From Parvicella sp. (GTDB taxonomy: Bacteria > Bacteroidota > Bacteroidia > Flavobacteriales_D > Parvicellaceae), in contig JBFHGR010000002.1 in assembly GCA_041583015.1 (NCBI GenBank), positions 6,181-70,180 on the forward strand: DNA of 64,000 nucleotides, in the 5' to 3' direction. The notes beneath the pieces were generated by a model. That model saw nothing but the letters and a program-made list of their open reading frames with translations. It made no database searches and was not told where the DNA came from. A program made the position numbers and the translations under genes. The first letter of the stretch is position 1, and every line of letters begins with the position of its first letter. Shown here piece by piece: positions 1-64,000 of the stretch.

Positions 1-376
1 GTTGCACACCAAATGAAAGATTGTTTAAGCTATCACCTTGTAAATTGAGTTGATAAGCCCCAGATACATTGAATTGAAAAGTATTGAATTGACTATCGCC
101 TGCCCTATCTTGATTTATTTGTACTCCCCCAGAGTAATTTTTCTTACCAAAAATATTCCTAGCATCAGCACTCAAAGCATACGTAGTAAATGGAACTGTT
201 ACAGAAGACCATTGATTTCTATGATTACCATCAAATCTATAATCACCTTCAAATTGCCCCGTCATTGCTGGGTTTAAATTAAGCGGTGACATATCCCAAA
301 GAGAAAAGTGAATATCCTGCGAATGAACTGAAAGTCCTATCCAAAGAAAAAGCAATATCGTTGTAATTCTGGTCAC
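1..376 (-). CDS. PorP/SprF-family type IX secretion outer-membrane barrel protein (runs off the window edge)
   Basis: Not in the ORF track. Manual translation from GTG at 376 gives MTRITTILLFLWIGLSVHSQDIHFSLWDMSPLNLNPAMTGQFEGDYRFDGNHRNQWSSVTVPFTTY..., with a signal peptide and the QDIHFS...PLxLNPAxTG...RxQW motif typical of PorP/SprF. A TGA lies two codons upstream of the GTG. Confidence 0.85.
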   Translation of the reverse strand, partial: MTRITTILLFLWIGLSVHSQDIHFSLWDMSPLNLNPAMTGQFEGDYRFDGNHRNQWSSVTVPFTTYALSADARNIFGKKNYSGGVQINQDRAGDSQFNTFQFNVSGAYQLNLQGDSLNNLSFGVQ

Positions 377-488
377 ATATCAAATGTACAAAAATCAATT
401 CAGAATTAAAGTAACTTTACACTTATCATATGTCAAGAAATTGTTTAGTTGAAAAATATTTCGCTTAACAAAAGTTCCAAATCACTTA

Positions 489-1091
489 TCAAACACTAAC
501 GATTCCTGTAAACTTCATTCTAAAATGATGCGAAAAAGCCTCCAATACTTCAATATTGTTTTCTTTTAATAACACACTATTCCCCAACATTTCAAAAAAC
601 TGTTGATCATCCATGGCTAGAAGAATTGGATTTAAATCTTCTTTAAAAACACCAATATCTTTTCCTACTTCGTAGTAACTTTTAAGGTTGAGAAATACTT
701 TTTTTTCAAATTTCTGCACTTTTTTGAAGATATGAGGGTAGTTATTTTGAATTTGAAGTAATAATTTTCCGGATACATCAAAAGTTTGTACACAAAAAAA
801 CAACATAGATTTTCTATACCTCTCAACATACGGAAGTGTGATATTTTCGAGAACAGATTGATATTCTTTAATGATATCCAATTTATAATCTACAGCAGCT
901 TCTATGATCTCTTCTTTGGTGGTAAAGTGGTTGTAAATGGTAGTTTTACTCATTTTTAAGTCCGCTGCCATCTTAGACATTGAAAAGTTTTCAATACCAT
1001 TATTTTGGAAATAAACCATGAACCTAACCGTATGTTTTCTACGAATTTCCGGGTCCTTATATCTATATTTTTTGATAGGCTTTCTACCCAT
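489..1091 (-). CDS. TetR/AcrR-family transcriptional regulator
   Basis: N-terminal [31 protein letters not shown]; about 200 aa. Confidence 0.9.
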
Positions 1092-1151
1092 TATTAACTT
1101 TTAATAGCGTATTCTTTTTTAACAATAGTTCTTCATCAAGGGTAAAAATAC

Positions 1152-1159
1152 TAATTTTG
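1152..1159 (+). promoter_or_regulatory. Bacteroidota -7 promoter element for accA
   Basis: TAATTTTG matches TAnnTTTG, 21 nt before the ATG at 1181. Confidence 0.55.
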
Positions 1160-1180
1160 CTCTTTCTAAATAGAAAAACT

Positions 1181-2140
1181 ATGGTTACTACATACTTAGA
1201 ATTTGAAAAACCAATTGAAGAAATTGTTGAACAAATTGTAAAAACTAAAGAAATTGCAGAAAAAGGCGATGTGGATATGACACAAGCTATTGAAGATTTG
1301 CAGGCAAAATTAGAAGCAACACAGAAAGAGGTATACGAGAACCTAACTCCATGGGATAGAGTTCAAGTGAGTCGACATCCAGATAGGCCTTATACTTTAG
1401 ATTATATCAATGCTATTACCAAAGGAGATTTTGTAGAATTGCATGGAGACAGAAATGTAAAGGATGACAAAGCTATGGTTGGTGGAATGGGTTCTATTGA
1501 CGGACAGACTGTAATGTTTATTGGTCAGCAGAAAGGTAGAAACACAAAACAAAGAACTTACAGAAACTTTGGAATGGCCAATCCAGAGGGATACAGAAAG
1601 GCATTGAGACTAATGAAATTGGCTGAAAAATTCAATAAACCTATCGTTTGTTTGATTGACACTCCAGGTGCTTTTCCAGGATTGGAAGCAGAGGAAAGAG
1701 GTCAAGGCGAAGCCATTGCTAGAAATCTTTTTGAAATGGTAGGATTGAAAGTTCCAGTCATTTGTATTATTATTGGAGAAGGTGCTTCAGGTGGAGCGTT
1801 GGGAATTGGTGTAGGAGATAAAGTTTTGATGTTGGAAAACACATGGTATTCTGTAATTTCACCAGAATCTTGCTCTTCAATTCTTTGGAGAAATTGGGAT
1901 AATAAAGAAAAAGCAGCTAGCGCGTTAAAATTAACAGCCAAAGACATGCTTAAAAATAAATTGATTGATGGAATCATCAAAGAACCACTTGGTGGTGCTC
2001 ACGCTGATCCAGAAGCAATGTTCAAAAAATTAAAAACAGAAATTAAGAGAAATATCACCAAATTATCTGAAATTGATCCTCAAGAAAGAATCAATAATAG
2101 AATTGAAAAATTTGGAGCTATGGGAGTTTATAGTAATTAA
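1181..2140 (+). CDS. accA: Acetyl-CoA carboxylase carboxyltransferase alpha subunit
   Basis: [25 protein letters not shown] and VISPESC motifs; start placed at ATG 1181 ([11 protein letters not shown]). Confidence 0.97.
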
Positions 2141-2147
2141 TAACATT

Positions 2148-2585
2148 ATGAGAAAATCTATTTTAACAATACTTGCCATCAGTAGTTTAGCATTTAGTTC
2201 ATGTACTATCTCTGATAAAAATGATACAAGTGCCAACATTGATGCCTCAATGGTGGATCCTGAGAATCCTCCTATTATGACATTTGATGATGATGTTTTT
2301 AACTTTGGTGAAATTGCTGTTGGAACAACAGTCTCTCATAGTTACAAGTTTACCAACACTGGAACAACTCCTCTTGTTATTCACGATGTGAAACCTTCAT
2401 GTGGTTGTACAGCACTTAAAAACTGGCCTAAAGGAGCTATTGCTCCTGGTGAATCAGGTGAAATTCCAATTGAGTTTACACCAACTTCAGGTGGAGAGAA
2501 AGTAACTAGAACAATTTCTGTGGTGAGTACTGCAACTCCAAGCGTTTATAAACTTACAATTACTGGAAAAGTAGTTGGTGGGTAG
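2148..2585 (+). CDS. DUF1573 Ig-like lipoprotein
   Basis: Lipobox AFSSC after MRKSILTILAISSL; FNFGEI...FTNTG..PLVI..VKPSCGCT...IAPGESGEI motif; ATG at 2148. Confidence 0.85.
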   Translation: MRKSILTILAISSLAFSSCTISDKNDTSANIDASMVDPENPPIMTFDDDVFNFGEIAVGTTVSHSYKFTNTGTTPLVIHDVKPSCGCTALKNWPKGAIAPGESGEIPIEFTPTSGGEKVTRTISVVSTATPSVYKLTITGKVVGG

Positions 2586-4097
2586 TTATTTTTTCAACAA
2601 TGGTAATCTATTCGGGTAAAAAGTAATACCTAATTTTGCTTGAGAATATTTTAGAGATTTAGTTACTACAGAACTAGATTTTGTAATATTTCCTTTTGAG
2701 AATACTGCATCATAACCTGCAAGTAAATCAAACTGTCTTGTAATTCTTACTCTCAGATTAGCACTTGTTGTCCACGACATGTAATTTCTTTTAAGCATAT
2801 CGTTGTTTTTATCCAACGTGGTCAATTGCATATCTTCCCAATAGTAAAGTCTACTATCTTTTGGTAAATCATTCATTTTGATATAAAGTCCAGTGGCACT
2901 AGTTAAGTGATTTAATTGTACCCCTCCCATAATATCTAGTGTCACATATTTTAAGTTAACTTCTGCTCCTAGTTTTAGAGGAATACTTACATATTTGTAT
3001 ACGTTTTCCTTTTTTTTCATTTCCTCACTAAACTCACTAGTATTACTAGCATAGAAACACTGCGTACAAGTATCTTCTCCGTAGGTATTCACCCACGAAA
3101 AATCATCTACATTAAAAAATTCTAGCCACAATGGATCTACAATTTCATCAAATTGGTAGGTAGCTTTCTCCTCAACAACAGACGATGCATTAAAACCAAG
3201 TGATACCTTTCCCTTAAAAGTTTTTGTGCCCACAGCATAGTTAAGATCTATACCTCCAATACTCGAAGTTTTCAAACTTTCATTCTCTTTATAAAAATCC
3301 CAATTAAATTCTTGGTGTTCCGAACTTCTCAAACTATTGTCAATATCATTGGTAGCCATTAATCCTTTGTAGATATCTACAGAAAATTCTTTTCTAATAA
3401 TACGCTTGGTCTTAAAATTATAGTTTTTCTCTTGTACAGAAACTGGATTACTCAAATAATCGGTTCCCAAATCAAATCCTTTAGGATTAACAAAATCTAT
3501 TCTCTCAGAAATTATTAAATCTTTATGTGTTACAATCTCTTCAATTGAATGGTTAGCGTTAATATTTTTAACTACACTATTTTTCGCATCATCATCTTGT
3601 TTAACAATTACGGTTTTTTCTTTGGTAAAATCCGTTTCTGTACTTGAGAACTGCTCATCACCTTTAGCTGTATTAGCAGCAATTGAATTAGAGTTAATGC
3701 TATTAGTTTTAGTAAAAGTTGAATTCTTTTTAGGAGAATTTATGGAACTACTTCCTACTTCATTAAACTTGGAATTCATTTCTACATTAGCATTATTATC
3801 AACTAACATCAACTTAACCAATTTATCATCAAAATCTCTTTGTCTTTCAGTTACATCATTTTTGACTTGAAGATCCATGAGTTTATTATTGGATACACCA
3901 GTAGAATAATATCCATAAGAAAGCACTCCAGTTGTGGCTAGAAAAAGCGCAGCAATTACCACCTTAAACTTATGGAAAGTAAGCAAGTTTTGGAAAAATA
4001 ACTTTTTTCCTAATGATTTCTTCAAACCTTGAGAAGGAGTAACATTAACCCTGTTAAGGCTATCCTTCATCATTCTATCAAATAATTCGTTGTTCAT
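2586..4097 (-). CDS. Probable outer-membrane beta-barrel anti-sigma factor
   Basis: Short N-terminal domain, one hydrophobic helix (FKVVIAALFLATTGVLSYGYY), S/N/K-rich linker and a C-terminal amphipathic beta-strand region ending AKLGITFYP; lies directly downstream of an ECF sigma gene. Confidence 0.65.
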   Translation of the reverse strand: MNNELFDRMMKDSLNRVNVTPSQGLKKSLGKKLFFQNLLTFHKFKVVIAALFLATTGVLSYGYYSTGVSNNKLMDLQVKNDVTERQRDFDDKLVKLMLVDNNANVEMNSKFNEVGSSSINSPKKNSTFTKTNSINSNSIAANTAKGDEQFSSTETDFTKEKTVIVKQDDDAKNSVVKNINANHSIEEIVTHKDLIISERIDFVNPKGFDLGTDYLSNPVSVQEKNYNFKTKRIIRKEFSVDIYKGLMATNDIDNSLRSSEHQEFNWDFYKENESLKTSSIGGIDLNYAVGTKTFKGKVSLGFNASSVVEEKATYQFDEIVDPLWLEFFNVDDFSWVNTYGEDTCTQCFYASNTSEFSEEMKKKENVYKYVSIPLKLGAEVNLKYVTLDIMGGVQLNHLTSATGLYIKMNDLPKDSRLYYWEDMQLTTLDKNNDMLKRNYMSWTTSANLRVRITRQFDLLAGYDAVFSKGNITKSSSVVTKSLKYSQAKLGITFYPNRLPLLKK

Positions 4098-4118
4098 TAA
4101 TTTTTTGGGTAACTAATT

Positions 4119-4739
4119 TTAATCTAATCCTAGTGATACTTTTAAATACTTTCTAGCTTTACTCAATTGCGATTTTGAGGTATTCTCAGAAATTTCCAAA
4201 ATTTCAGCAATTTCTTTATGAGAAAACCCTTCAAGCACATATAAATTAAACACTGATCTATAACCAGCCGGTAATTCTTGAACAGCAGAAAGTATCTGCT
4301 TTTCTTTTTCCGAACTTGCCGCCTCTGCATCCATATTTCCAGTAAAACTATCCTCATCAGCAATGTGCATCTCTGTCACATCCTCCGCGAAATAATGTTT
4401 TTTGTTTTTTCTATGAGATGACAATGCTGAATTCACAACGATGGTTTTAATCCATTGCGTTAAACTTCCCTCATGCCTACCTTCAAATTTGACAATGTTT
4501 TTGAAAATCTTTAAAAATGCTTCTTGTAAAGCATCTTCTGCTTCTGCTTGGCTTTGACAATAACGCATAGAAACATTGAGCATAGCCCCACAATATTTAT
4601 TGTAAAGTTTGTCCTGAGCTTTCCTTTTTCCCTTTTTGCAATCCTCTATTAGTTTTTCTTCAAGGATTCTTGTTTTGTTATACAATGCAAATTCAGTTTT
4701 GGAAGTATCTCTTATTCCTATTTTCGCTGTTATTGGCAA
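4119..4739 (-). CDS. ECF-type RNA polymerase sigma-70 factor
   Basis: Region 2 DALQEAFLKIF...WIKTIVVN and region 4 LPAGYRSVFNLYVLEGFSHKEIAEILEISENTSKSQLSKAR; the true start may be the TTG at 4685. Confidence 0.93.
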   Translation of the reverse strand: MPITAKIGIRDTSKTEFALYNKTRILEEKLIEDCKKGKRKAQDKLYNKYCGAMLNVSMRYCQSQAEAEDALQEAFLKIFKNIVKFEGRHEGSLTQWIKTIVVNSALSSHRKNKKHYFAEDVTEMHIADEDSFTGNMDAEAASSEKEKQILSAVQELPAGYRSVFNLYVLEGFSHKEIAEILEISENTSKSQLSKARKYLKVSLGLD

Positions 4740-4887
4740 ATAATCGTGTTTAATAGTCTAATCAATAAACTTAAAATGTTTTAAATAGTTGCCTGAACTA
4801 TTCTATTTACCTTAAAAATACAAAATTTTAATGACAGAATAAAGAATATCCGGGATTAATGTTAACTTTATCACTCCATTAAAACAA

Positions 4888-5574
4888 ATGTATATGAAAA
4901 AAGTATGGTTATTAATTCCAATTATTGGGTTATTATTAGGTTGTAATAAACTGGAAGATCTAGAAGGGAATAATGTCACTTTTAAAGAAAAATACTTTAC
5001 CATTGAGGAAGTTATATCCATGACTGTTCCTAATTCATCATTCAATTTTAGTGGTTTTTTAAACTGTACATCATTACCTTTTGGTTTATCGCAAGACTAC
5101 AACGCGTTTATCCCTACTCAAAATCCCAATCCATATGCTTATTTAGTGGATGACATTACTCCTCTAAGAGTAAAAATGGAATTAACCAATATTCCTGATT
5201 GCGATTTTGATATGCTAGAATCTGTTGAGATTTTTCTTGTAGACCTTACAGATACTTGCGGAAATGTAATTGATGATGAATCCAAGTTTGTTTTTCCTGA
5301 AGACAATGTCATTCATCTAGGTAGTTGCTCTTCAGTTATTCCTACAGGTCCTTACTTCAATGCCACAAAGATTGGTGAATTTTTGAATTTCTCTTCAGGA
5401 ATTGGCAACACTATTTACCTAGACGTAAATGCCAATGCTAAAATTGATCAATTTATACATGCTGGAAATTTTCAAACTTATGCTAAATTAGTTTTTGACA
5501 AAGCATTCACTGAAGAAGCTGCTATCATTAAGACAACCATGGAACTTAACGTTAGATTAATTAACGAAGAATAA
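4888..5574 (+). CDS. Hypothetical lipoprotein
   Basis: MKKVWLLIPIIGLLLGC lipobox; no family recognised. Confidence 0.7.
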   Translation: MYMKKVWLLIPIIGLLLGCNKLEDLEGNNVTFKEKYFTIEEVISMTVPNSSFNFSGFLNCTSLPFGLSQDYNAFIPTQNPNPYAYLVDDITPLRVKMELTNIPDCDFDMLESVEIFLVDLTDTCGNVIDDESKFVFPEDNVIHLGSCSSVIPTGPYFNATKIGEFLNFSSGIGNTIYLDVNANAKIDQFIHAGNFQTYAKLVFDKAFTEEAAIIKTTMELNVRLINEE

Positions 5575-6124
5575 TTTCTGTTGCTCCATATCCATATTTT
5601 CTATAATTGGCATCATGAAACTCCATGTTAGGATAATGATTATATAACTCCATGTGAATCTCTGATTTTAAAGTACCTTCTCCTACTCCATGTATCACAA
5701 TCATTTTCTTTGCCTTCCTATGAATAGCCGCATTTAATTCTCTCTTGAAATTAGCCATCTGAACAGATAAAATCTCTCCATTAGACATCCCTCTATGACT
5801 ATCAATCAACTCTTCAATATGCAAGTCAATCTCTACTTCATCAAGAACATATGAAACCAAACTTTTTGATTTTCTTTCAAAATCCTCTCGAATTTTCATC
5901 TTTCCTTCCGATTGGATTTTTTCTTGAACGGAGATAACATGTTCAATCCCGTCCAACTTATATGCTTTTTTATCCTTTACTAAAACTAGTTCAGAAATTA
6001 AATACTTCTCATCAAAACCATCTTCATTCTCCACTAAAGCGTATCTATCGTCCAATATTTCTGAGACAACTCCTCCTCCTGATTCATTTAAAAACGTTAC
6101 TTTATCACCTACTACTATATTCAT
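5561..6124 (-). CDS. Smr/MutS2 C-terminal-like protein (KOW-like N-terminus + SMR domain; DUF2027-type)
   Basis: N-terminal VGDKVTFLNESGGGVV; C-terminal EIDLHIEEL...IHGVGEGTLK...YGYGATEI. Confidence 0.85.
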   Translation of the reverse strand: MNIVVGDKVTFLNESGGGVVSEILDDRYALVENEDGFDEKYLISELVLVKDKKAYKLDGIEHVISVQEKIQSEGKMKIREDFERKSKSLVSYVLDEVEIDLHIEELIDSHRGMSNGEILSVQMANFKRELNAAIHRKAKKMIVIHGVGEGTLKSEIHMELYNHYPNMEFHDANYRKYGYGATEIILR

Positions 6125-6269
6125 TATCCTTAGATTTTGATTTACACAAATTTAATACTTTGGACCGAAAATTGATTGTAAAAGATAAATTGAATTTACA
6201 ATTTTTAACAACGAGTACATGGATTATCTTGAGATTCACTGTATATTTATAAATTCTAAAAAATAGCGA

Positions 6270-8351
6270 ATGAAAAGCATCTTAAAATATACAATCTTTG
6301 CAGGAGTAATATTTAGTTATTCCAATGTAGCGATTGCACAAGGAATTAGCAATGAAGAAAAATTGCAAACAACAATAAAAGTACCTCAACTCATTGGAAA
6401 TTTGGAACTAATGTACGTTGAACAGGTAGACAAACAAAAATTAGAATCAGACATAATAAAAGGAATGCATAATGGTTTGAATCCTTATTCCGTATATCAG
6501 GACACAAAAACTGTTTCCAAACTCTACCCTTCTCATGTTGATCAATATCAATCATTAGGAATAACTTTTAAATTTTCGGGAGATTCTTTAGAGATTATGG
6601 AATTAATCCCTGGAGGTGGTGCAGAAAAAGCGGGTTTATTAGCAGGTGATAAAATCTATGAACTCGATGGAAAACCATTCAAAGACGAGTATTATTATTG
6701 CGAAATTGCCGACAGATTGATTGGTGAACCCAATAGCGAAGTGGAGGTGTCTTACGCTAGGAACGGAGAGCTTAAAACTACTACAATTACCAGAAGTAAA
6801 ATAGAAAATAAATCGGTCGTTATTCTTGGTGACGACAATAGAAAAGGCTCGATAAATGAGTACACCAAAGCACTGCCATATTTTGATGCTATGTATCCAG
6901 ATAGTTTAACCAATGGTATCATCACTGAATACGGAATTCGATACATGTTATCTCAACTTGACCCACACTCTAGTTATATTTCACTTGAAGATTTACACGA
7001 TATGGAGGCGCCATTACAAGGATCTTTTTCAGGTGTAGGTGTGAGATTTCAAATAGATAAAGACACAATTGTTATTGCTGAAGCGATTCCAGGAGGACCT
7101 TCAGAAAAAGTAGGCATCATGGCAGGTGATAAAATTGTTTACATCGATGATGAAAAGGTTGCTGGTATTGGCATGAAAAATAGTGGAGTTAGAAGTAGAT
7201 TACTTGGTGAAAAAGGTACAAAAGTAAAAGTTCAAGTTGTTAGAAGAGGATCAGAAAATTTATTGGGCTTTACTATAGTTAGGGACAAAATTCCAATCCA
7301 TAGTTTAGATTCATACTACATGGCTGCTCCAAAAGTTGGTTACATCAAGCTAAATAATTTCTCTGCTACTACTGTGGACGAAGCAAGAACTGCTATCAAC
7401 AGTCTTAAACGAGATGGCATGGAAGATTTAATAATCGATCTGCAAGGAAATGGAGGAGGTTATTTAATGACAGCTGTTAATCTATGTGACGAACTACTAT
7501 CTGATGATAAATTGGTTGTATATACAGAAGGAAGATCATATCCTAAAAAAATGTATGGAACAAGAAGACCTGGCTTAATGGAAAAAGGGAGAATTGTAAT
7601 TCTAGTAGACGAAAGTAGCGCATCTGCCTCTGAAATTGTTTCTGGAGCAATTCAAGATTGGGACAGAGGTTTAATCATAGGACGAAGAACATTCTCTAAA
7701 GGATTGGTTCAAAAACCTGTGTCTTTACCTGATGGGACTACTGTAAGAATCACCACTTCAAGATATTATACACCTAGTGGAAGATGCATTCAAAAACCAT
7801 ATGACAATGGTGCTGCAGAATATAGAAGAGAAAAATACGATAGATACTCTAGTGGAGAAGCTTTTCATAAAGACAGTATTAAAATAAATGAATCTGATAT
7901 TCATTATACGTTAGTGAAAAACAGAAAAGTCTACGGAGGTGAAGGAATTATTCCTGATGTTTTTGTTCCACTTGACACAACAGGTTCAAGTTCTTATTTT
8001 TCTCAATTAATTAGAAGTGGTGTCTTCAATAGATTTGCATTGAATTATGTAAATGACAACAGAGAGCAACTTCAGAAGAAGTACACCACATTCGAACAAT
8101 ATAAAAAGAATTTCAAGCCAGAAAAAATTGTTCAAGAATTAATTGACATGGGAGAAGCGGAAGAAGTACCATTTGATAAAGAAAATTATGAAAAGGCAAA
8201 AGAAACCATCTTAATCCGCTTGAAAGCTAATATTGCTCAAAACTTATACGAACAATCAAAATTCTACGAAATAATCAATGAATTAAACGATGAATTGCAA
8301 GTTGCTATAAAAGTATTGGAAGAAGGAAAAGAATTTGACGTTTTAAAATAA
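6270..8351 (+). CDS. S41A carboxy-terminal processing protease with two PDZ modules
   Basis: Signal peptide, LDPHSSY, IDLQGNGGG, catalytic SASASE and FSKGLVQ motifs; two PDZ repeats (IPGGGAEKAGLLAGDKI and IPGGPSEKVGIMAGDKI). Confidence 0.92.
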   Translation: MKSILKYTIFAGVIFSYSNVAIAQGISNEEKLQTTIKVPQLIGNLELMYVEQVDKQKLESDIIKGMHNGLNPYSVYQDTKTVSKLYPSHVDQYQSLGITFKFSGDSLEIMELIPGGGAEKAGLLAGDKIYELDGKPFKDEYYYCEIADRLIGEPNSEVEVSYARNGELKTTTITRSKIENKSVVILGDDNRKGSINEYTKALPYFDAMYPDSLTNGIITEYGIRYMLSQLDPHSSYISLEDLHDMEAPLQGSFSGVGVRFQIDKDTIVIAEAIPGGPSEKVGIMAGDKIVYIDDEKVAGIGMKNSGVRSRLLGEKGTKVKVQVVRRGSENLLGFTIVRDKIPIHSLDSYYMAAPKVGYIKLNNFSATTVDEARTAINSLKRDGMEDLIIDLQGNGGGYLMTAVNLCDELLSDDKLVVYTEGRSYPKKMYGTRRPGLMEKGRIVILVDESSASASEIVSGAIQDWDRGLIIGRRTFSKGLVQKPVSLPDGTTVRITTSRYYTPSGRCIQKPYDNGAAEYRREKYDRYSSGEAFHKDSIKINESDIHYTLVKNRKVYGGEGIIPDVFVPLDTTGSSSYFSQLIRSGVFNRFALNYVNDNREQLQKKYTTFEQYKKNFKPEKIVQELIDMGEAEEVPFDKENYEKAKETILIRLKANIAQNLYEQSKFYEIINELNDELQVAIKVLEEGKEFDVLK

Positions 8352-8383
8352 TGGCTTAAAACTCAGTGATATTAGGCAATTGT

Positions 8384-8421
8384 AAAATGGCTTTCAAATT
8401 AGTTTGAAAGTCATTTTTTTT
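8384..8421 (+). terminator. Intrinsic terminator after the S41 protease gene
   Basis: AAAATGGCTTTCAAA-TTAG-TTTGAAAGTCATTTT hairpin followed by a T run. Confidence 0.8.
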
Positions 8422-8434
8422 CGCATTAAATTTG
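8403..8434 (+). promoter_or_regulatory. Canonical Bacteroidota sigma-A promoter (-33/-7) with no downstream ORF
   Basis: TTTG (8403-8406), 20-nt spacer, TAAATTTG (8427-8434). Confidence 0.7.
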
Positions 8435-8439
8435 CAAAA

Positions 8440-8530
8440 TCAAATTACTAGACAAACGTTTTGTTTTGTTTTTAATATTAGGTAATTAACATATGTCATA
8501 AAAGTCTCGAATTATTCGGGACTTTTTTTT
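8440..8530 (+). ncRNA. Candidate small RNA (about 90 nt)
   Basis: Bounded by a consensus promoter and the terminator AAAAGTCTCGAAT-T-ATTCGGGACTTTTTTTT (8500-8530); the only ATG reads Met-Ser-stop. Confidence 0.45.
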
Positions 8531-8560
8531 GTTAATTCAAAAATAAAGAAGATATTTGCG

Positions 8561-8633
8561 CTCCCAAAAGAGAAATGAAGGTCATTTCTACTTATTTAAC
8601 TGGGTTTAGGACCCTTTTAAAACAAATAAAATT
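8561..8633 (+). promoter_or_regulatory. Structured rpsP 5' leader (possible S16 r-protein leader)
   Basis: Hairpins AGAAATGA-AGG-TCATTTCT (8571-8589) and GGGT-TTAGG-ACCC (8602-8614) after a near-consensus promoter TTTG-N19-GATATTTG (8528-8558). Confidence 0.4.
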
Positions 8634-9146
8634 ATGGCAACTAAAGTAAGATTGCAAAGACACGGTAAAAAAGGAAAACCATTTTACCACATTGTAGCGG
8701 CTGACGCTAGATCAAAAAGAGATGGTAAATTCATCGAAAAATTAGGAACGTACAATCCATGTACAAACCCTGCAACTATTGACCTTAACTTAGACAGAGC
8801 TTTTTACTGGATTTCTGTTGGTGCTCAACCAACCGATACAGCAAGAGCAATTCTTTCATATAAAGGTGTAATGTACAAACAACACTTAGCAAAAGGTGTT
8901 AAAAAAGGTGCATTCACTCAAGAAGAAGCTGACAAAAAATTCGCTACTTGGTTAGAAGAAAAACAAGGTAGAATTGATGCTAAAGTTGCTGGACTTGATA
9001 AGTCTGCTGAAGAAAAAGCAAAAGCACAATTTGCAGCTGAGAAAAAACAAAACGAGGAAAGAGCAGCAGCAATTGCAGCAGCAAACACTCCTCCAGCGGA
9101 AGAAGCTCCTGCTTCTGAAGATGCTCCTGCAAAAGAAGAAGAATAA
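8634..9146 (+). CDS. rpsP: 30S ribosomal protein S16 with Bacteroidota C-terminal extension
   Basis: MATKVRLQRHGKKGKPFYHIVAADARSKRDGKFIEKLGTYNP; WISVGAQPTDTA. Confidence 0.98.
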   Translation: MATKVRLQRHGKKGKPFYHIVAADARSKRDGKFIEKLGTYNPCTNPATIDLNLDRAFYWISVGAQPTDTARAILSYKGVMYKQHLAKGVKKGAFTQEEADKKFATWLEEKQGRIDAKVAGLDKSAEEKAKAQFAAEKKQNEERAAAIAAANTPPAEEAPASEDAPAKEEE

Positions 9147-9167
9147 TTCTAGTTTTACTAGTTATAC

Positions 9168-9203
9168 AAAAAGGCAATCCAATTGGATTGCCTTTTTTTT
9201 TTT
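9168..9203. terminator. Bidirectional intrinsic terminator between rpsP and the oxidoreductase gene
   Basis: AAAAAGGCAATCC-AATT-GGATTGCCTTTTT perfect hairpin with a long T run. Confidence 0.9.
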
Positions 9204-9314
9204 ACTTCATATTTTCAGTGATTCTGCATGCAAAAAAATGTTTCTTCCCTATGCAAAGTTGAAGATTTTGTCTTTTAATAATTATTCACAACATAAAAAT
9301 ACACTAGATATATA

Positions 9315-10724
9315 CTATTTAAAAATTTTCCCAGGATTCAAAATCCCATTGGGGTCAAATAAATGCTTAATGGATTTCATTAGACTTAACTCTACCTCAG
9401 AAAATGCGATATCCATATATTCCTTTTGTACAAACCCTATTCCATGTTCCCCGGAAATTGTACCGCCAAGAGAAACCGTCAATTCAAATATTTCTCTAAT
9501 TCCTTTAGGTAATTCATTTTGCCAAGCTTCTGTACTAAGATTACCTTTGATGATGTTGATATGTAGATTACCATCTCCCGCATGACCATAACAAACAGAA
9601 GAAAAACCATACTTCTCTCCTATTCTTTTCACTCCTTCTAATAATTTAGGTAATTCATATCTTGGTACTACAGTATCTTCCTCCTTATAGATGGAATTTG
9701 CCTTCACTGCTTCGCCTACTCTCCGTCTTAAAAACCATAGCGCTTCTTTCTGTGCTTCGCTATCTGCAAAAAGTACTTCATCTGCATCATATTTCAAAAC
9801 AACGTCTGAAATCACTTCACAATCTTTATACAGGGACTCTAGATCATTGCCATCCACTTCAATAAGCAAATGTGCTTTGTGTTCATCTTTTAAATTAATA
9901 TTAGGAGGATTGTCCACAAAGTCCATAGTCCAATCAATAGCATCTCTTTCCATAAACTCCATTGCCGAAGGTGTTATACCAGCATTAAAAATAGCTGCTA
10001 CGGCCTCACAAGCCTTCTTAGGGCTTTTGAATGGAACCAACATTAATAGATTATGTTTAGGTAATGGTAAGAGTTTTAAAACAGCCTTTGTGATAATTCC
10101 TAAAGTTCCTTCACTACCAATCATCAACTGCGTTAAATTGTACCCTGTACTATTCTTAAGGGTATTGGCTCCAGTTTTAATTATTTCACCCGTTGGCAAT
10201 ACTACTTCCAAATTCAATACAAAATCTTTGGTCACACCATATTTTACTGCTCTTGGTCCTCCAGAATTCTCCGCTAAATTTCCTCCAATAGAACATGTTC
10301 CTCTACTTGCAGGGTCGGGAGCATAATACAAGCCTTTTGCTGCTACTGCATTTTGCAACTCTTGTGTAATGACAGCAGGCTGCGTGATAACCTGCATATT
10401 CTGTTCATCAATTTTGATAATTTGATTCATCCGTTCTGTAGACAAACCGATTCCCTCACGAATGGATAAAGCTCCTCCACTTAATCCTGTAAGCGCACCT
10501 ATTGGTGTAACTGGAATCATTTGTTCATTAGCAAAAATTATAATCTTAGAAATTTCTTCAACTGTAATTGGCTTCACCACAATTCCAGGGGGAAAATTAA
10601 AATCCTCCGTATGATCACTTCCATACTTTTTTCTTATTTCTAAAGAAGTTGATATATTTTCCGCTCCTACAATTTTTTCTAATACCTCAAAATCCGACTT
10701 TGAAATTTCTTTTTTCATATCCAT
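9315..10724 (-). CDS. FAD-linked oxidase, GlcD/D-2-hydroxyacid dehydrogenase family
   Basis: PDPASRGTCSIGGNLAENSGG, GSEGTLGIIT, GHAGDGNLH and GEHGIG motifs. Confidence 0.93.
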   Translation of the reverse strand: MDMKKEISKSDFEVLEKIVGAENISTSLEIRKKYGSDHTEDFNFPPGIVVKPITVEEISKIIIFANEQMIPVTPIGALTGLSGGALSIREGIGLSTERMNQIIKIDEQNMQVITQPAVITQELQNAVAAKGLYYAPDPASRGTCSIGGNLAENSGGPRAVKYGVTKDFVLNLEVVLPTGEIIKTGANTLKNSTGYNLTQLMIGSEGTLGIITKAVLKLLPLPKHNLLMLVPFKSPKKACEAVAAIFNAGITPSAMEFMERDAIDWTMDFVDNPPNINLKDEHKAHLLIEVDGNDLESLYKDCEVISDVVLKYDADEVLFADSEAQKEALWFLRRRVGEAVKANSIYKEEDTVVPRYELPKLLEGVKRIGEKYGFSSVCYGHAGDGNLHINIIKGNLSTEAWQNELPKGIREIFELTVSLGGTISGEHGIGFVQKEYMDIAFSEVELSLMKSIKHLFDPNGILNPGKIFK

Positions 10725-10844
10725 TTTTAATAGATTACAAAAGTAAGCAACATTCTGATAAAATATTTTGAAAAAAAATCACCCATTATTTCTTTGATAA
10801 TCAGCGCTTAGTAAAATTCACAAAAAAAAAGTTACCCGATAGAC

Positions 10845-10874
10845 TTGCAGAATTAAATATTGCCTTTATATTTG
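10845..10874 (+). promoter_or_regulatory. tRNA promoter
   Basis: TTG (10845-10847), 19-nt spacer, TATATTTG (10867-10874). Confidence 0.75.
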
Positions 10875-10899
10875 CACCCGCATTGAGAAAAACGCAAAT

Positions 10900-10972
10900 G
10901 ATTCGTTAGCTCAGCTGGTAGAGCACAACACTTTTAATGTTGGGGTCCTGGGTTCGAACCCCAGACGGATCA
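10900..10972 (+). tRNA. tRNA-Lys (anticodon UUU)
   Basis: Acceptor stem GATTCGT/ACGGATC, D arm GCTC-AGCTGGTA-GAGC, anticodon arm CAACA-CTTTTAA-TGTTG, T arm CTGGG-TTCGAAC-CCCAG; CCA not encoded. Confidence 0.97.
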
Positions 10973-10973
10973 C

Positions 10974-11008
10974 AAAAGCCTTATCTAATTTAGATAAGGC
11001 TTTTTTTT
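10974..11008 (+). terminator. Intrinsic terminator after the tRNA
   Basis: AAAAGCCTTATCTA-ATT-TAGATAAGGCTTTT hairpin plus T run. Confidence 0.9.
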
Positions 11009-11125
11009 GTACTTAATTTTTTGATACCTTAAAATCACCCAGCATTAATTCATTACATTTATTGTTTAAACATAATGCTGCAATCATTACTTATGTTAAC
11101 GAGCATTACCGTACAAAGACAAAAA

Positions 11126-11602
11126 ATGCCAAGAATCTTACTTAAAACCGAAATAAAAGCCACTATAAATATCGTGTTTGACCTTTCTCGAAGCATCGAT
11201 TTACACAAAATCTCCACTAAACATACTAATGAAGAAGCAATAGCAGGAAAAATAAGTGGATTAATTGGTATGAATGAAAGTGTTACATGGAGAGCAAGAC
11301 ATTTTGGTATTTATCAAAATTTGACTTCTAAAATAACGAAATTTGACCAACCAAGATACTTTGTGGACGAAATGATAGACGGAGCGTTCAAAGAATTTAA
11401 ACACGAACACCATTTTACGGAGTTAAATGGTAAAACTTTAATGACGGACGTTTTTGATTACAAATCACCATATGGAATTTTAGGTCAATTAGCTGACAAA
11501 TTATTTCTCCAAAAATATATGGTGAAATTACTAACTGAACGGAACCGCACAATAAAAGAATTTGCAGAATGTGAAAAGTGGAGAGATTTAATAAATGAAT
11601 AA
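11126..11602 (+). CDS. SRPBCC/START-fold ligand-binding protein
   Basis: VFDLSRSIDLH...VTWRARHFGIYQNLTSKIT..D.PRYFVDEMIDGAFKEFKHEHHF pattern; start placed at ATG 11126. Confidence 0.85.
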   Translation: MPRILLKTEIKATINIVFDLSRSIDLHKISTKHTNEEAIAGKISGLIGMNESVTWRARHFGIYQNLTSKITKFDQPRYFVDEMIDGAFKEFKHEHHFTELNGKTLMTDVFDYKSPYGILGQLADKLFLQKYMVKLLTERNRTIKEFAECEKWRDLINE

Positions 11603-11758
11603 AATTAGAATGTTATCTACAAACAAAACATAGTGCCATCCAAAGTTTATAAAGAATCTAATATTTCTTCTAGAAAACAATTTTTACAATTGAGCTCACA
11701 GCAAACCTAAAGCATAGTAATTAGCAACCCCTTGCATTTCTCAAAGAAATCATCTCCC

Positions 11759-12391
11759 CTACTCCAAAGCTCCTAAAATTTCTTTAGCACTTGCTCTCAC
11801 CTTGTAGTTGTAATCAAAATGACGATATTTTATCTTTCCATCTTTCCCAATTACGTAGGTGGCTGGAACCGGTAGTTTTGCATCGTCTTGTCCATTATTC
11901 TCCTCAATAGAAGTTTTTAAAAATGTTTTAATTTTCTTTTCATACTTGTCGGTTACGGTAAAAGCCACATCAAACCCATGTAAATACAATCCTCTAGTAT
12001 CCGCCACTATTGTGAATTTTTCGTCCTGTTCTTTTTCCATTTCTGAAGCATTCTCAATGGTCTCAGGTCCAATTACTATTACTTTAGCTTTTGATTCTAT
12101 CATTGCTAGAGAATCAGAAAGATTACTCAAATACTTATTGCACACAGGACACCACTGCCCTCTGTAAAAAATGACAACAACTTCTTCTTTCCCTATCAAT
12201 TCAGCCGTGTTTAATTTTTCTCCATTTACAGCTGTTTCGTATATAATAGGCGCTACATCTCCTACATTTAACCCCACAGGCACATACTCCAATTGATCTA
12301 TCCCTAACTTTTCAAAGTCTTCTTGGGCATTAACATTCAAGATTCCAGCACTTGCTAAACCAACGATTAACATCAAAACTATTTTTTTCAT
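11759..12391 (-). CDS. Exported peroxiredoxin-like AhpC/TSA (PRXL2-type) protein
   Basis: Signal peptide; FYRGQWCPVCN CxxC motif; LPVPATYVIGKDGKIKY. Confidence 0.85.
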   Translation of the reverse strand: MKKIVLMLIVGLASAGILNVNAQEDFEKLGIDQLEYVPVGLNVGDVAPIIYETAVNGEKLNTAELIGKEEVVVIFYRGQWCPVCNKYLSNLSDSLAMIESKAKVIVIGPETIENASEMEKEQDEKFTIVADTRGLYLHGFDVAFTVTDKYEKKIKTFLKTSIEENNGQDDAKLPVPATYVIGKDGKIKYRHFDYNYKVRASAKEILGALE

Positions 12392-12505
12392 AATTCAAAA
12401 ATATACAATTAAGAAGCTAAATACCTTATTTTACTTCAATTACTTATCCCAAGTGAGTCGGTTTCTATGAATTATCCTTACATTTGCACTCCCAAAAAAA
12501 TTTAA

Positions 12506-14125
<1,620 letters not shown>

Positions 14126-14147
14126 AATTACTTTTAAATAATAATCG

Positions 14148-14178
14148 AGCCCTTGCAACGTTTTGTAAGGGCTTTTTT
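14148..14178 (+). terminator. Intrinsic terminator after ABC-F
   Basis: AGCCCTTGCAA-CGTT-TTGTAAGGGCT followed by TTTTT. Confidence 0.8.
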
Positions 14179-14200
14179 GTTGCTATATTTGAAAAACTAA

Positions 14201-15310
14201 ATGACAAAAATCCTCCACATAACCACATGGTATCCCAATGAACTTGATCCCCAATTAGGTATATTCATTCAGAAACATATTTGCGAAGGGCATTCCTTTG
14301 CTCAAAACGTGGTAATTGCTGTGATTGCTTCTGAAGAATTAAGAGAACCAAAGTTAAGACTCAAAGAAACCAAAGGTGTTAAAGAAATTATTGGCTATTA
14401 CCCAGTAAGAAAAGGAAAAAGATGGAGCAATTTCAAAAACTATAATCACATACTAACCAAAATATTTCAACATTTTCTAACATTAGATTTCAAACCTGAC
14501 TTTGTACATTGTCATGTTGCCGATAAAAGCTTGAAAATGGCCAAAAAGTTTTTTGGAAACACGCCTACTCTATTGACTGAGCATTGGTCTGGATACTTGG
14601 ATGGTAGGTATGCGTCTCTTTCTAACAGGAAGAAAAAAGAAAGATTAAAACTAACTAATGGCTGCTATCAAGTAACTTGTGTGAGTGAGCACCTCAAAGA
14701 TGCATTAATAACTTCAGGCATAACTGCGCCTATTACCGTAATTCCAAATATAATTTCCAATCATAGCGTAAAGGAAGTTCAAAATGACAACCTAAAATTC
14801 ATCGTTGTAGCAGATCTCGTAGATAAGGTGAAAAACATCAGTGGAATAATTGAAGCCTATATCACTTTTCAAAGAAGCAACACTGAAATTTCTCTTACTA
14901 TAATTGGTGATGGCCAGGATAGAAAAATTCTTAGAACTTTGGCAAGAAACAACCCAGACATTTCTTTTGAAGGAAGATACAACAATGAAGAAGTTTTAAA
15001 AGCATTACCTCAGTATGATTGTTTAATTGTCAACAGTCGTTTTGAGACATTCTCCATGATTACTGCAGAAGCATTGCTTTCTGGTGTTCCAGTAATAGCC
15101 ACCAAATGCGGAGGTCCAGAACAATTCATTGAACACGGTAAAAATGGATACCTTATTAACAAAGATGACAATCAAGAGCTGTTAAAACACTTAACACTCT
15201 TCAAGGAAAATAGACAATCCTTTAGACCAGAAAAAATTCACAACAAGGCTAAGAATCAATTAAGTATTGATAAAATTAAGACCTCAATTAAACAACTATA
15301 TTTTGCGTAA
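14201..15310 (+). CDS. Glycosyltransferase family 4
   Basis: ETFSMITAEALLSGVPVIATKCGGPEQFI (E-X7-E motif). Confidence 0.9.
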   Translation: MTKILHITTWYPNELDPQLGIFIQKHICEGHSFAQNVVIAVIASEELREPKLRLKETKGVKEIIGYYPVRKGKRWSNFKNYNHILTKIFQHFLTLDFKPDFVHCHVADKSLKMAKKFFGNTPTLLTEHWSGYLDGRYASLSNRKKKERLKLTNGCYQVTCVSEHLKDALITSGITAPITVIPNIISNHSVKEVQNDNLKFIVVADLVDKVKNISGIIEAYITFQRSNTEISLTIIGDGQDRKILRTLARNNPDISFEGRYNNEEVLKALPQYDCLIVNSRFETFSMITAEALLSGVPVIATKCGGPEQFIEHGKNGYLINKDDNQELLKHLTLFKENRQSFRPEKIHNKAKNQLSIDKIKTSIKQLYFA

Positions 15311-15418
15311 AGTTCAAAACATCATGCAAAAATTACAACGTGAAGAACTTTCATAACCTCCTCTTCCAATTTATAAGATTTTAATATACATTTGCATAAA
15401 CACTATTACAAAACACGT

Positions 15419-16540
15419 ATGAAAACTTGGACTAAAGAAGAAATAACAGACCTGTACAATAAACCACTGATGGAACTAATGTTTCAAGCGGCACAAGTGC
15501 ACAGAGAAAACTTTGATCCTTTGGAAGTACAAGTGAGTACATTGGTATCTATTAAAACCGGTGGCTGTAGTGAAGATTGTGGTTACTGCCCTCAAGCAGC
15601 AAGATATAACACAGGTGTCAATGCGCACGATCTAATGTCTTTGGAAGAAGTAATCCAGAAAGGTAAAGACGCCAAAGCAGCAGGCTCTAGCAGAGTTTGT
15701 ATGGGGGCTTCTTGGAGAAACGTAAAAGAAGATGATGATTTTGATCAAGTTTTAGAAATGGTTAGTTCTTTGAACAAAATGGATCTTGAAGTTTGCTGTA
15801 CATTAGGAATGCTTACAGAAAATCAAGCAAAAAGATTAGCAGATGCTGGACTTTATGCATACAACCACAACATTGATACATCAGAAGAATATTATAAAGA
15901 AGTAATCTCGACAAGAGGTTTTGGAGATAGATTAGAGACTATTGACAATGCGAGTAAAGCAGGTTTGACTGTTTGTAGTGGTGGAATTTTAGGAATGGGT
16001 GAAGCAGATGAAGATAGAATCGGAATGTTGTACACGCTTAATTTAATGAATCCTAGACCTGCATCAGTTCCAATCAATGCGTTGGTGGCTGTAGAAGGAA
16101 CTCCACTTGAAGAGCAAAATGAAGTTTCTATATGGGAAATGGTAAGAATGATTGCTACTACAAGAATTGTGATGCCTCACTCTTATGTAAGATTATCTGC
16201 TGGTAGAACACAAATGAATGACGAAGGTCAAGCATTATGCTTCATGTCTGGTGCTAACTCTATTTTTGCTGGAGAGAAGTTATTGACTACTCCTAATCCT
16301 GAGTTTAACAATGACATGAAACTATTTAAAGAACTAGGAATCAAACCAATGCCTGCTTATAAAAAAGGACCAAAACCAGAAATAAAGGAATCTTACAAAG
16401 TACGTTCTGCCGATGCTGAGAAACCAAAATGGTCACGTCCGGATCACAAAATTGAAAGAAACGAAGCTGCTAAAGCCAAAGCTATGGCAGAAAGAAAAGG
16501 TTTTGAACCTAGAAAAGTCTCTTCAGTAGAAAAAATCTAA
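15419..16540 (+). CDS. bioB: Biotin synthase
   Basis: SIKTGGCSEDCGYCPQ radical-SAM motif, YNHNIDTS, VRLSAGR, GANSIFAGEKLLTT; ATG at 15419; own -7 element TACATTTG at 15387-15394. Confidence 0.97.
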   Translation: MKTWTKEEITDLYNKPLMELMFQAAQVHRENFDPLEVQVSTLVSIKTGGCSEDCGYCPQAARYNTGVNAHDLMSLEEVIQKGKDAKAAGSSRVCMGASWRNVKEDDDFDQVLEMVSSLNKMDLEVCCTLGMLTENQAKRLADAGLYAYNHNIDTSEEYYKEVISTRGFGDRLETIDNASKAGLTVCSGGILGMGEADEDRIGMLYTLNLMNPRPASVPINALVAVEGTPLEEQNEVSIWEMVRMIATTRIVMPHSYVRLSAGRTQMNDEGQALCFMSGANSIFAGEKLLTTPNPEFNNDMKLFKELGIKPMPAYKKGPKPEIKESYKVRSADAEKPKWSRPDHKIERNEAAKAKAMAERKGFEPRKVSSVEKI

Positions 16541-16545
16541 GCATC

Positions 16546-17664
16546 TTGGCTCAGGCTAAAAGGATTTACATATCCGTAATTAATGACCTCGCTACCGATC
16601 AAAGAGTTCACAAAATGTGTTCTTCTTTGGAAGGAGAAGGTTATCAAGTTCATTTAATTGGAAGACAACTTAAAGATTCCCTTCCTTTGAATCGTACGTA
16701 TGCTACACATCGTATGAAGTTGCTTTTTAATAAAGGTCCTTTCTTTTTTGCTGAATATAATTTTAGATTATTCTGGTATCTATTGTTCAAAAAGGCAGAT
16801 GTTTTTCATTCCAACGATTTGGACACGCTTCTAGCCAATTATTTAGTAAGCAAACTAAAACGTAAACCTATCATTTATGACAGCCATGAGTATTTTACTG
16901 GAGTACCTGAAATCCAAAACAAAAAATTTGTAAAAGGAGTTTGGACAATCATTGAAAAATCGATTTTCCCAAAACTTAAACACACTTTTACAGTCAACGA
17001 CTCCATTGCTGACCTTTTTGAAAAAGATTATAACAATAGACCTCAAGTCATTAGAAATATTCCCAATCAAAAATCACGACTCAGTAGTGTTACAAGAAGA
17101 GACTTAGGATTGCCTGAAGACAAAAAAATCCTTATCCTCCAAGGAGCAGGGATCAACGTGGACAGAGGAGCAGAAGAAATGTTGGAAGCAATGACGCTGC
17201 TAGATAATTACCTGCTCTTAATCATTGGTTCTGGTGATGTGATTGAAACATTAAAGGAAAGAGCCGAAAAGGATGACCTTAAAGACAAAGTAATTTTTAA
17301 AGGTAAACTTCCATATGAAGAAATGATGCAATATACGCAAATTGCAGATGCTGGATTAACACTTGATAAGGACACAAATATCAATTACAAATTCAGTTTA
17401 CCCAATAAAGTTTTTGATTATATCAGGGCACAAATACCTGTGATTTCTTCGAAAATCATTGAAATTGAGAAGGTTATAAATAAGTACGAAGTGGGTACAA
17501 TAATAAGTAGTCATGAAACGTTAAATATAGCTAAAACCATCGAGCAATTTCTAGAAACTGTTAACTACATTGACCTCGAAAAAAAACTACATTTTGCCTC
17601 TGAGCAACTTTCTTGGGAAAATGAAGTCATTAAGATGTTAGAAACCTATAAAAGCCTTCCATAA
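16546..17664 (+). CDS. Glycosyltransferase family 4
   Basis: DQRVHKMC, FHSNDLDTL, YDSHEYF and LPNKVFDYI motifs; TTG start. Confidence 0.88.
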   Translation: MAQAKRIYISVINDLATDQRVHKMCSSLEGEGYQVHLIGRQLKDSLPLNRTYATHRMKLLFNKGPFFFAEYNFRLFWYLLFKKADVFHSNDLDTLLANYLVSKLKRKPIIYDSHEYFTGVPEIQNKKFVKGVWTIIEKSIFPKLKHTFTVNDSIADLFEKDYNNRPQVIRNIPNQKSRLSSVTRRDLGLPEDKKILILQGAGINVDRGAEEMLEAMTLLDNYLLLIIGSGDVIETLKERAEKDDLKDKVIFKGKLPYEEMMQYTQIADAGLTLDKDTNINYKFSLPNKVFDYIRAQIPVISSKIIEIEKVINKYEVGTIISSHETLNIAKTIEQFLETVNYIDLEKKLHFASEQLSWENEVIKMLETYKSLP

Positions 17665-17666
17665 AT

Positions 17667-18797
17667 TTGAGACAAGAGTTACATTTAATATCATTTGACG
17701 TTCCTTACCCTCCCAATTATGGAGGTGTTGTAGATGTATACTACAAAATTAAAGCACTGCATGATTTAGGAATTGGAATTCATTTACATTGTTTTGAATA
17801 TGGAAGAGGAGAGCAAAAACACCTCAATGATTTATGTACATCCGTCAATTATTACAGACGTGATGAAAACAAATTAAACTTTCTTAAAAAGCAGCCCTAC
17901 ATAATCGCGTCTAGAGCAAATCACTCTCTATTGGAAAGGCTCCAAGAAGATGAACTCCCAATCATCATAGAAGGGCTCCATAACTGCTGGTTAATTGAGG
18001 AATTAAAGCCAAGTGATAGACAAATTTTTGTTAGAACTCACAACGTAGAACACGATTACTATACAGGTTTAGCCAAAGTAGAAAAAAATCTACCTAAGAG
18101 ACAATACTTTAAGTGGGAAGCTTCAAAATTGGAAAAGTATGAAGAAATCCTTGGTAAAGCTGATGGATTATTTACTATATCTCCGAATGATCAAGAGTAC
18201 TTTAACTCTAAATATGGTAATGCCGTATTGATGCCTGCATTTCATTCTGGTACTGAAGTGACCAGTAAATTAGGAATGGGTGACTATGCACTTTACCATG
18301 GTAATATGGCTGTAGGAGAAAATATAGAAGCCGCAACTTACTTGATAGAAAATGTATTTGCTCAAACCGAATTTCAGCTAATTATCGCAGGAAGTAATCC
18401 TCCGCTAGAAATATTGAAACTTGCTGAAAATCACAATAATATTGAAATTAGAGGAAATATTTCAGTAGAACATTTAAATCAGTTAATTGAAGATGCTCAA
18501 GTTAATGTTTTACCTACATTTCAACCTACAGGAATTAAACTAAAATTACTATCCGCATTGTACAAAGGTAGATTCTGCCTCGTAAATGATGCCATGGTAA
18601 ATAATACTGGACTAGAGTCAACTTGTTACATTGCCAACACTCCTGCTCAATGGAAAAAACAATTGAGAAAAATCTTCTCAAAAGAAATCAATATTGAAGT
18701 CCTCAAGAACAGAACCTCTGTACTTAAATCTCAATTTGATAATATTGAGAATGCTAAAGTAATTCAGCAAAGTCTACGATTATTACAATCGAGTTAA
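17667..18797 (+). CDS. GT-B fold glycosyltransferase
   Basis: FDVPYPPNYGGVVDVYYK, GIKLKLLSAL motifs; TTG start 2 nt after the previous stop. Confidence 0.8.
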   Translation: MRQELHLISFDVPYPPNYGGVVDVYYKIKALHDLGIGIHLHCFEYGRGEQKHLNDLCTSVNYYRRDENKLNFLKKQPYIIASRANHSLLERLQEDELPIIIEGLHNCWLIEELKPSDRQIFVRTHNVEHDYYTGLAKVEKNLPKRQYFKWEASKLEKYEEILGKADGLFTISPNDQEYFNSKYGNAVLMPAFHSGTEVTSKLGMGDYALYHGNMAVGENIEAATYLIENVFAQTEFQLIIAGSNPPLEILKLAENHNNIEIRGNISVEHLNQLIEDAQVNVLPTFQPTGIKLKLLSALYKGRFCLVNDAMVNNTGLESTCYIANTPAQWKKQLRKIFSKEINIEVLKNRTSVLKSQFDNIENAKVIQQSLRLLQSS

Positions 18798-19363
18798 TGA
18801 CCTCCATTTATTGAATCTAACATATTTCCTACTTCCCAATCTTCTTTACCTAGAAAATTATCTACGTATAATTTTGCATCTTTAGACATTTGGTTATCCG
18901 GAAATCTGTCAATTAACTCTCCATACGCCACCTTAGCCTTCTCTACATCTTTAATTCTCTCTTCAATTATTCGAGCCTTATTCATCATATAGTTTGGCGT
19001 CTCCTCTGTCTCTGGAAACTCAAAGATCAACTTATCCAATATATTCACTGCTTCCTGATATTGCTGCATTGCTTCAGCTCCTTTTGCAGCAAGTTCCAGT
19101 ATTGCTGCCGTTTTCTCATGATGAGGATGCTTAACCACAAAATCATTAGCGGCTTCATACAATTCTTTACCAGCCTTATGGACGTCCGATGGAATTGCTT
19201 CAAGTAAAGCATTATTGTACTTTTTCAATGCTTCAATTTCCGCAGACACATCTTCCGTACTTAAAGGAGCGACCTCCTCTACACTAGTATTTTCAACTGT
19301 TGCTTCACAAGAAACAACCGCCAACGATAATAACAAACTTGAAATTACAATTTTCATATTCAT
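18794..19363 (-). CDS. TPR-repeat lipoprotein
   Basis: Lipobox AVVSC; helical repeats AVNILDKLIFEFPE / AKVAYGELIDRFPD. Confidence 0.75.
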   Translation of the reverse strand: MNMKIVISSLLLSLAVVSCEATVENTSVEEVAPLSTEDVSAEIEALKKYNNALLEAIPSDVHKAGKELYEAANDFVVKHPHHEKTAAILELAAKGAEAMQQYQEAVNILDKLIFEFPETEETPNYMMNKARIIEERIKDVEKAKVAYGELIDRFPDNQMSKDAKLYVDNFLGKEDWEVGNMLDSINGGH

Positions 19364-19364
19364 T

Positions 19365-19949
19365 TTATTTACTTGGAAACGACATTCTATAATTTACATC
19401 AACTTTACCTTTAGAGATATCAGTCAACTTCTTTTTCATCAATCTTTTTTTCAATGGATTCAAATAATCTGTAAATAATATACCTTCTATGTGATCATAC
19501 TCATGTTGAATAATTCTAGCTGCCACTCCAGCATATTTTTCTTCATGAAACTTCCAATTCTCATCAAAATATGAAATAGTAATAATAGACTTTCTAGAAA
19601 CCTCCTCTCTAATACCTGGAATACTCAAGCAGCCTTCCGCAAACAACCATTCTGTACCTTCTTCCTCTTCTATTATAGGATTGATAAACACCTTTTTAAA
19701 ATTCTTTAAAATCTCAAAGTTTTTAGCTTCTTGTTCATTCTCAGGTTCTTCATCAGCAAAAGGAGCAGCGTCCACAATGAATAATCGAAGTGACTTTCCT
19801 ATTTGAGGTGCTGCCAATCCAACTCCCTGAGACTTGTACATTGTATCAAACATATCTGATATAAGAGCCGAGACATCCTCACCCTCTTCAATTTCTTCAC
19901 ATTCTTTTCTCAACACTGGAGAACCATAAGCATAAACCGGTAGTACCAT
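19365..19949 (-). CDS. def: Peptide deformylase
   Basis: GVGLAAPQIG, EGCLSIPG and QHEYDHIEG motifs. Confidence 0.97.
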   Translation of the reverse strand: MVLPVYAYGSPVLRKECEEIEEGEDVSALISDMFDTMYKSQGVGLAAPQIGKSLRLFIVDAAPFADEEPENEQEAKNFEILKNFKKVFINPIIEEEEGTEWLFAEGCLSIPGIREEVSRKSIITISYFDENWKFHEEKYAGVAARIIQHEYDHIEGILFTDYLNPLKKRLMKKKLTDISKGKVDVNYRMSFPSK

Positions 19950-20054
19950 TCTATTTTATCTATTTGTTAAATCTCTACAAAATTGGGTATAATTTCTTTC
20001 GGGTGCAAAATTTAAATCGCAATAATTCTTAATTTTGACTTCAATTCAAATTTA

Positions 20055-20528
20055 ATGAAGTTATACTTTGGAATATTAATAAGTGTTGCAACGGTACTAA
20101 TCAGTTGTGAAAAGGCTCCGAAATGCTGGGGGAAAATCATTGTAAATTCAGAAGAAATAGTTAGCGACACTACATTATGTAGTAATTGTACTTTTTTAGG
20201 AAATGAGAATTCTGGCTATGTAATCAACTCTTCCAATGATTTAAATAGGTTTTATTCCTCTTATTTTAGAGCGGGAGATGGTTGCGTTTTAAATGAATTT
20301 AATTTAGCAAAATACTCACTTCTAGCATTACCAACTTACACTACGTGTAAATACAAACTTAAAAAAAGCCTAACCATTGACGATATTGACAAAACGTATA
20401 ACTATACCATAGAAATTGAAGAATGTGGCACCTGTAATGAAAAAACTTATCGAGCCAACTGGATTGTTATTCCTAAGATTAAGGCAGGGTATTCCGTTTT
20501 GTTTAATACATTGAGGATAAGGAAATGA
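20055..20528 (+). CDS. Hypothetical Cys-rich lipoprotein
   Basis: Lipobox LISC; several Cys residues; no family recognised. Confidence 0.65.
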   Translation: MKLYFGILISVATVLISCEKAPKCWGKIIVNSEEIVSDTTLCSNCTFLGNENSGYVINSSNDLNRFYSSYFRAGDGCVLNEFNLAKYSLLALPTYTTCKYKLKKSLTIDDIDKTYNYTIEIEECGTCNEKTYRANWIVIPKIKAGYSVLFNTLRIRK

Positions 20529-21109
20529 ATAAAACTCAATTAAATAACGATTACTGGGATAAGCGATATCAAAAAAAAGAAACAGGTTGGGATATCGGCT
20601 ATCCTAGTCCATCTTTTTTGGAATTTTTTAAAGAAATAAATAAAGAAAGTAAAATTCTTATTCCAGGCTGTGGTAACAGTTATGAAGGTGAGGCTCTGCA
20701 TAAGTTGGGGTTTAGTAACATCACTTTACTAGACTTTGCAGCAACTTCAAAACAGAACTTCCTAAAACGTTACCCTCATTTTCCAATCAGTCAATTCATC
20801 GTTGGTGACTTTTTTGAAATGCAAGATCAATTTGATTTTATCTTGGAACAAACTTTCTTTTGCGCACTACATCCTTCTTACAGAAAGGACTACGCACAAA
20901 AAATGAAGGAGTTATTATCCCCTAAAGGTAAATTAGTAGGTCTGCTTTTTAATGAACCGCTCAACACAGACCATCCTCCATTTGGTGGCAATAGAAATCA
21001 ATACGAAATACTGTTTAGCAAACATTTTTCAAAGGTAAAAATGACACCAGCCGTTAATTCTATTCAGCCAAGGAAAGGTAAAGAACTCTGGATTGAAATA
21101 GGGCATTAA
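20525..21109 (+). CDS. TPMT-family SAM-dependent methyltransferase
   Basis: YWDKRY...GWDIG, ILIPGCG, GDFF, EQTFFCAL, GPPF-like HPPFGG. Confidence 0.88.
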   Translation: MNKTQLNNDYWDKRYQKKETGWDIGYPSPSFLEFFKEINKESKILIPGCGNSYEGEALHKLGFSNITLLDFAATSKQNFLKRYPHFPISQFIVGDFFEMQDQFDFILEQTFFCALHPSYRKDYAQKMKELLSPKGKLVGLLFNEPLNTDHPPFGGNRNQYEILFSKHFSKVKMTPAVNSIQPRKGKELWIEIGH

Positions 21110-21236
21110 AAGTGTACTTTTTCAACAAAAAAAATCAATTACACATCATTTTGTTAAAAGAAACTTAATTCTAAATGATAGAAATTTAAGCTTCATACCT
21201 ATTTTTGGACTGACAACAAACAGACAACCAAACAAC

Positions 21237-21896
21237 ATGACAAAATCTTTACTTGCAGTAACAATCTTATTGCTATCCTCATCAATATTTGCACAGAAAG
21301 GCTATTGGGATAAATCTAAAATTGGATTTGTTATTGGACCAAAATTCAATAGTAGTGAAGTTATAAATGGTGCTCAAAGCACTAGTTACACCTATGGAGA
21401 AAAAGGAAGTTTCAATTTTGGAGCAAACATGATTACTAAATTAAATGACATCATTGCTCTTAATTATGGGATAACCGCTACTTGGAATTCTATGGAAAGA
21501 AAAGATAAATGTGAAACATGCGACTCGCCTGTAGCACTAACTAGCAATTTAAAATACCGTTATATTACTATTCCTTTACAAGCACAAGTTTATTTTCAAA
21601 ATGATAGACTTGACATTTTTGGCATTGCAGGGTTTAACTATAATTTTTTAACACGTTCTTTTGGTGATTATGCTAGTGCAGCAGGATCTTCTTACGAGTT
21701 AATTAACTTAAAAGAAAATACATCAAAATCATTGTATGGACTGGAAGTTGGTGCAGGAATTGATTATAATCTTTCATATAGAGGAAGTTTCAGATTGAAT
21801 GTAACTTACCAACATTACTTGAACTCTTTTAGTACAACTCCTGAAGCAAAAATGAGCGCAATTAGTATTACTCCAGGTATTTTTTATCAGTTTTAA
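21237..21896 (+). CDS. PorT-like/OmpA-like small outer-membrane beta-barrel protein
   Basis: Signal peptide, YITIPL motif, alternating beta-strands, C-terminal Phe (GIFYQF). Confidence 0.75.
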   Translation: MTKSLLAVTILLLSSSIFAQKGYWDKSKIGFVIGPKFNSSEVINGAQSTSYTYGEKGSFNFGANMITKLNDIIALNYGITATWNSMERKDKCETCDSPVALTSNLKYRYITIPLQAQVYFQNDRLDIFGIAGFNYNFLTRSFGDYASAAGSSYELINLKENTSKSLYGLEVGAGIDYNLSYRGSFRLNVTYQHYLNSFSTTPEAKMSAISITPGIFYQF

Positions 21897-22036
21897 TGTC
21901 TATAGGTGAAATTCTCATATTGGTTTTTGTTACAATAGCTTTTATCTTTGGCATATGGGGCGGTCTTAAACTATATAAATGGAATGCTAGAGACAGAGCC
22001 CAAATAGAAGAAAAGAACAAAAATAAAAAGTCGTAA
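21896..22036 (+). CDS. 46-aa single-pass membrane protein (not in the ORF track)
   Basis: MSIGEILILVFVTIAFIFGIWGGLKLYKWNARDRAQIEEKNKNKKS; starts by TAATG overlap with the upstream stop and ends 4 nt before the next ATG, filling the gap exactly. Confidence 0.75.
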   Translation: MSIGEILILVFVTIAFIFGIWGGLKLYKWNARDRAQIEEKNKNKKS

Positions 22037-22040
22037 CGGT

Positions 22041-22361
22041 ATGTTTGGAAATAACAATATGCAAGAAATGATGGCTAAAATGCAGGAAATGCAAGGAGCT
22101 GTTGAAGCATCAAAAAAGAAATTAGAGTCCATTTATGTCAAAGGTGAATCTGATGATCAAAGGGTGAGGTTTGTAATGAATGGCAACAGACGCGTAAGTG
22201 ATGTAAGCATTGATGAATCATTGCTCGGACCTGAACATAAAATTGCATTAGAAAAAATGCTAGAGCAAGCTTTCAATAAAGCTTTAGAAAATGCTAATAG
22301 CATCAACGAAGGCGAAATGAAGAATACTGCAGCAGGCATGCTGCCAGGAATGGGATTATAA
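22041..22361 (+). CDS. YbaB/EbfC nucleoid-associated protein
   Basis: MMAKMQEMQ...VKGES...VMNGNRRVSDVSID...AFNKALENA...TAAGMLPGM. Confidence 0.88.
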   Translation: MFGNNNMQEMMAKMQEMQGAVEASKKKLESIYVKGESDDQRVRFVMNGNRRVSDVSIDESLLGPEHKIALEKMLEQAFNKALENANSINEGEMKNTAAGMLPGMGL

Positions 22362-22382
22362 TAGTATTCCAAAATATTTCAA

Positions 22383-22877
22383 ATGGGACTATTCGATAAA
22401 TTTAAAAGCAAGAAAAAAGACGCTGACTCTGATGTGAAAGCCACTACAGATCAGGTAAAAACTCATTTGCGTGCCACAAATTATCCCATTAAAATTTTAG
22501 TTGCATGGGGAGAAGCCATTGATGGAAAAAGAGAAATAAGAGATTGGTTAGCCAAAAATGGCTATCCTGAATTAGCTGTTTTTTGTTTTGCTTTAAAAAA
22601 TGAAACTTCTGCCCAAGATTGGTTAATTAAAAATGGCTATCCTCAATTTGTGGCGTTAATCAAAGCAATTGAAGGTGAAAAAAGCGCTCAAGATTGGTTG
22701 ATGAAATACAAATTTGAAATCCTTCTTCATATTTCAGCCGCTGCAGGAGGGAATGTAGACTCCAAAAGATGGTTACTCAATACAGATAAAATATACGCTG
22801 CATTAGCAAATAAAATGGGTAGAATAAAAGATGATATTGAATGGAACAACAATTCAATACACACTTTCAATCCTTAA
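22383..22877 (+). CDS. Hypothetical protein with four ~25-aa helical repeats
   Basis: Repeated A(I/L)xGxxxA+DWLxKNGYP units. Confidence 0.75.
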   Translation: MGLFDKFKSKKKDADSDVKATTDQVKTHLRATNYPIKILVAWGEAIDGKREIRDWLAKNGYPELAVFCFALKNETSAQDWLIKNGYPQFVALIKAIEGEKSAQDWLMKYKFEILLHISAAAGGNVDSKRWLLNTDKIYAALANKMGRIKDDIEWNNNSIHTFNP

Positions 22878-22888
22878 AATTAAAACAA

Positions 22889-23632
22889 ATGGACATTAAA
22901 GCGATTATCATAGATGACATCAAAAATGCACGAGATAATATCAAACTAGATTTGGAGTCTTACTGTCCCAATGTTTCTATAATCGGTGAAGCAGAAGGAG
23001 TTGTTTCTGGTGCTAAATTAATCAAAGAAACTAACCCTGATGTAGTTTTTCTAGATATCCAAATGCAGGACGGAACAGGTTTTGACCTATTAGAAATTAT
23101 AGGCAATCAAGACTTGAAAGTAATCTTCACCACAGCCTCAGATGAGCACGCCATAAGAGCATTTAGAATGTCTGCAGTGGATTACTTATTAAAACCTATT
23201 GATCCTGACGAATTAGTTGAAGCGGTAAAGAAAATTGAGCAATCAAACTCATTGTCTAAAGACAATTTTGAAATCCTTCATCAAGGAATTCAAAATCATC
23301 AAACCATTACCAGGCTTGCATTAAACACACTAGAAAAAATTCACATCATTGAAATTGCAAATATTGTCAGATGCGAATCAAGTGTTAATTACACAACTTT
23401 TTTCTTGGCAGACAAAACAAAATTAATGGTTACTAAAACTCTAAAGGAATATGACGAGTTACTCACTCCTCTCGGTTTTATTAGAGTACATCAAACGCAT
23501 TTAGTCAATGCTAAATTGGTTAAAGAGTTTGTAAAAACAGATGGCGGTTATTTATTGATGAAAGACGGAAGTACTGCTCCTGTATCTACTAGAAAAAAAC
23601 AAGCAGTAGTTGAAGCATTGTCATTAATCTAA
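22889..23632 (+). CDS. LytR/AlgR-family response regulator
   Basis: Receiver IIIDD...VFLDIQM...FTTA...DYLLKP and LytTR IRVHQTHLVN; ATG at 22889. Confidence 0.93.
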   Translation: MDIKAIIIDDIKNARDNIKLDLESYCPNVSIIGEAEGVVSGAKLIKETNPDVVFLDIQMQDGTGFDLLEIIGNQDLKVIFTTASDEHAIRAFRMSAVDYLLKPIDPDELVEAVKKIEQSNSLSKDNFEILHQGIQNHQTITRLALNTLEKIHIIEIANIVRCESSVNYTTFFLADKTKLMVTKTLKEYDELLTPLGFIRVHQTHLVNAKLVKEFVKTDGGYLLMKDGSTAPVSTRKKQAVVEALSLI

Positions 23633-23642
23633 TTTTTGTACG

Positions 23643-25325
23643 ATGTCTCCAGACAAACGCTTCATCCCATTTGATGCACCAATAGATCATTTCTCACTAC
23701 CTCAAAAATTTACCTTCCCTTTTTATTATACTCCGCATCCATTAGCAAAATTAGCAGCATCTCAACTACAAGAATATCTAATAAATCAATCAGATTTTGA
23801 ACATAATTTTGGTTTAGACCCTTCTGATGAAAGTTTAATTATTGGCAAAATGTTTGGCGTATTAGTTGTCCAAAATAAAGAAGGCAAATTAGGTTTTCTT
23901 GCGGCTTTTTCCGGAAAACTAGCAGACCAAAATCATCACGACATATTTGTCCCACCTGTTTTTGATATGCTTTATGAAAACAGCTTCTTTTTAAAACAAA
24001 GTAAAGTTGTCAATGAAATCAATCGACAACTAGAACTTATTGAATCAGATCCTAATTTTATTGAACTTAATCGCACCCATGAAAAATTAGCACTTGCTAC
24101 GCAACAAGAAATTCAACAAAAGAAACAAGCGTTGAATAAAGCGAAAAAAGAAAGAAAAGAAATTCGTAAAAAAGCTGAAAAAGAAATGTCTGCTGTTGAT
24201 TTTGCTGCTTTAAAGGAAGCACATAAAAAGGAAAGTTTAAAACAACAATTCTTTTACAGAGAACTTACTCATCATCTTACGGAAAAATTGGAAAAAGTAA
24301 GTACTGCACTTACAAAGTACACTGACCAAATAAAAGCACTGAAGCAAGAAAGAAAAGAAAAATCTAACGCCTTACAACAAGAATTATTTGAGCAATATAC
24401 ATTTTTAAATTCAGCCAAAGAAAACAAAAGTTTATATCAAATATTCAATGAAGGTTTCAATATTAACCCACCAGCAGGTGCTGGAGAGTGCGCTGCTCCC
24501 AAACTACTTCAATATGCTTTCCGCAACGATTTAAAACCAATTACTATGGCAGAATTTTGGTGGGGAGTGCCACCAAAATCGGAGGTTAGAGCACATGCTC
24601 ACTTCTACCCTGCTTGCCGTGGGAAATGTGAACCTATACTGAATCACATGTTGTCTAACATCGAACTAGACGAAAACCCCATGGAGAAGAATTTTGCTAA
24701 AGACAAAATTATTGAAATCATATATGAAGATGATTACTTCCTTGCTATAAATAAACCTCCGGAATTACTTTCTGTTCCTGGCATCAACGTGCAAGACTCG
24801 GTATATACAAGAATGCAAGTAAAATATTCATCTGCAACAGGACCACTTATCGTACACCGATTAGATATGAATACTTCTGGACTGATGCTAATTGCCAAGA
24901 CCAAAGAAGTTCACAAAATGCTACAAGGTCAGTTTATCAAAAGAAAAGTAAAAAAAGAATACGTAGCTATTCTGCAAGGTCATGTAGCCAAAGATAAAGG
25001 CAAAATTTCGTTACCACTTAGAGTTGACCTTGATGATAGACCTAGACAATTGGTTTGCTATGAGCACGGAAAAAAAGCTGAAACAGAATGGGAAGTAGAG
25101 AGTAGAACAGAAAAAACTACAAGAATTAGGTTCTTTCCTATCACCGGTAGAACACATCAACTAAGAGTACACGCTGCTCATCCTGATGGTTTGAACACCC
25201 CTATTCTTGGTGATGATTTATATGGCAACAAGGACGAACGATTGTACTTACATGCACATAAAATTTCACTTTTACATCCTATTAGCAGAGTTCCAATAAC
25301 CTTTGAAGCTAAAGCAGCATTTTAG
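23643..25325 (+). CDS. RluA-family pseudouridine synthase with long N-terminal extension
   Basis: C-terminal NKPPELLSVPG, catalytic HRLD, TGRTHQLRVH, ILGDDLYG, LHA; about 350-aa N-terminal extension with a coiled coil. Confidence 0.9.
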   Translation: MSPDKRFIPFDAPIDHFSLPQKFTFPFYYTPHPLAKLAASQLQEYLINQSDFEHNFGLDPSDESLIIGKMFGVLVVQNKEGKLGFLAAFSGKLADQNHHDIFVPPVFDMLYENSFFLKQSKVVNEINRQLELIESDPNFIELNRTHEKLALATQQEIQQKKQALNKAKKERKEIRKKAEKEMSAVDFAALKEAHKKESLKQQFFYRELTHHLTEKLEKVSTALTKYTDQIKALKQERKEKSNALQQELFEQYTFLNSAKENKSLYQIFNEGFNINPPAGAGECAAPKLLQYAFRNDLKPITMAEFWWGVPPKSEVRAHAHFYPACRGKCEPILNHMLSNIELDENPMEKNFAKDKIIEIIYEDDYFLAINKPPELLSVPGINVQDSVYTRMQVKYSSATGPLIVHRLDMNTSGLMLIAKTKEVHKMLQGQFIKRKVKKEYVAILQGHVAKDKGKISLPLRVDLDDRPRQLVCYEHGKKAETEWEVESRTEKTTRIRFFPITGRTHQLRVHAAHPDGLNTPILGDDLYGNKDERLYLHAHKISLLHPISRVPITFEAKAAF

Positions 25326-25387
25326 TAGCCATTTGGAACTCTTCAGGATAATTACGATGTTTGACACTTAATAAACCTGCCCGTAAT

Positions 25388-26023
25388 ATGAATCCATTAG
25401 TAGACGCTTATATCAGCCAATCCCAATCTTGGCAACCAGAAATGACCACATTAAGAAGTTTATTACTTGAATGTGGGCTTACTGAAGATTTTAAATGGCG
25501 AGTTCCTTGCTATACGCATAATGGCAAAAATGTTGTTTTAATCGGTAAGTTTAAAGAGTATTGTACTTTAAGTTTTCTAAAAGGTGTATTAATAAAAGAC
25601 ACCAACAACATATTGGTATTACCCGGTGAACATTCACAATCTGTGAAGATGGCTAAATTTACGAGTATTCAAGAAATTCAAAACATTACTACTACATTAA
25701 AAGCATATATTTTTGAAGCTATTGAAATAGAAAAAGCAGGATTAAAAATACCAGCCACAAAATCAAAAATCCTTGACTATCCAGATGAATTAGTTGCAAA
25801 AATGGAAGCAGATAGCAATTTCAAAACAGCCTTTGAGAAACTTACACCAGGTAGACAAAGAGGATACAATATGTTTTTTACTGCTGCAAAGCAATCTAAA
25901 ACAAGAATCACTAGAATAGAAAAATACGAAGATAGAATCCTCAAAGGTTTTGGAATCAATGATTGTGTTTGCGGTCATTCTAAAAGGATGCCAGGATGTG
26001 ATGGATCTCATAAATACCTATAA
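25388..26023 (+). CDS. DUF1801/YdeI (OmdA-associated) protein with C-terminal CDGSH motif
   Basis: EDFKWRVPCY, FEKLTPGRQRGY...AKQSKTRITRIEK, then CVCGHSKRMPGCDGSH; ATG at 25388. Confidence 0.88.
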   Translation: MNPLVDAYISQSQSWQPEMTTLRSLLLECGLTEDFKWRVPCYTHNGKNVVLIGKFKEYCTLSFLKGVLIKDTNNILVLPGEHSQSVKMAKFTSIQEIQNITTTLKAYIFEAIEIEKAGLKIPATKSKILDYPDELVAKMEADSNFKTAFEKLTPGRQRGYNMFFTAAKQSKTRITRIEKYEDRILKGFGINDCVCGHSKRMPGCDGSHKYL

Positions 26024-26228
26024 CTTTTCCCCTACTGTTCTTAACATTCCACATTAGTCAATAAAACATTCCAAAATTGTGGAAATAAATTCATCTTTCA
26101 TTTTGTTAGGTTAATAATCTATAAAGTAGACATTAATCATTATTTACCTCGATTTAACTCATCCTATCTAAAATTCAATCCATTTTTTTATTAAATTCGG
26201 GACAAATAAATTTAAACAAATAAAAAAA

Positions 26229-26891
26229 ATGGGATTTTTTAAACGAATTGGAGACATATTCAGGTCAAACGTGAACGATGCATTGGATAATGCAGAGAAC
26301 CCTGAGAAAATGATTAAGTTAATGGTAGTGGATATGAAAGAATCCATTACACAGTCTACTGCTGCTTTAGCAAAAGCAATGGCACATACAAAGCAGATGG
26401 AAAAAAAGAAAAATTTCCACAAAGCACAATCTGAAGCATGGCAACAAAAAGCAATGGCTGCATTACAAGCAGGCAATGAAGAATTGGCTAAGAAAGCTTT
26501 GGCTAAGAAAAATACTGAGGACCAAAACTACGCACAGTACAATGGTATGTTTGAACAAGCAGATGCTACAACTACCAAATTGAAAGGTCAATTGGAGAAA
26601 TTAAAGCAAAAATATGACGAAGCAAAAGCAAAAGAATCAATGTTGATTGCTAGAAGCAAAAACGCAGAAGCGCAGTCTGATATTGCTAAAAACATTGGTG
26701 GATTTAATGAAAATGCATTTGCTAATTTCGACAAATTTGAAGAGAAAATAATGGAAAAAGAAGCGGAAGCAGAGGCTTTTACTGATATGTCTTCTGTTGA
26801 AATCGCTTTAGATGATGAGTTTGAGGCACTTGAAACTAATGCTGCTGTAGATTCAGAATTAGCAAAACTTAAAGAAATGATGAATAAGTAA
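26229..26891 (+). CDS. pspA: PspA/IM30 (ESCRT-III superfamily) protein
   Basis: MGFFKRIGDIFRSNVNDALDNAENPEKM amphipathic N-helix, AGNEELAKKAL, FDKFEEKI..KEAEAEA, ELAKLK terminus. Confidence 0.93.
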   Translation: MGFFKRIGDIFRSNVNDALDNAENPEKMIKLMVVDMKESITQSTAALAKAMAHTKQMEKKKNFHKAQSEAWQQKAMAALQAGNEELAKKALAKKNTEDQNYAQYNGMFEQADATTTKLKGQLEKLKQKYDEAKAKESMLIARSKNAEAQSDIAKNIGGFNENAFANFDKFEEKIMEKEAEAEAFTDMSSVEIALDDEFEALETNAAVDSELAKLKEMMNK

Positions 26892-26957
26892 TCATTTACT
26901 TACTTATCTAATGTCACTGTAAAGTGACCATTATAAAACATTAAAAAACAAATAATA

Positions 26958-27395
26958 ATGCCAAAATTTAAATTATTACATACTGGCGAAAACCAAGCCC
27001 TAGTAAACGAAACTTATAAAAAAATTGAAGGATACATCTCTGAGTTATTTCATGATGATGAAGTCATTAAAATTGACGACATGTTTTCATTTTCATTTGG
27101 AACTGTAACAGTAAATATTCTTATTAGACCTTGGCACAGTGAAGATGTTCTAGTAGATGTATTTTCATACTTAGCAGAAGAAGTTGAATTATCAAAAGAT
27201 CAGTTAGATGAATTATTAAGATTGAACGCAACTATTCCTTTTGGAAGTTTTGGTCTTTCTATGGAAAATTCGGTAAAATTCTCTTATACTTTAGCCGGAA
27301 AAAATATAGATATGAATGAGTTCTCTGCTGCGGTACAAAATATTGCTGCTATTGCAGATCAATATGATGAACAATTTGAAATTGTTGCCAACTAA
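26958..27395 (+). CDS. YbjN/CesT-type (T3SS chaperone fold) protein
   Basis: FSFGTVTVNILIRPW...LLRLNATIPFGSFGL...YTLAGKNIDMNEFSAAVQNIAAIADQYD pattern. Confidence 0.8.
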   Translation: MPKFKLLHTGENQALVNETYKKIEGYISELFHDDEVIKIDDMFSFSFGTVTVNILIRPWHSEDVLVDVFSYLAEEVELSKDQLDELLRLNATIPFGSFGLSMENSVKFSYTLAGKNIDMNEFSAAVQNIAAIADQYDEQFEIVAN

Positions 27396-27408
27396 AATAT
27401 AAATACTT

Positions 27409-28197
27409 ATGTGGGTTATTGGAATTATCCTAATAGCAGTAGGAATCGGACTGTTCTTTTACAAGAAAAAGTTAGAAGATAAACTACTAAATGTAAAATA
27501 CTTTGATAAAACAGATATCAATTCTGCGGTAGATACTTGCTTGAGTGTTTCCAAGGAATTAGGAAGCGGTCACTATTCTCAAATGGTAAAAATTGAAGCA
27601 AAAGCTACAATAGACCAACCCATAATTGCTGAATTTAGTAACCAAGAGTGTGTTTATTTTGAAGCTTCTGCCGAACATGAATATGAAACATTAGTAGAAA
27701 CAAAAAATGACAAAGGAAGAGTAATTAGAAACTGGATTCCTGGAAGTGAAAAAATAGGTTCCGTGAAAGAAGGTGGTCTGTTCATTTTGAAAGACAATAC
27801 TGGCCAAGTAGAAATTGATATACAAGGCTCTGAATTGACTATCAAGCAGTCAGTAAAACAATTTAAATCTTCTGGAAGATCTAAAGATTTTTCTTTTGGT
27901 TCATACAGCCCACGTTCTGATAGAGATTTTAAATCAAAAGGGTATTCTATTTTAGAAAAGAACATTCAATTAGGTACGCAATTATTTGTTATTGGTGAAT
28001 TACATGATAGAAATGGTTCTCCAATGATTGGCTTACCTAAAGAGAAAGGAAATCCATTTATGGTTTCTATTCATTCCGAAGAAAAAATAATTGGAGGGTT
28101 GGAAAACAAAACTAAGAATGTATTTTACGGAAGTATTGCCTGCATGATTATTGGAGCAGGATTAACTGCCTATGGATTAATAACAACATTCCTGTAA
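27409..28197 (+). CDS. GIDE-domain membrane protein (MUL1/SP1-like, no RING)
   Basis: TM helix at each end; core VKIEAKA...CVYF...FILKDNTGQVEID...EKNIQLGTQLFVIGEL...PKEKGNPFMVSIHSEEKII. Confidence 0.75.
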   Translation: MWVIGIILIAVGIGLFFYKKKLEDKLLNVKYFDKTDINSAVDTCLSVSKELGSGHYSQMVKIEAKATIDQPIIAEFSNQECVYFEASAEHEYETLVETKNDKGRVIRNWIPGSEKIGSVKEGGLFILKDNTGQVEIDIQGSELTIKQSVKQFKSSGRSKDFSFGSYSPRSDRDFKSKGYSILEKNIQLGTQLFVIGELHDRNGSPMIGLPKEKGNPFMVSIHSEEKIIGGLENKTKNVFYGSIACMIIGAGLTAYGLITTFL

Positions 28198-28223
28198 TCA
28201 ACAAATAAGTATTTAATAATATT

Positions 28224-28256
28224 GAGGCTAATCTTAATGATTAGCCTCTTTTTTTT
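28224..28256 (+). terminator. Intrinsic terminator closing the pspA operon
   Basis: GAGGCTAATC-TTAAT-GATTAGCCTC followed by a T run. Confidence 0.85.
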
Positions 28257-28269
28257 ATATTTTTATAGC

Positions 28270-28449
28270 ATGAATAGAGGTTTATTAAGAATTGTAGTAG
28301 GTGCTATAGCTGGAGGTCTTGGTTTTTATCAAATTTTCTCTACAAAAGAAGAAATTGAAATTCTTCAATTAGTCTTGGCTGGATATGGTTTATTTTCTAT
28401 CGGAATGGGAATTTACTATTTGCAAAAAGATAAAAACGAAAAAACATAA
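28270..28449 (+). CDS. Small two-helix membrane protein (59 aa)
   Basis: MNRGLLRIVVGAIAGGLGFYQIF...LQLVLAGYGLFSIGMGIYYL; ATG at 28270. Confidence 0.7.
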   Translation: MNRGLLRIVVGAIAGGLGFYQIFSTKEEIEILQLVLAGYGLFSIGMGIYYLQKDKNEKT

Positions 28450-28453
28450 ATAT

Positions 28454-28876
28454 ATGTACAAAATAATTTTACTAGCAGCCTGTGTAGCGTTACTAAGTTG
28501 TAGCACTAAAAACAATAACACAACTCAAGCAAAAAACTCAGAATCCGCAGTGTCTACCAAAGAAAAAACAATTAAGCTAACTCCCTTACAGACGAAGTAT
28601 ACTGTTGCTGTAGGACAAAAGATGGAATATACTGCAAGTGTACATGGTTCTGTTGGAGCAACAACTAAGGTTACTACTGACGAAAGTATTGTTAAATTAA
28701 TTGACACAGATTTTAAGTATAACAATCCATCTAAAAGTGATATGCCTGGAGGAGACTCTGGTAAAAGAACATACACTTTTGAAGCTTTACAGCCAGGTAT
28801 TGGTTCTTTAACAATAGTAGACTCTTTCCAAGGGGAAGTACAAAACACTTACGAATTAGAAATTACTGTTGAGTAG
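28454..28876 (+). CDS. Lipoprotein with probable chagasin/I42 inhibitor-like Ig fold
   Basis: Lipobox LLSC; YTVAVGQKM...PGGDSGKRTYTFEALQPG...YELEITVE; ATG at 28454. Confidence 0.65.
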   Translation: MYKIILLAACVALLSCSTKNNNTTQAKNSESAVSTKEKTIKLTPLQTKYTVAVGQKMEYTASVHGSVGATTKVTTDESIVKLIDTDFKYNNPSKSDMPGGDSGKRTYTFEALQPGIGSLTIVDSFQGEVQNTYELEITVE

Positions 28877-28887
28877 ATCTTAAACAA

Positions 28888-28929
28888 AAAAAACTTCTAA
28901 ATACATGTCTAGTGCATTAGAAGTTTTTT
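28888..28929. terminator. Bidirectional terminator
   Basis: AAAAAACTTCTAA...TTAGAAGTTTTTT inverted repeat between convergent genes. Confidence 0.75.
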
Positions 28930-28950
28930 ATTTTCTCTATAGTAAAATGC

Positions 28951-29673
28951 TTACATTTTCACCAAATACTTTCCTTTCTTAATTGGAATAACATTTGTTT
29001 GATTTGGCGTCAAGCAATACTTGATATCCTCATTTAAGTTCAAATCACGTAACCTTCTTCTATGAGAAGACGCTTTCAAATACCCGTTGATATTCTCACT
29101 TGCAGACCTAAATAAATACTTTGCAGCAATAGATGAATCAAAATCACTTCTAAACTTACCACTTTCAAGTAATTTATCTACAAATGCTCCTGCACAAATA
29201 GTATCTTCCAAGCAAAATGTTTCTTTCCAGCCAGAGCCTAGTAACAATACATTTCGCTTTTGTTTGATTAGCCAATCACTTAAAGCATCTAAATTCAGTA
29301 GCGATCCGATAACAACAGTTTCTGCTTTTCGAGCCGTGTGAATAGCCATAGTGCCGTTTGTAGTAGTGATAACAATAGTTTCGCCCTTGTATTTTCCATC
29401 CACATACGATAGTGGCGAGTTTCCTAATGTAAATCCATCCACAATCTGACCTTTTCGCTCTGCTGCGACAATAAACCCTTTCTTTTTGTATTCTAACGCC
29501 TCTTCCAATGTGGCTACAGGAATCATTTTCTTAACACCACCTTCAAATGCTGCACACATAGCAGAAGTAGCACGAAGAACATCAATACAGACTACTATAT
29601 CAACGTCTTCATTATATAATTCATATGAACGAGGAGTGAAGCAAACTTCTACCCTTGGTTTTCCTTTAGGCAT
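28951..29673 (-). CDS. comB: 2-phosphosulfolactate phosphatase family protein
   Basis: IDVLRATS, GNSP, TTTNGT and FCLEDTICAG motifs. Confidence 0.9.
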   Translation of the reverse strand: MPKGKPRVEVCFTPRSYELYNEDVDIVVCIDVLRATSAMCAAFEGGVKKMIPVATLEEALEYKKKGFIVAAERKGQIVDGFTLGNSPLSYVDGKYKGETIVITTTNGTMAIHTARKAETVVIGSLLNLDALSDWLIKQKRNVLLLGSGWKETFCLEDTICAGAFVDKLLESGKFRSDFDSSIAAKYLFRSASENINGYLKASSHRRRLRDLNLNEDIKYCLTPNQTNVIPIKKGKYLVKM

Positions 29674-29675
29674 AA

Positions 29676-30758
29676 TTAGGCTTTATAAAATGGTAACTTA
29701 ACAACTTTCGCTTTTACACTTTTATTTCTAATATCTAAGTATATTTCAGAACCTTCCGCTGTAAATTCGTTGTTTACATAACCTAATCCTATCGCTTTCT
29801 TCAATGATGGAGATTGCGTTCCCGAAGTTACTCTTCCTATGTTATTTCCTTCAGCATCAACGATGGAATAATCATGTCTTGGAATTCCTCTATCTATCAT
29901 TTCAAACGCGACTAATTTCTTAGTAACTCCTGCTTCTTTTTGTTTTGCTAAATTATCACTATTGGTAAATTCCTTTGTAAATTTAGTAATCCACCCCAGA
30001 CCTGCTTCAAATGGAGAAGTAGTATCATCAATATCATTACCATATAGACAGAATCCCATTTCTAATCTTAACGTATCTCTAGCAGCTAAACCAATCGGTT
30101 TAATACCAAACTCTTCACCTGCTTCAAAAACTTTTTTCCACACTTCTTCTGCAACTTCATTTGGAATATATAATTCAAAACCTCCACTACCAGTATAACC
30201 AGTTGCAGAAAGAATTACATTATCAACTCCAGCAAACGTTCCTTTGGTAAAGTGGTAATATTTCACTTCAGATAAATTTACGTCTGTCAACTTTTGCAAT
30301 GTTTCTGTAGCCTTTGGTCCTTGAACCGCCAATAAAGACATTGAATCAGAAATATCTGTCATTTCTACACCAAAAGTATTGTGTGATTTAATCCAATTCC
30401 AATCTTTTTCAATGTTAGATGCATTAACAACCAATAAATACTCTTCATCAGACATTTTATAAACCAACAAATCATCCACAATACCACCATCATTATTGGG
30501 TAGACAAGAATACTGCGCTCTACCATCATATAATTTTGAAGCATCATTAGTAGTTACCTTTTGAATTAAATCCAATGCCTTTGGACCTCTCAAAATAAAT
30601 TCCCCCATATGAGAAACATCAAAAACCCCTACTCCAGTTCTCACTGTTTCATGTTCTGCGTTTACCCCTTCATATTGAACAGGCATATTGTAACCTGCAA
30701 ATGGTACCATCTTAGCGCCTAATGATTCATGTATATGTGATAATGCTGTATTTTTCAT
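29676..30758 (-). CDS. gcvT: Glycine cleavage system aminomethyltransferase T
   Basis: [52 protein letters not shown]; ATG at 30758. Confidence 0.97.
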
Positions 30759-30966
30759 AGAATTTTTGTTTTTAATATATAAGTATTGCAAATTTAATCA
30801 TCCTAATGAACTTGCTTAATTTTGAGTAAGATTTTTTCGAAGTATTAAAACATTTAAATCTATTTATGGAATTTGAATGTTATTGTAATTTTCCAATACA
30901 GTTAAACGATTAAAGAGTATTGCTTACATTTGATGAGATATAATTGTAGTAAATAAAAACTTCTGA

Positions 30967-31767
30967 ATGCCTATCATCATCGTAATACTTTCATTTTTAT
31001 TAATTGGATTTCTGATATTCAAACTAAACCCAAAAAAACAAAAAGAATGGATTTTACCTAGCGAATCATTCCCTGAAAAGTGGAAAACTATTCTAATCGA
31101 TCAAATTGCTTTTTATAGGTCATTAACAGAAGATGAGAAAAAAAGATTTGAATATAAAGTACATGAGTTTCTCTTAAATTGTAGCATTACAGGAGTAAGA
31201 ACTAACATAACCGACCTAGATAGAATATTAGTTGCGGCTAGTGCCATCATCCCCATTTTTAGTTTCCCAAATTGGAAGTATTACAACCTTAAAGAAGTGC
31301 TAATTTACCCAACTATGTTTAATGATAAATTTGAAACCGAAGGGTCCGAAAGAAGAATAATGGGCATGGTGGGCAATCAATATATGGATGGGCACATGAT
31401 CCTATCTCAACAATCTTTGAAACACGGATTTCAAAATGAAACAGACAAGAAAAACACAGCCATTCATGAGTTTGTTCATTTAATAGATAAAAAAGATGGC
31501 GCCATTGATGGAATACCAGAGATTTTAATGGAGAAACAATATGTTATACCTTGGTTAGACTTCATAAATAAAAAAATGAATGAGATTTATGAGGGAGAGT
31601 CTGATATCAATCCATATGCAGGAACTAATCAGGCAGAATTCTTCTCCGTGGCCAGTGAATACTTCTTTGAACGACCAAAATTGCTAAAGAAAAAGCATCC
31701 AGATTTATATGATCATTTGGAAAAATTATTTAGACAGGATATGTCAGAGAAAAATCTAAAAAAATGA
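30967..31767 (+). CDS. MtfA-like (M90) zinc-dependent peptidase
   Basis: N-terminal TM helix; HEFVHLID (HExxH), YAGTNQAEFFSVASEYFFERP. Confidence 0.88.
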   Translation: MPIIIVILSFLLIGFLIFKLNPKKQKEWILPSESFPEKWKTILIDQIAFYRSLTEDEKKRFEYKVHEFLLNCSITGVRTNITDLDRILVAASAIIPIFSFPNWKYYNLKEVLIYPTMFNDKFETEGSERRIMGMVGNQYMDGHMILSQQSLKHGFQNETDKKNTAIHEFVHLIDKKDGAIDGIPEILMEKQYVIPWLDFINKKMNEIYEGESDINPYAGTNQAEFFSVASEYFFERPKLLKKKHPDLYDHLEKLFRQDMSEKNLKK

Positions 31768-32369
31768 AATTTTACAAAAAAATATTTGCCGATAAATATG
31801 ATTCGTTTATGTCGAGTATCGAAACTTCATTTCATGAAATTAGAGCTGAATTAATCGGCAATCTACAAGGCGAGATTCTAGACGTAGGTTCTGGCACTGG
31901 TGTCAATTTTGAACATTACAATGCTAATGCAAATGTCATAGCAGTTGAACCCTCTGCTTTTATGCTGGAAAAGGCTAAAGCAAAATTACCCGCTAAGGCA
32001 AATATCACCACTTACAACATGAGTGTTACTGACAATCAAATGGATTCAATTATTACTAAACATTCATTAGATTATGTTGTATGTACTTTGGTATTGTGCA
32101 CCATTCCCAATCAACATTTAGCACTAAAAAAATTCAAAGAATGGTTAAAACCAACAGGTAAATTAATCATCTTGGAACACATTCATGCCGAAAAAAAAAC
32201 AAACCGACTTTTGCACAATATAGCAAATCCCGCTTGGAAAGTTGTTGGCGATGGCTGCAATATAAATAGAGATACAGATGTTTTCATCAAAAAAGCTGGA
32301 TTTAAGATGGAAAGTGAGCAATACTTTAAAAAGACACTACGTTTTTATCAAGGTATTTTTACTGTTTAA
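31764..32369 (+). CDS. Class I SAM-dependent methyltransferase (METTL7-like)
   Basis: ILDVGSGTG, LVLCTIP, LKPTGKLIILEH, GCNINRDT. Confidence 0.88.
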   Translation: MKFYKKIFADKYDSFMSSIETSFHEIRAELIGNLQGEILDVGSGTGVNFEHYNANANVIAVEPSAFMLEKAKAKLPAKANITTYNMSVTDNQMDSIITKHSLDYVVCTLVLCTIPNQHLALKKFKEWLKPTGKLIILEHIHAEKKTNRLLHNIANPAWKVVGDGCNINRDTDVFIKKAGFKMESEQYFKKTLRFYQGIFTV

Positions 32370-32377
32370 AACAAATT

Positions 32378-35300
32378 TTAAACTAGTTCTCCCCCATTCT
32401 CTCCACTTCCAGGTCCAATGGTAATCACTTGATTTGCTACCTCAATCAACGCTGAATTATGTTCTATAAAAAGAACTGTATTTCCTCGCGCTACAATGGA
32501 TTGAAATAATTTTATTAAGGTTTGTATATCAAAATAGTGTAGTCCAATACTTGGTTCATCAAAAAGATATAAAGTAGTTCCTTTGCTCTTCTGCATTAAA
32601 GAAGCCGCTAACTTCAACCGTTGAGTTTCTCCACCAGATAAGGTATTTCCTGCTTGTCCAAGAATTAAATGTCCAACCCCTACATCTTTCAATATATTTA
32701 ATTTCTCAATAATTGAACTTGAATCAAAAAACACTAATGCTTCCTGCACAGTCATTTGCAATATATCTCCAATAGAGCAATCCTTAATTTTGCATTTGAG
32801 TACAGTTCTGTTATACCTCATGCCTTTACAACTATCGCAAGTCAACCAAATATCACTCATAAAGTCCATACTCGTTTTTACTTTCCCTAGTCCAGCACAA
32901 ATTTTACATTTACCATTTTTACTTTGGTAAGAGAAATCCGCTTTTTTTAGTCCCGCTTTTTTAGCACCTTCTGTTTTGGAGAATTCAAGTTTTAGTTGAT
33001 CTATAATTCCGGTGTACGTAACAGGTGTACTTGTTCTACTTTGCATTAATGGAGTTTGATCCATCAATAAAACTTCTTCAAATTGATCCATTCCAAGCAC
33101 CTCATCACAAAATACATTTCTATTCTTTTGCCAAGATTTGAACAACACCTCTCTTATTAAACTAGTTTTTCCACTTCCAGAAACACCAGTTACTGCTATT
33201 ATTTGTTGAGCATAAAAATCTACATCAATATGCTTAAGGTTATTAGCAAATGCTCCCCTAACACCAAATTTTGCTCCCCGTTTTATTTGTTTTTTTTCAA
33301 TGGCATTTTTCCTATTGTTCAGCAATCGGTATGTCACTGAATCCACTACAGAAGAAATATTTTCTAGTTTTCCTTGATAGATTATCTCCCCTCCTAGCCT
33401 GCCTGCACCTGGTCCCATTTCAATAACATAATCTGCCGTTTGAATAAACAATGGGTCATGCTCTACTACTATGACAGTATTGCCATTGGCAACAATACGT
33501 TTCAATAAATTGGACAAAACAATAACTTGTGCACTATCTAAACCAATGGTTGGTTCATCTAACACATAAATCACTCCGTACAAATGTGTGGACAATTGCC
33601 CTGCCAATGTTACTCGCTGACGCTCTCCACCAGACAAAGAATTTACTGCTCTATCCAAGGTTAAATAGCCTAATCCTAGATCTATAATAATCTGTAATGA
33701 TTTTTTGACACCAGGTAAAACAACTTGACTAATGGCTAAAATTACATCATCAACCTTCGCTTCAATACCCTTTATTAATTCCAAACAAGATGTAATACTC
33801 AGTCGTGTTAATTCGTGAATATTTTTCTCTAAAAAAGTCGTATTTAACAACGCTGGTTTTAATCTACTTCCTCGACACTCTGTACATTCCACCTCATGCA
33901 ATAGTTCTTCTACATTCTTGGTGTTCTTATTATGCAAAGTTCGTTGATACTCATCGTCAATATAATTACACAATCCTAACCATTTGGCCTGTAATTTTTG
34001 TACTCCTGTTCTTGATTTAGTAACATATTCCCAAGAAACATCCCACAAAGTTTCTCCTGTTCCATACAGAATAACATCTTTTATTTCTTTATCTAATTGA
34101 CGCCATGGACGGTCCAAATTCCAATTGTTATTTTGAGCCGCTTCTCGCAATGTTGCCATAAACTGTCCTTTTGAATCTGCATAATATCCTATTGTTTTAT
34201 TGGTAGATACCGCTCCTTCAAAAATGGATTTATCTTGATTTACAATAATAGCATCTGGATTGCATTTACGCTTTACACCAAGCCCTTCGCATGCTGGACA
34301 TGCACCTAAATGATGATTGAAAGAAAAATGCTGCGCAGTGTAATTCTCTCCTTCGTGTTGGGATATCCTTGAATACAATAATCTAAAAGAATCATAAACA
34401 CCTGATAATGTTCCTACCGTAGAACGTGTAGATGGCGCACCTCCTTTTCGATTGATCCCTATAGCAGGTCCCAAGCCTGAAAATGATGCTATTTCTGCCG
34501 AACTATTTTGCTGTAGGAAACTTCTATTATAAGTGGATAATGACTCCGTAAACCTAGCATTTGCTTCCGAAAAAATAGTTTCATACACTAATGAGGTCTT
34601 ACCACTTCCAGATAACCCAGTCACCACTGTCAATTGATTTTTAGGAATGCGAACATTGACATTTTTTAACCCATGTGTTGTAATACCATTCAATTCTATT
34701 TGGTTTGCAATGTTTGGAATTGTTGCGGATTGTTTAATCTCTTTTCTAACTTTATGAAATTCATTTCTTGGAAATCCTTGATAAGTAACCTTCCCTCCTT
34801 CCTTTCCACACCTAGGACCTAATTCTATATGCCAATCACTATGTTGGATAATCAATTCATCTTGCTCGATACAAACAATTGTATTTCCTTTCTTTTTTAT
34901 AGTATCAAATAACATCAATAAGGAATCGATGTCACTTGCATGTAGTCCGATACTTGGTTCTGTAATCACATAAAGTGTATCACCTGTATCTTTCTTTTGC
35001 AACTGGTTGGCAATTTTAATTCTCTGTGCCTCACCACCAGAAAGCGTGGTAGAAGACTGACCTAAAGTTAAATACCCTAATCCTATTTCTTGCAATAAAT
35101 GAAGTCCAAGTATTATCTTTTTATGATTCGCAAAAATCAATGCTGCTTCATTAATTGATAATTTGTAAATATCTGCTATTGATAAACTATTAAATTTTAC
35201 TTCCAGTGTTTCCTTATTGAATCTATCACCATTACAATCGCCACAAACTAATTCTACATTACCCAAAAAGTGCATGCCAATTTGAATTTTACCTGCTCCT

Positions 35301-37144
35301 TGGCAAGTTTCACAACGCCCTCCTTTGTTATTAAATGAAAAGCGAGATTTAGTGTATTTCCTTTTCTTAGATTCCGGTAAACTGACAAATAAATCTCGAA
35401 TGTGATCTGACAAGCCCAAATATGTAGCAGGGTTACTCCTTGGTGTTTTCCCTATAGGAGAATGATCGATAAAAATCAATTTATTAATCGCTTCTAAATT
35501 CTCATGAGCGTTCAATTTTACTTGGCCTTCAACTTCTATTCCCAATTGCCGCTGTACTGCCCTTAACAATGTTTCTTTCACTAAACTAGTTTTCCCCACT
35601 CCCGACCGTCCACTTACTACATTAAGTTTACCTAATTGGAATGCAACATCTATATTTTTTAAATTCCTTTCCGAACAACCTATCAATCTAATGAACTTTC
35701 CATTGAATCTCTTTGGAATGAAAGTATCTTCATTCATTTTCTGAACTGCCCGGAAAGTAGGACTTACGTCAAATAATTGCTTGCTTTGAATGAACTTTTC
35801 AAATGCTCCATTAAAGATTAATTCACCTCCATTAATTCCTGCTTGAGGTCCAATCTCTATGATATGATCTGCACTTGAAATAGTTTCCAAATCATGCTCC
35901 ACCACAATAACTGTGTTTCCTTTCTTTACTAATTCCTTGAAGTGATGAATTAACTTTACATTCTCTTCTGAATTTAACCCGATACTTGGCTCGTCAAAAA
36001 CATACAACACATCACTCAATGGCACTAAAATTTGATTAGCCACTCTGATTCGCTGAATTTCACTTGCACTAAGTGATTTGGCAGAACGATCTATTGTTAA
36101 ATGACCTATCCCCAAATCCTCCAACAACGCAATTTGTCTGGTTATTTTAGTTACAATTTCTTTGGCTACAGTTTTCCATTTATGATCCTCAATCCATGCT
36201 CTTAATTCATTTAGTTCCATGGTTACCAACTCGGCAATGTTCTTACCCTGAACAGTAACACTCAATGCATCATCGTTTAGTCTTGTACCATTGCATGATT
36301 GGCAAGTAACCGCATGTACATATTTTAAAATATTGGCATTTCTATCTCTTCTCAAAATATCAGACATGATAGGTATCATCCCTTTATAAAACCCTTCCTC
36401 TCTAGGTTTGGCTTTAATACCTGTCCATTTCAATCGAGATTCTAGACTGTGCTTTCCAAATGGCACTTTGATCTTCTCACTACCATATAAAATTACATTT
36501 TGCTGTGCAGTGCTGAGTTCATTCCAAGGAATATTCACATTAAAACCCTCTGCTTCGCAAACTTGATTGAGCACATCGATGGTCACTTGCGAATACATGA
36601 TATATCCGTTAGGCAAGGTTGGCGCCAACGCCCCTTCACGAATAGACCTTCTTGGATAGATGATTAATTTATTCAAATCTATTTGCTCTTCTTTACCGAT
36701 GCCATTGCATCGCTTGCACTTACCTGTCTCAGCATTGAAAGAAAATAATCCTCGCGTTAGTTGAATTTCCTTTTTTGTAGTGCCTGCTCTAGCAAATAAC
36801 AAACGTAATAAGTCGTATATATCAGACATGGTTCCCACAGTAGATCGAGCATGCATTCCTGATGTACCTTGACCAATGGCTATAACAGGAGACAACCCTT
36901 CAATATTATCCACATCAGGGCGATTTAATTTACCTAAAAACTGACGTGCAAAAGATGGTAATGTTTCAAAATACCTACGCTGTCCTTCTTTGGCTATGAT
37001 ATCAAACACTAAACTAGATTTTCCGGATCCTGAAATCCCAGTCACCACAATAAACTTGTTGTGAGGAATTTTTAATGATATATTTTTTAAATTATTGGTT
37101 TTTGCCCCTTGAATTATAATTTCTGAACGTTTGCTTGATGTCAT
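32378..37144 (-). CDS. Tandem-duplicated UvrA-like ABC ATPase (four NBDs)
   Basis: Four Walker A motifs ([32 protein letters not shown]), four signature/Walker B regions and four CxxC...CxxC zinc modules over 1588 aa. Confidence 0.92.
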
Positions 37145-37266
37145 ATCGTGAAATTAATAAAATAAGTTTTGAATACTAGTTCCTCAATAGATATTGAAAA
37201 TTTATAAATCCATAATTTCAGTGAGATATTCTAAAACCATAAATAATAGTACAACTGAAATACAAT

Positions 37267-38481
37267 TTACTTTTTTTCTTTTTCTTCAATCCACTTGGCC
37301 AAATACTTGGTACTTTGCAAAGAATGATGATGCAACACTTCTCCTATAAAGTTGCGTTGTCTATGGTTGTTCAGATTTTGAAATAATTCTTCTAATTTTT
37401 CTATCCAGAAATTGGCAAATAAAGGTCTAGCAAACTTATCATTAATGGTTTTATACCCAACTTCTTGCATTGCTTTCCAAGTCGTTTTATCTCGATAAAG
37501 ATGCTTCAAATCATCTCCTAAATTAGAAAAATCATTACATACCAATCCATTCCAATTATCATCTATAATTCCTTCAGTTCCTATTGAACTTGTAATACTT
37601 GGTGTCCCATAAATCATTGCTTCCAATAGTTTCCCTTTTAAACCGGCACCAAATCTAATTGGAGCAAGTAAAACTCTTGCATTCTCAATTACCTCTCTTG
37701 CTACTTCTGCCCTGCCCTTCACTAGAAAACCTTCTTTTTCATTATGCAAATCTGTTACTTTCTGAGTTGGATACGCCCCATAAATATTCATATTTACCTC
37801 AGGAACAATACGTTTGATATGTGACCAATGTTTTTTCAATTGTAAAACAGCATCCCAATTGGGCTCATGATAAAAATTACCGATAAAAACAAAGTCCTTT
37901 CGTTCTTCAAAAGCAACCTCGCTTGGAACTACCTCATCAAAAACAATTGGTAGGTAAATCAACTTCTCCGAAGGGATTTGAAATTGATTTTGTAATAATT
38001 CCATCTCATATTCGGAGATGATTAGGCTCACATCTGCTCTAAGTAGACTGGCAAGTTCTCTTTTTGCTATGTCATTGAATAAATTAATTGGTAATTCTTT
38101 CTTTACTGCTTCTTGTCTCGCAAATCTCAAAAAATGTAAATCTTCTGTATCTATCACTTGAACAGCAGTAGGTACTTGTGCTCTAATTCGCCATCCAAAT
38201 TGCTCTTCTGTCATGTATCTATCAAAAATGACAAAACTTGGTTGCAATTCATTAACATAAGTATCAAACGAACTATCATTCAATTTTATCCTTTGAAAAG
38301 ACATATTTCTAGTAGATAAATCTTCTGCAAATTCGGAATGTGCTGCAGTACTGACAAAGGTTATTTCATATTCATGATCTTGTAACATTGTAATCAATTG
38401 CATCATTCTAGTGCCTGCAGCAGATGAGTTTGGTTCTGGCCAAACCTTTCCAATGATTAAAACTGATTTTTCCTTTGTCAT
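37267..38481 (-). CDS. GT-B glycosyltransferase (Bacteroidota conserved type)
   Basis: VWPEPNSSAAG, DTEDLHFLR, FIGNFYHEPN, APIRFGAGLKGK motifs. Confidence 0.85.
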   Translation of the reverse strand: MTKEKSVLIIGKVWPEPNSSAAGTRMMQLITMLQDHEYEITFVSTAAHSEFAEDLSTRNMSFQRIKLNDSSFDTYVNELQPSFVIFDRYMTEEQFGWRIRAQVPTAVQVIDTEDLHFLRFARQEAVKKELPINLFNDIAKRELASLLRADVSLIISEYEMELLQNQFQIPSEKLIYLPIVFDEVVPSEVAFEERKDFVFIGNFYHEPNWDAVLQLKKHWSHIKRIVPEVNMNIYGAYPTQKVTDLHNEKEGFLVKGRAEVAREVIENARVLLAPIRFGAGLKGKLLEAMIYGTPSITSSIGTEGIIDDNWNGLVCNDFSNLGDDLKHLYRDKTTWKAMQEVGYKTINDKFARPLFANFWIEKLEELFQNLNNHRQRNFIGEVLHHHSLQSTKYLAKWIEEKEKK

Positions 38482-38556
38482 GGTGTAAATTTAGGAGCAT
38501 AGTATTTAATATCAAAAGGAAACGTTTACTTTTGCTAAATACACTAATAATCGGAA

Positions 38557-39903
38557 ATGAAATTTATTAAGAAACACTACGGTAAACTTATTTTATTCAC
38601 GCTACTTATTGCATTGATTTTTGGATTGACTTATGCCTACAACAGACTTCCAATTGTAACTGGATATGCTGCAAAAGATATGTGTTCTTGTGTGTTTATT
38701 GCAGAACGTGATCCTAAAAATGTTGAAGAAAATGAATTTCAATTCAGTTTGATAAAATATGCTGCTACTGAAATAGATCATGATAAAAAAACCGTTACCG
38801 CTACAGTATTAGGCATGGGTAGTAAGACTGCTTACTATCACCCTCAGAAAGGTTGTGCGGTAATGGAAGAATCAGATGCTAAAGATTTTCTAACACCTGT
38901 AAATTACACGAATGCAATTGCTAATCAAGAATTAGTTAGTAATACTAATATGCCAAATGTTGATTATACCGCATTGCAGAAAGCTGTAACGGCTCATTTT
39001 GTAGATGATGATCAGGAAAAGCCTTACGGCACGCGTGCAGTTGTTGTTTTAAAAGATGGGCAAATTATTGCTGAGCAGTATGCCGAAGGATTCGATAAAG
39101 ACACCAAGCAAATAGGTTGGTCTATGACCAAAAGTATTTTTAGTGCTTTGATAGGTATTGGTATAGAGCAAGGTTATATAACAAATGTGAATGAAAATTC
39201 ACTTTTCTTGGAGTGGAAAAAAGATGATAGAAAAGATATAACTATTAAACAATTACTCCAAATGAACACTGGTTTAGAATGGACGGAAGACTATGGCGAT
39301 ATTTCTGAAGCAACAGTGATGCTTTATGATAGAGATGACATGGTGAGTTTTGCTAAAAACACAGGCGTAGAAGGAGAGCAAGGAAAACATTGGGAATATT
39401 CATCAGGTACCTCTAACCTACTTTCAGGGTTGCTACGTCAGCGTTTTGGGGATTATGACAGTTATTTTAAATTTCCTTATGAGCAATTATTTGCCAAAAT
39501 AGGCGCGCCTTCTTTTATCATTGAAACTGATCCGAAAGGAAATTTTGTAGCCTCTTCTTATGCATGGGCTAATGCTAGAGACTGGGCAAAATTTGGTCAA
39601 TTGTATGCCAATGGCGGAGTATGGAATGGAGAGAGAATATTACCAGAAGGATGGACAAAATTCACAGCAGAAGTAGCCGAAGGTTCTGAAGGTGGTTACG
39701 GTGCTCAGTTTTGGTTACCAACCAATGAGGATTATCCAAACTCTCCAAAAGACATGTACTTTGCAGACGGTTTTCAAGGGCAACGCGTTTTTATCATTCC
39801 CTCAGAGAATGTTGTAATTGTAAGATTAGGACTATCAAGATTCAAAGAGTCTGAACCAAAGTATGATGAGTTGGTAAGTGGTGTTTTGAAAGCTTTGAAA
39901 TAA
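38557..39903 (+). CDS. Beta-lactamase class C-like serine hydrolase
   Basis: N-terminal anchor; WSMTKS (SxxK), LLQMNTGL, YSSG, DGFQGQ. Confidence 0.88.
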   Translation: MKFIKKHYGKLILFTLLIALIFGLTYAYNRLPIVTGYAAKDMCSCVFIAERDPKNVEENEFQFSLIKYAATEIDHDKKTVTATVLGMGSKTAYYHPQKGCAVMEESDAKDFLTPVNYTNAIANQELVSNTNMPNVDYTALQKAVTAHFVDDDQEKPYGTRAVVVLKDGQIIAEQYAEGFDKDTKQIGWSMTKSIFSALIGIGIEQGYITNVNENSLFLEWKKDDRKDITIKQLLQMNTGLEWTEDYGDISEATVMLYDRDDMVSFAKNTGVEGEQGKHWEYSSGTSNLLSGLLRQRFGDYDSYFKFPYEQLFAKIGAPSFIIETDPKGNFVASSYAWANARDWAKFGQLYANGGVWNGERILPEGWTKFTAEVAEGSEGGYGAQFWLPTNEDYPNSPKDMYFADGFQGQRVFIIPSENVVIVRLGLSRFKESEPKYDELVSGVLKALK

Positions 39904-40001
39904 TGTTGAAATCTACTCACTTATGAGTATAGTTTACTTTAAAGTATTTTCATATTTTTGAACTATTGAAATACATTCAATCTCGTTCAATAATTTTGCA
40001 A

Positions 40002-42974
40002 ATGATTTACAAATCAATATTAATACTGTTTTCAGTATTTTTTGGATATGTTGCTAATTCTCAATCCAAATACACCTCTTTTGAAAAGTCAAAAAATGGT
40101 TATGATACCATTAGTAAAAATGGAAAATTATTGATGAAAGGAGATATTTTTAAAAATGAAAATTTTGAATATCTCAACTCAAATGAAGCATACATTAAAA
40201 ATTATCACAAAAGATATACTTATCTGAATGGGCAGTATGAAAACGTAACTAATCATTTATCTACCGTTTTAGCAGACGACACTAGTTCTAGAAGTTACAA
40301 AGGTTATTATTTGGACATTCATCCAAGTTATCTTTCAGATAGAGTTGTTCCAATAAGTTATCTTTCTAAAGGCGTTATTACCAACAGGGATTGGAATAAA
40401 TTTAAAGCATATGTAAGAGATTCAATTGCGTTGAGAATACTAGCAAGTGACCAATCTCCTGAAGATTACCAAATACCATCTTACATTAGAGACAAAAATG
40501 GTCTATATGAAGCAGATATTTATGAATGGCCTCTAAACTGGAATGCCAAAATTGATTTTAATAAAACACCTACTAATTTTCTATATCCTTCATTGGCGCA
40601 ATTAAACTATTCTCCACATCAGCGATTTAGATCAAAAATAGAAACAGACGCTAGAAAACTTCAATATATTTATACGGAAGTCCAAAACAAGACCATTCGT
40701 GAGAATATGCTTAAAGATGTATTGGAAATGCATGAATTTTCCGACACAATACGTGCTAGAAACGTACTCTGGGACGATTACTACCGAGATTATTCAAGTA
40801 CGCATTATATACCATTATATGTAGATTCTTTATTGTGGAAATCGCAAAGTAAAAATCCTCATCATGGAGATATTGCAGACCAATTGATTAGCCAATATGG
40901 CAGTTATGAGCGATTTTTGGACTCGCCTGTAGTGGGAATTACCAGTATGCAAGTCAAAGCTTATTTACATTGGCTACAAACCGAACATCAAAAACAGTTA
41001 AATAAAAACAAAAAGTGGTACTATGTAGAATATGCATTGCCAACTCCACTGGAACTTGAAGGAATAGACCCCATTAACAACAAAATTACCATCCCTGCTT
41101 TCGACTTATCTCCTTGGACCATAACTAATGCAGACTACAAAGAGTTTTTAGACTATACCATTGATTCATTAATAATTACAATTGCCGGCCAACAACTTGG
41201 TCCAGATGGTTTACTTATTCCTACATTGGATGACTACTTGAACGAAACAGATATTTATCAGTGGGTAATCAACTGGAAGAATCTCAAAAACGTACATAAT
41301 GACATTCGCTATTATGACTTGATAAAAAATGAAGGATTATTTTATCCTGAATATTTAGCTGATTCAACTAAACTGTTTGATTTTGATTACAGATACATCA
41401 AATACATTCATTACCAATATAATTTTCAATCTGCTGCACCATTAGGGCAACTGGAAGAACAAGATCATTTTGGGTATACAGAATGTGATAAACACATTTT
41501 GGAAACAAAAAATATTACTCAAAATTATTGGGAAGATTATAAAAATGGCAAAAACATGATACTAAGTAGTCCCAATAATACATGTCAAAATGCTGATGTA
41601 AGAAGTCATGAGGATCGTTCACAATTTATTGAAGAATTCAGAACAAATATTTACCCAGGTGTAATTTGTTATTCGGATCGCATCTGTGAAAGCTACTATG
41701 AAACACATCCTGAATTAGGAGATACTTGTTGTAAAATGGATGATTACGAAAATCAAAGATTACCAGAATATGATTTTACTAGTTTTCCAAATAATGCCAT
41801 CACCAATATAACCTATAGACAAGCACTTGCATTTTATAATTGGAAGCAAAAACATAAGGGTTACGTTACGAAACATGACAACGCAATCATAGCTAATTAC
41901 ATTCCTGCTGAAAAAGAATGGATTGAAATTCAAAACGGAAAGAAAATAACTCACTCTGAAGAATCTTTTCAATACACTACTCCACTAGCCAAGTATGTAG
42001 TAAGGTTTTATCCAAGAAATAGCAAAAGTACTGTTCCAGGACTCCCAAAGATTTCTCAATATGCTAGACATCCTGGTGCTCAATTTAGCGCTAGCAAAAC
42101 TGAAAGAAAAAAATTCTTGAAACTGATAAATGCTGATTTATCAGAGTATAATGAAGCAAATGATATTCAAATTATCAGAAATAAGACTTCTAAACTATGG
42201 GGGCTTTACACCAATGACAACGAAGTTAGAGAATTGGTTCCACAATCATTTCATAGCATTGAGTTTTTAAAAGATACTTTACAACATTTTGCTGAATGCT
42301 ATAATTCCAAAGGTCAAAAAACGTGTTTTATTCCAAATAAAGTATACGAAAACATGGAAACTAATTTGTTTTTTGATGAAATAAACTATCGCAAAACCAA
42401 TAATGGAAATTTTCAAGTTTTAGCTCAGAAAAGCAGCAATTGGGGTGTTTTAAATCCGCATAATGGTCAATTGATTTACGCATGTGATGCTGCTGATATA
42501 AAAGATATTCCTGTATTTTCTATAGATGGATTAAACTACTTGCAAAGCTATATTAACAAAAGGAAATCACAAGGTGATATTTCATTTATGCCCGATGGCA
42601 ATGGGGATGGCGTTTTTTATGCAAAAAACAAACACAATAAATGGGGATTGTATCAAATGGACCAAGCAATTATTCCTGCTCAATATGACAAAATTGAAAT
42701 CATAGGTTTTAATCCGAATTTTACATTAGTATGGAACAATAATAAAGTAGGTGTTTGGAGCGGAATATTCTCTGCAGGAAAAGAAAGTGTTCCCTGTCTA
42801 TATGATGGTGCTAAAAGGATAAGACTTTCTGGATATTATTATCTCGCTGCACAAAAAAATGGTAAATGGGGTTATGTAGATTGGTACAACGGTGATATTT
42901 TACTTGATTTTAAATATGACACTTTTGAGAGTTTACCTTATTGTAAGGATTATAAAAGTTCATTTTATAAATAA
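40002..42974 (+). CDS. Exported protein with two tandem truncated GldK/FGE-like cores and C-terminal WG-type repeats
   Basis: Sec signal peptide without lipobox; ITNRDWNKFKAYVRDSI...PVVGITSMQVKAYLHW...LPTPLE and ITNADYKEFLDYTIDSL...ITNITYRQALAFYNW...IPAEKEW; later KLWG/NWG/KWG/KWGY repeats; ATG at 40002. Confidence 0.7.
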   Translation: MIYKSILILFSVFFGYVANSQSKYTSFEKSKNGYDTISKNGKLLMKGDIFKNENFEYLNSNEAYIKNYHKRYTYLNGQYENVTNHLSTVLADDTSSRSYKGYYLDIHPSYLSDRVVPISYLSKGVITNRDWNKFKAYVRDSIALRILASDQSPEDYQIPSYIRDKNGLYEADIYEWPLNWNAKIDFNKTPTNFLYPSLAQLNYSPHQRFRSKIETDARKLQYIYTEVQNKTIRENMLKDVLEMHEFSDTIRARNVLWDDYYRDYSSTHYIPLYVDSLLWKSQSKNPHHGDIADQLISQYGSYERFLDSPVVGITSMQVKAYLHWLQTEHQKQLNKNKKWYYVEYALPTPLELEGIDPINNKITIPAFDLSPWTITNADYKEFLDYTIDSLIITIAGQQLGPDGLLIPTLDDYLNETDIYQWVINWKNLKNVHNDIRYYDLIKNEGLFYPEYLADSTKLFDFDYRYIKYIHYQYNFQSAAPLGQLEEQDHFGYTECDKHILETKNITQNYWEDYKNGKNMILSSPNNTCQNADVRSHEDRSQFIEEFRTNIYPGVICYSDRICESYYETHPELGDTCCKMDDYENQRLPEYDFTSFPNNAITNITYRQALAFYNWKQKHKGYVTKHDNAIIANYIPAEKEWIEIQNGKKITHSEESFQYTTPLAKYVVRFYPRNSKSTVPGLPKISQYARHPGAQFSASKTERKKFLKLINADLSEYNEANDIQIIRNKTSKLWGLYTNDNEVRELVPQSFHSIEFLKDTLQHFAECYNSKGQKTCFIPNKVYENMETNLFFDEINYRKTNNGNFQVLAQKSSNWGVLNPHNGQLIYACDAADIKDIPVFSIDGLNYLQSYINKRKSQGDISFMPDGNGDGVFYAKNKHNKWGLYQMDQAIIPAQYDKIEIIGFNPNFTLVWNNNKVGVWSGIFSAGKESVPCLYDGAKRIRLSGYYYLAAQKNGKWGYVDWYNGDILLDFKYDTFESLPYCKDYKSSFYK

Positions 42975-42977
42975 ATT

Positions 42978-43688
42978 ATGAAAATACTAATTCTATTACT
43001 CATCTTTACCACAGCGACTAACTATGCTCAGTATTTTCAAACTGGTGCTAGTTGGAATATGGTGGTAAAAGACAATTTCACAATAAACCAACCTTCTTTC
43101 ACCAACTCAGAAGGACTAAACTCTAGAATAGAAGGTGTTGAACATATCTCAGAGTTAAAAGGTTGGGATATAAAAATTCTTGGTTTGTTTAACTATAAGC
43201 GATTTTTCTACAAGTTTGATTTTAATATTTTTCAAGGATTTGAAGAGTACGAAGTAACCCATATCACAGAAAAAATTAGAGAAAGTTGGCCGCAAGATGT
43301 TAAATACATAGATACAGTGACTTTAGAACTTAATAATGAATATGTTTCTGTAGGCAATGAATTGATGTTTAAACTATCAAAACAACCCAACTCATTGTAC
43401 CTTTCTTTTCAGCACATAATCAAATTTAATAATTACCATGCGGGAAGTGTTGCAGAAGATACTGAAATAGAAAAATGGCTTACCAATGTAAAACGGGACG
43501 TTAGATTCAATTTTGGAGCAGGTTATATTAGAACTAATGTCATGATCTTCGCAAAATATACACCATCTTTTAGACTTCAAAAACTTAGCAGAGGACTTAC
43601 ATTCTCTTACGTAGAAATAGGTTTTGCATTTATGGGGAGACCTCAACCATTTTTCAAGAAAAAATCTATTTATAAACCTAAACTGTAA
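42978..43688 (+). CDS. Probable small outer-membrane beta-barrel protein
   Basis: Signal peptide; aromatic alternating strands (FNFGAGY, IFAKY, FSYVEIGFAF). Confidence 0.55.
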   Translation: MKILILLLIFTTATNYAQYFQTGASWNMVVKDNFTINQPSFTNSEGLNSRIEGVEHISELKGWDIKILGLFNYKRFFYKFDFNIFQGFEEYEVTHITEKIRESWPQDVKYIDTVTLELNNEYVSVGNELMFKLSKQPNSLYLSFQHIIKFNNYHAGSVAEDTEIEKWLTNVKRDVRFNFGAGYIRTNVMIFAKYTPSFRLQKLSRGLTFSYVEIGFAFMGRPQPFFKKKSIYKPKL

Positions 43689-43689
43689 T

Positions 43690-46599
43690 ATGAGAACCTT
43701 AATAATCATTTTATTTTTATGGGTCGGGCAGATTTTACATTGCCAGCATGTGGAATTCACTATTCAAAAAGCACACAAATCAAGCGTGTCCTCCATAGAC
43801 TTTATTGAAGGTGATAAACTCCTTACTACAGACACAGATAGTACTACTGTGTTATGGGATATAAATACCGAGAAAGTATTTCACGTAGGAAAAAAAGGTG
43901 AATCTTCTTACAACACTTTAAATAACGAAAATTCAAAGTTTGGTATTGTAAAAATTGAGGATAACTCAATTCAACTTAGAAATAGCCAATTTCACGCAGA
44001 GATAATAAATGATTTCAGGCTTTTCATGAACACTTCACAAGGAAAAATAGTGTTTTGGACCAAAGAACAAAATGGAAATAAAATTTTAGTAATAGAATAC
44101 TCAGAAAAACATAACCTATTTGTTCTTGGTTTGGATAATGGAGAAATCATCTTTTTGAATGCAAAAAATGGTAGATTAATAAAACGGATGACCATTCATA
44201 GTGATATGATTACCACTATGAGAATTGACAAGAATCAAGACCTGATTGCCACTGCTTCGAATGATAGATCCTTTTGCCTAATCAACTTAGCGACCAAAAA
44301 ATTGGAAAAAAGATTGTTTGGAACAAGTTACCATTTTAAACATTTGCAATTTTCTGAAGATGGCAACAAACTTTTGTTTTCGGATGAAACAGGAAAATTG
44401 AGCATACTCAACTTTAGTAATAATGTCCCAGAATTAACTAGTTATACCAAGAACACTTCCAATTTGATGTACTTTGCTCCAACTCAAAATGGAATTACTG
44501 GTTGTACTGACAATAATAAAGTAATAACCTATGATTTAGAAAATGAAAAGTTGAACAAATCCAAATGGATAAAAAAGCAGTATCCCTACACCACAATGTA
44601 CAGGGTCAAAAAAAGTGCTGACTTTACATTAAACACTAAATACTCACGAGTTACCAAAGGAGTTTTTTCATCAAGTAGAAAATACTTCGCTGTGCTACAC
44701 CATCTGCACTACCCAAAAGAAGATGATTATTTTTGGAGAATATCGTTAATTAATGCTGAAACACATCATGTAACCAATATCAAGGCAGGTTATTCCGCTT
44801 TTGATTTTTACAAAGACCATTTAATATATTTAAACTATGATTATAAGTTTGCGGAAGCGGAAAATAAAAATTTAGACAAATTAACACTGCCATCTGGAAT
44901 AATGGAGAAATTTGCGGTTTTGAACGATAGTATAATACTCTACTTAAAAGATTATGAGTTCTTCAGTTATAATCCAGAAAGTCAAAAAACATCCAAGGTA
45001 ACTTGTGAAAGTATACCAAAAGGAAAAATCTCTTTTAAACACAACTTGTTTTTCGCACAAGAAGATGACGCATTAAAAATCTATACATTTCAAAATGATT
45101 CATTGCGTTTAATAAATACAATCAATGAAGACGCTATTCAATTTGATATACACAAGAACCAAAATACCATTGCAATAATTACGGAAAATGGTTTGATTAA
45201 ATTTTATAGATTGGATAAAATTGATCAGCCAGTTTCATTTGCTACTTCATTTTACGATGACTTTGCCTTCTTTGATAAAGACCAGCATTATTTTATTCCC
45301 AAAAGTAAACTAGAATTTATCGGAATCAACTACAACAATAATTATGTTTTCCCTTATCAGTTTGACAAATATTTTAATAGGCCAGACATTGTGCTTGGAA
45401 AGACTGGCCTAATCTCCGAATCATTTGAACAATTACTAGCCAAAAGTATTTCGAAGAGAACATTGACCACAGAAAATTTGACTCTTCCAAATTTTGAAGA
45501 TATTCCTGTAGTTTCTATTCTTGAAAAAATTGAAAATCAAGATTCGATTTCACTTAAACTACGCATAAAAAGTACAAATAAGGAAGGTAAAATAATTTGC
45601 AAGATTAATGATGTTGCTTCATTTCAACAGGAAGTTACTGTTGAAGATTCAGAGATAAGTATTCAGGTTCCAAAAGTAAGTGGTGTCAACAAATACGAGG
45701 TAAGTTTTGCTACGAATGATAATATAGAAAGTGTAAAACAATTTTTTGAATTTGAATCCCAATTAAATAATTCCAAACCTAATCTTTATGTTGTTTCAAT
45801 TGGTGTTTCCCAATATGAGCAAAAAGAGTTTAATTTAGTTTATGCCAATAAAGATGCTAATGATTTTGATCAATGTATTAAAGAGCAATCTAAAAACAAA
45901 TATGAAAACATCTATTCGTTAGTAATTACTGATAAAGATGCTACAAGAAGTAATATTCAAACTGGTATAAAAGATTTCCTGGCAAAGAGTAGTATAAACG
46001 ATGTTGTAATACTCTTTATGGCAGGGCATGGCTTGTTAGACAAGGATCTGAACTACTATTTTGGCAATAGTGACATTGATTTCTTATCTCCGGAAACCAA
46101 TGGAATTTCATTTGATGAAATTGAACAGATGCTAACAAGTATTAATTCCAATAAAAAACTTCTTATTATGGATACATGTCATAGTGGTGAAGTAGATAAG
46201 GAAGAAACCACTGAGGATGATGAGTTACTTTCACAAGATAATTCCGATATAGTTTTTAGGAAAGGAACGAAGCAATACAAGACTACATCAAAGCAAACTA
46301 CATTGGAATTATCCAAATCCATTTTCTTTGACATGAACAATACTTCTGGCGCCAACGTCATAGCAAGTGCTTCAGGTAATGAATTCGCCATGGAAACCAA
46401 TGAATTTGAGAATGGAATATTCACCTACGCATTAATGCAAAGTCTCACCGATAAAAAAGCCGATACCAACAAAGATGGTCAACTATGGCTAGACGAAATT
46501 AGAAATTACACCTATAATCAAGTTGTCATTATTTCTGATGGCAAACAACATCCAACTGTAAGGTCTGAGAATTTATTGACTAATTTTAGAATAAAATAA
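43690..46599 (+). CDS. Exported WD40-repeat protein with C-terminal caspase-like (C14) peptidase
   Basis: Signal peptide; WD repeats (AHKSSVSSIDF...LWD; HSDMITTM...ATASNDRS); caspase dyad motifs MAGHG and MDTCHSG; SLTDKKADTNKDG...QHP; ATG at 43690. Confidence 0.88.
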   Translation: MRTLIIILFLWVGQILHCQHVEFTIQKAHKSSVSSIDFIEGDKLLTTDTDSTTVLWDINTEKVFHVGKKGESSYNTLNNENSKFGIVKIEDNSIQLRNSQFHAEIINDFRLFMNTSQGKIVFWTKEQNGNKILVIEYSEKHNLFVLGLDNGEIIFLNAKNGRLIKRMTIHSDMITTMRIDKNQDLIATASNDRSFCLINLATKKLEKRLFGTSYHFKHLQFSEDGNKLLFSDETGKLSILNFSNNVPELTSYTKNTSNLMYFAPTQNGITGCTDNNKVITYDLENEKLNKSKWIKKQYPYTTMYRVKKSADFTLNTKYSRVTKGVFSSSRKYFAVLHHLHYPKEDDYFWRISLINAETHHVTNIKAGYSAFDFYKDHLIYLNYDYKFAEAENKNLDKLTLPSGIMEKFAVLNDSIILYLKDYEFFSYNPESQKTSKVTCESIPKGKISFKHNLFFAQEDDALKIYTFQNDSLRLINTINEDAIQFDIHKNQNTIAIITENGLIKFYRLDKIDQPVSFATSFYDDFAFFDKDQHYFIPKSKLEFIGINYNNNYVFPYQFDKYFNRPDIVLGKTGLISESFEQLLAKSISKRTLTTENLTLPNFEDIPVVSILEKIENQDSISLKLRIKSTNKEGKIICKINDVASFQQEVTVEDSEISIQVPKVSGVNKYEVSFATNDNIESVKQFFEFESQLNNSKPNLYVVSIGVSQYEQKEFNLVYANKDANDFDQCIKEQSKNKYENIYSLVITDKDATRSNIQTGIKDFLAKSSINDVVILFMAGHGLLDKDLNYYFGNSDIDFLSPETNGISFDEIEQMLTSINSNKKLLIMDTCHSGEVDKEETTEDDELLSQDNSDIVFRKGTKQYKTTSKQTTLELSKSIFFDMNNTSGANVIASASGNEFAMETNEFENGIFTYALMQSLTDKKADTNKDGQLWLDEIRNYTYNQVVIISDGKQHPTVRSENLLTNFRIK

Positions 46600-46623
46600 A
46601 ACTCATTTTTAATCGAATTCCTA

Positions 46624-47049
46624 ATGGACATCCTAGCACTCTACAACCAACATAACAACTTCGGTAGGTTATTAAACATGACTTACGAGGTTATTGAACC
46701 AGGAAAAGTCTCCTACCATCTTAAAGTTACTTCAGATTTATTGGCTACACCAATAGCGGCTCACGGTGGAGCAATTGCTGGATTTATGGATGCTATTGTT
46801 GGTGTTGCGGCTTTAAGCGCTGTAGCGCCTTTAAACAAAGTGGTAAGCACCATTGAGTTTAAAATCAATTACGTGCAACCAGCATTGCTTAATGATGATC
46901 TTAAAGGAATAGGTGAAGTCTTAAAGCTAGGAAATAGAATATTGACAGTGAGAGGTGATATTTACAACCAGAAAAATGAATTGGTTGCAACAAGTTTGGC
47001 TACCTTGAATGCTTACCCTATTGAGAAGAGTGGGATGTTGAATCAGTAG
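46624..47049 (+). CDS. PaaI-family hotdog thioesterase
   Basis: AHGGAIAGFMD, STIEFKINYVQPA, LGNRI. Confidence 0.9.
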   Translation: MDILALYNQHNNFGRLLNMTYEVIEPGKVSYHLKVTSDLLATPIAAHGGAIAGFMDAIVGVAALSAVAPLNKVVSTIEFKINYVQPALLNDDLKGIGEVLKLGNRILTVRGDIYNQKNELVATSLATLNAYPIEKSGMLNQ

Positions 47050-47737
47050 CAGCCAATTCTGCGGTTAAAGCATTAAAATTCTCTTGAGCTAATATGTAGT
47101 CTTTTTGGACCATCAAAGCGGCATTAAACATTCCTAATGCATTCTCTTTTTCCATTTTTTCGTTATAAATGAACCCTAAAAGATTGTATGCTGCTGCTCT
47201 GTATGCAACTTTTTGCACTCCATTCCCTCTATATTCCGCGTATTCTTCCGTAAGACTTTTAGGCGATAAGATAATTTCATTTAGCAACTCCTCACTTGCT
47301 GATAGATCCATCAACTGAATATAGTTATATGCCAATTCATATTTTAAAGAAACGCTATCATCATGAAAACTAAGCAACTCCTCACCGTACAAAATAATAT
47401 CTTCATTTTTTTTCAATGCTTTGGCAGCATTATAAGCCAACCCCAATGTAGGTTCACAGACTTTAAAAGCTAAGGCTTTTGATGCGCATTTTTGCACAGA
47501 TGAAAAATCATTAGTCAAATAATATAATTTAGCCAAAGTATCATAATAAGTATGATTATTACTGTCTAAAGCAATAATGTTATATACAGCAGACTTTGCA
47601 ATTTGGTAATCATTAACCGTCATGGCATTATTATACTTACTCCACTCCTGATTTATTTTCGCAAGCGACTCCTCATTTCCATTGCTACAACTTACAGCTA
47701 TTAATAGAAGAACGATAAAATACAATGTTTGCTTCAT
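47018..47737 (-). CDS. TPR-repeat lipoprotein
   Basis: Lipobox AVSC after MKQTLYFIVLLL (ATG at 47737); TPR-like helices ending AAYNLLGFIY...A..MFNAAL. Confidence 0.75.
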   Translation of the reverse strand: MKQTLYFIVLLLIAVSCSNGNEESLAKINQEWSKYNNAMTVNDYQIAKSAVYNIIALDSNNHTYYDTLAKLYYLTNDFSSVQKCASKALAFKVCEPTLGLAYNAAKALKKNEDIILYGEELLSFHDDSVSLKYELAYNYIQLMDLSASEELLNEIILSPKSLTEEYAEYRGNGVQKVAYRAAAYNLLGFIYNEKMEKENALGMFNAALMVQKDYILAQENFNALTAELAATDSTSHSSQ

Positions 47738-47765
47738 ATGATACAAATATATTACTTTTGAACCA

Positions 47766-49106
47766 ATGAATTCCATATACCAAAAACTTTTCTCTTCTAT
47801 CTCCGGAGTACAACTAGCAGTATTTAGGTTTTTATTTGGCTTAGTAATTTTTTGGGAGGCAGGTAGATTAATATTTTGGAACGATGCTGCTTATTCTAAA
47901 TATATAAATACAGTTTTTCATTTTAAGTACCCATTCTTTGAATGGGTGAAACAAGCACCTGATTCAATAATGTATGTAATCATTGCTGCGGTTGCTTGCT
48001 TGGCAATCCTTTTTTCTGTAGGTTTATTTCATAAAATTGTTTCTCCCTTATTATTTTTAGGCTACACCTATCTTGAGCTTATTGATATTAGTTACTGGAA
48101 TAATCACTATTATTTTTACGCACTAATTCTGTTTCTTTTCATTTTTATACGCCCTACTTTCGTTATTTCTTACCATAAAGACAAAGTGAAAATAAGAAAT
48201 GCAAAATGGTGGGAATTAAACATTCTTAAGTTTTTGGTTGTTCTGGTTTTATTTTATGGTGGAATAGCAAAATTAGTCAATCCAGATTGGATGAATGGTT
48301 CTGCTACAACAGCACTTATAAGTTTAGAATTGAGTAAAAAAGATATTTTTCTTTCTGAATCATCAATCTCTTTTTATTCATTAATAACTAAGTGGTTTGG
48401 GATAGGCATTGATCTGGTTTCTGGTTTTTTATTATTACATAGAAAGACCATTGTTTTCGGATTAGTATTTTTAATACCGTTTAACTTATTAAATTCCTAT
48501 TTGTTCAATATTGGATCATTTCCTTATGCAATGCTTTCAACCTTATTTTTGTTTATACCCAATAATTGGTATAGACTTATATCAAAAACTAAAAAATTTG
48601 AGATTGTTGAGAATCATTCAAATGAAAAAAAGATTGGGATAATAACACTTTTAACCTTATTTATAGTAATACAAATTTCACTTCCATTAAGGCATTTTTT
48701 TATAGAAGGGAATTCTTTTTGGACAGGAGAAGGCAAACTTTATGCTTGGCATATGATGTCTGGTGTAACTCATGCTGAAACAAATAAATTTGTAGTCATT
48801 GCAAAAGCTCCATTCAAAAATAACCTGGAAAAACATACTCTTGATTTGGGACTTTATTTAAATGAAAAGCAAATAAAGGCACTTTCAAAATTTCCATATT
48901 TAGCCTTCCAATTTGCTCAGTTTGTAAAGTCTGAAATGCAGTATGAGGGATATAGTGACATAAAAGTTTATGCTAATATGAACATGGGGCGAAATGGCAG
49001 TGAAATGAAACCAGTAATCTCTCCATTTACCAATTTATTGGACGTCAAAATATCTTATACATCGCACAATAAATGGATTCTTTTATATTTAGATGAAGGT
49101 TACTAA
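47766..49106 (+). CDS. HTTM-domain / vitamin K-dependent gamma-carboxylase-like membrane protein
   Basis: LAVFRFLFG, FHFKYPFFEWV, YWNNHYY, GGIAKL..PDW, FNIGSFPY, PLRH, EGKLYAWHMM. Confidence 0.88.
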   Translation: MNSIYQKLFSSISGVQLAVFRFLFGLVIFWEAGRLIFWNDAAYSKYINTVFHFKYPFFEWVKQAPDSIMYVIIAAVACLAILFSVGLFHKIVSPLLFLGYTYLELIDISYWNNHYYFYALILFLFIFIRPTFVISYHKDKVKIRNAKWWELNILKFLVVLVLFYGGIAKLVNPDWMNGSATTALISLELSKKDIFLSESSISFYSLITKWFGIGIDLVSGFLLLHRKTIVFGLVFLIPFNLLNSYLFNIGSFPYAMLSTLFLFIPNNWYRLISKTKKFEIVENHSNEKKIGIITLLTLFIVIQISLPLRHFFIEGNSFWTGEGKLYAWHMMSGVTHAETNKFVVIAKAPFKNNLEKHTLDLGLYLNEKQIKALSKFPYLAFQFAQFVKSEMQYEGYSDIKVYANMNMGRNGSEMKPVISPFTNLLDVKISYTSHNKWILLYLDEGY

Positions 49107-50752
49107 TTGTTTTCTTCGATTAACTCTGGCTTACTCTGTCCATTAATCAATTGCTCAAATTGACTTGAAAGTAATTCAATATCTAAATCTGACATATTGG
49201 TGTTTGAAATATCTAATACTTTCAATTTACAACTTTCATTCAAAAGTAGTTTTGATATTGGGTTATTCGACAGTTCAACTTCCTCCAATTTTGAAAAATT
49301 GGACAAATTAATTGACGTCATTGTATTGTTGTCTAGAAATAGTTCCAATAATGCACTATTCTTATTCAGTGTAGGAAAATTAACTATTCTACAAGATTGA
49401 CATTCAATTTTTTGAATAGAGTCTAAATAAAATAACTCTTCTTCCAATATTGATATTGGATTATGACTTAAGTCTATTTTTTGAATTGCTGTAGAGTTAA
49501 ATATAGACATCGGAACGTTCTGAATATTATTCTCGCCAATATCAATCTTTATTAATGAATCCAATTTAAAATCAATACCTTTTTCACTTAATTGATTATT
49601 TCTTAACTCTAAAACTTTAAGTGATTCTAATTCATTTTTGCTAACTTTAAATGTTAAAAGTGCATTTCCATTTAAAACTAACATTTGCAACTTGTTCAAA
49701 CAACTGTTAGAAAACTCTATCTTTTCAATTTTGTTTTCAATTGCAAAAAATTTACGTAGATTACATAAACCATTGACTTCATCAATATTTGTAATATTAT
49801 TGAATGAAACATCCAAAATTTGCAATGCAGAATAATCAACCAATGAAATAGGCAATGTCGAAATTTTATTATCCCCTATTTCATAAACTTCTATAGTTGT
49901 CGGATTTAATATTATCGGGAATTTCATCAAGTTGTTCCCAGATATTTTTATAGTTTTTAACTGTGATAAATTTGAAATAAATTGCATTTCATTAATTTCA
50001 TTACCTGATACATTCAAATAATTTAAATTCTCACAACTACTTAAGGTGGTTGGTAATTCGCTAAAATTATTGTTTTTTAAGTTAATAATTTCTAGTTGCT
50101 TATTTAGTCCTATACTACTCGGTAAAATTTCTAGATTATTATTCCCGCATTTAAATACCTTTAGTTTCTTCGATCTAAATAACTTATCACTTAAGAATCT
50201 TAACCTATTATTTTGAATTTCTAAAGTTTCAAGTCTTGATAAAGCGTTTGATAATTCTATAAACTTTAAATTATTGGATGCTAAATCCAACAATCTTAAA
50301 TTTGAAAAATTTGAAAAATCACAAGCGATTGAATCAATTGAGTTGTCTCTTAAATTTATTTCTTCTAAATTGATTAATTCTTCCAGAAATTTGGGAATTA
50401 AAGAGATTTTATTATCATGGATTACTAATGACTTTAAGTTTTTTAATTTTATAATTGAATCAGGTATTGCCTCCAATTGAGCATCAATAATCACCAATGT
50501 AGTTAAGTTAGGAGACGAAGCCAAAATATCTATTGTCTCATTCCAATTATTTTGAAATGACAATGTTACTTTATTCAAATTTTGAAACCTTGTTAAATTA
50601 TTTTGTAGAGAAGTATATTTCTTTGGAACGATTAATTCCTTCACTTCTGAAGAATCTTCAAATAACTCACCCAAAACAAATGAATTAACAACCTGAGAGT
50701 AATAATTGAATGAAGTAAAAATAAACAAGAAATAAGAAACAAATCTAATCAT
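49103..50752 (-). CDS. Exported leucine-rich repeat protein
   Basis: Signal peptide; roughly 18-20 LxxLxLxxNxL repeats (e.g. LKNLKSLVIHDNKI, LEEINLRDNSI). Confidence 0.9.
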   Translation of the reverse strand: MIRFVSYFLFIFTSFNYYSQVVNSFVLGELFEDSSEVKELIVPKKYTSLQNNLTRFQNLNKVTLSFQNNWNETIDILASSPNLTTLVIIDAQLEAIPDSIIKLKNLKSLVIHDNKISLIPKFLEELINLEEINLRDNSIDSIACDFSNFSNLRLLDLASNNLKFIELSNALSRLETLEIQNNRLRFLSDKLFRSKKLKVFKCGNNNLEILPSSIGLNKQLEIINLKNNNFSELPTTLSSCENLNYLNVSGNEINEMQFISNLSQLKTIKISGNNLMKFPIILNPTTIEVYEIGDNKISTLPISLVDYSALQILDVSFNNITNIDEVNGLCNLRKFFAIENKIEKIEFSNSCLNKLQMLVLNGNALLTFKVSKNELESLKVLELRNNQLSEKGIDFKLDSLIKIDIGENNIQNVPMSIFNSTAIQKIDLSHNPISILEEELFYLDSIQKIECQSCRIVNFPTLNKNSALLELFLDNNTMTSINLSNFSKLEEVELSNNPISKLLLNESCKLKVLDISNTNMSDLDIELLSSQFEQLINGQSKPELIEENN

Positions 50753-52545
50753 TACTTAATTCTAATAATCCATCGAACACTCATATTGGTAACTCTAGTC
50801 TCGAGTCCATCTAAATTTGCTTGAAAACGATCACCACTTGTATTATATGCACGAATTGTTACTACAGTGCCATCATCATCCAAATAATCATTGGTATCCC
50901 CATTACCACTATCGTCATTATTTATCCAGTCAAGATTATTTGCTTGATCAGTTTGATATAATCCACTAGTAGTATTACCTCTTAAAAACCTTCCTCTAGA
51001 GGCATCTCCCGATTCTGATGTAGTTCCTCCATTCAAATTTGGCAGAACTCTACCATTTAAAGGACTTGCCCCATCTGCGACTGTTTGACCATTACACTCC
51101 ATCCATCCTGCGGGTAAAGCAGGTACTCCTGTCAAATTTCCATGCCAACCAACAATACTACCAATAGGAATTAACCCATATCCGGCATTAGACCAAGCAG
51201 CATTACCGTTTGCATCTTGAGACATTAAAAAATCACCAGCGGTTGGTGCTCCTCCTCTTATCCTTACCGTTCCATTTACATCTAATGCTCTTGTTGGAGC
51301 GTTGGTTCTAATTCCAACTTCTTGAGTATTTAAATCCAATCTCATTGTTAAAACATCTGCATCAGATTCTGTGAAATCCAAGTATTGATCAGCAAAAATT
51401 GTCATTTCCGTGCCTCCTTCTGTTGCATATCCCACACCATAAGTAGCACCTGCATTATCTCTTACAAAATAAGTTCCACTATTAACGTCAGCATTACCAT
51501 TAATATCCAAAGTTTGAGATAAAGTTGCAGTTCCAATACCTACTCTATTTGTTCCTGCATCCACCAAAACCATATTTGCATTCCCATCTGACTCAACTCT
51601 AAAATTCCTATCCAATCCTTGCTCATTGAAAATAAACTGACTATTCATATCCAAATCCATAGATACAGCTCCGTTTTCATACATCCTAAACCTTCCGTCA
51701 TCACCATCATCAGAAAATACTCCCATTAAAGTTCCTCCTGTAGTAGCATCCAGCCAATACATATCATCTCCAATTCTGGTTGTACCGTCATCTCGTACTT
51801 CAAATACACGTGTACCGGCATCCTCAATAGCAAAATCACCTGTACCTGTTAAATCATGAATTAATGTAAAGTTTGCATGTGATATTGTAGTCGCTTCAAC
51901 TAATGGACCTCCCATTCTAACCCTGTCAGCCCCAGCATTAACATATAATCCATTATCGGCTGCCGCAGTTAGTGTAACTGTTCCAGCAGTTCCCCCACCC
52001 ACTAGTCCGGCTCCTGCTGTAACTCCTGTTATATCGCCATTGGGGGGGAGAGTTTGAGTTCCTAAAACACCATTAGCATCTGCCACAACCATTCTTGTTC
52101 CAACTCCTCCTAAATCATCTACTTCCATTTGTCCAGCAGTATATACTCTAACCCTTTCAGCATTATTAGTTTTAAAAACCAAGTCTTGTGCATCTGAAGT
52201 TCCTACGTAATCTGTCCCTGGTGTTGTTCCGGCATTTCCATTTAATGCCCAAGCAGTACCTTGCATCATAAACTGCACCCATTGCGCTCCGTCCCATAAC
52301 CAATATGAATTAGTGGTTTCATCATAAACTGTTAAACCTTCATCTGCGGCACCCAGACCGCCAATACCAACTCGCTGACCTGAGGTAATTCTTGGGATTA
52401 AAATTCCCTTGTCATTGGTAGATACATCTGCATCTAAAATAGCATTGGGATTAGGGTCAGTTCCTGTATTATTAACTCCAATTCCTTGTGAAAACATAGG
52501 TAATGTAAGAGAAAAAATTGAAGCAGATAAAAATAACTTATTCAT
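50752..52545 (-). CDS. Signal-peptide fibre-like surface protein with C-terminal phage tail-collar-like domain
   Basis: IGVNNT..PNPNAILD...KGILIPR and WALNGNAGT...VGTSDAQDLVFKTN repeats; C-terminal IPIGSIVGW...LPAGWMECNGQ...LPNLNG...GRFLRG...ETRVTNMSVRWIIRIK. Confidence 0.75.
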   Translation of the reverse strand: MNKLFLSASIFSLTLPMFSQGIGVNNTGTDPNPNAILDADVSTNDKGILIPRITSGQRVGIGGLGAADEGLTVYDETTNSYWLWDGAQWVQFMMQGTAWALNGNAGTTPGTDYVGTSDAQDLVFKTNNAERVRVYTAGQMEVDDLGGVGTRMVVADANGVLGTQTLPPNGDITGVTAGAGLVGGGTAGTVTLTAAADNGLYVNAGADRVRMGGPLVEATTISHANFTLIHDLTGTGDFAIEDAGTRVFEVRDDGTTRIGDDMYWLDATTGGTLMGVFSDDGDDGRFRMYENGAVSMDLDMNSQFIFNEQGLDRNFRVESDGNANMVLVDAGTNRVGIGTATLSQTLDINGNADVNSGTYFVRDNAGATYGVGYATEGGTEMTIFADQYLDFTESDADVLTMRLDLNTQEVGIRTNAPTRALDVNGTVRIRGGAPTAGDFLMSQDANGNAAWSNAGYGLIPIGSIVGWHGNLTGVPALPAGWMECNGQTVADGASPLNGRVLPNLNGGTTSESGDASRGRFLRGNTTSGLYQTDQANNLDWINNDDSGNGDTNDYLDDDGTVVTIRAYNTSGDRFQANLDGLETRVTNMSVRWIIRIK

Positions 52546-52595
52546 AGTAGTAATTGTAGGTACTACAAATATAATAAAAAATAACTAGTCTTTTT

Positions 52596-53078
52596 TTAAA
52601 TGCTTGTAATCAAATTGTTATGCCAACTGTCCTTAACCGGCACTTCCCATTTATCAAAATCTCCAACCACAGTAATCATGTTATTGAATACAATTGTATC
52701 TTCTGTAAATGTTTTTGATGCTAGTAAATCTTGAAAATTATTCATAGTCGTAACATCCACTTTTCCTTCATCGTTTTTAAAAGCGATAAGCATTCTATCT
52801 AATAATGAAACACTAAGTTCTTCTTCTAATGCTTTCATCAATTTAACTTGAGCATCTTGAGCCCTACCACACATACTTCCATCACAATCATCTGCTGCAA
52901 CAAGTATGAATCTTTTGTAGAGAATCTTTACCGTTCCTTTTACACTTGCACCATGACTTTCCCATCCGTGCAAGAAATTAGTGGCATAGCCATCAATAAT
53001 ATTGATTTGCTCATCAGAAAATTCTTCACTTGAAGTGTAAATCCAAATTTTATCGGTAGGCTTAAAATCTTTTAACAT
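52596..53078 (-). CDS. Conserved Bacteroidota hypothetical protein
   Basis: IWIYTSS..F, WESHG, FDRM-like LLDRM, VPVKDSWH; no Walker motifs. Confidence 0.75.
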   Translation of the reverse strand: MLKDFKPTDKIWIYTSSEEFSDEQINIIDGYATNFLHGWESHGASVKGTVKILYKRFILVAADDCDGSMCGRAQDAQVKLMKALEEELSVSLLDRMLIAFKNDEGKVDVTTMNNFQDLLASKTFTEDTIVFNNMITVVGDFDKWEVPVKDSWHNNLITSI

Positions 53079-53079
53079 C

Positions 53080-53958
53080 TTATTTTATTGTAATTTTTGC
53101 TGATACTTCTGCAAATTTATCACTCTTCGTGTCAGTTACCAATATATTCCAAGTGTATTTACCTGGCGAAAATTCAGAGAATACTTTTGAAAAGTATAAA
53201 GGATAGGTTTCATACCCTTCAATTAACCCTGATATTTCATCTTCTTGAAAAAATACTTCCTTCTGATTATTGTCCAAAACTTTCATGACGTAATTCATAT
53301 ACACCATTCCATCTTCCTCTACAAATCCCTTTACACCATTTAAATAAATTAAAATTTCGTCTCCTTTATAAACATTTATTGGTATTTTCTCAAACTGTTT
53401 CTTTCCTAAAAATAACTGACTTGAAAGAACTACACCTTCCAAATTAGAAGAGAACTCAACTCCTTTTGTACCTATTGCTTTTTTGGAAACTAAAGTATAT
53501 TCCTCTTTAAAATCATATGAAATTGTACCATATTTATCAAAAAGTACTACTTCCATGGTTAGTCTTTCTTCCTTTGGTTCTAATGGTACAGTAAAGTATG
53601 CTTCAAAGAAATCAATCTTAGGATCTTGTTGTTCTATCTTACTTAAAAGATCTTCGTATTGATCTATGATATTTCCTTTTGAATCTAAAACTTTTAGACT
53701 AATTCCTACGTGTTGATATCCATCTTTAATCGTTGCATTCTGAACACCTGAAAACTCTAAAATTACGTTTTCTCCTCTTATTATTTCATTGTTATAAATA
53801 GGTTCTATACCGTTAATAGACACATCAAAACTTTCATAAGAAAATCCATTTTTTATTTCTGAATTCTCTTCTGAAACAGTCTCATCGCCACCTACTGTAA
53901 CTTCACAAGATGTTGCAATTATGAATAAGGATACTAGGGGTAGTATATATTTTTTCAT
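53080..53958 (-). CDS. Hypothetical lipoprotein with internal two-domain duplication
   Basis: Lipobox ATSC; two similar segments (RGENVILEFSGV...LKVLDSKGN and KGDEILIYLNGV...MKVLDNNQK). Confidence 0.7.
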   Translation of the reverse strand: MKKYILPLVSLFIIATSCEVTVGGDETVSEENSEIKNGFSYESFDVSINGIEPIYNNEIIRGENVILEFSGVQNATIKDGYQHVGISLKVLDSKGNIIDQYEDLLSKIEQQDPKIDFFEAYFTVPLEPKEERLTMEVVLFDKYGTISYDFKEEYTLVSKKAIGTKGVEFSSNLEGVVLSSQLFLGKKQFEKIPINVYKGDEILIYLNGVKGFVEEDGMVYMNYVMKVLDNNQKEVFFQEDEISGLIEGYETYPLYFSKVFSEFSPGKYTWNILVTDTKSDKFAEVSAKITIK

Positions 53959-53973
53959 TGAATTATTTATCTC

Positions 53974-54768
53974 TTATAAATCTGCTGCATTTGCGATTAA
54001 TTCTGCTACGTCCAAAACTTTGACACTATCTTCCTTATTAAAGTGCTTTAATCCATCTGTCATCATGGTATTACAGAAAGGACATCCTGTTGCAACTAAA
54101 TCTGCTTTCGCATCAATAACATCCCCAGTTCTCTCCACGTTAATTTCCTTATCTCCTTTTTCTGCCTCTTTAAACATCTGAGCACCTCCTGCTCCACAAC
54201 AAAGTCCATTTGTTTTACATCTTTTCATCTCCACCAATTCACTATCTAATTTAGATAGCACATCTCTAGGTGCTTCATAAACATCATTGGCTCTTCCTAA
54301 ATAACAAGGATCATGGAAAGTAATTTTCTTACCTTTAAAATCTCCGCCTCCAGCAATTTTCAATCTACCTTCCTTCAACAAACCGTTGATTAATTGTGTA
54401 TGATGAATAACTTCATAAGTTCCTCCTAATTCTGGATACTCATTTTTTAAAGTATTAAAACAGTGAGGACAAGCGGTAACAATTTTCTTGATTTCATAAC
54501 CGTTTAAGACTTGAATATTCTGCATAGCAGCCATCATAAAAGCAAATTCATTTCCTGCTCTTTTTGCAGGATCTCCTGTACAAGATTCCTCTGTTCCTAA
54601 AACAGCAAACTTCACTTCGCACTTATTTAAAATCTTTACAACTGCCTTTGTAATTTTCTTAGCTCTGTCATCAAAACTTCCAGCGCAACCAACCCAAAAT
54701 AAAATTTCTGGTGATTCCCCTCTGGCAACCATTTCTGCTACTGTTGGTACATTTAATAATTCTGACAT
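53974..54768 (-). CDS. CCG-domain Fe-S protein (HdrD/GlpC-like)
   Basis: FWVGCAGS, SCTGDPAKRAGNE, ACPHC, HDPCYLGR, LCCGAGG, CPFC. Confidence 0.9.
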   Translation of the reverse strand: MSELLNVPTVAEMVARGESPEILFWVGCAGSFDDRAKKITKAVVKILNKCEVKFAVLGTEESCTGDPAKRAGNEFAFMMAAMQNIQVLNGYEIKKIVTACPHCFNTLKNEYPELGGTYEVIHHTQLINGLLKEGRLKIAGGGDFKGKKITFHDPCYLGRANDVYEAPRDVLSKLDSELVEMKRCKTNGLCCGAGGAQMFKEAEKGDKEINVERTGDVIDAKADLVATGCPFCNTMMTDGLKHFNKEDSVKVLDVAELIANAADL

Positions 54769-54857
54769 TTATTTTTAGTTTTTAGCACTTAGTGGATAGC
54801 GCTTAGTTTATTTATTTCAATTTAATTGCTTCAGTAATCAATTGGAACATTGATACA

Positions 54858-56201
54858 TTAATCTTCTTTTGCCCAATTCAATCTATCACTTGTAGCATAT
54901 TGCCACGGTGCTCCATTATTTTCAATATTGGTAAGCATACCAGCTAATTCTGTTGGTACTTTTGATTCCTCCATAACAAGGTATCTTCTTAAATCCACAA
55001 TAATACTTAGTGGATCTATATTCACTGGACATTCTTGCACACATGCATTACAACTGGTACATGCCCAAACTTCTTCCTCTAGGACAAAATCATAAATCAA
55101 TGACTTACCATCATGAGCATCTTTACCATTTTTCTTTTTGTATGCTGATAATTCCTCCAATCTATCACGCGTATCCATCATGATTTTTCTTGGTGAAAGT
55201 TTCTTGCCTGTCTGATTTGCAGGACAAGCAGAAGAACATCTACCACATTCTGTACATGTGTAACTATCCATTAACTGTTTCCAAGTCAAGTCTTCAACAT
55301 CTTTCGCTCCAAATAGTCCTACTTCAGCAGTTTCACCTTCTGGTGGTGCAGCATATGGATCAAAATTTGGATCAAACATACTTTCTACTTCCTTTTTAAC
55401 AGAAGCCAAGTTGGTAAACTGTCCTTTTGGTTTAAGGTTTGAAAAGAATGTATTAGGAAAAGCCAAGAAAATATGGAAGTGTTTTGAAAAAGGCAAATAG
55501 CACATAAATCCAAGGACAACAATGATATGTCCCCACCACCCTATTCTTTCAATTAATTCCAAAGTAGCTATTTCCATTCCTCCGAAAATAGCACCTCCAA
55601 ACAGGCTACTTAAAGCAAAACCATAAGACCCTTCACCTGTAGCACCTACGGCATGTGAATGCCCCGCTTGATACAATGCTTCATCAGCGCCATTCATTGT
55701 AAAAATGAACATCACCAAGAAAAACTCAAGGTATAGGATAATGTTACCATCCAATTTAGGCCAACCTGTCATTTCACTCATTTGAAATCTCGGTATTTTC
55801 AATAAGTTTCTTCTAGCCAAAAATGAAAAAGTAGCAATCAACGCTAAAAATGACAAAACTTCGATGATACTTATTACCAATGTATAAAAACCTCCCAGCG
55901 GCTCCATAAAAATACGATGTGAACCTGTAACACCATCCACTATTATTTCTATTAACTCAACTTGAGTAAATAAAAATGCCACGTAAATAAACAAGTGCAG
56001 CATTGCTGGAATTGGTCTTTGAAACATTTTCTTCTGTCCCAATGCTACCAATGTCATTGTTTTCAACCTCTCAGAAAACTTATCTGATCTATTTAACGGT
56101 TTCCCCATTCTTATATTACCAGCAATTCTCTTGATCTGTAAACCAAAAAAAGTAATGCCTCCTAAAAATATAACCAGGAAAATAATACTACCAATACCCA
56201 T
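54858..56201 (-). CDS. Membrane-bound Fe-S oxidoreductase (NarI/HdrE-like TM region + 4Fe-4S dicluster)
   Basis: Multiple TM helices, SKHFHIF, CTECGRCSSACP and CTSCNACVQECP. Confidence 0.9.
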   Translation of the reverse strand: MGIGSIIFLVIFLGGITFFGLQIKRIAGNIRMGKPLNRSDKFSERLKTMTLVALGQKKMFQRPIPAMLHLFIYVAFLFTQVELIEIIVDGVTGSHRIFMEPLGGFYTLVISIIEVLSFLALIATFSFLARRNLLKIPRFQMSEMTGWPKLDGNIILYLEFFLVMFIFTMNGADEALYQAGHSHAVGATGEGSYGFALSSLFGGAIFGGMEIATLELIERIGWWGHIIVVLGFMCYLPFSKHFHIFLAFPNTFFSNLKPKGQFTNLASVKKEVESMFDPNFDPYAAPPEGETAEVGLFGAKDVEDLTWKQLMDSYTCTECGRCSSACPANQTGKKLSPRKIMMDTRDRLEELSAYKKKNGKDAHDGKSLIYDFVLEEEVWACTSCNACVQECPVNIDPLSIIVDLRRYLVMEESKVPTELAGMLTNIENNGAPWQYATSDRLNWAKED

Positions 56202-56282
56202 TTAATCTAAATTAATAATTCGATTACAAAGAAAATAAACATTCGGCAACTTATACCTTATTTATGGTATTTTTTTAAACAA

Positions 56283-56317
56283 AAAAGCGGTAAATAATAG
56301 ATTTATTTACCGCTTTT
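56283..56317 (-). terminator. Intrinsic terminator after mlaD
   Basis: AAAAGCGGTAAATAA-TAGAT-TTATTTACCGCTTTT hairpin, with an A run on the left giving a U tract on the minus strand. Confidence 0.85.
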
Positions 56318-56333
56318 ACTAAAACTATATAAG

Positions 56334-57383
56334 TCAAGGATACATTGGTTCAATAGTATCTTTAACATACTTTCTAAGAATTTTCTCTTGTCTAGAATCC
56401 AATTTCAACCCTTTATCTCTTCCTCCAAATACAGAAAACTGGATATATCTATTAGGATGCTCCTTAATGTTTTCAACTAATCTAGTGGCCTCTTCAACCA
56501 TTTCATTCATGTTGTTATACAATAATGAATCTTGCATCAACTTTGTCAAAGTTCCATCTCCATTTTGTATCTCATCCAAAATTAAGTTTACATTATCCAA
56601 TGCTCCGTTAGCCTTATTCACTATTCCATTGATATCTAACTTTGATAAAGAGTCAGATAAATTAGAAAAGTTGGCCAAAATAGTAGTGATTTGCTCGTTA
56701 CTTTCTTTAATATTTCCTGTTATTGAGTTCACATTTGCAATCATAGAGGTAATCTGATGCTTGTTTTGATTTAATACATGCGTCAAGGAATCTATATTTT
56801 TAGTTATACTTTCAAAATTCGTCATAGACTTGTTCAACTTAGCAAAAGTCTCATTTACTTGCCCCGTATTTTCACCAAAAACATTCTCTATTGTAGCAAT
56901 CGCACCATCGGCTGTTTCAAGTAAGATGTTTACTTTTCCCATCAACGGATCAATTTTATTTTCTAAAGTTTTCTGTAAATCTTCGGCTACAGCACTTATC
57001 AAGGTATCTTGATTATCATGAAAAGTAGATGTAGGTACTTCTGGATAGATTATATTAATACTAACAGTCCCCAATAAATCTCCTTTCATTTCCGCCTTTG
57101 AAGTCAAAGGTATTTTGACTTCTTTATTTGTAATTTCAAACTTAATCACTGTAGAGTGAACATCTTTAGGATTCAGAGATACTTGAGTTACTTTTCCTAT
57201 AATCACACCATTTAATTTTACAGCGTTCCCTTCAGCGATACCATCTGCACTTTCGTATACAGCATAGTACTCTGTTTTTTCACCAAATAAAGTCTGTCCT
57301 TTCAGAAAAAAGAATCCTAAAATCAGTGCTGTTATCGCCATTGCGGCAAATATCCCTACGATAAACTCTTTTCTTATTTTCAT
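56334..57383 (-). CDS. mlaD: MlaD/MCE family protein
   Basis: N-terminal TM helix, GIAEGNAVKLNGVIIGKV MCE motif, long helical tail, GDGTLTKL...P.RY. Confidence 0.85.
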   Translation of the reverse strand: MKIRKEFIVGIFAAMAITALILGFFFLKGQTLFGEKTEYYAVYESADGIAEGNAVKLNGVIIGKVTQVSLNPKDVHSTVIKFEITNKEVKIPLTSKAEMKGDLLGTVSINIIYPEVPTSTFHDNQDTLISAVAEDLQKTLENKIDPLMGKVNILLETADGAIATIENVFGENTGQVNETFAKLNKSMTNFESITKNIDSLTHVLNQNKHQITSMIANVNSITGNIKESNEQITTILANFSNLSDSLSKLDINGIVNKANGALDNVNLILDEIQNGDGTLTKLMQDSLLYNNMNEMVEEATRLVENIKEHPNRYIQFSVFGGRDKGLKLDSRQEKILRKYVKDTIEPMYP

Positions 57384-57384
57384 A

Positions 57385-58563
57385 TCATTTTTTCAATTTA
57401 CTTTTATCAGCAGCATACTTCACATCCACTTTTTTACCATTTTCGTATGCCACCATAAATGCAGTATCATATCCTTTTTCTCGAACTTCTGTTTGTCGTT
57501 CTTTAGCATCATCATATGATGTATAATTTCCAACAAAATATTTATACCATTTACCAGAAGGTATCATTTCTACGTCAACCATCCCTTTAAAGTTCTCTGG
57601 TTTTGTAGGTAAATTTAATGTAGAAGTAGCAATTTGAACCTTAAACACAATACCTTCATTGATTTTAACATCTTCTTTAGGCTCTTCCTTCTTAATTGGT
57701 TTTTCTTGTTTGACAGGCGTTTCAAATGGATCTTCTCCTACATTACCTGAAATACCATCAACCTTATCCGTATGAGTTTTATAAGACTTAAAAGAATCAA
57801 ACAATTCCTTAGCTAATTTTACTTGACCTTCTTTACTCGCTAAAAACTTCACTTCTTCCTTATGAGATAGAAAACCTAACTCCACTAAAACAGATGGCAT
57901 TGTAGCCCGATATAAAACAACAAACCCGGCCTGTTTTACTCCTCTATCATGTCTTTTCAAATCCCCTACAAAATTTTTCTGGATAAAATCTGCAAAGACT
58001 AAACTCTGATCCAAGAAAGCATTTTGTCTCATTGCCAACGCGATGTATGCATCGGGATCATTTGGATTGAAATCTTCATACGTATTCTCATGCCCATCCT
58101 CCATTAAAATAGCATTATTCTCTTTTTTTGCAACTTCCAATGAAGCGGCAGACTTGTGCAATCCAAGCACCCAGGACTCAGCCCCTTTTGCAGAAGCATT
58201 ACCGGCAGCATTACAATGCAGAGATATAAATAAATCCGCACCTGCCTTGTTTGCTTTGGCTGCCCTATCTGCCAATCCTATAAATTCATCCGTACTTCTC
58301 GTGTAAATTACATTCACCTTAGGAAATTCCTTTTTGATCATTTTTCCTAATTCTAAACCAACACTTAGCACGACATCTTTTTCGTAAACTTTGCCATTCA
58401 CCGCGCCAGGATCTTTACCTCCATGACCTGGATCAATCACGACTGTATTTATTCCTAAACCTGTTTGTCCGGAATAAAAATTCACAAACATTAACAATGC
58501 TAAGGCAAGTATCCACGAATTTCTTCGTTTCTCAGGAGAATATATTACTTTTGCTGACTTCAT
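57385..58563 (-). CDS. N-acetylmuramoyl-L-alanine amidase (Amidase_3) with C-terminal SPOR-like domain
   Basis: VIDPGHGGKDPG, EKDVVL, ISLHCNA, VLVELGFLS; C-terminal VFKVQI...YKYFVG...KGYDTAF; in-frame upstream starts exist up to 58608. Confidence 0.92.
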   Translation of the reverse strand: MKSAKVIYSPEKRRNSWILALALLMFVNFYSGQTGLGINTVVIDPGHGGKDPGAVNGKVYEKDVVLSVGLELGKMIKKEFPKVNVIYTRSTDEFIGLADRAAKANKAGADLFISLHCNAAGNASAKGAESWVLGLHKSAASLEVAKKENNAILMEDGHENTYEDFNPNDPDAYIALAMRQNAFLDQSLVFADFIQKNFVGDLKRHDRGVKQAGFVVLYRATMPSVLVELGFLSHKEEVKFLASKEGQVKLAKELFDSFKSYKTHTDKVDGISGNVGEDPFETPVKQEKPIKKEEPKEDVKINEGIVFKVQIATSTLNLPTKPENFKGMVDVEMIPSGKWYKYFVGNYTSYDDAKERQTEVREKGYDTAFMVAYENGKKVDVKYAADKSKLKK

Positions 58564-58577
58564 AATTATAATATTGT

Positions 58578-61181
58578 TTGCTGTCATATAAAACATCACA
58601 ATACTCAAAGACCAAAAATACGGTCTTAAGCAATGCTTTGAGAGTAACTTCTTTTAGAGTTATTCTAACTGTGTTGTTAATAATCCAATTTGGTTCATAC
58701 TTTTCACAAGACTCTTTGAGTCAATTAGAAGCACCTCTCAATTATAATGCCGAGGATTCAATGATACTAAATCTCAAGTATGAAAAGGCCTATTTATACA
58801 ACAATGCGCATATCGATTATGGTGATTATATCCTCAACGCGTGCTACATTGAATTCGATTTCAAAACCAAAAATGTATTGGCTAAATATTGCACTGATTC
58901 TGCAGGAAGTAAAATTGGAATTCCTGAACTTTCGGATGGAAATACAACAACGAAAGCTGACAGTCTAAAGTTTAATTTCGAAACAAAAAGAGGGATCACT
59001 TACCATGTAAAACTACAAGAAGGTGAAGGTTATATTCACGGTAACAAAGTTAAACGACAAGAAAACGGTGAAATTCATATAGATACTGCACTCTACACTA
59101 CTTGCGATCTAGATCACCCTCACTACTTTTTTAAATTGAGAAAAGCTATCATAGTACCTGACGATAAAATTATCTCAGGACCTATAAATCTTTATATTGC
59201 TGACATCCCCACTCCATTAGGGTTACCTTTTGCATTCATCCCAAATAAAGAAAGAGGTTCTAACGGTATTATTATGCCTACATATGGAGAATCTTCCCTT
59301 GGTTTTTTCTTAGCAAATGGTGGTTATTACCATAAATTTAAAAATGATAGACTATCAACTGCTTTCACTGGTGATATCTACACAAAAGGAAGTTGGGCTT
59401 TAAAAAACAACACAGCCTACGCCACTAAATATAAACATAGTGGATCTGTAGGTTTAACTTTTAGGCAAACAATAACTGGCGAAAAACTAGGTGATATAGA
59501 ACTTGATGGCTACAGTAAAGCAACAGACTTTTTAGTAGAGTGGACACATAGGCAAGATCCTAAAAGTATTCCTGGAATGTCATTTAGTGCGTATGTAAAA
59601 GCAGGGACAGGAACAGTATACTCCAATGATTTTGGAAACAATGCAGTCAATCCAGAAAACTATTTGAATAACACATTTAACTCAAATATTTCATTCAGTA
59701 AGACATTCAAAAAGTTACCGAGTAACCTAAGTGTTAACTTAAGACATAGTCAAAACTCAAACACAAAAATTGTTTCTTTTACATTGCCAGAAGTGACGTA
59801 CAGTGTCAATAGATTTTATCCTGGAAAATGGTTGCCATCAAACAGTATTGTAAAAAGTAAAGTTCGAAAAGGAATTGAAAAAATTGGTATTACCTATATT
59901 AACAATACTAAAAACGAAACATCTATTGCAGATTCTCTACTAAGTTTTAATAGCCTGGATAGACTTGGTGATAATATGCGAAATGGAATGAAGCACACCA
60001 TCAATACGTCTGCTAGTTTCCCTTTCTTGAAAAACGCAATAACCTTTACACCTTCTATTTCAACTAATGCATTGATGTATTTAAATCAAACTAACAAGTT
60101 CTACGATACCACAAACGAAACGGTAAATACAGACACCATAAATCAGTTCAGTATTCCTACTTGGTCTACATTTAGCGCTTCATTTACAAGTAAAATTTAT
60201 GGTTTCTATGAATTTGCAGGATTCCTACAAGGAAAGAAAGAAGCAAAAATAAGACATGTTTTAACACCTACTGCTAACTTTAGTTTAAGACCCGATAATG
60301 GATATGAATACAATTATCAATATGATACTTTAGGTAATCTCGCATATACCACACCTTATGACGGACAAATCTTTGGCGCTCCACCAACAGGAAGTTCAGG
60401 TAAAGTTAATTTCAGTCTGATTAATGCATTTGAGATGCGTCAGATAAACCTTAAAGATACTGGAGACAACCCCTATTTGTATAAAAACATACTGGATAAC
60501 TTCACCATTTCATCTGGTTATGACCTCATGCGAGATTCATTAAATTGGGACAATGTTACATTATCTGGTAGAACTAATATCTCTAAATTATTCAATACTA
60601 GATTTGGTGCTTCTCTTGACCCATACGAAAGAGATAGTCTTGGAAGAGCATACAACAAATTTGTGAAAGATGTTGAAGGAAAATATTTTAACCTTAGAAC
60701 CGCTACTGCTTCTGTTGGTTTTTCATTAAAAAGTAAAAAGAATAAAGAAAAATTAGAGTCAGATAAAGGTTCTGAAGAAGAGTTGGAATTTATCAACAAC
60801 AACCTTGATGAGTTCATTCAATTTGGGGAAGCATGGAATTGGTCTGCGAATTTCAACTATACACTAAACTATACTAGGGTTTATCGTTTTGAGGAGAAAG
60901 ACACTATGCAATTCACCCAAAACATTAACCTAAACGGACAAATGAATTTGACGGCCAATTGGAATATTAGATTTCAAACCAACTACGACATCACAAATAA
61001 GCAATTCAGTTATTCATCTGTAGAAATTACAAGAAATTTACATTGCTGGGAAATGACATTTAATTGGGTTCCATATGGACCAATGAAAAGTTATAATGTA
61101 CAAATCAATGTTAAATCTTCCATTTTGCAAGATCTTAAATTGCAAAGACGTAGAAGTTGGTATGACAATGGTGTTAGGTAA
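58578..61181 (+). CDS. lptD: LPS-assembly protein LptD (Bacteroidota type)
   Basis: LNYNAEDS...AYLYNNAHIDYGD, YTTCDLDHPHY, PTPLGLPF, RNLHCWEM; the true start is probably the TTG at 58638. Confidence 0.88.
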   Translation: MLSYKTSQYSKTKNTVLSNALRVTSFRVILTVLLIIQFGSYFSQDSLSQLEAPLNYNAEDSMILNLKYEKAYLYNNAHIDYGDYILNACYIEFDFKTKNVLAKYCTDSAGSKIGIPELSDGNTTTKADSLKFNFETKRGITYHVKLQEGEGYIHGNKVKRQENGEIHIDTALYTTCDLDHPHYFFKLRKAIIVPDDKIISGPINLYIADIPTPLGLPFAFIPNKERGSNGIIMPTYGESSLGFFLANGGYYHKFKNDRLSTAFTGDIYTKGSWALKNNTAYATKYKHSGSVGLTFRQTITGEKLGDIELDGYSKATDFLVEWTHRQDPKSIPGMSFSAYVKAGTGTVYSNDFGNNAVNPENYLNNTFNSNISFSKTFKKLPSNLSVNLRHSQNSNTKIVSFTLPEVTYSVNRFYPGKWLPSNSIVKSKVRKGIEKIGITYINNTKNETSIADSLLSFNSLDRLGDNMRNGMKHTINTSASFPFLKNAITFTPSISTNALMYLNQTNKFYDTTNETVNTDTINQFSIPTWSTFSASFTSKIYGFYEFAGFLQGKKEAKIRHVLTPTANFSLRPDNGYEYNYQYDTLGNLAYTTPYDGQIFGAPPTGSSGKVNFSLINAFEMRQINLKDTGDNPYLYKNILDNFTISSGYDLMRDSLNWDNVTLSGRTNISKLFNTRFGASLDPYERDSLGRAYNKFVKDVEGKYFNLRTATASVGFSLKSKKNKEKLESDKGSEEELEFINNNLDEFIQFGEAWNWSANFNYTLNYTRVYRFEEKDTMQFTQNINLNGQMNLTANWNIRFQTNYDITNKQFSYSSVEITRNLHCWEMTFNWVPYGPMKSYNVQINVKSSILQDLKLQRRRSWYDNGVR

Positions 61182-61264
61182 AAAAAAGAAGGAAACTTCT
61201 GTCCCCTCCTTTTTTTTTTGTATTACTACAATTTCTTTTCGGTCAATAAAAAATTTAATTTTAA

Positions 61265-62779
61265 TTAATCAATAGCAACATATTTATCTTCTGGATAAAT
61301 TTCTTCAAATGTCATTACTTTATTTTCCTCCACTCTTCGGTAAATCATATCCCGTTTCATTTCGTCAGTACTATTTAAACCGCACGCCTCTAAAATTTCT
61401 TTGACTGCCAAAATCGTATTAGTATGATAATTTCCTACTCTCACTTTTTTATCGGATACATCTAAGCCTTTCATCAGTGGTTTCTCTTGTGTTGCTATTC
61501 CAGTAGGACATTTTCCACTATCGCAAGCTAAGGCTTGTATACAACCTAATGCAAACATCATTGCTCTAGCGCTATTAACACCATCAGCACCCAATGCCAT
61601 TAATTTAACTACGTCAAATCCTGTCATCACTCTACCAGAAGCTATCAATTTAATATTCTTCTTGATGTCATATTTCACCATACAATTGTATGCAAAAGCC
61701 AATGCATCATATAACGGCATTCCAATTCTATCCGAAAACTCCAAAGGTGCAGCACCTGTTCCACCTTCTGTTCCATCTATTGTAATAAAATCAGGATAAA
61801 TACCTGTATTTTTTATTTGCTTGCAAATATCTTCAAACTCAGTAGTTTTCCCCATACACATTTTAAACCCTGTAGGTTTCCCTCCACAAAGATCTCGCAA
61901 TTCATTTACAAACTCTAAAAGACCTTTACTATCGTTAAATGCAGAGTGCCCGGGAGGTGACAAAACATCGATACCAGGTTTTACGTGTCTAATTGCTGCT
62001 ATCTCAGGTGTGTTTTTTGCTCCAGGCAGAATCCCTCCATGCCCAGGTTTCGCACCTTGAGAAAGTTTAATCTCTACCATTTTTACGTTAGGAATTGAAG
62101 CATTTTTCTTGAACAAATCTCTATTGAATGTTCCATCATCATTTCTACACCCAAAATATCCAGTTCCAATTTGCCAAATTAAATCTCCACCTGGCTCAAT
62201 GTGATACTGACTAATACCACCTTCACCTGTGTTATGTGCAAAATTACCCAATTTAGCACCTCCATTCAATGCCAAAACCGCATTTCTACTTAAAGATCCA
62301 TAACTCATTGCTGAAATATTCATTATACTGCAATCATATGGTTGCGTACATTGTGGACCTCCAACCATCATTCTCAAATCACCTTTTATGTGCGTTGTAT
62401 AAATTGAATGTGTAACCCACTCATAACCTGGTTCAGTTGTGTCTAATTGCGTTCCAAAAGGAACTGTTTGTCTCACAGATTTCGCTCTTTGATAAACAAT
62501 ACTTCTGTCTCTTCTGTTAAAAGGTCTACCACTCAAATCTGACTCAATAAAATATTGACTAATTTCTGGTCGAATAGACTCAAAAACATATCTCAATCTT
62601 CCTACCAAAGGATAGTTTTTTCTGATGGTATGTTTATTCTGAATAATATCAAAAAACCCCATAAAAACAAACGGAAGAACAACACCAAGCACCCACCAAA
62701 ACCCTTGATGAATGTACAAACCACAAGCACCTAATCCTGCAATTAAGATAACGCTCACAAAAACAAATTTCAATCTCAT
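61265..62779 (-). CDS. Stand-alone FMN-binding glutamate synthase family protein
   Basis: NISAMSYGSLS, NTGEGG, EIKLSQGAKPGHGG, DGTEGGTGAAP, CIQALAC..GKCPTG. Confidence 0.92.
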   Translation of the reverse strand: MRLKFVFVSVILIAGLGACGLYIHQGFWWVLGVVLPFVFMGFFDIIQNKHTIRKNYPLVGRLRYVFESIRPEISQYFIESDLSGRPFNRRDRSIVYQRAKSVRQTVPFGTQLDTTEPGYEWVTHSIYTTHIKGDLRMMVGGPQCTQPYDCSIMNISAMSYGSLSRNAVLALNGGAKLGNFAHNTGEGGISQYHIEPGGDLIWQIGTGYFGCRNDDGTFNRDLFKKNASIPNVKMVEIKLSQGAKPGHGGILPGAKNTPEIAAIRHVKPGIDVLSPPGHSAFNDSKGLLEFVNELRDLCGGKPTGFKMCMGKTTEFEDICKQIKNTGIYPDFITIDGTEGGTGAAPLEFSDRIGMPLYDALAFAYNCMVKYDIKKNIKLIASGRVMTGFDVVKLMALGADGVNSARAMMFALGCIQALACDSGKCPTGIATQEKPLMKGLDVSDKKVRVGNYHTNTILAVKEILEACGLNSTDEMKRDMIYRRVEENKVMTFEEIYPEDKYVAID

Positions 62780-62784
62780 TTCTT

Positions 62785-64000
62785 TTAGATTTTAATAAAT
62801 TTCAACACCTCCAAATAATCGTTTTTTCGAATTTGAATCTGATAAACTCCACTTTCTATATCTGAAAGTAATAATGTATCTCCTTCTTTATAAATTCCAG
62901 ACTTTACCACCTTACCATTTAAGGCTATAATAGCATACTGTACCGATTCAAATTTAATATCAATTTTCAATTTATCAATTGTTGGGTTAGGAAAAACTTT
63001 TGTTGTATTCAAACCATGCTGAACAATTGACGTTGCTTGAGAAGGTTCAACAATTAACTCAATGGCTTTAGTGCCATCACTCCACTCCCCCATAAATCTT
63101 TGTTTATCTGTATCTCCAAATGCATAATCACAATCTACTCCATAAAAAGTACAACTTAACAGAGCATCTGCTAATTTCCAATAGCAATAAAAGTCTACCG
63201 CATCCGTTTTTGCTGCTACATATCCTCCAGTGATAACAGCACTTACTGTGCCTCCATCATATGTATTATCTGAAGCCAACGGTTCATTGTGAGATGCTTC
63301 TAATACAGGTGAACCATAATTATCTTCCAATTGTGTGATGTAATTTTTGTGACTAGTAGCAATATTTGTACTATCAAAAATTTCTCTTCCAAAAGAATTT
63401 CCTACTACAATATCATTTTCACCAACAACAATCAATGCATTATAGTCTACATCCATAGGAGCATAACTATTAATCCTACCCGAATTAATACCTCCAGTAC
63501 CAGGCTCGCACAACATAAAACATTGCGGCTTGGGTATCCCATAAGCCAAATATTCCGTAACTAAATTGGAGGTAATTACACCACCATAAGAATGACCAAT
63601 CATAGCAAAATGTTCCATCCTGGGTTTTACTCTTATTGGGTTTGAATTTAATTCATCAAATGCATCTAAAATCCCTGTAATAGCATTTGGAGTATAAGTA
63701 TTAGGTAATGCAAGATCATTCAATTGATATTTTGGGAAAATCACAATATTACCTTTTTTTACTAAGTGCTCAATCCATGCAGCATAGGGGCCTGGATTAA
63801 AGACGCCATATCCATGATTAAACACTACCACATCTGCAGAATCTGGCTTTGGAGAATCTGGTTCAAATAACCAATACCCATCTGCAGCAAGCCAATTGGT
63901 GAAATTGGAAAAAACAACATCCCCATGAGAGTAATCACTTCCACCAGGACCAAATGTTGGCTGAGGAGGTGGTGTTTGACCAAATCCAACAGTCAAAACA
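62785..64000 (-). CDS. T9SS-secreted alpha/beta hydrolase (chlorophyllase/cutinase-like); 5' end lies beyond the window
   Basis: NHGYG, GHSYGG nucleophile elbow, VGENDIVV and ASHNEP; C-terminal KVFPNPT...SGVYQIQI...KFIKI T9SS type A signal; the frame stays open to the window edge. Confidence 0.82.
   Translation of the reverse strand, partial: VLTVGFGQTPPPQPTFGPGGSDYSHGDVVFSNFTNWLAADGYWLFEPDSPKPDSADVVVFNHGYGVFNPGPYAAWIEHLVKKGNIVIFPKYQLNDLALPNTYTPNAITGILDAFDELNSNPIRVKPRMEHFAMIGHSYGGVITSNLVTEYLAYGIPKPQCFMLCEPGTGGINSGRINSYAPMDVDYNALIVVGENDIVVGNSFGREIFDSTNIATSHKNYITQLEDNYGSPVLEASHNEPLASDNTYDGGTVSAVITGGYVAAKTDAVDFYCYWKLADALLSCTFYGVDCDYAFGDTDKQRFMGEWSDGTKAIELIVEPSQATSIVQHGLNTTKVFPNPTIDKLKIDIKFESVQYAIIALNGKVVKSGIYKEGDTLLLSDIESGVYQIQIRKNDYLEVLKFIKI

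Follow-up and report, generated by a model that had tools for sequence, protein, structure and literature searches.

A compact group of three genes in a marine Bacteroidota genome raises the question of whether an exported caspase-like protease works there as one part of a three-gene unit, with a single partner, or on its own. An earlier note on this DNA had described a GldK-like/WG protein, a probable beta-barrel and an exported WD40-caspase (here g1, g2 and g3), and had proposed an extracytoplasmic sensor-protease module in which ligand binding to the propeller activates a caspase that may cleave the GldK-like protein. To our knowledge, every bacterial caspase-like protease studied to date (gasdermin activators, CHAT/Craspase, the cyanobacterial orthocaspases) acts in the cytoplasm. 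For the g3 family of Bacteroidota the site of action appears to be the periplasm. Literature searches on periplasmic, secreted or exported bacterial caspases yielded nothing relevant, and no paper searched describes an exported propeller-Ig-caspase paired with an outer-membrane barrel. Within the window, that is the whole stretch of 64,000 nucleotides that was analyzed, the locus is laid out as follows.

39953..39998, forward strand: putative promoter serving g1, g2 and g3 together, two -7 motif matches (consensus match only)
40002-42974, forward strand: g1, with its ATG at 40002, in an ORF that opens at TTG 39966
42978-43688, forward strand: g2, 236 aa
43690-46599, forward strand: g3, with its ATG at 43690, in an enclosing ORF that opens at 43624

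Gene order and coupling are established by the ORFs and by the stop and start codons read from the DNA, with gaps of 3 nt (ATT) between g1 and g2 and 1 nt (T) between g2 and g3, just as first described. Two matches to the Bacteroidetes -7 consensus TAnnTTTG, at 39953-39960 and 39991-39998, lie inside the 98-nt gap 5' of g1, and no further match occurs on the forward strand between 38527 and 44728, none standing 5' of g2 or g3. Relatives carry the same -7 motif directly 5' of the g2 homologue, whereas in the window it is found 5' of g1 instead. A scan for sigma-70 promoters and terminators, of a type unsuited to this phylum, gave no information, and the sequencing runs that carry the sequence are DNA metagenome runs only. 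Because the gaps are 3 and 1 nt and the sole promoter-like region lies 5' of g1, co-transcription of the three genes is likely here.

At all three N-termini a basic n-region leads into a hydrophobic core, and the cleavage site read from the sequence lies between a small residue (-1) and Gln (+1), at VANS/Q in g1, NYA/Q in g2 and LHC/Q in g3; this is the 'Q-rule' pattern of Bacteroidetes signal peptidase I (SPI) substrates (PMC5837995), and it agrees with the signal peptides assigned earlier to all three proteins. The genes around the trio encode a serine hydrolase of the beta-lactamase family and a thioesterase, a housekeeping neighborhood without defence-island character. Pfam finds no gasdermin among g1, g2 and the genes on either side, and no recognizable effector adjoining the trio, and the only PADLOC match is the caspase, in line with the earlier remark that no obvious effector is adjacent.

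The first protein, g1, is 990 aa long and begins with a predicted Q-rule (SPI) signal peptide, MIYKSILILFSVFFGYVANS/QSK, without a lipobox Cys. It matches the NCBIfam GldK/PorK profile (TIGR03525) with an E value of 1.7e-29, although its 103.4 bits fall under the cutoff of 350 and only positions 70-265 of the 408 in the profile are covered; residues 262-354 also match PorK/GldK PDB chains by sequence (E 7e-5). The Pfam FGE-sulfatase match is weak (E 0.016), the FGE-like fold being a judgment from sequence, and so is the match to WG_beta_rep (E 0.001), with WG motifs at 731, 813, 879 and 955. The protein is internally duplicated (E 1e-6), giving two tandem truncated GldK-like modules. The GldK-like part of the original label corresponds to a sequence match that scores below the family cutoff, and its WG part to a weak match. 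None of gldL, gldM or gldN (porL, porM, porN) is found among the adjoining genes.

The short gaps, the one promoter-like region 5' of g1 and the likely co-transcription favor a conserved trio, in which activation through the propeller would let the exported g3 caspase cleave the GldK-like g1; a functional link between the FGE fold and caspases also has a precedent in FGE-sulfatase fusions (PMC3501461). Synteny speaks against it. A search of 5.8 billion clusters gave just one homologue of g1, P0003, which is 34% identical and lacks the WG region; no g2 or g3 relative is demonstrable beside it (locus L001). The 193-aa exported protein 3' of that homologue was rejected as a hidden g2 relative at an hhalign probability of 0.15%, and the contig ends after it without a further gene. 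The g1 alignment matched nothing in a metagenome scan, and not one of the 98 loci with g2 or g3 relatives includes a relative of g1. A 28-aa ORF end 5' of another g2 homologue (L007), considered as a g1-like C-terminus, has no similarity to it. Since the only g1 homologue lacks demonstrable neighbors of the other two families and g1 is missing from their loci, the trio as a unit failed the synteny check; nothing suggests that g1 is a substrate of the caspase, and we hold this reading to be very doubtful. g1 would be a lineage-specific accessory, an operon member in this genome only.

A different picture emerged for the other two genes. A word-index homology search with g2 found only g2 itself, and it was an exhaustive HMMER search of 1.84 billion representative proteins that revealed relatives, three only, so that the family consists of four clusters. 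Directly after each of the three relatives, at a spacing of -4 to +11 nt, comes a full-length orthologue of g3 with 30-35% identity, the one at L014 being split into two ORFs, and the adjacency of g2 and g3 thus holds in all four lineages of the g2 family. No g1 homologue stands 5' of the three g2 relatives where sequence is readable, and at two of these loci (L008 and L014) the unit starts with the g2 homologue, which also counts against the trio. A scan of GTDB species representatives with the g2 alignment, a set that does not include the window's own genome, returned one locus, a Flavobacteriales MAG identical to L008. Furthermore, the closest relatives of the window caspase are the two other caspases with g2-family partners, and partner type follows caspase relatedness. 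The conserved unit is not the g1-g2-g3 trio but the g2+g3 pair, whose two genes are translationally coupled and which the earlier note had not set apart. The unit of analysis thereby becomes two genes instead of three, which changes the experiments that are worthwhile.

The caspase gene of the pair encodes 969 aa, in which a double beta-propeller, a helical linker, an Ig-like sandwich and a caspase domain follow one another in that order (all on the forward strand).

aa 1-18, forward strand: signal peptide of g3, read from the sequence
aa ~20-530, nt 43747-45279, forward strand: propeller region, WD40 propeller families
aa ~538-600, forward strand: helical linker
aa 607-690, nt 45508-45759, forward strand: Ig-like domain, a beta-sandwich in the model (pLDDT about 78-87)
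aa ~699-969, nt 45784-46596, forward strand: Peptidase_C14 domain (Pfam)
46027..46029, forward strand: codon of catalytic His780 (MAGHG), aligned to 6w8s and invariant in 14 relatives
46177..46179, forward strand: codon of catalytic Cys830 (DTCHSG), aligned to 6w8s and invariant in 14 relatives

The Pfam Peptidase_C14 domain (PF00656) is recognized with 58.9 bits against a cutoff of 21.4, over residues 704-966. Its GHG (779-781) and DTCHSG (828-833) motifs place His780 and Cys830 on the catalytic His and Cys of Arabidopsis metacaspase-4 (AtMC4, 6w8s), so that the WD40 propellers and the intact dyad noticed at the outset are confirmed by Pfam and by this alignment, and the Ig-like linker is supported by the modelled beta-sandwich. 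Asp722 and Asp828 align with the corresponding Asp residues of AtMC4, which we take to be the two S1-pocket aspartates of metacaspases, and both are invariant in the 14 relatives. Because the His-Cys dyad is intact and both metacaspase-type aspartates are present, g3 probably cleaves after Arg or Lys. The Ig and caspase part is modelled confidently, and the inter-subunit loop (838-875), which contains Lys/Arg, is disordered. Double-propeller proteins head the fold matches, among them beta'-COP, Apaf-1 and BT4663, a periplasmic sensor, with TM values of 0.12-0.29 obtained from a model of pTM 0.48. Neither a type A (Por_Secre_tail) nor a type B T9SS C-terminal sorting domain was found in g3, and the caspase domain ends the protein. 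The family counts at least 267 relatives in metagenomes, and Q-rule signal peptides were also read from the sequence of most g3 relatives; across the family the propellers vary, the caspase is constant and the helical linker is conserved.

The partner is a much smaller protein.

aa 1-17, nt 42978-43028, forward strand: signal peptide of g2, read from the sequence
aa ~18-220, forward strand: predicted barrel (AlphaFold model)
aa 221-236, nt ~43638-43685, forward strand: basic C-terminal tail GRPQPFFKKKSIYKPKL, conserved in the alignment

Apart from one spurious 12-bit match, g2 has no family match at E <= 0.1 in Pfam, NCBIfam or PADLOC, those to PorP/SprF, PorV and PorG included. Its AlphaFold model is all-beta, of moderate confidence (pLDDT 69, from a 4-sequence alignment), and the top 50 Foldseek matches in the PDB are all outer-membrane barrels, OmpX, Ail, PagL, Pla, CarO and FapF among them, though each match is weak (E >= 2e-3, TM 0.2-0.45). 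Aromatic residues make up 17% of the protein, Cys is absent and hydrophobicity alternates in several strands. Thus g2 likely belongs to the outer-membrane beta-barrel class, as was first supposed, with strand number and topology uncertain. In the model, at the same moderate confidence, about 16 residues follow the last strand; this tail is rich in Lys, its basic character is kept across the family alignment, and no C-tail of the family contains Cys.

Does the wider g3 family have partners of this kind? Eighty further metagenome loci with g3 relatives were examined, and none carried a relative of g1 or g2. In 19 of 47 informative metagenome loci with g3 relatives (40%), a beta-rich exported protein some 235-260 aa long lies near the caspase, nearly always 5' of it and on the same strand; its family B adjoins the caspase, and family D is set apart by one gene for a vWA-like lipoprotein. 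A substantial fraction of g3-family members is in this way genetically tied to a small outer-membrane protein. The other 60% or so of the informative loci show no such partner, so a g3-type caspase can work without one. With signal peptides removed, hhalign gives a weak link between family D and g2 (E 1e-4, 160 columns) and another between families D and B (E 7e-5). A direct homology of the g2 family and family B was rejected, as the hhalign value of 67% was driven by signal peptides and is 2.9% without them. What connects B and g2 is this weak bridge through family D, and homology of g2 with B and D is not established. Family D and g2 also have in common a C-terminal tail of the form 'basic cluster-x-I/L-Y'. 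At one locus (L002) a related partner sits downstream and matches both Pfam OMP_b-brl_2 and the D profile, and the 248-aa protein 5' of the P0010 caspase (L017) was ruled out as a g2 relative by comparison.

These numbers bear on the plainest explanation, namely that g3 is an ordinary periplasmic housekeeping protease and g2 an unrelated outer-membrane protein that shares its operon by chance. The housekeeping neighborhood would fit, as would the many g3 relatives with no partner beside them. But chance does not readily account for an adjacency kept in 4 of 4 lineages of a four-cluster family over about 30% sequence identity, for a partner type that follows caspase relatedness, or for analogous partners that recur in 40% of the informative loci, and we regard this explanation as highly improbable.

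The reading that we prefer, with a probability of about 45%, is that g2 and g3 form a module in which a periplasmic caspase is docked or regulated by the tail of the barrel, or cuts it, with g1 as an accessory. In this module g2 would be an outer-membrane beta-barrel of 8-10 strands whose basic C-terminal tail of about 16 residues should face the periplasm. g3 would be exported by Sec, cleaved by signal peptidase I and retained in the periplasm, since neither a lipobox nor a T9SS C-terminal domain was found in it, and its double propeller would serve as the part that binds a ligand or a partner. The g2 tail may dock g3 under the outer membrane, via the propeller or the active-site cleft, until a change in the outer membrane or a ligand bound by the propeller releases or activates the caspase, which could then cut envelope targets, possibly including the Lys-rich tail itself. 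Docking and cleavage of the tail are suggested by its conservation, its charge and the predicted specificity of the protease. g1, with two non-catalytic GldK/PorK-like docking modules and WG repeats, would be a periplasmic scaffold or binder and would take the accessory role held by the vWA-like lipoprotein in other lineages. From these features we infer the localisation, activation, substrates and biological role of the pair, the last being most likely envelope surveillance or defence. An extracytoplasmic sensor-protease module, as proposed in the earlier note, is a reasonable reading. Should the barrel serve as anchor, sensor or substrate, the pair would represent a caspase pathway that senses or changes the condition of the outer membrane, which would matter for phage defence, for predation or for quality control of the envelope in bacteria that are abundant in marine and gut-related settings. 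The locus also lends itself to testing, with two genes, a single catalytic Cys and a tail of 16 residues.

A barrel tail that docks a periplasmic partner has a precedent, as the outer-membrane barrels PorG and SprF bind the FGE-fold protein GldK/PorK through their periplasmic C-tails (PMC12635249), and the FGE fold of PorK is a non-enzymatic docking hub (PMC12421860). The likeness would extend to the arrangement of an FGE-fold periplasmic protein beside a small, 8-stranded barrel with a periplasmic C-tail (PMC12635249, PMC12421860), and g1 matches GldK/PorK by sequence. However, g1 is not a lipoprotein, consists of two truncated modules plus WG repeats far under the GldK cutoff, and is not adjoined by gldL, gldM or gldN, and other lineages have g2 without any g1. 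In addition, a Cys motif in the PorG/SprF C-tail forms a disulfide bond to GldK/PorK (PMC12635249); the g2 tail has no Cys, and therefore no tether of this type is possible.

Marine Flavobacteriia depend on surface hydrolases, which is one of the points in favor of a surface-display role, with g2 as the dedicated carrier or anchor in the outer membrane and g3 exposed on the outside of the cell. There the propellers would bind prey proteins or polymers from outside, and the caspase would be a nutritional or predatory protease; the analogues are T9SS type-B cargo with its cognate PorP/SprF and the PorU/PorV and PorZ/PorQ attachment complexes. Bacteroidota typically encode barrel carriers next to the cargo (PMC12635249), a GldK-like gene shares the operon, and the T9SS attachment complex also joins a clan-CD protease, beta-propellers and outer-membrane barrels (PMC12365241). 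We consider surface exposure quite unlikely, however, with no T9SS C-terminal domain of either type detected in g3, no PorP/SprF, PorV or PorG match in g2, a tail that lacks the Cys of SprF and PorG, and a barrel of ~220 residues that is too small for translocating a folded 105-kDa protein.

The same tail could instead make g2 an effector. An invader sensed at the envelope would trigger the caspase to remove the basic tail, or a plug, and so open a pore in the outer membrane, the caspase-gasdermin logic being moved to that membrane in an envelope suicide or anti-phage response. A Lys-rich tail facing a protease of predicted basic specificity suits this idea, and variable propellers, a constant caspase, varying accessories and tandem paralogues are typical of conflict systems (PMC7159879). 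The g3-family loci do vary in their accessory genes (g1, vWA and others) and include tandem paralogues. In NCBIfam the caspase domain scores best against the EACC1-associated type from conflict systems (caspase_w_EACC1, NF047832; E 1.5e-21), and g3 also has a PADLOC caspase match, yet these matches are below cutoff (76.9 bits against 140) or generic. Together with the lack of a defence-island context and the fact that a barrel with 8-10 strands is as a rule a closed anchor and not a pore, this makes a suicidal pore distinctly improbable.

Among the closest described systems is the EACC1-caspase two-gene membrane-associated conflict system (System 4 of Kaur, Burroughs, Iyer & Aravind 2020, PMC7159879), in which a small membrane component that stays constant is likewise encoded 5' of a protein of the caspase superfamily with variable extra domains, and whose membrane partner was proposed as a sensor or activator (PMC7159879). 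EACC1, mainly from actinobacteria, is an inner-membrane domain with a single TM helix, and g2 differs in being all-beta after its signal peptide and a predicted outer-membrane barrel; the caspase of that system is N-terminal and cytoplasmic or membrane-associated, whereas that of g3 is C-terminal and Sec-exported, and g3 scores 77 against the 140-bit cutoff of the family. The g2+g3 pair looks like a new variant among bacterial two-gene caspase systems. The ternary MoxR-vWA system (PMC7159879) was also considered for the vWA-containing relatives, and this identity was dropped because they have neither MoxR nor any other NTPase and all components are exported.

A bolder proposal, which we rate as unlikely, is that exported double-propeller caspases of Bacteroidota, a divergent superfamily of ~240-aa outer-membrane barrels (g2, B and D) and swappable adaptors make up an unrecognised, NTPase-free system for envelope surveillance or cell death, in which an outer-membrane event would pass through the barrel tail to the caspase. 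The swappable periplasmic adaptors would be the vWA lipoprotein or the GldK-like/WG g1. If true, this would be an extracytoplasmic counterpart of the apoptosome or of EACC1-type signalling.

In the survey of prokaryotic metacaspases by Asplund-Samuelsson et al. 2012 (PMC3501461), WD40 was the most common fused domain and FGE-sulfatase the fifth, and N-terminal helices, possibly signal peptides, were noted. g3 resembles these orthocaspases and metacaspases in its Peptidase_C14 p20-type domain, its His-Cys dyad and its presumed basic-P1 pocket residues, but in the surveyed proteins the caspase is mostly N-terminal and cytoplasmic (e.g., caspase-NACHT-WD40; PMC3501461), and in g3 it is C-terminal and exported. 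Apaf-1/caspase-9 and BT4663 provide a further comparison, in fold class only, as g3 has neither a NOD/STAND ATPase nor a kinase output: in both, a double beta-propeller is the ligand-sensing unit, and in BT4663 two periplasmic propellers stand together with an Ig-like domain, just as they do ahead of the output domain in g3.

The three genes, all on one strand, were confirmed from the open reading frames and the DNA to have the extents and the 3 and 1 nt gaps reported in the earlier note:

40002-42974, same strand as g2 and g3: g1, GldK-like/WG protein, 990 aa
42978-43688, same strand as g1 and g3: g2, predicted small outer-membrane barrel, 236 aa
43690-46599, same strand as g1 and g2: g3, exported propeller-Ig-caspase, 969 aa

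The g1/g2 junction reads TAA-ATT-ATG and the g2/g3 junction TAA-T-ATG, hence the gaps of 3 and 1 nt. In all three N-termini, as read from the sequence, a basic n-region leads into a hydrophobic core, and a small residue stands just before Gln (MIYKSILILFSVFFGYVANS for g1, MKILILLLIFTTATNYA for g2 and MRTLIIILFLWVGQILHC for g3, each before Q), and a residue pattern ending in Gln is the Bacteroidetes signal-peptidase-I "Q-rule" signature (PMC5837995). The Cys in the g3 signal peptide was considered as a lipobox and ruled out, because the orthologues have ...VSS/Q, ...LNA/Q and ...VFS/Q at that position. The window, of marine metagenome origin, has a GC content of about 33%; ordinary chromosomal genes flank the trio, and a motif scan of the + strand from 38527 to 44728 located the Bacteroidetes -7 promoter consensus only upstream of g1.

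A word-index search with g2 returned only g2 itself, and HMMER, run exhaustively against 1.84 billion representatives, detected three relatives (37, 30 and 28% identity). In all three, the next gene encodes a full-length g3 orthologue (30-35% identity over about 950 residues) at a spacing of -4 to +11 nt, and no g1 relative was present at these loci where the sequence was readable. In L008 and L014 the unit begins with the g2 homologue, and the -7 consensus lies just 5' of this homologue in L007, L008 and L014 (L numbers denote loci from metagenomes or databases). Comparison of these loci shows g2 and g3 to be a conserved, translationally coupled and putatively exported pair. Because the g2 relatives adjoin g3 orthologues without g1, which has a sole homologue elsewhere, the conserved unit, as judged from gene order, is g2 plus g3, and the trio is specific to the lineage of the window. 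The idea of a conserved three-gene unit was thus not borne out, nor was the suggestion that g1 is a substrate of the caspase supported; the reading as an extracytoplasmic caspase module holds.

g1 matches GldK/PorK with an E value of 1.7e-29, yet far below the equivalog cutoff, and is also matched by PDB PorK/GldK chains. It carries two truncated GldK-like modules in tandem (internal repeat E 1e-6) and, at the C-terminus, four WG repeats, and a lipoprotein Cys is absent; by these comparisons it is GldK-like but fails the tests for GldK membership. A single homologue, lacking the WG region, was found in 5.8 billion clusters, and a metagenome scan with the g1 alignment gave no further relatives. 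At its locus (L001 419-5444) the genes for a 1087-aa TPR protein and a 586-aa protein ending in ...GGFTFRF, a typical outer-membrane-barrel C-terminus, precede that of the homologue; after it come an unrelated 193-aa protein and non-coding sequence that runs to the contig end. The GldK-like family may thus belong to a separate envelope context without a link to caspases.

g3 belongs to Peptidase C14: it matches Peptidase_C14 and many WD40 propeller families above threshold as well as the PADLOC "caspase" model, and the NCBIfam EACC1-associated caspase subfamily below its cutoff. Its caspase domain aligns with Arabidopsis metacaspase-4, with His780 (MAGHG) and Cys830 (DTCHSG) at the catalytic positions and Asp722 and Asp828 coinciding with the two aspartates that presumably form the basic-specific S1 pocket of metacaspases. 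None of the four residues varies among 14 relatives, and the alignment shows an intact active site, predicted to be of the basic-P1 type. In the AlphaFold model (overall pLDDT 62), the confident parts are propeller blades (130-250 and 405-530), a helical linker (538-600), an Ig-like sandwich (607-690) and the caspase domain (699-960), and loop 838-875, which contains Arg and Lys, is disordered. Fold comparison of the model ranked double-propeller proteins highest, among them beta'-COP, Apaf-1 and the periplasmic sensor domain of Bacteroides BT4663. Family profile searches found no T9SS sorting domain.

g2 lies outside every described family, with no match in Pfam, NCBIfam or PADLOC searches. 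Its AlphaFold model, built from a four-sequence alignment (pLDDT 69, pTM 0.64), is all-beta and made up of long strands that run antiparallel, and the 50 best PDB fold matches, all with weak scores, are without exception outer-membrane barrels, among them CarO, FapF, Pla/OmpT, OmpX, Ail, PagL, NanC and OpcA. Aromatic residues make up 17% of the protein, Cys is absent, several strands show alternating hydrophobicity, and a conserved basic tail (GRPQPFFKKKSIYKPKL) follows the last strand. Modeling thus makes an outer-membrane barrel the most likely identity of g2, and the basic tail would then lie in the periplasm.

A metagenome scan with the g3-clade alignment gave at least 267 relatives, most of them some 1,000 aa long and with a Q-rule signal peptide; they have the C-terminal linker-Ig-caspase half in common, and the propeller region varies. 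In the 80 loci examined, tblastn and HMM searches detected no homologues of g1 or g2. Clustering of the neighbors revealed recurrent, translationally coupled partners upstream of the caspases. In 9 loci a family B protein (exported, beta-rich, about 253 aa) is encoded directly 5' of the caspase, 2-11 nt away. In loci of family D (exported, about 235-255 aa), the gene for a lipoprotein of about 350 aa stands between the small protein and the caspase; the vWA domain of this lipoprotein is divergent, and its best member matches Pfam VWA at E 3.7e-7. A small exported partner of either type occurs in 19 of the 47 informative loci (non-redundant, complete gene, at least 2 kb of upstream sequence). 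With signal peptides removed, hhalign linked D weakly to g2 (E 1e-4 over 160 columns) and to B (E 7e-5), and the direct comparison of g2 with B was not significant; D tails (e.g., LLKKKIYYEN) resemble that of g2 (FFKKKSIYKPKL). Partner type tracks the nearest-neighbor relationships of the caspase domain, which argues for long-term co-inheritance over chance adjacency. In L002 and L089 a downstream partner of about 605 aa weakly matches Pfam OMP_b-brl_2, and that of L002 also the D profile. Other tightly linked neighbors are envelope proteins, e.g., PD40-OmpA, TPR and Sel1.

A three-gene form, in which an exported beta-protein of about 245 aa precedes a divergent vWA lipoprotein of about 350 aa and then the WD40-caspase, recurs in L020 (6255-11042), L028, L040, L044, L068, L078 and L098. 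The tails of its small proteins are acidic, ending ...IYYE(E/D/N), and, speculatively, might serve as MIDAS ligands. In many loci (L033, L044, L081, L093 and others; a cluster of 12) a second WD40-caspase paralogue follows immediately 3', sometimes with a 7 nt overlap, and this adjacency indicates tandem expansion of the family.

As for the mechanism, g3 would be periplasmic, its variable propellers could sense a ligand or partner, and the g2 tail might tether it, regulate it or be its substrate; once activated, g3 may cleave envelope proteins. A disulfide tether through the g2 tail is excluded, since the tail has no cysteine. GldK/PorK, an FGE-fold protein, is bound by the C-tails of PorG and SprF (PMC12635249), and in PorK this fold acts as a docking hub without enzymatic function (PMC12421860). 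There is precedent within the phylum for tails of small outer-membrane barrels docking on periplasmic partners, and because the PorG and SprF tails dock on FGE-fold proteins, g1 is plausible as an extra scaffold in the window's lineage, in place of the vWA lipoprotein of family-D loci. In concept, the EACC1-caspase two-gene system comes closest, since there too a small constant membrane component lies 5' of a caspase with variable domains (PMC7159879), although membrane, topology, domain order and phylum all differ. The searchable literature yielded no description of an exported propeller-Ig-caspase paired with an outer-membrane barrel, and we rate g2 plus g3 as an apparently undescribed variant of bacterial two-gene caspase modules. 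Candidate roles are envelope surveillance or defense, surface proteolysis and housekeeping; the association is clear and the family widespread, but any function assigned to it is entirely inferred.

Several minor observations were made. At L014 (10765-13787) the g3 orthologue is split into overlapping 155-aa and 863-aa ORFs in different frames, by a frameshift, pseudogene formation or an assembly error, and DDE transposases and a PemK toxin gene border this locus. L017 (1742-15129) clusters a CHASE2-domain protein, a 1517-aa exported caspase, a convergent TPR-caspase and a TPR-CHAT protein, and is a multi-caspase envelope or signaling island. Within the window, 32378-37144 (-) holds a 1588-aa ORF in which a UvrA-like unit occurs twice in tandem (NCBIfam UvrA 1564 bits, 4 stretches), judged to be an unusually long, duplicated UvrA paralogue. 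An HTTM/vitamin-K-dependent gamma-carboxylase-like membrane protein is encoded at 47766-49106 (+); its start and the 5' end of a divergent gene for an exported 252-aa protein (47018-47776, -) overlap, and an exported 549-aa leucine-rich-repeat protein (49103-50752, -) follows it on the opposite strand.
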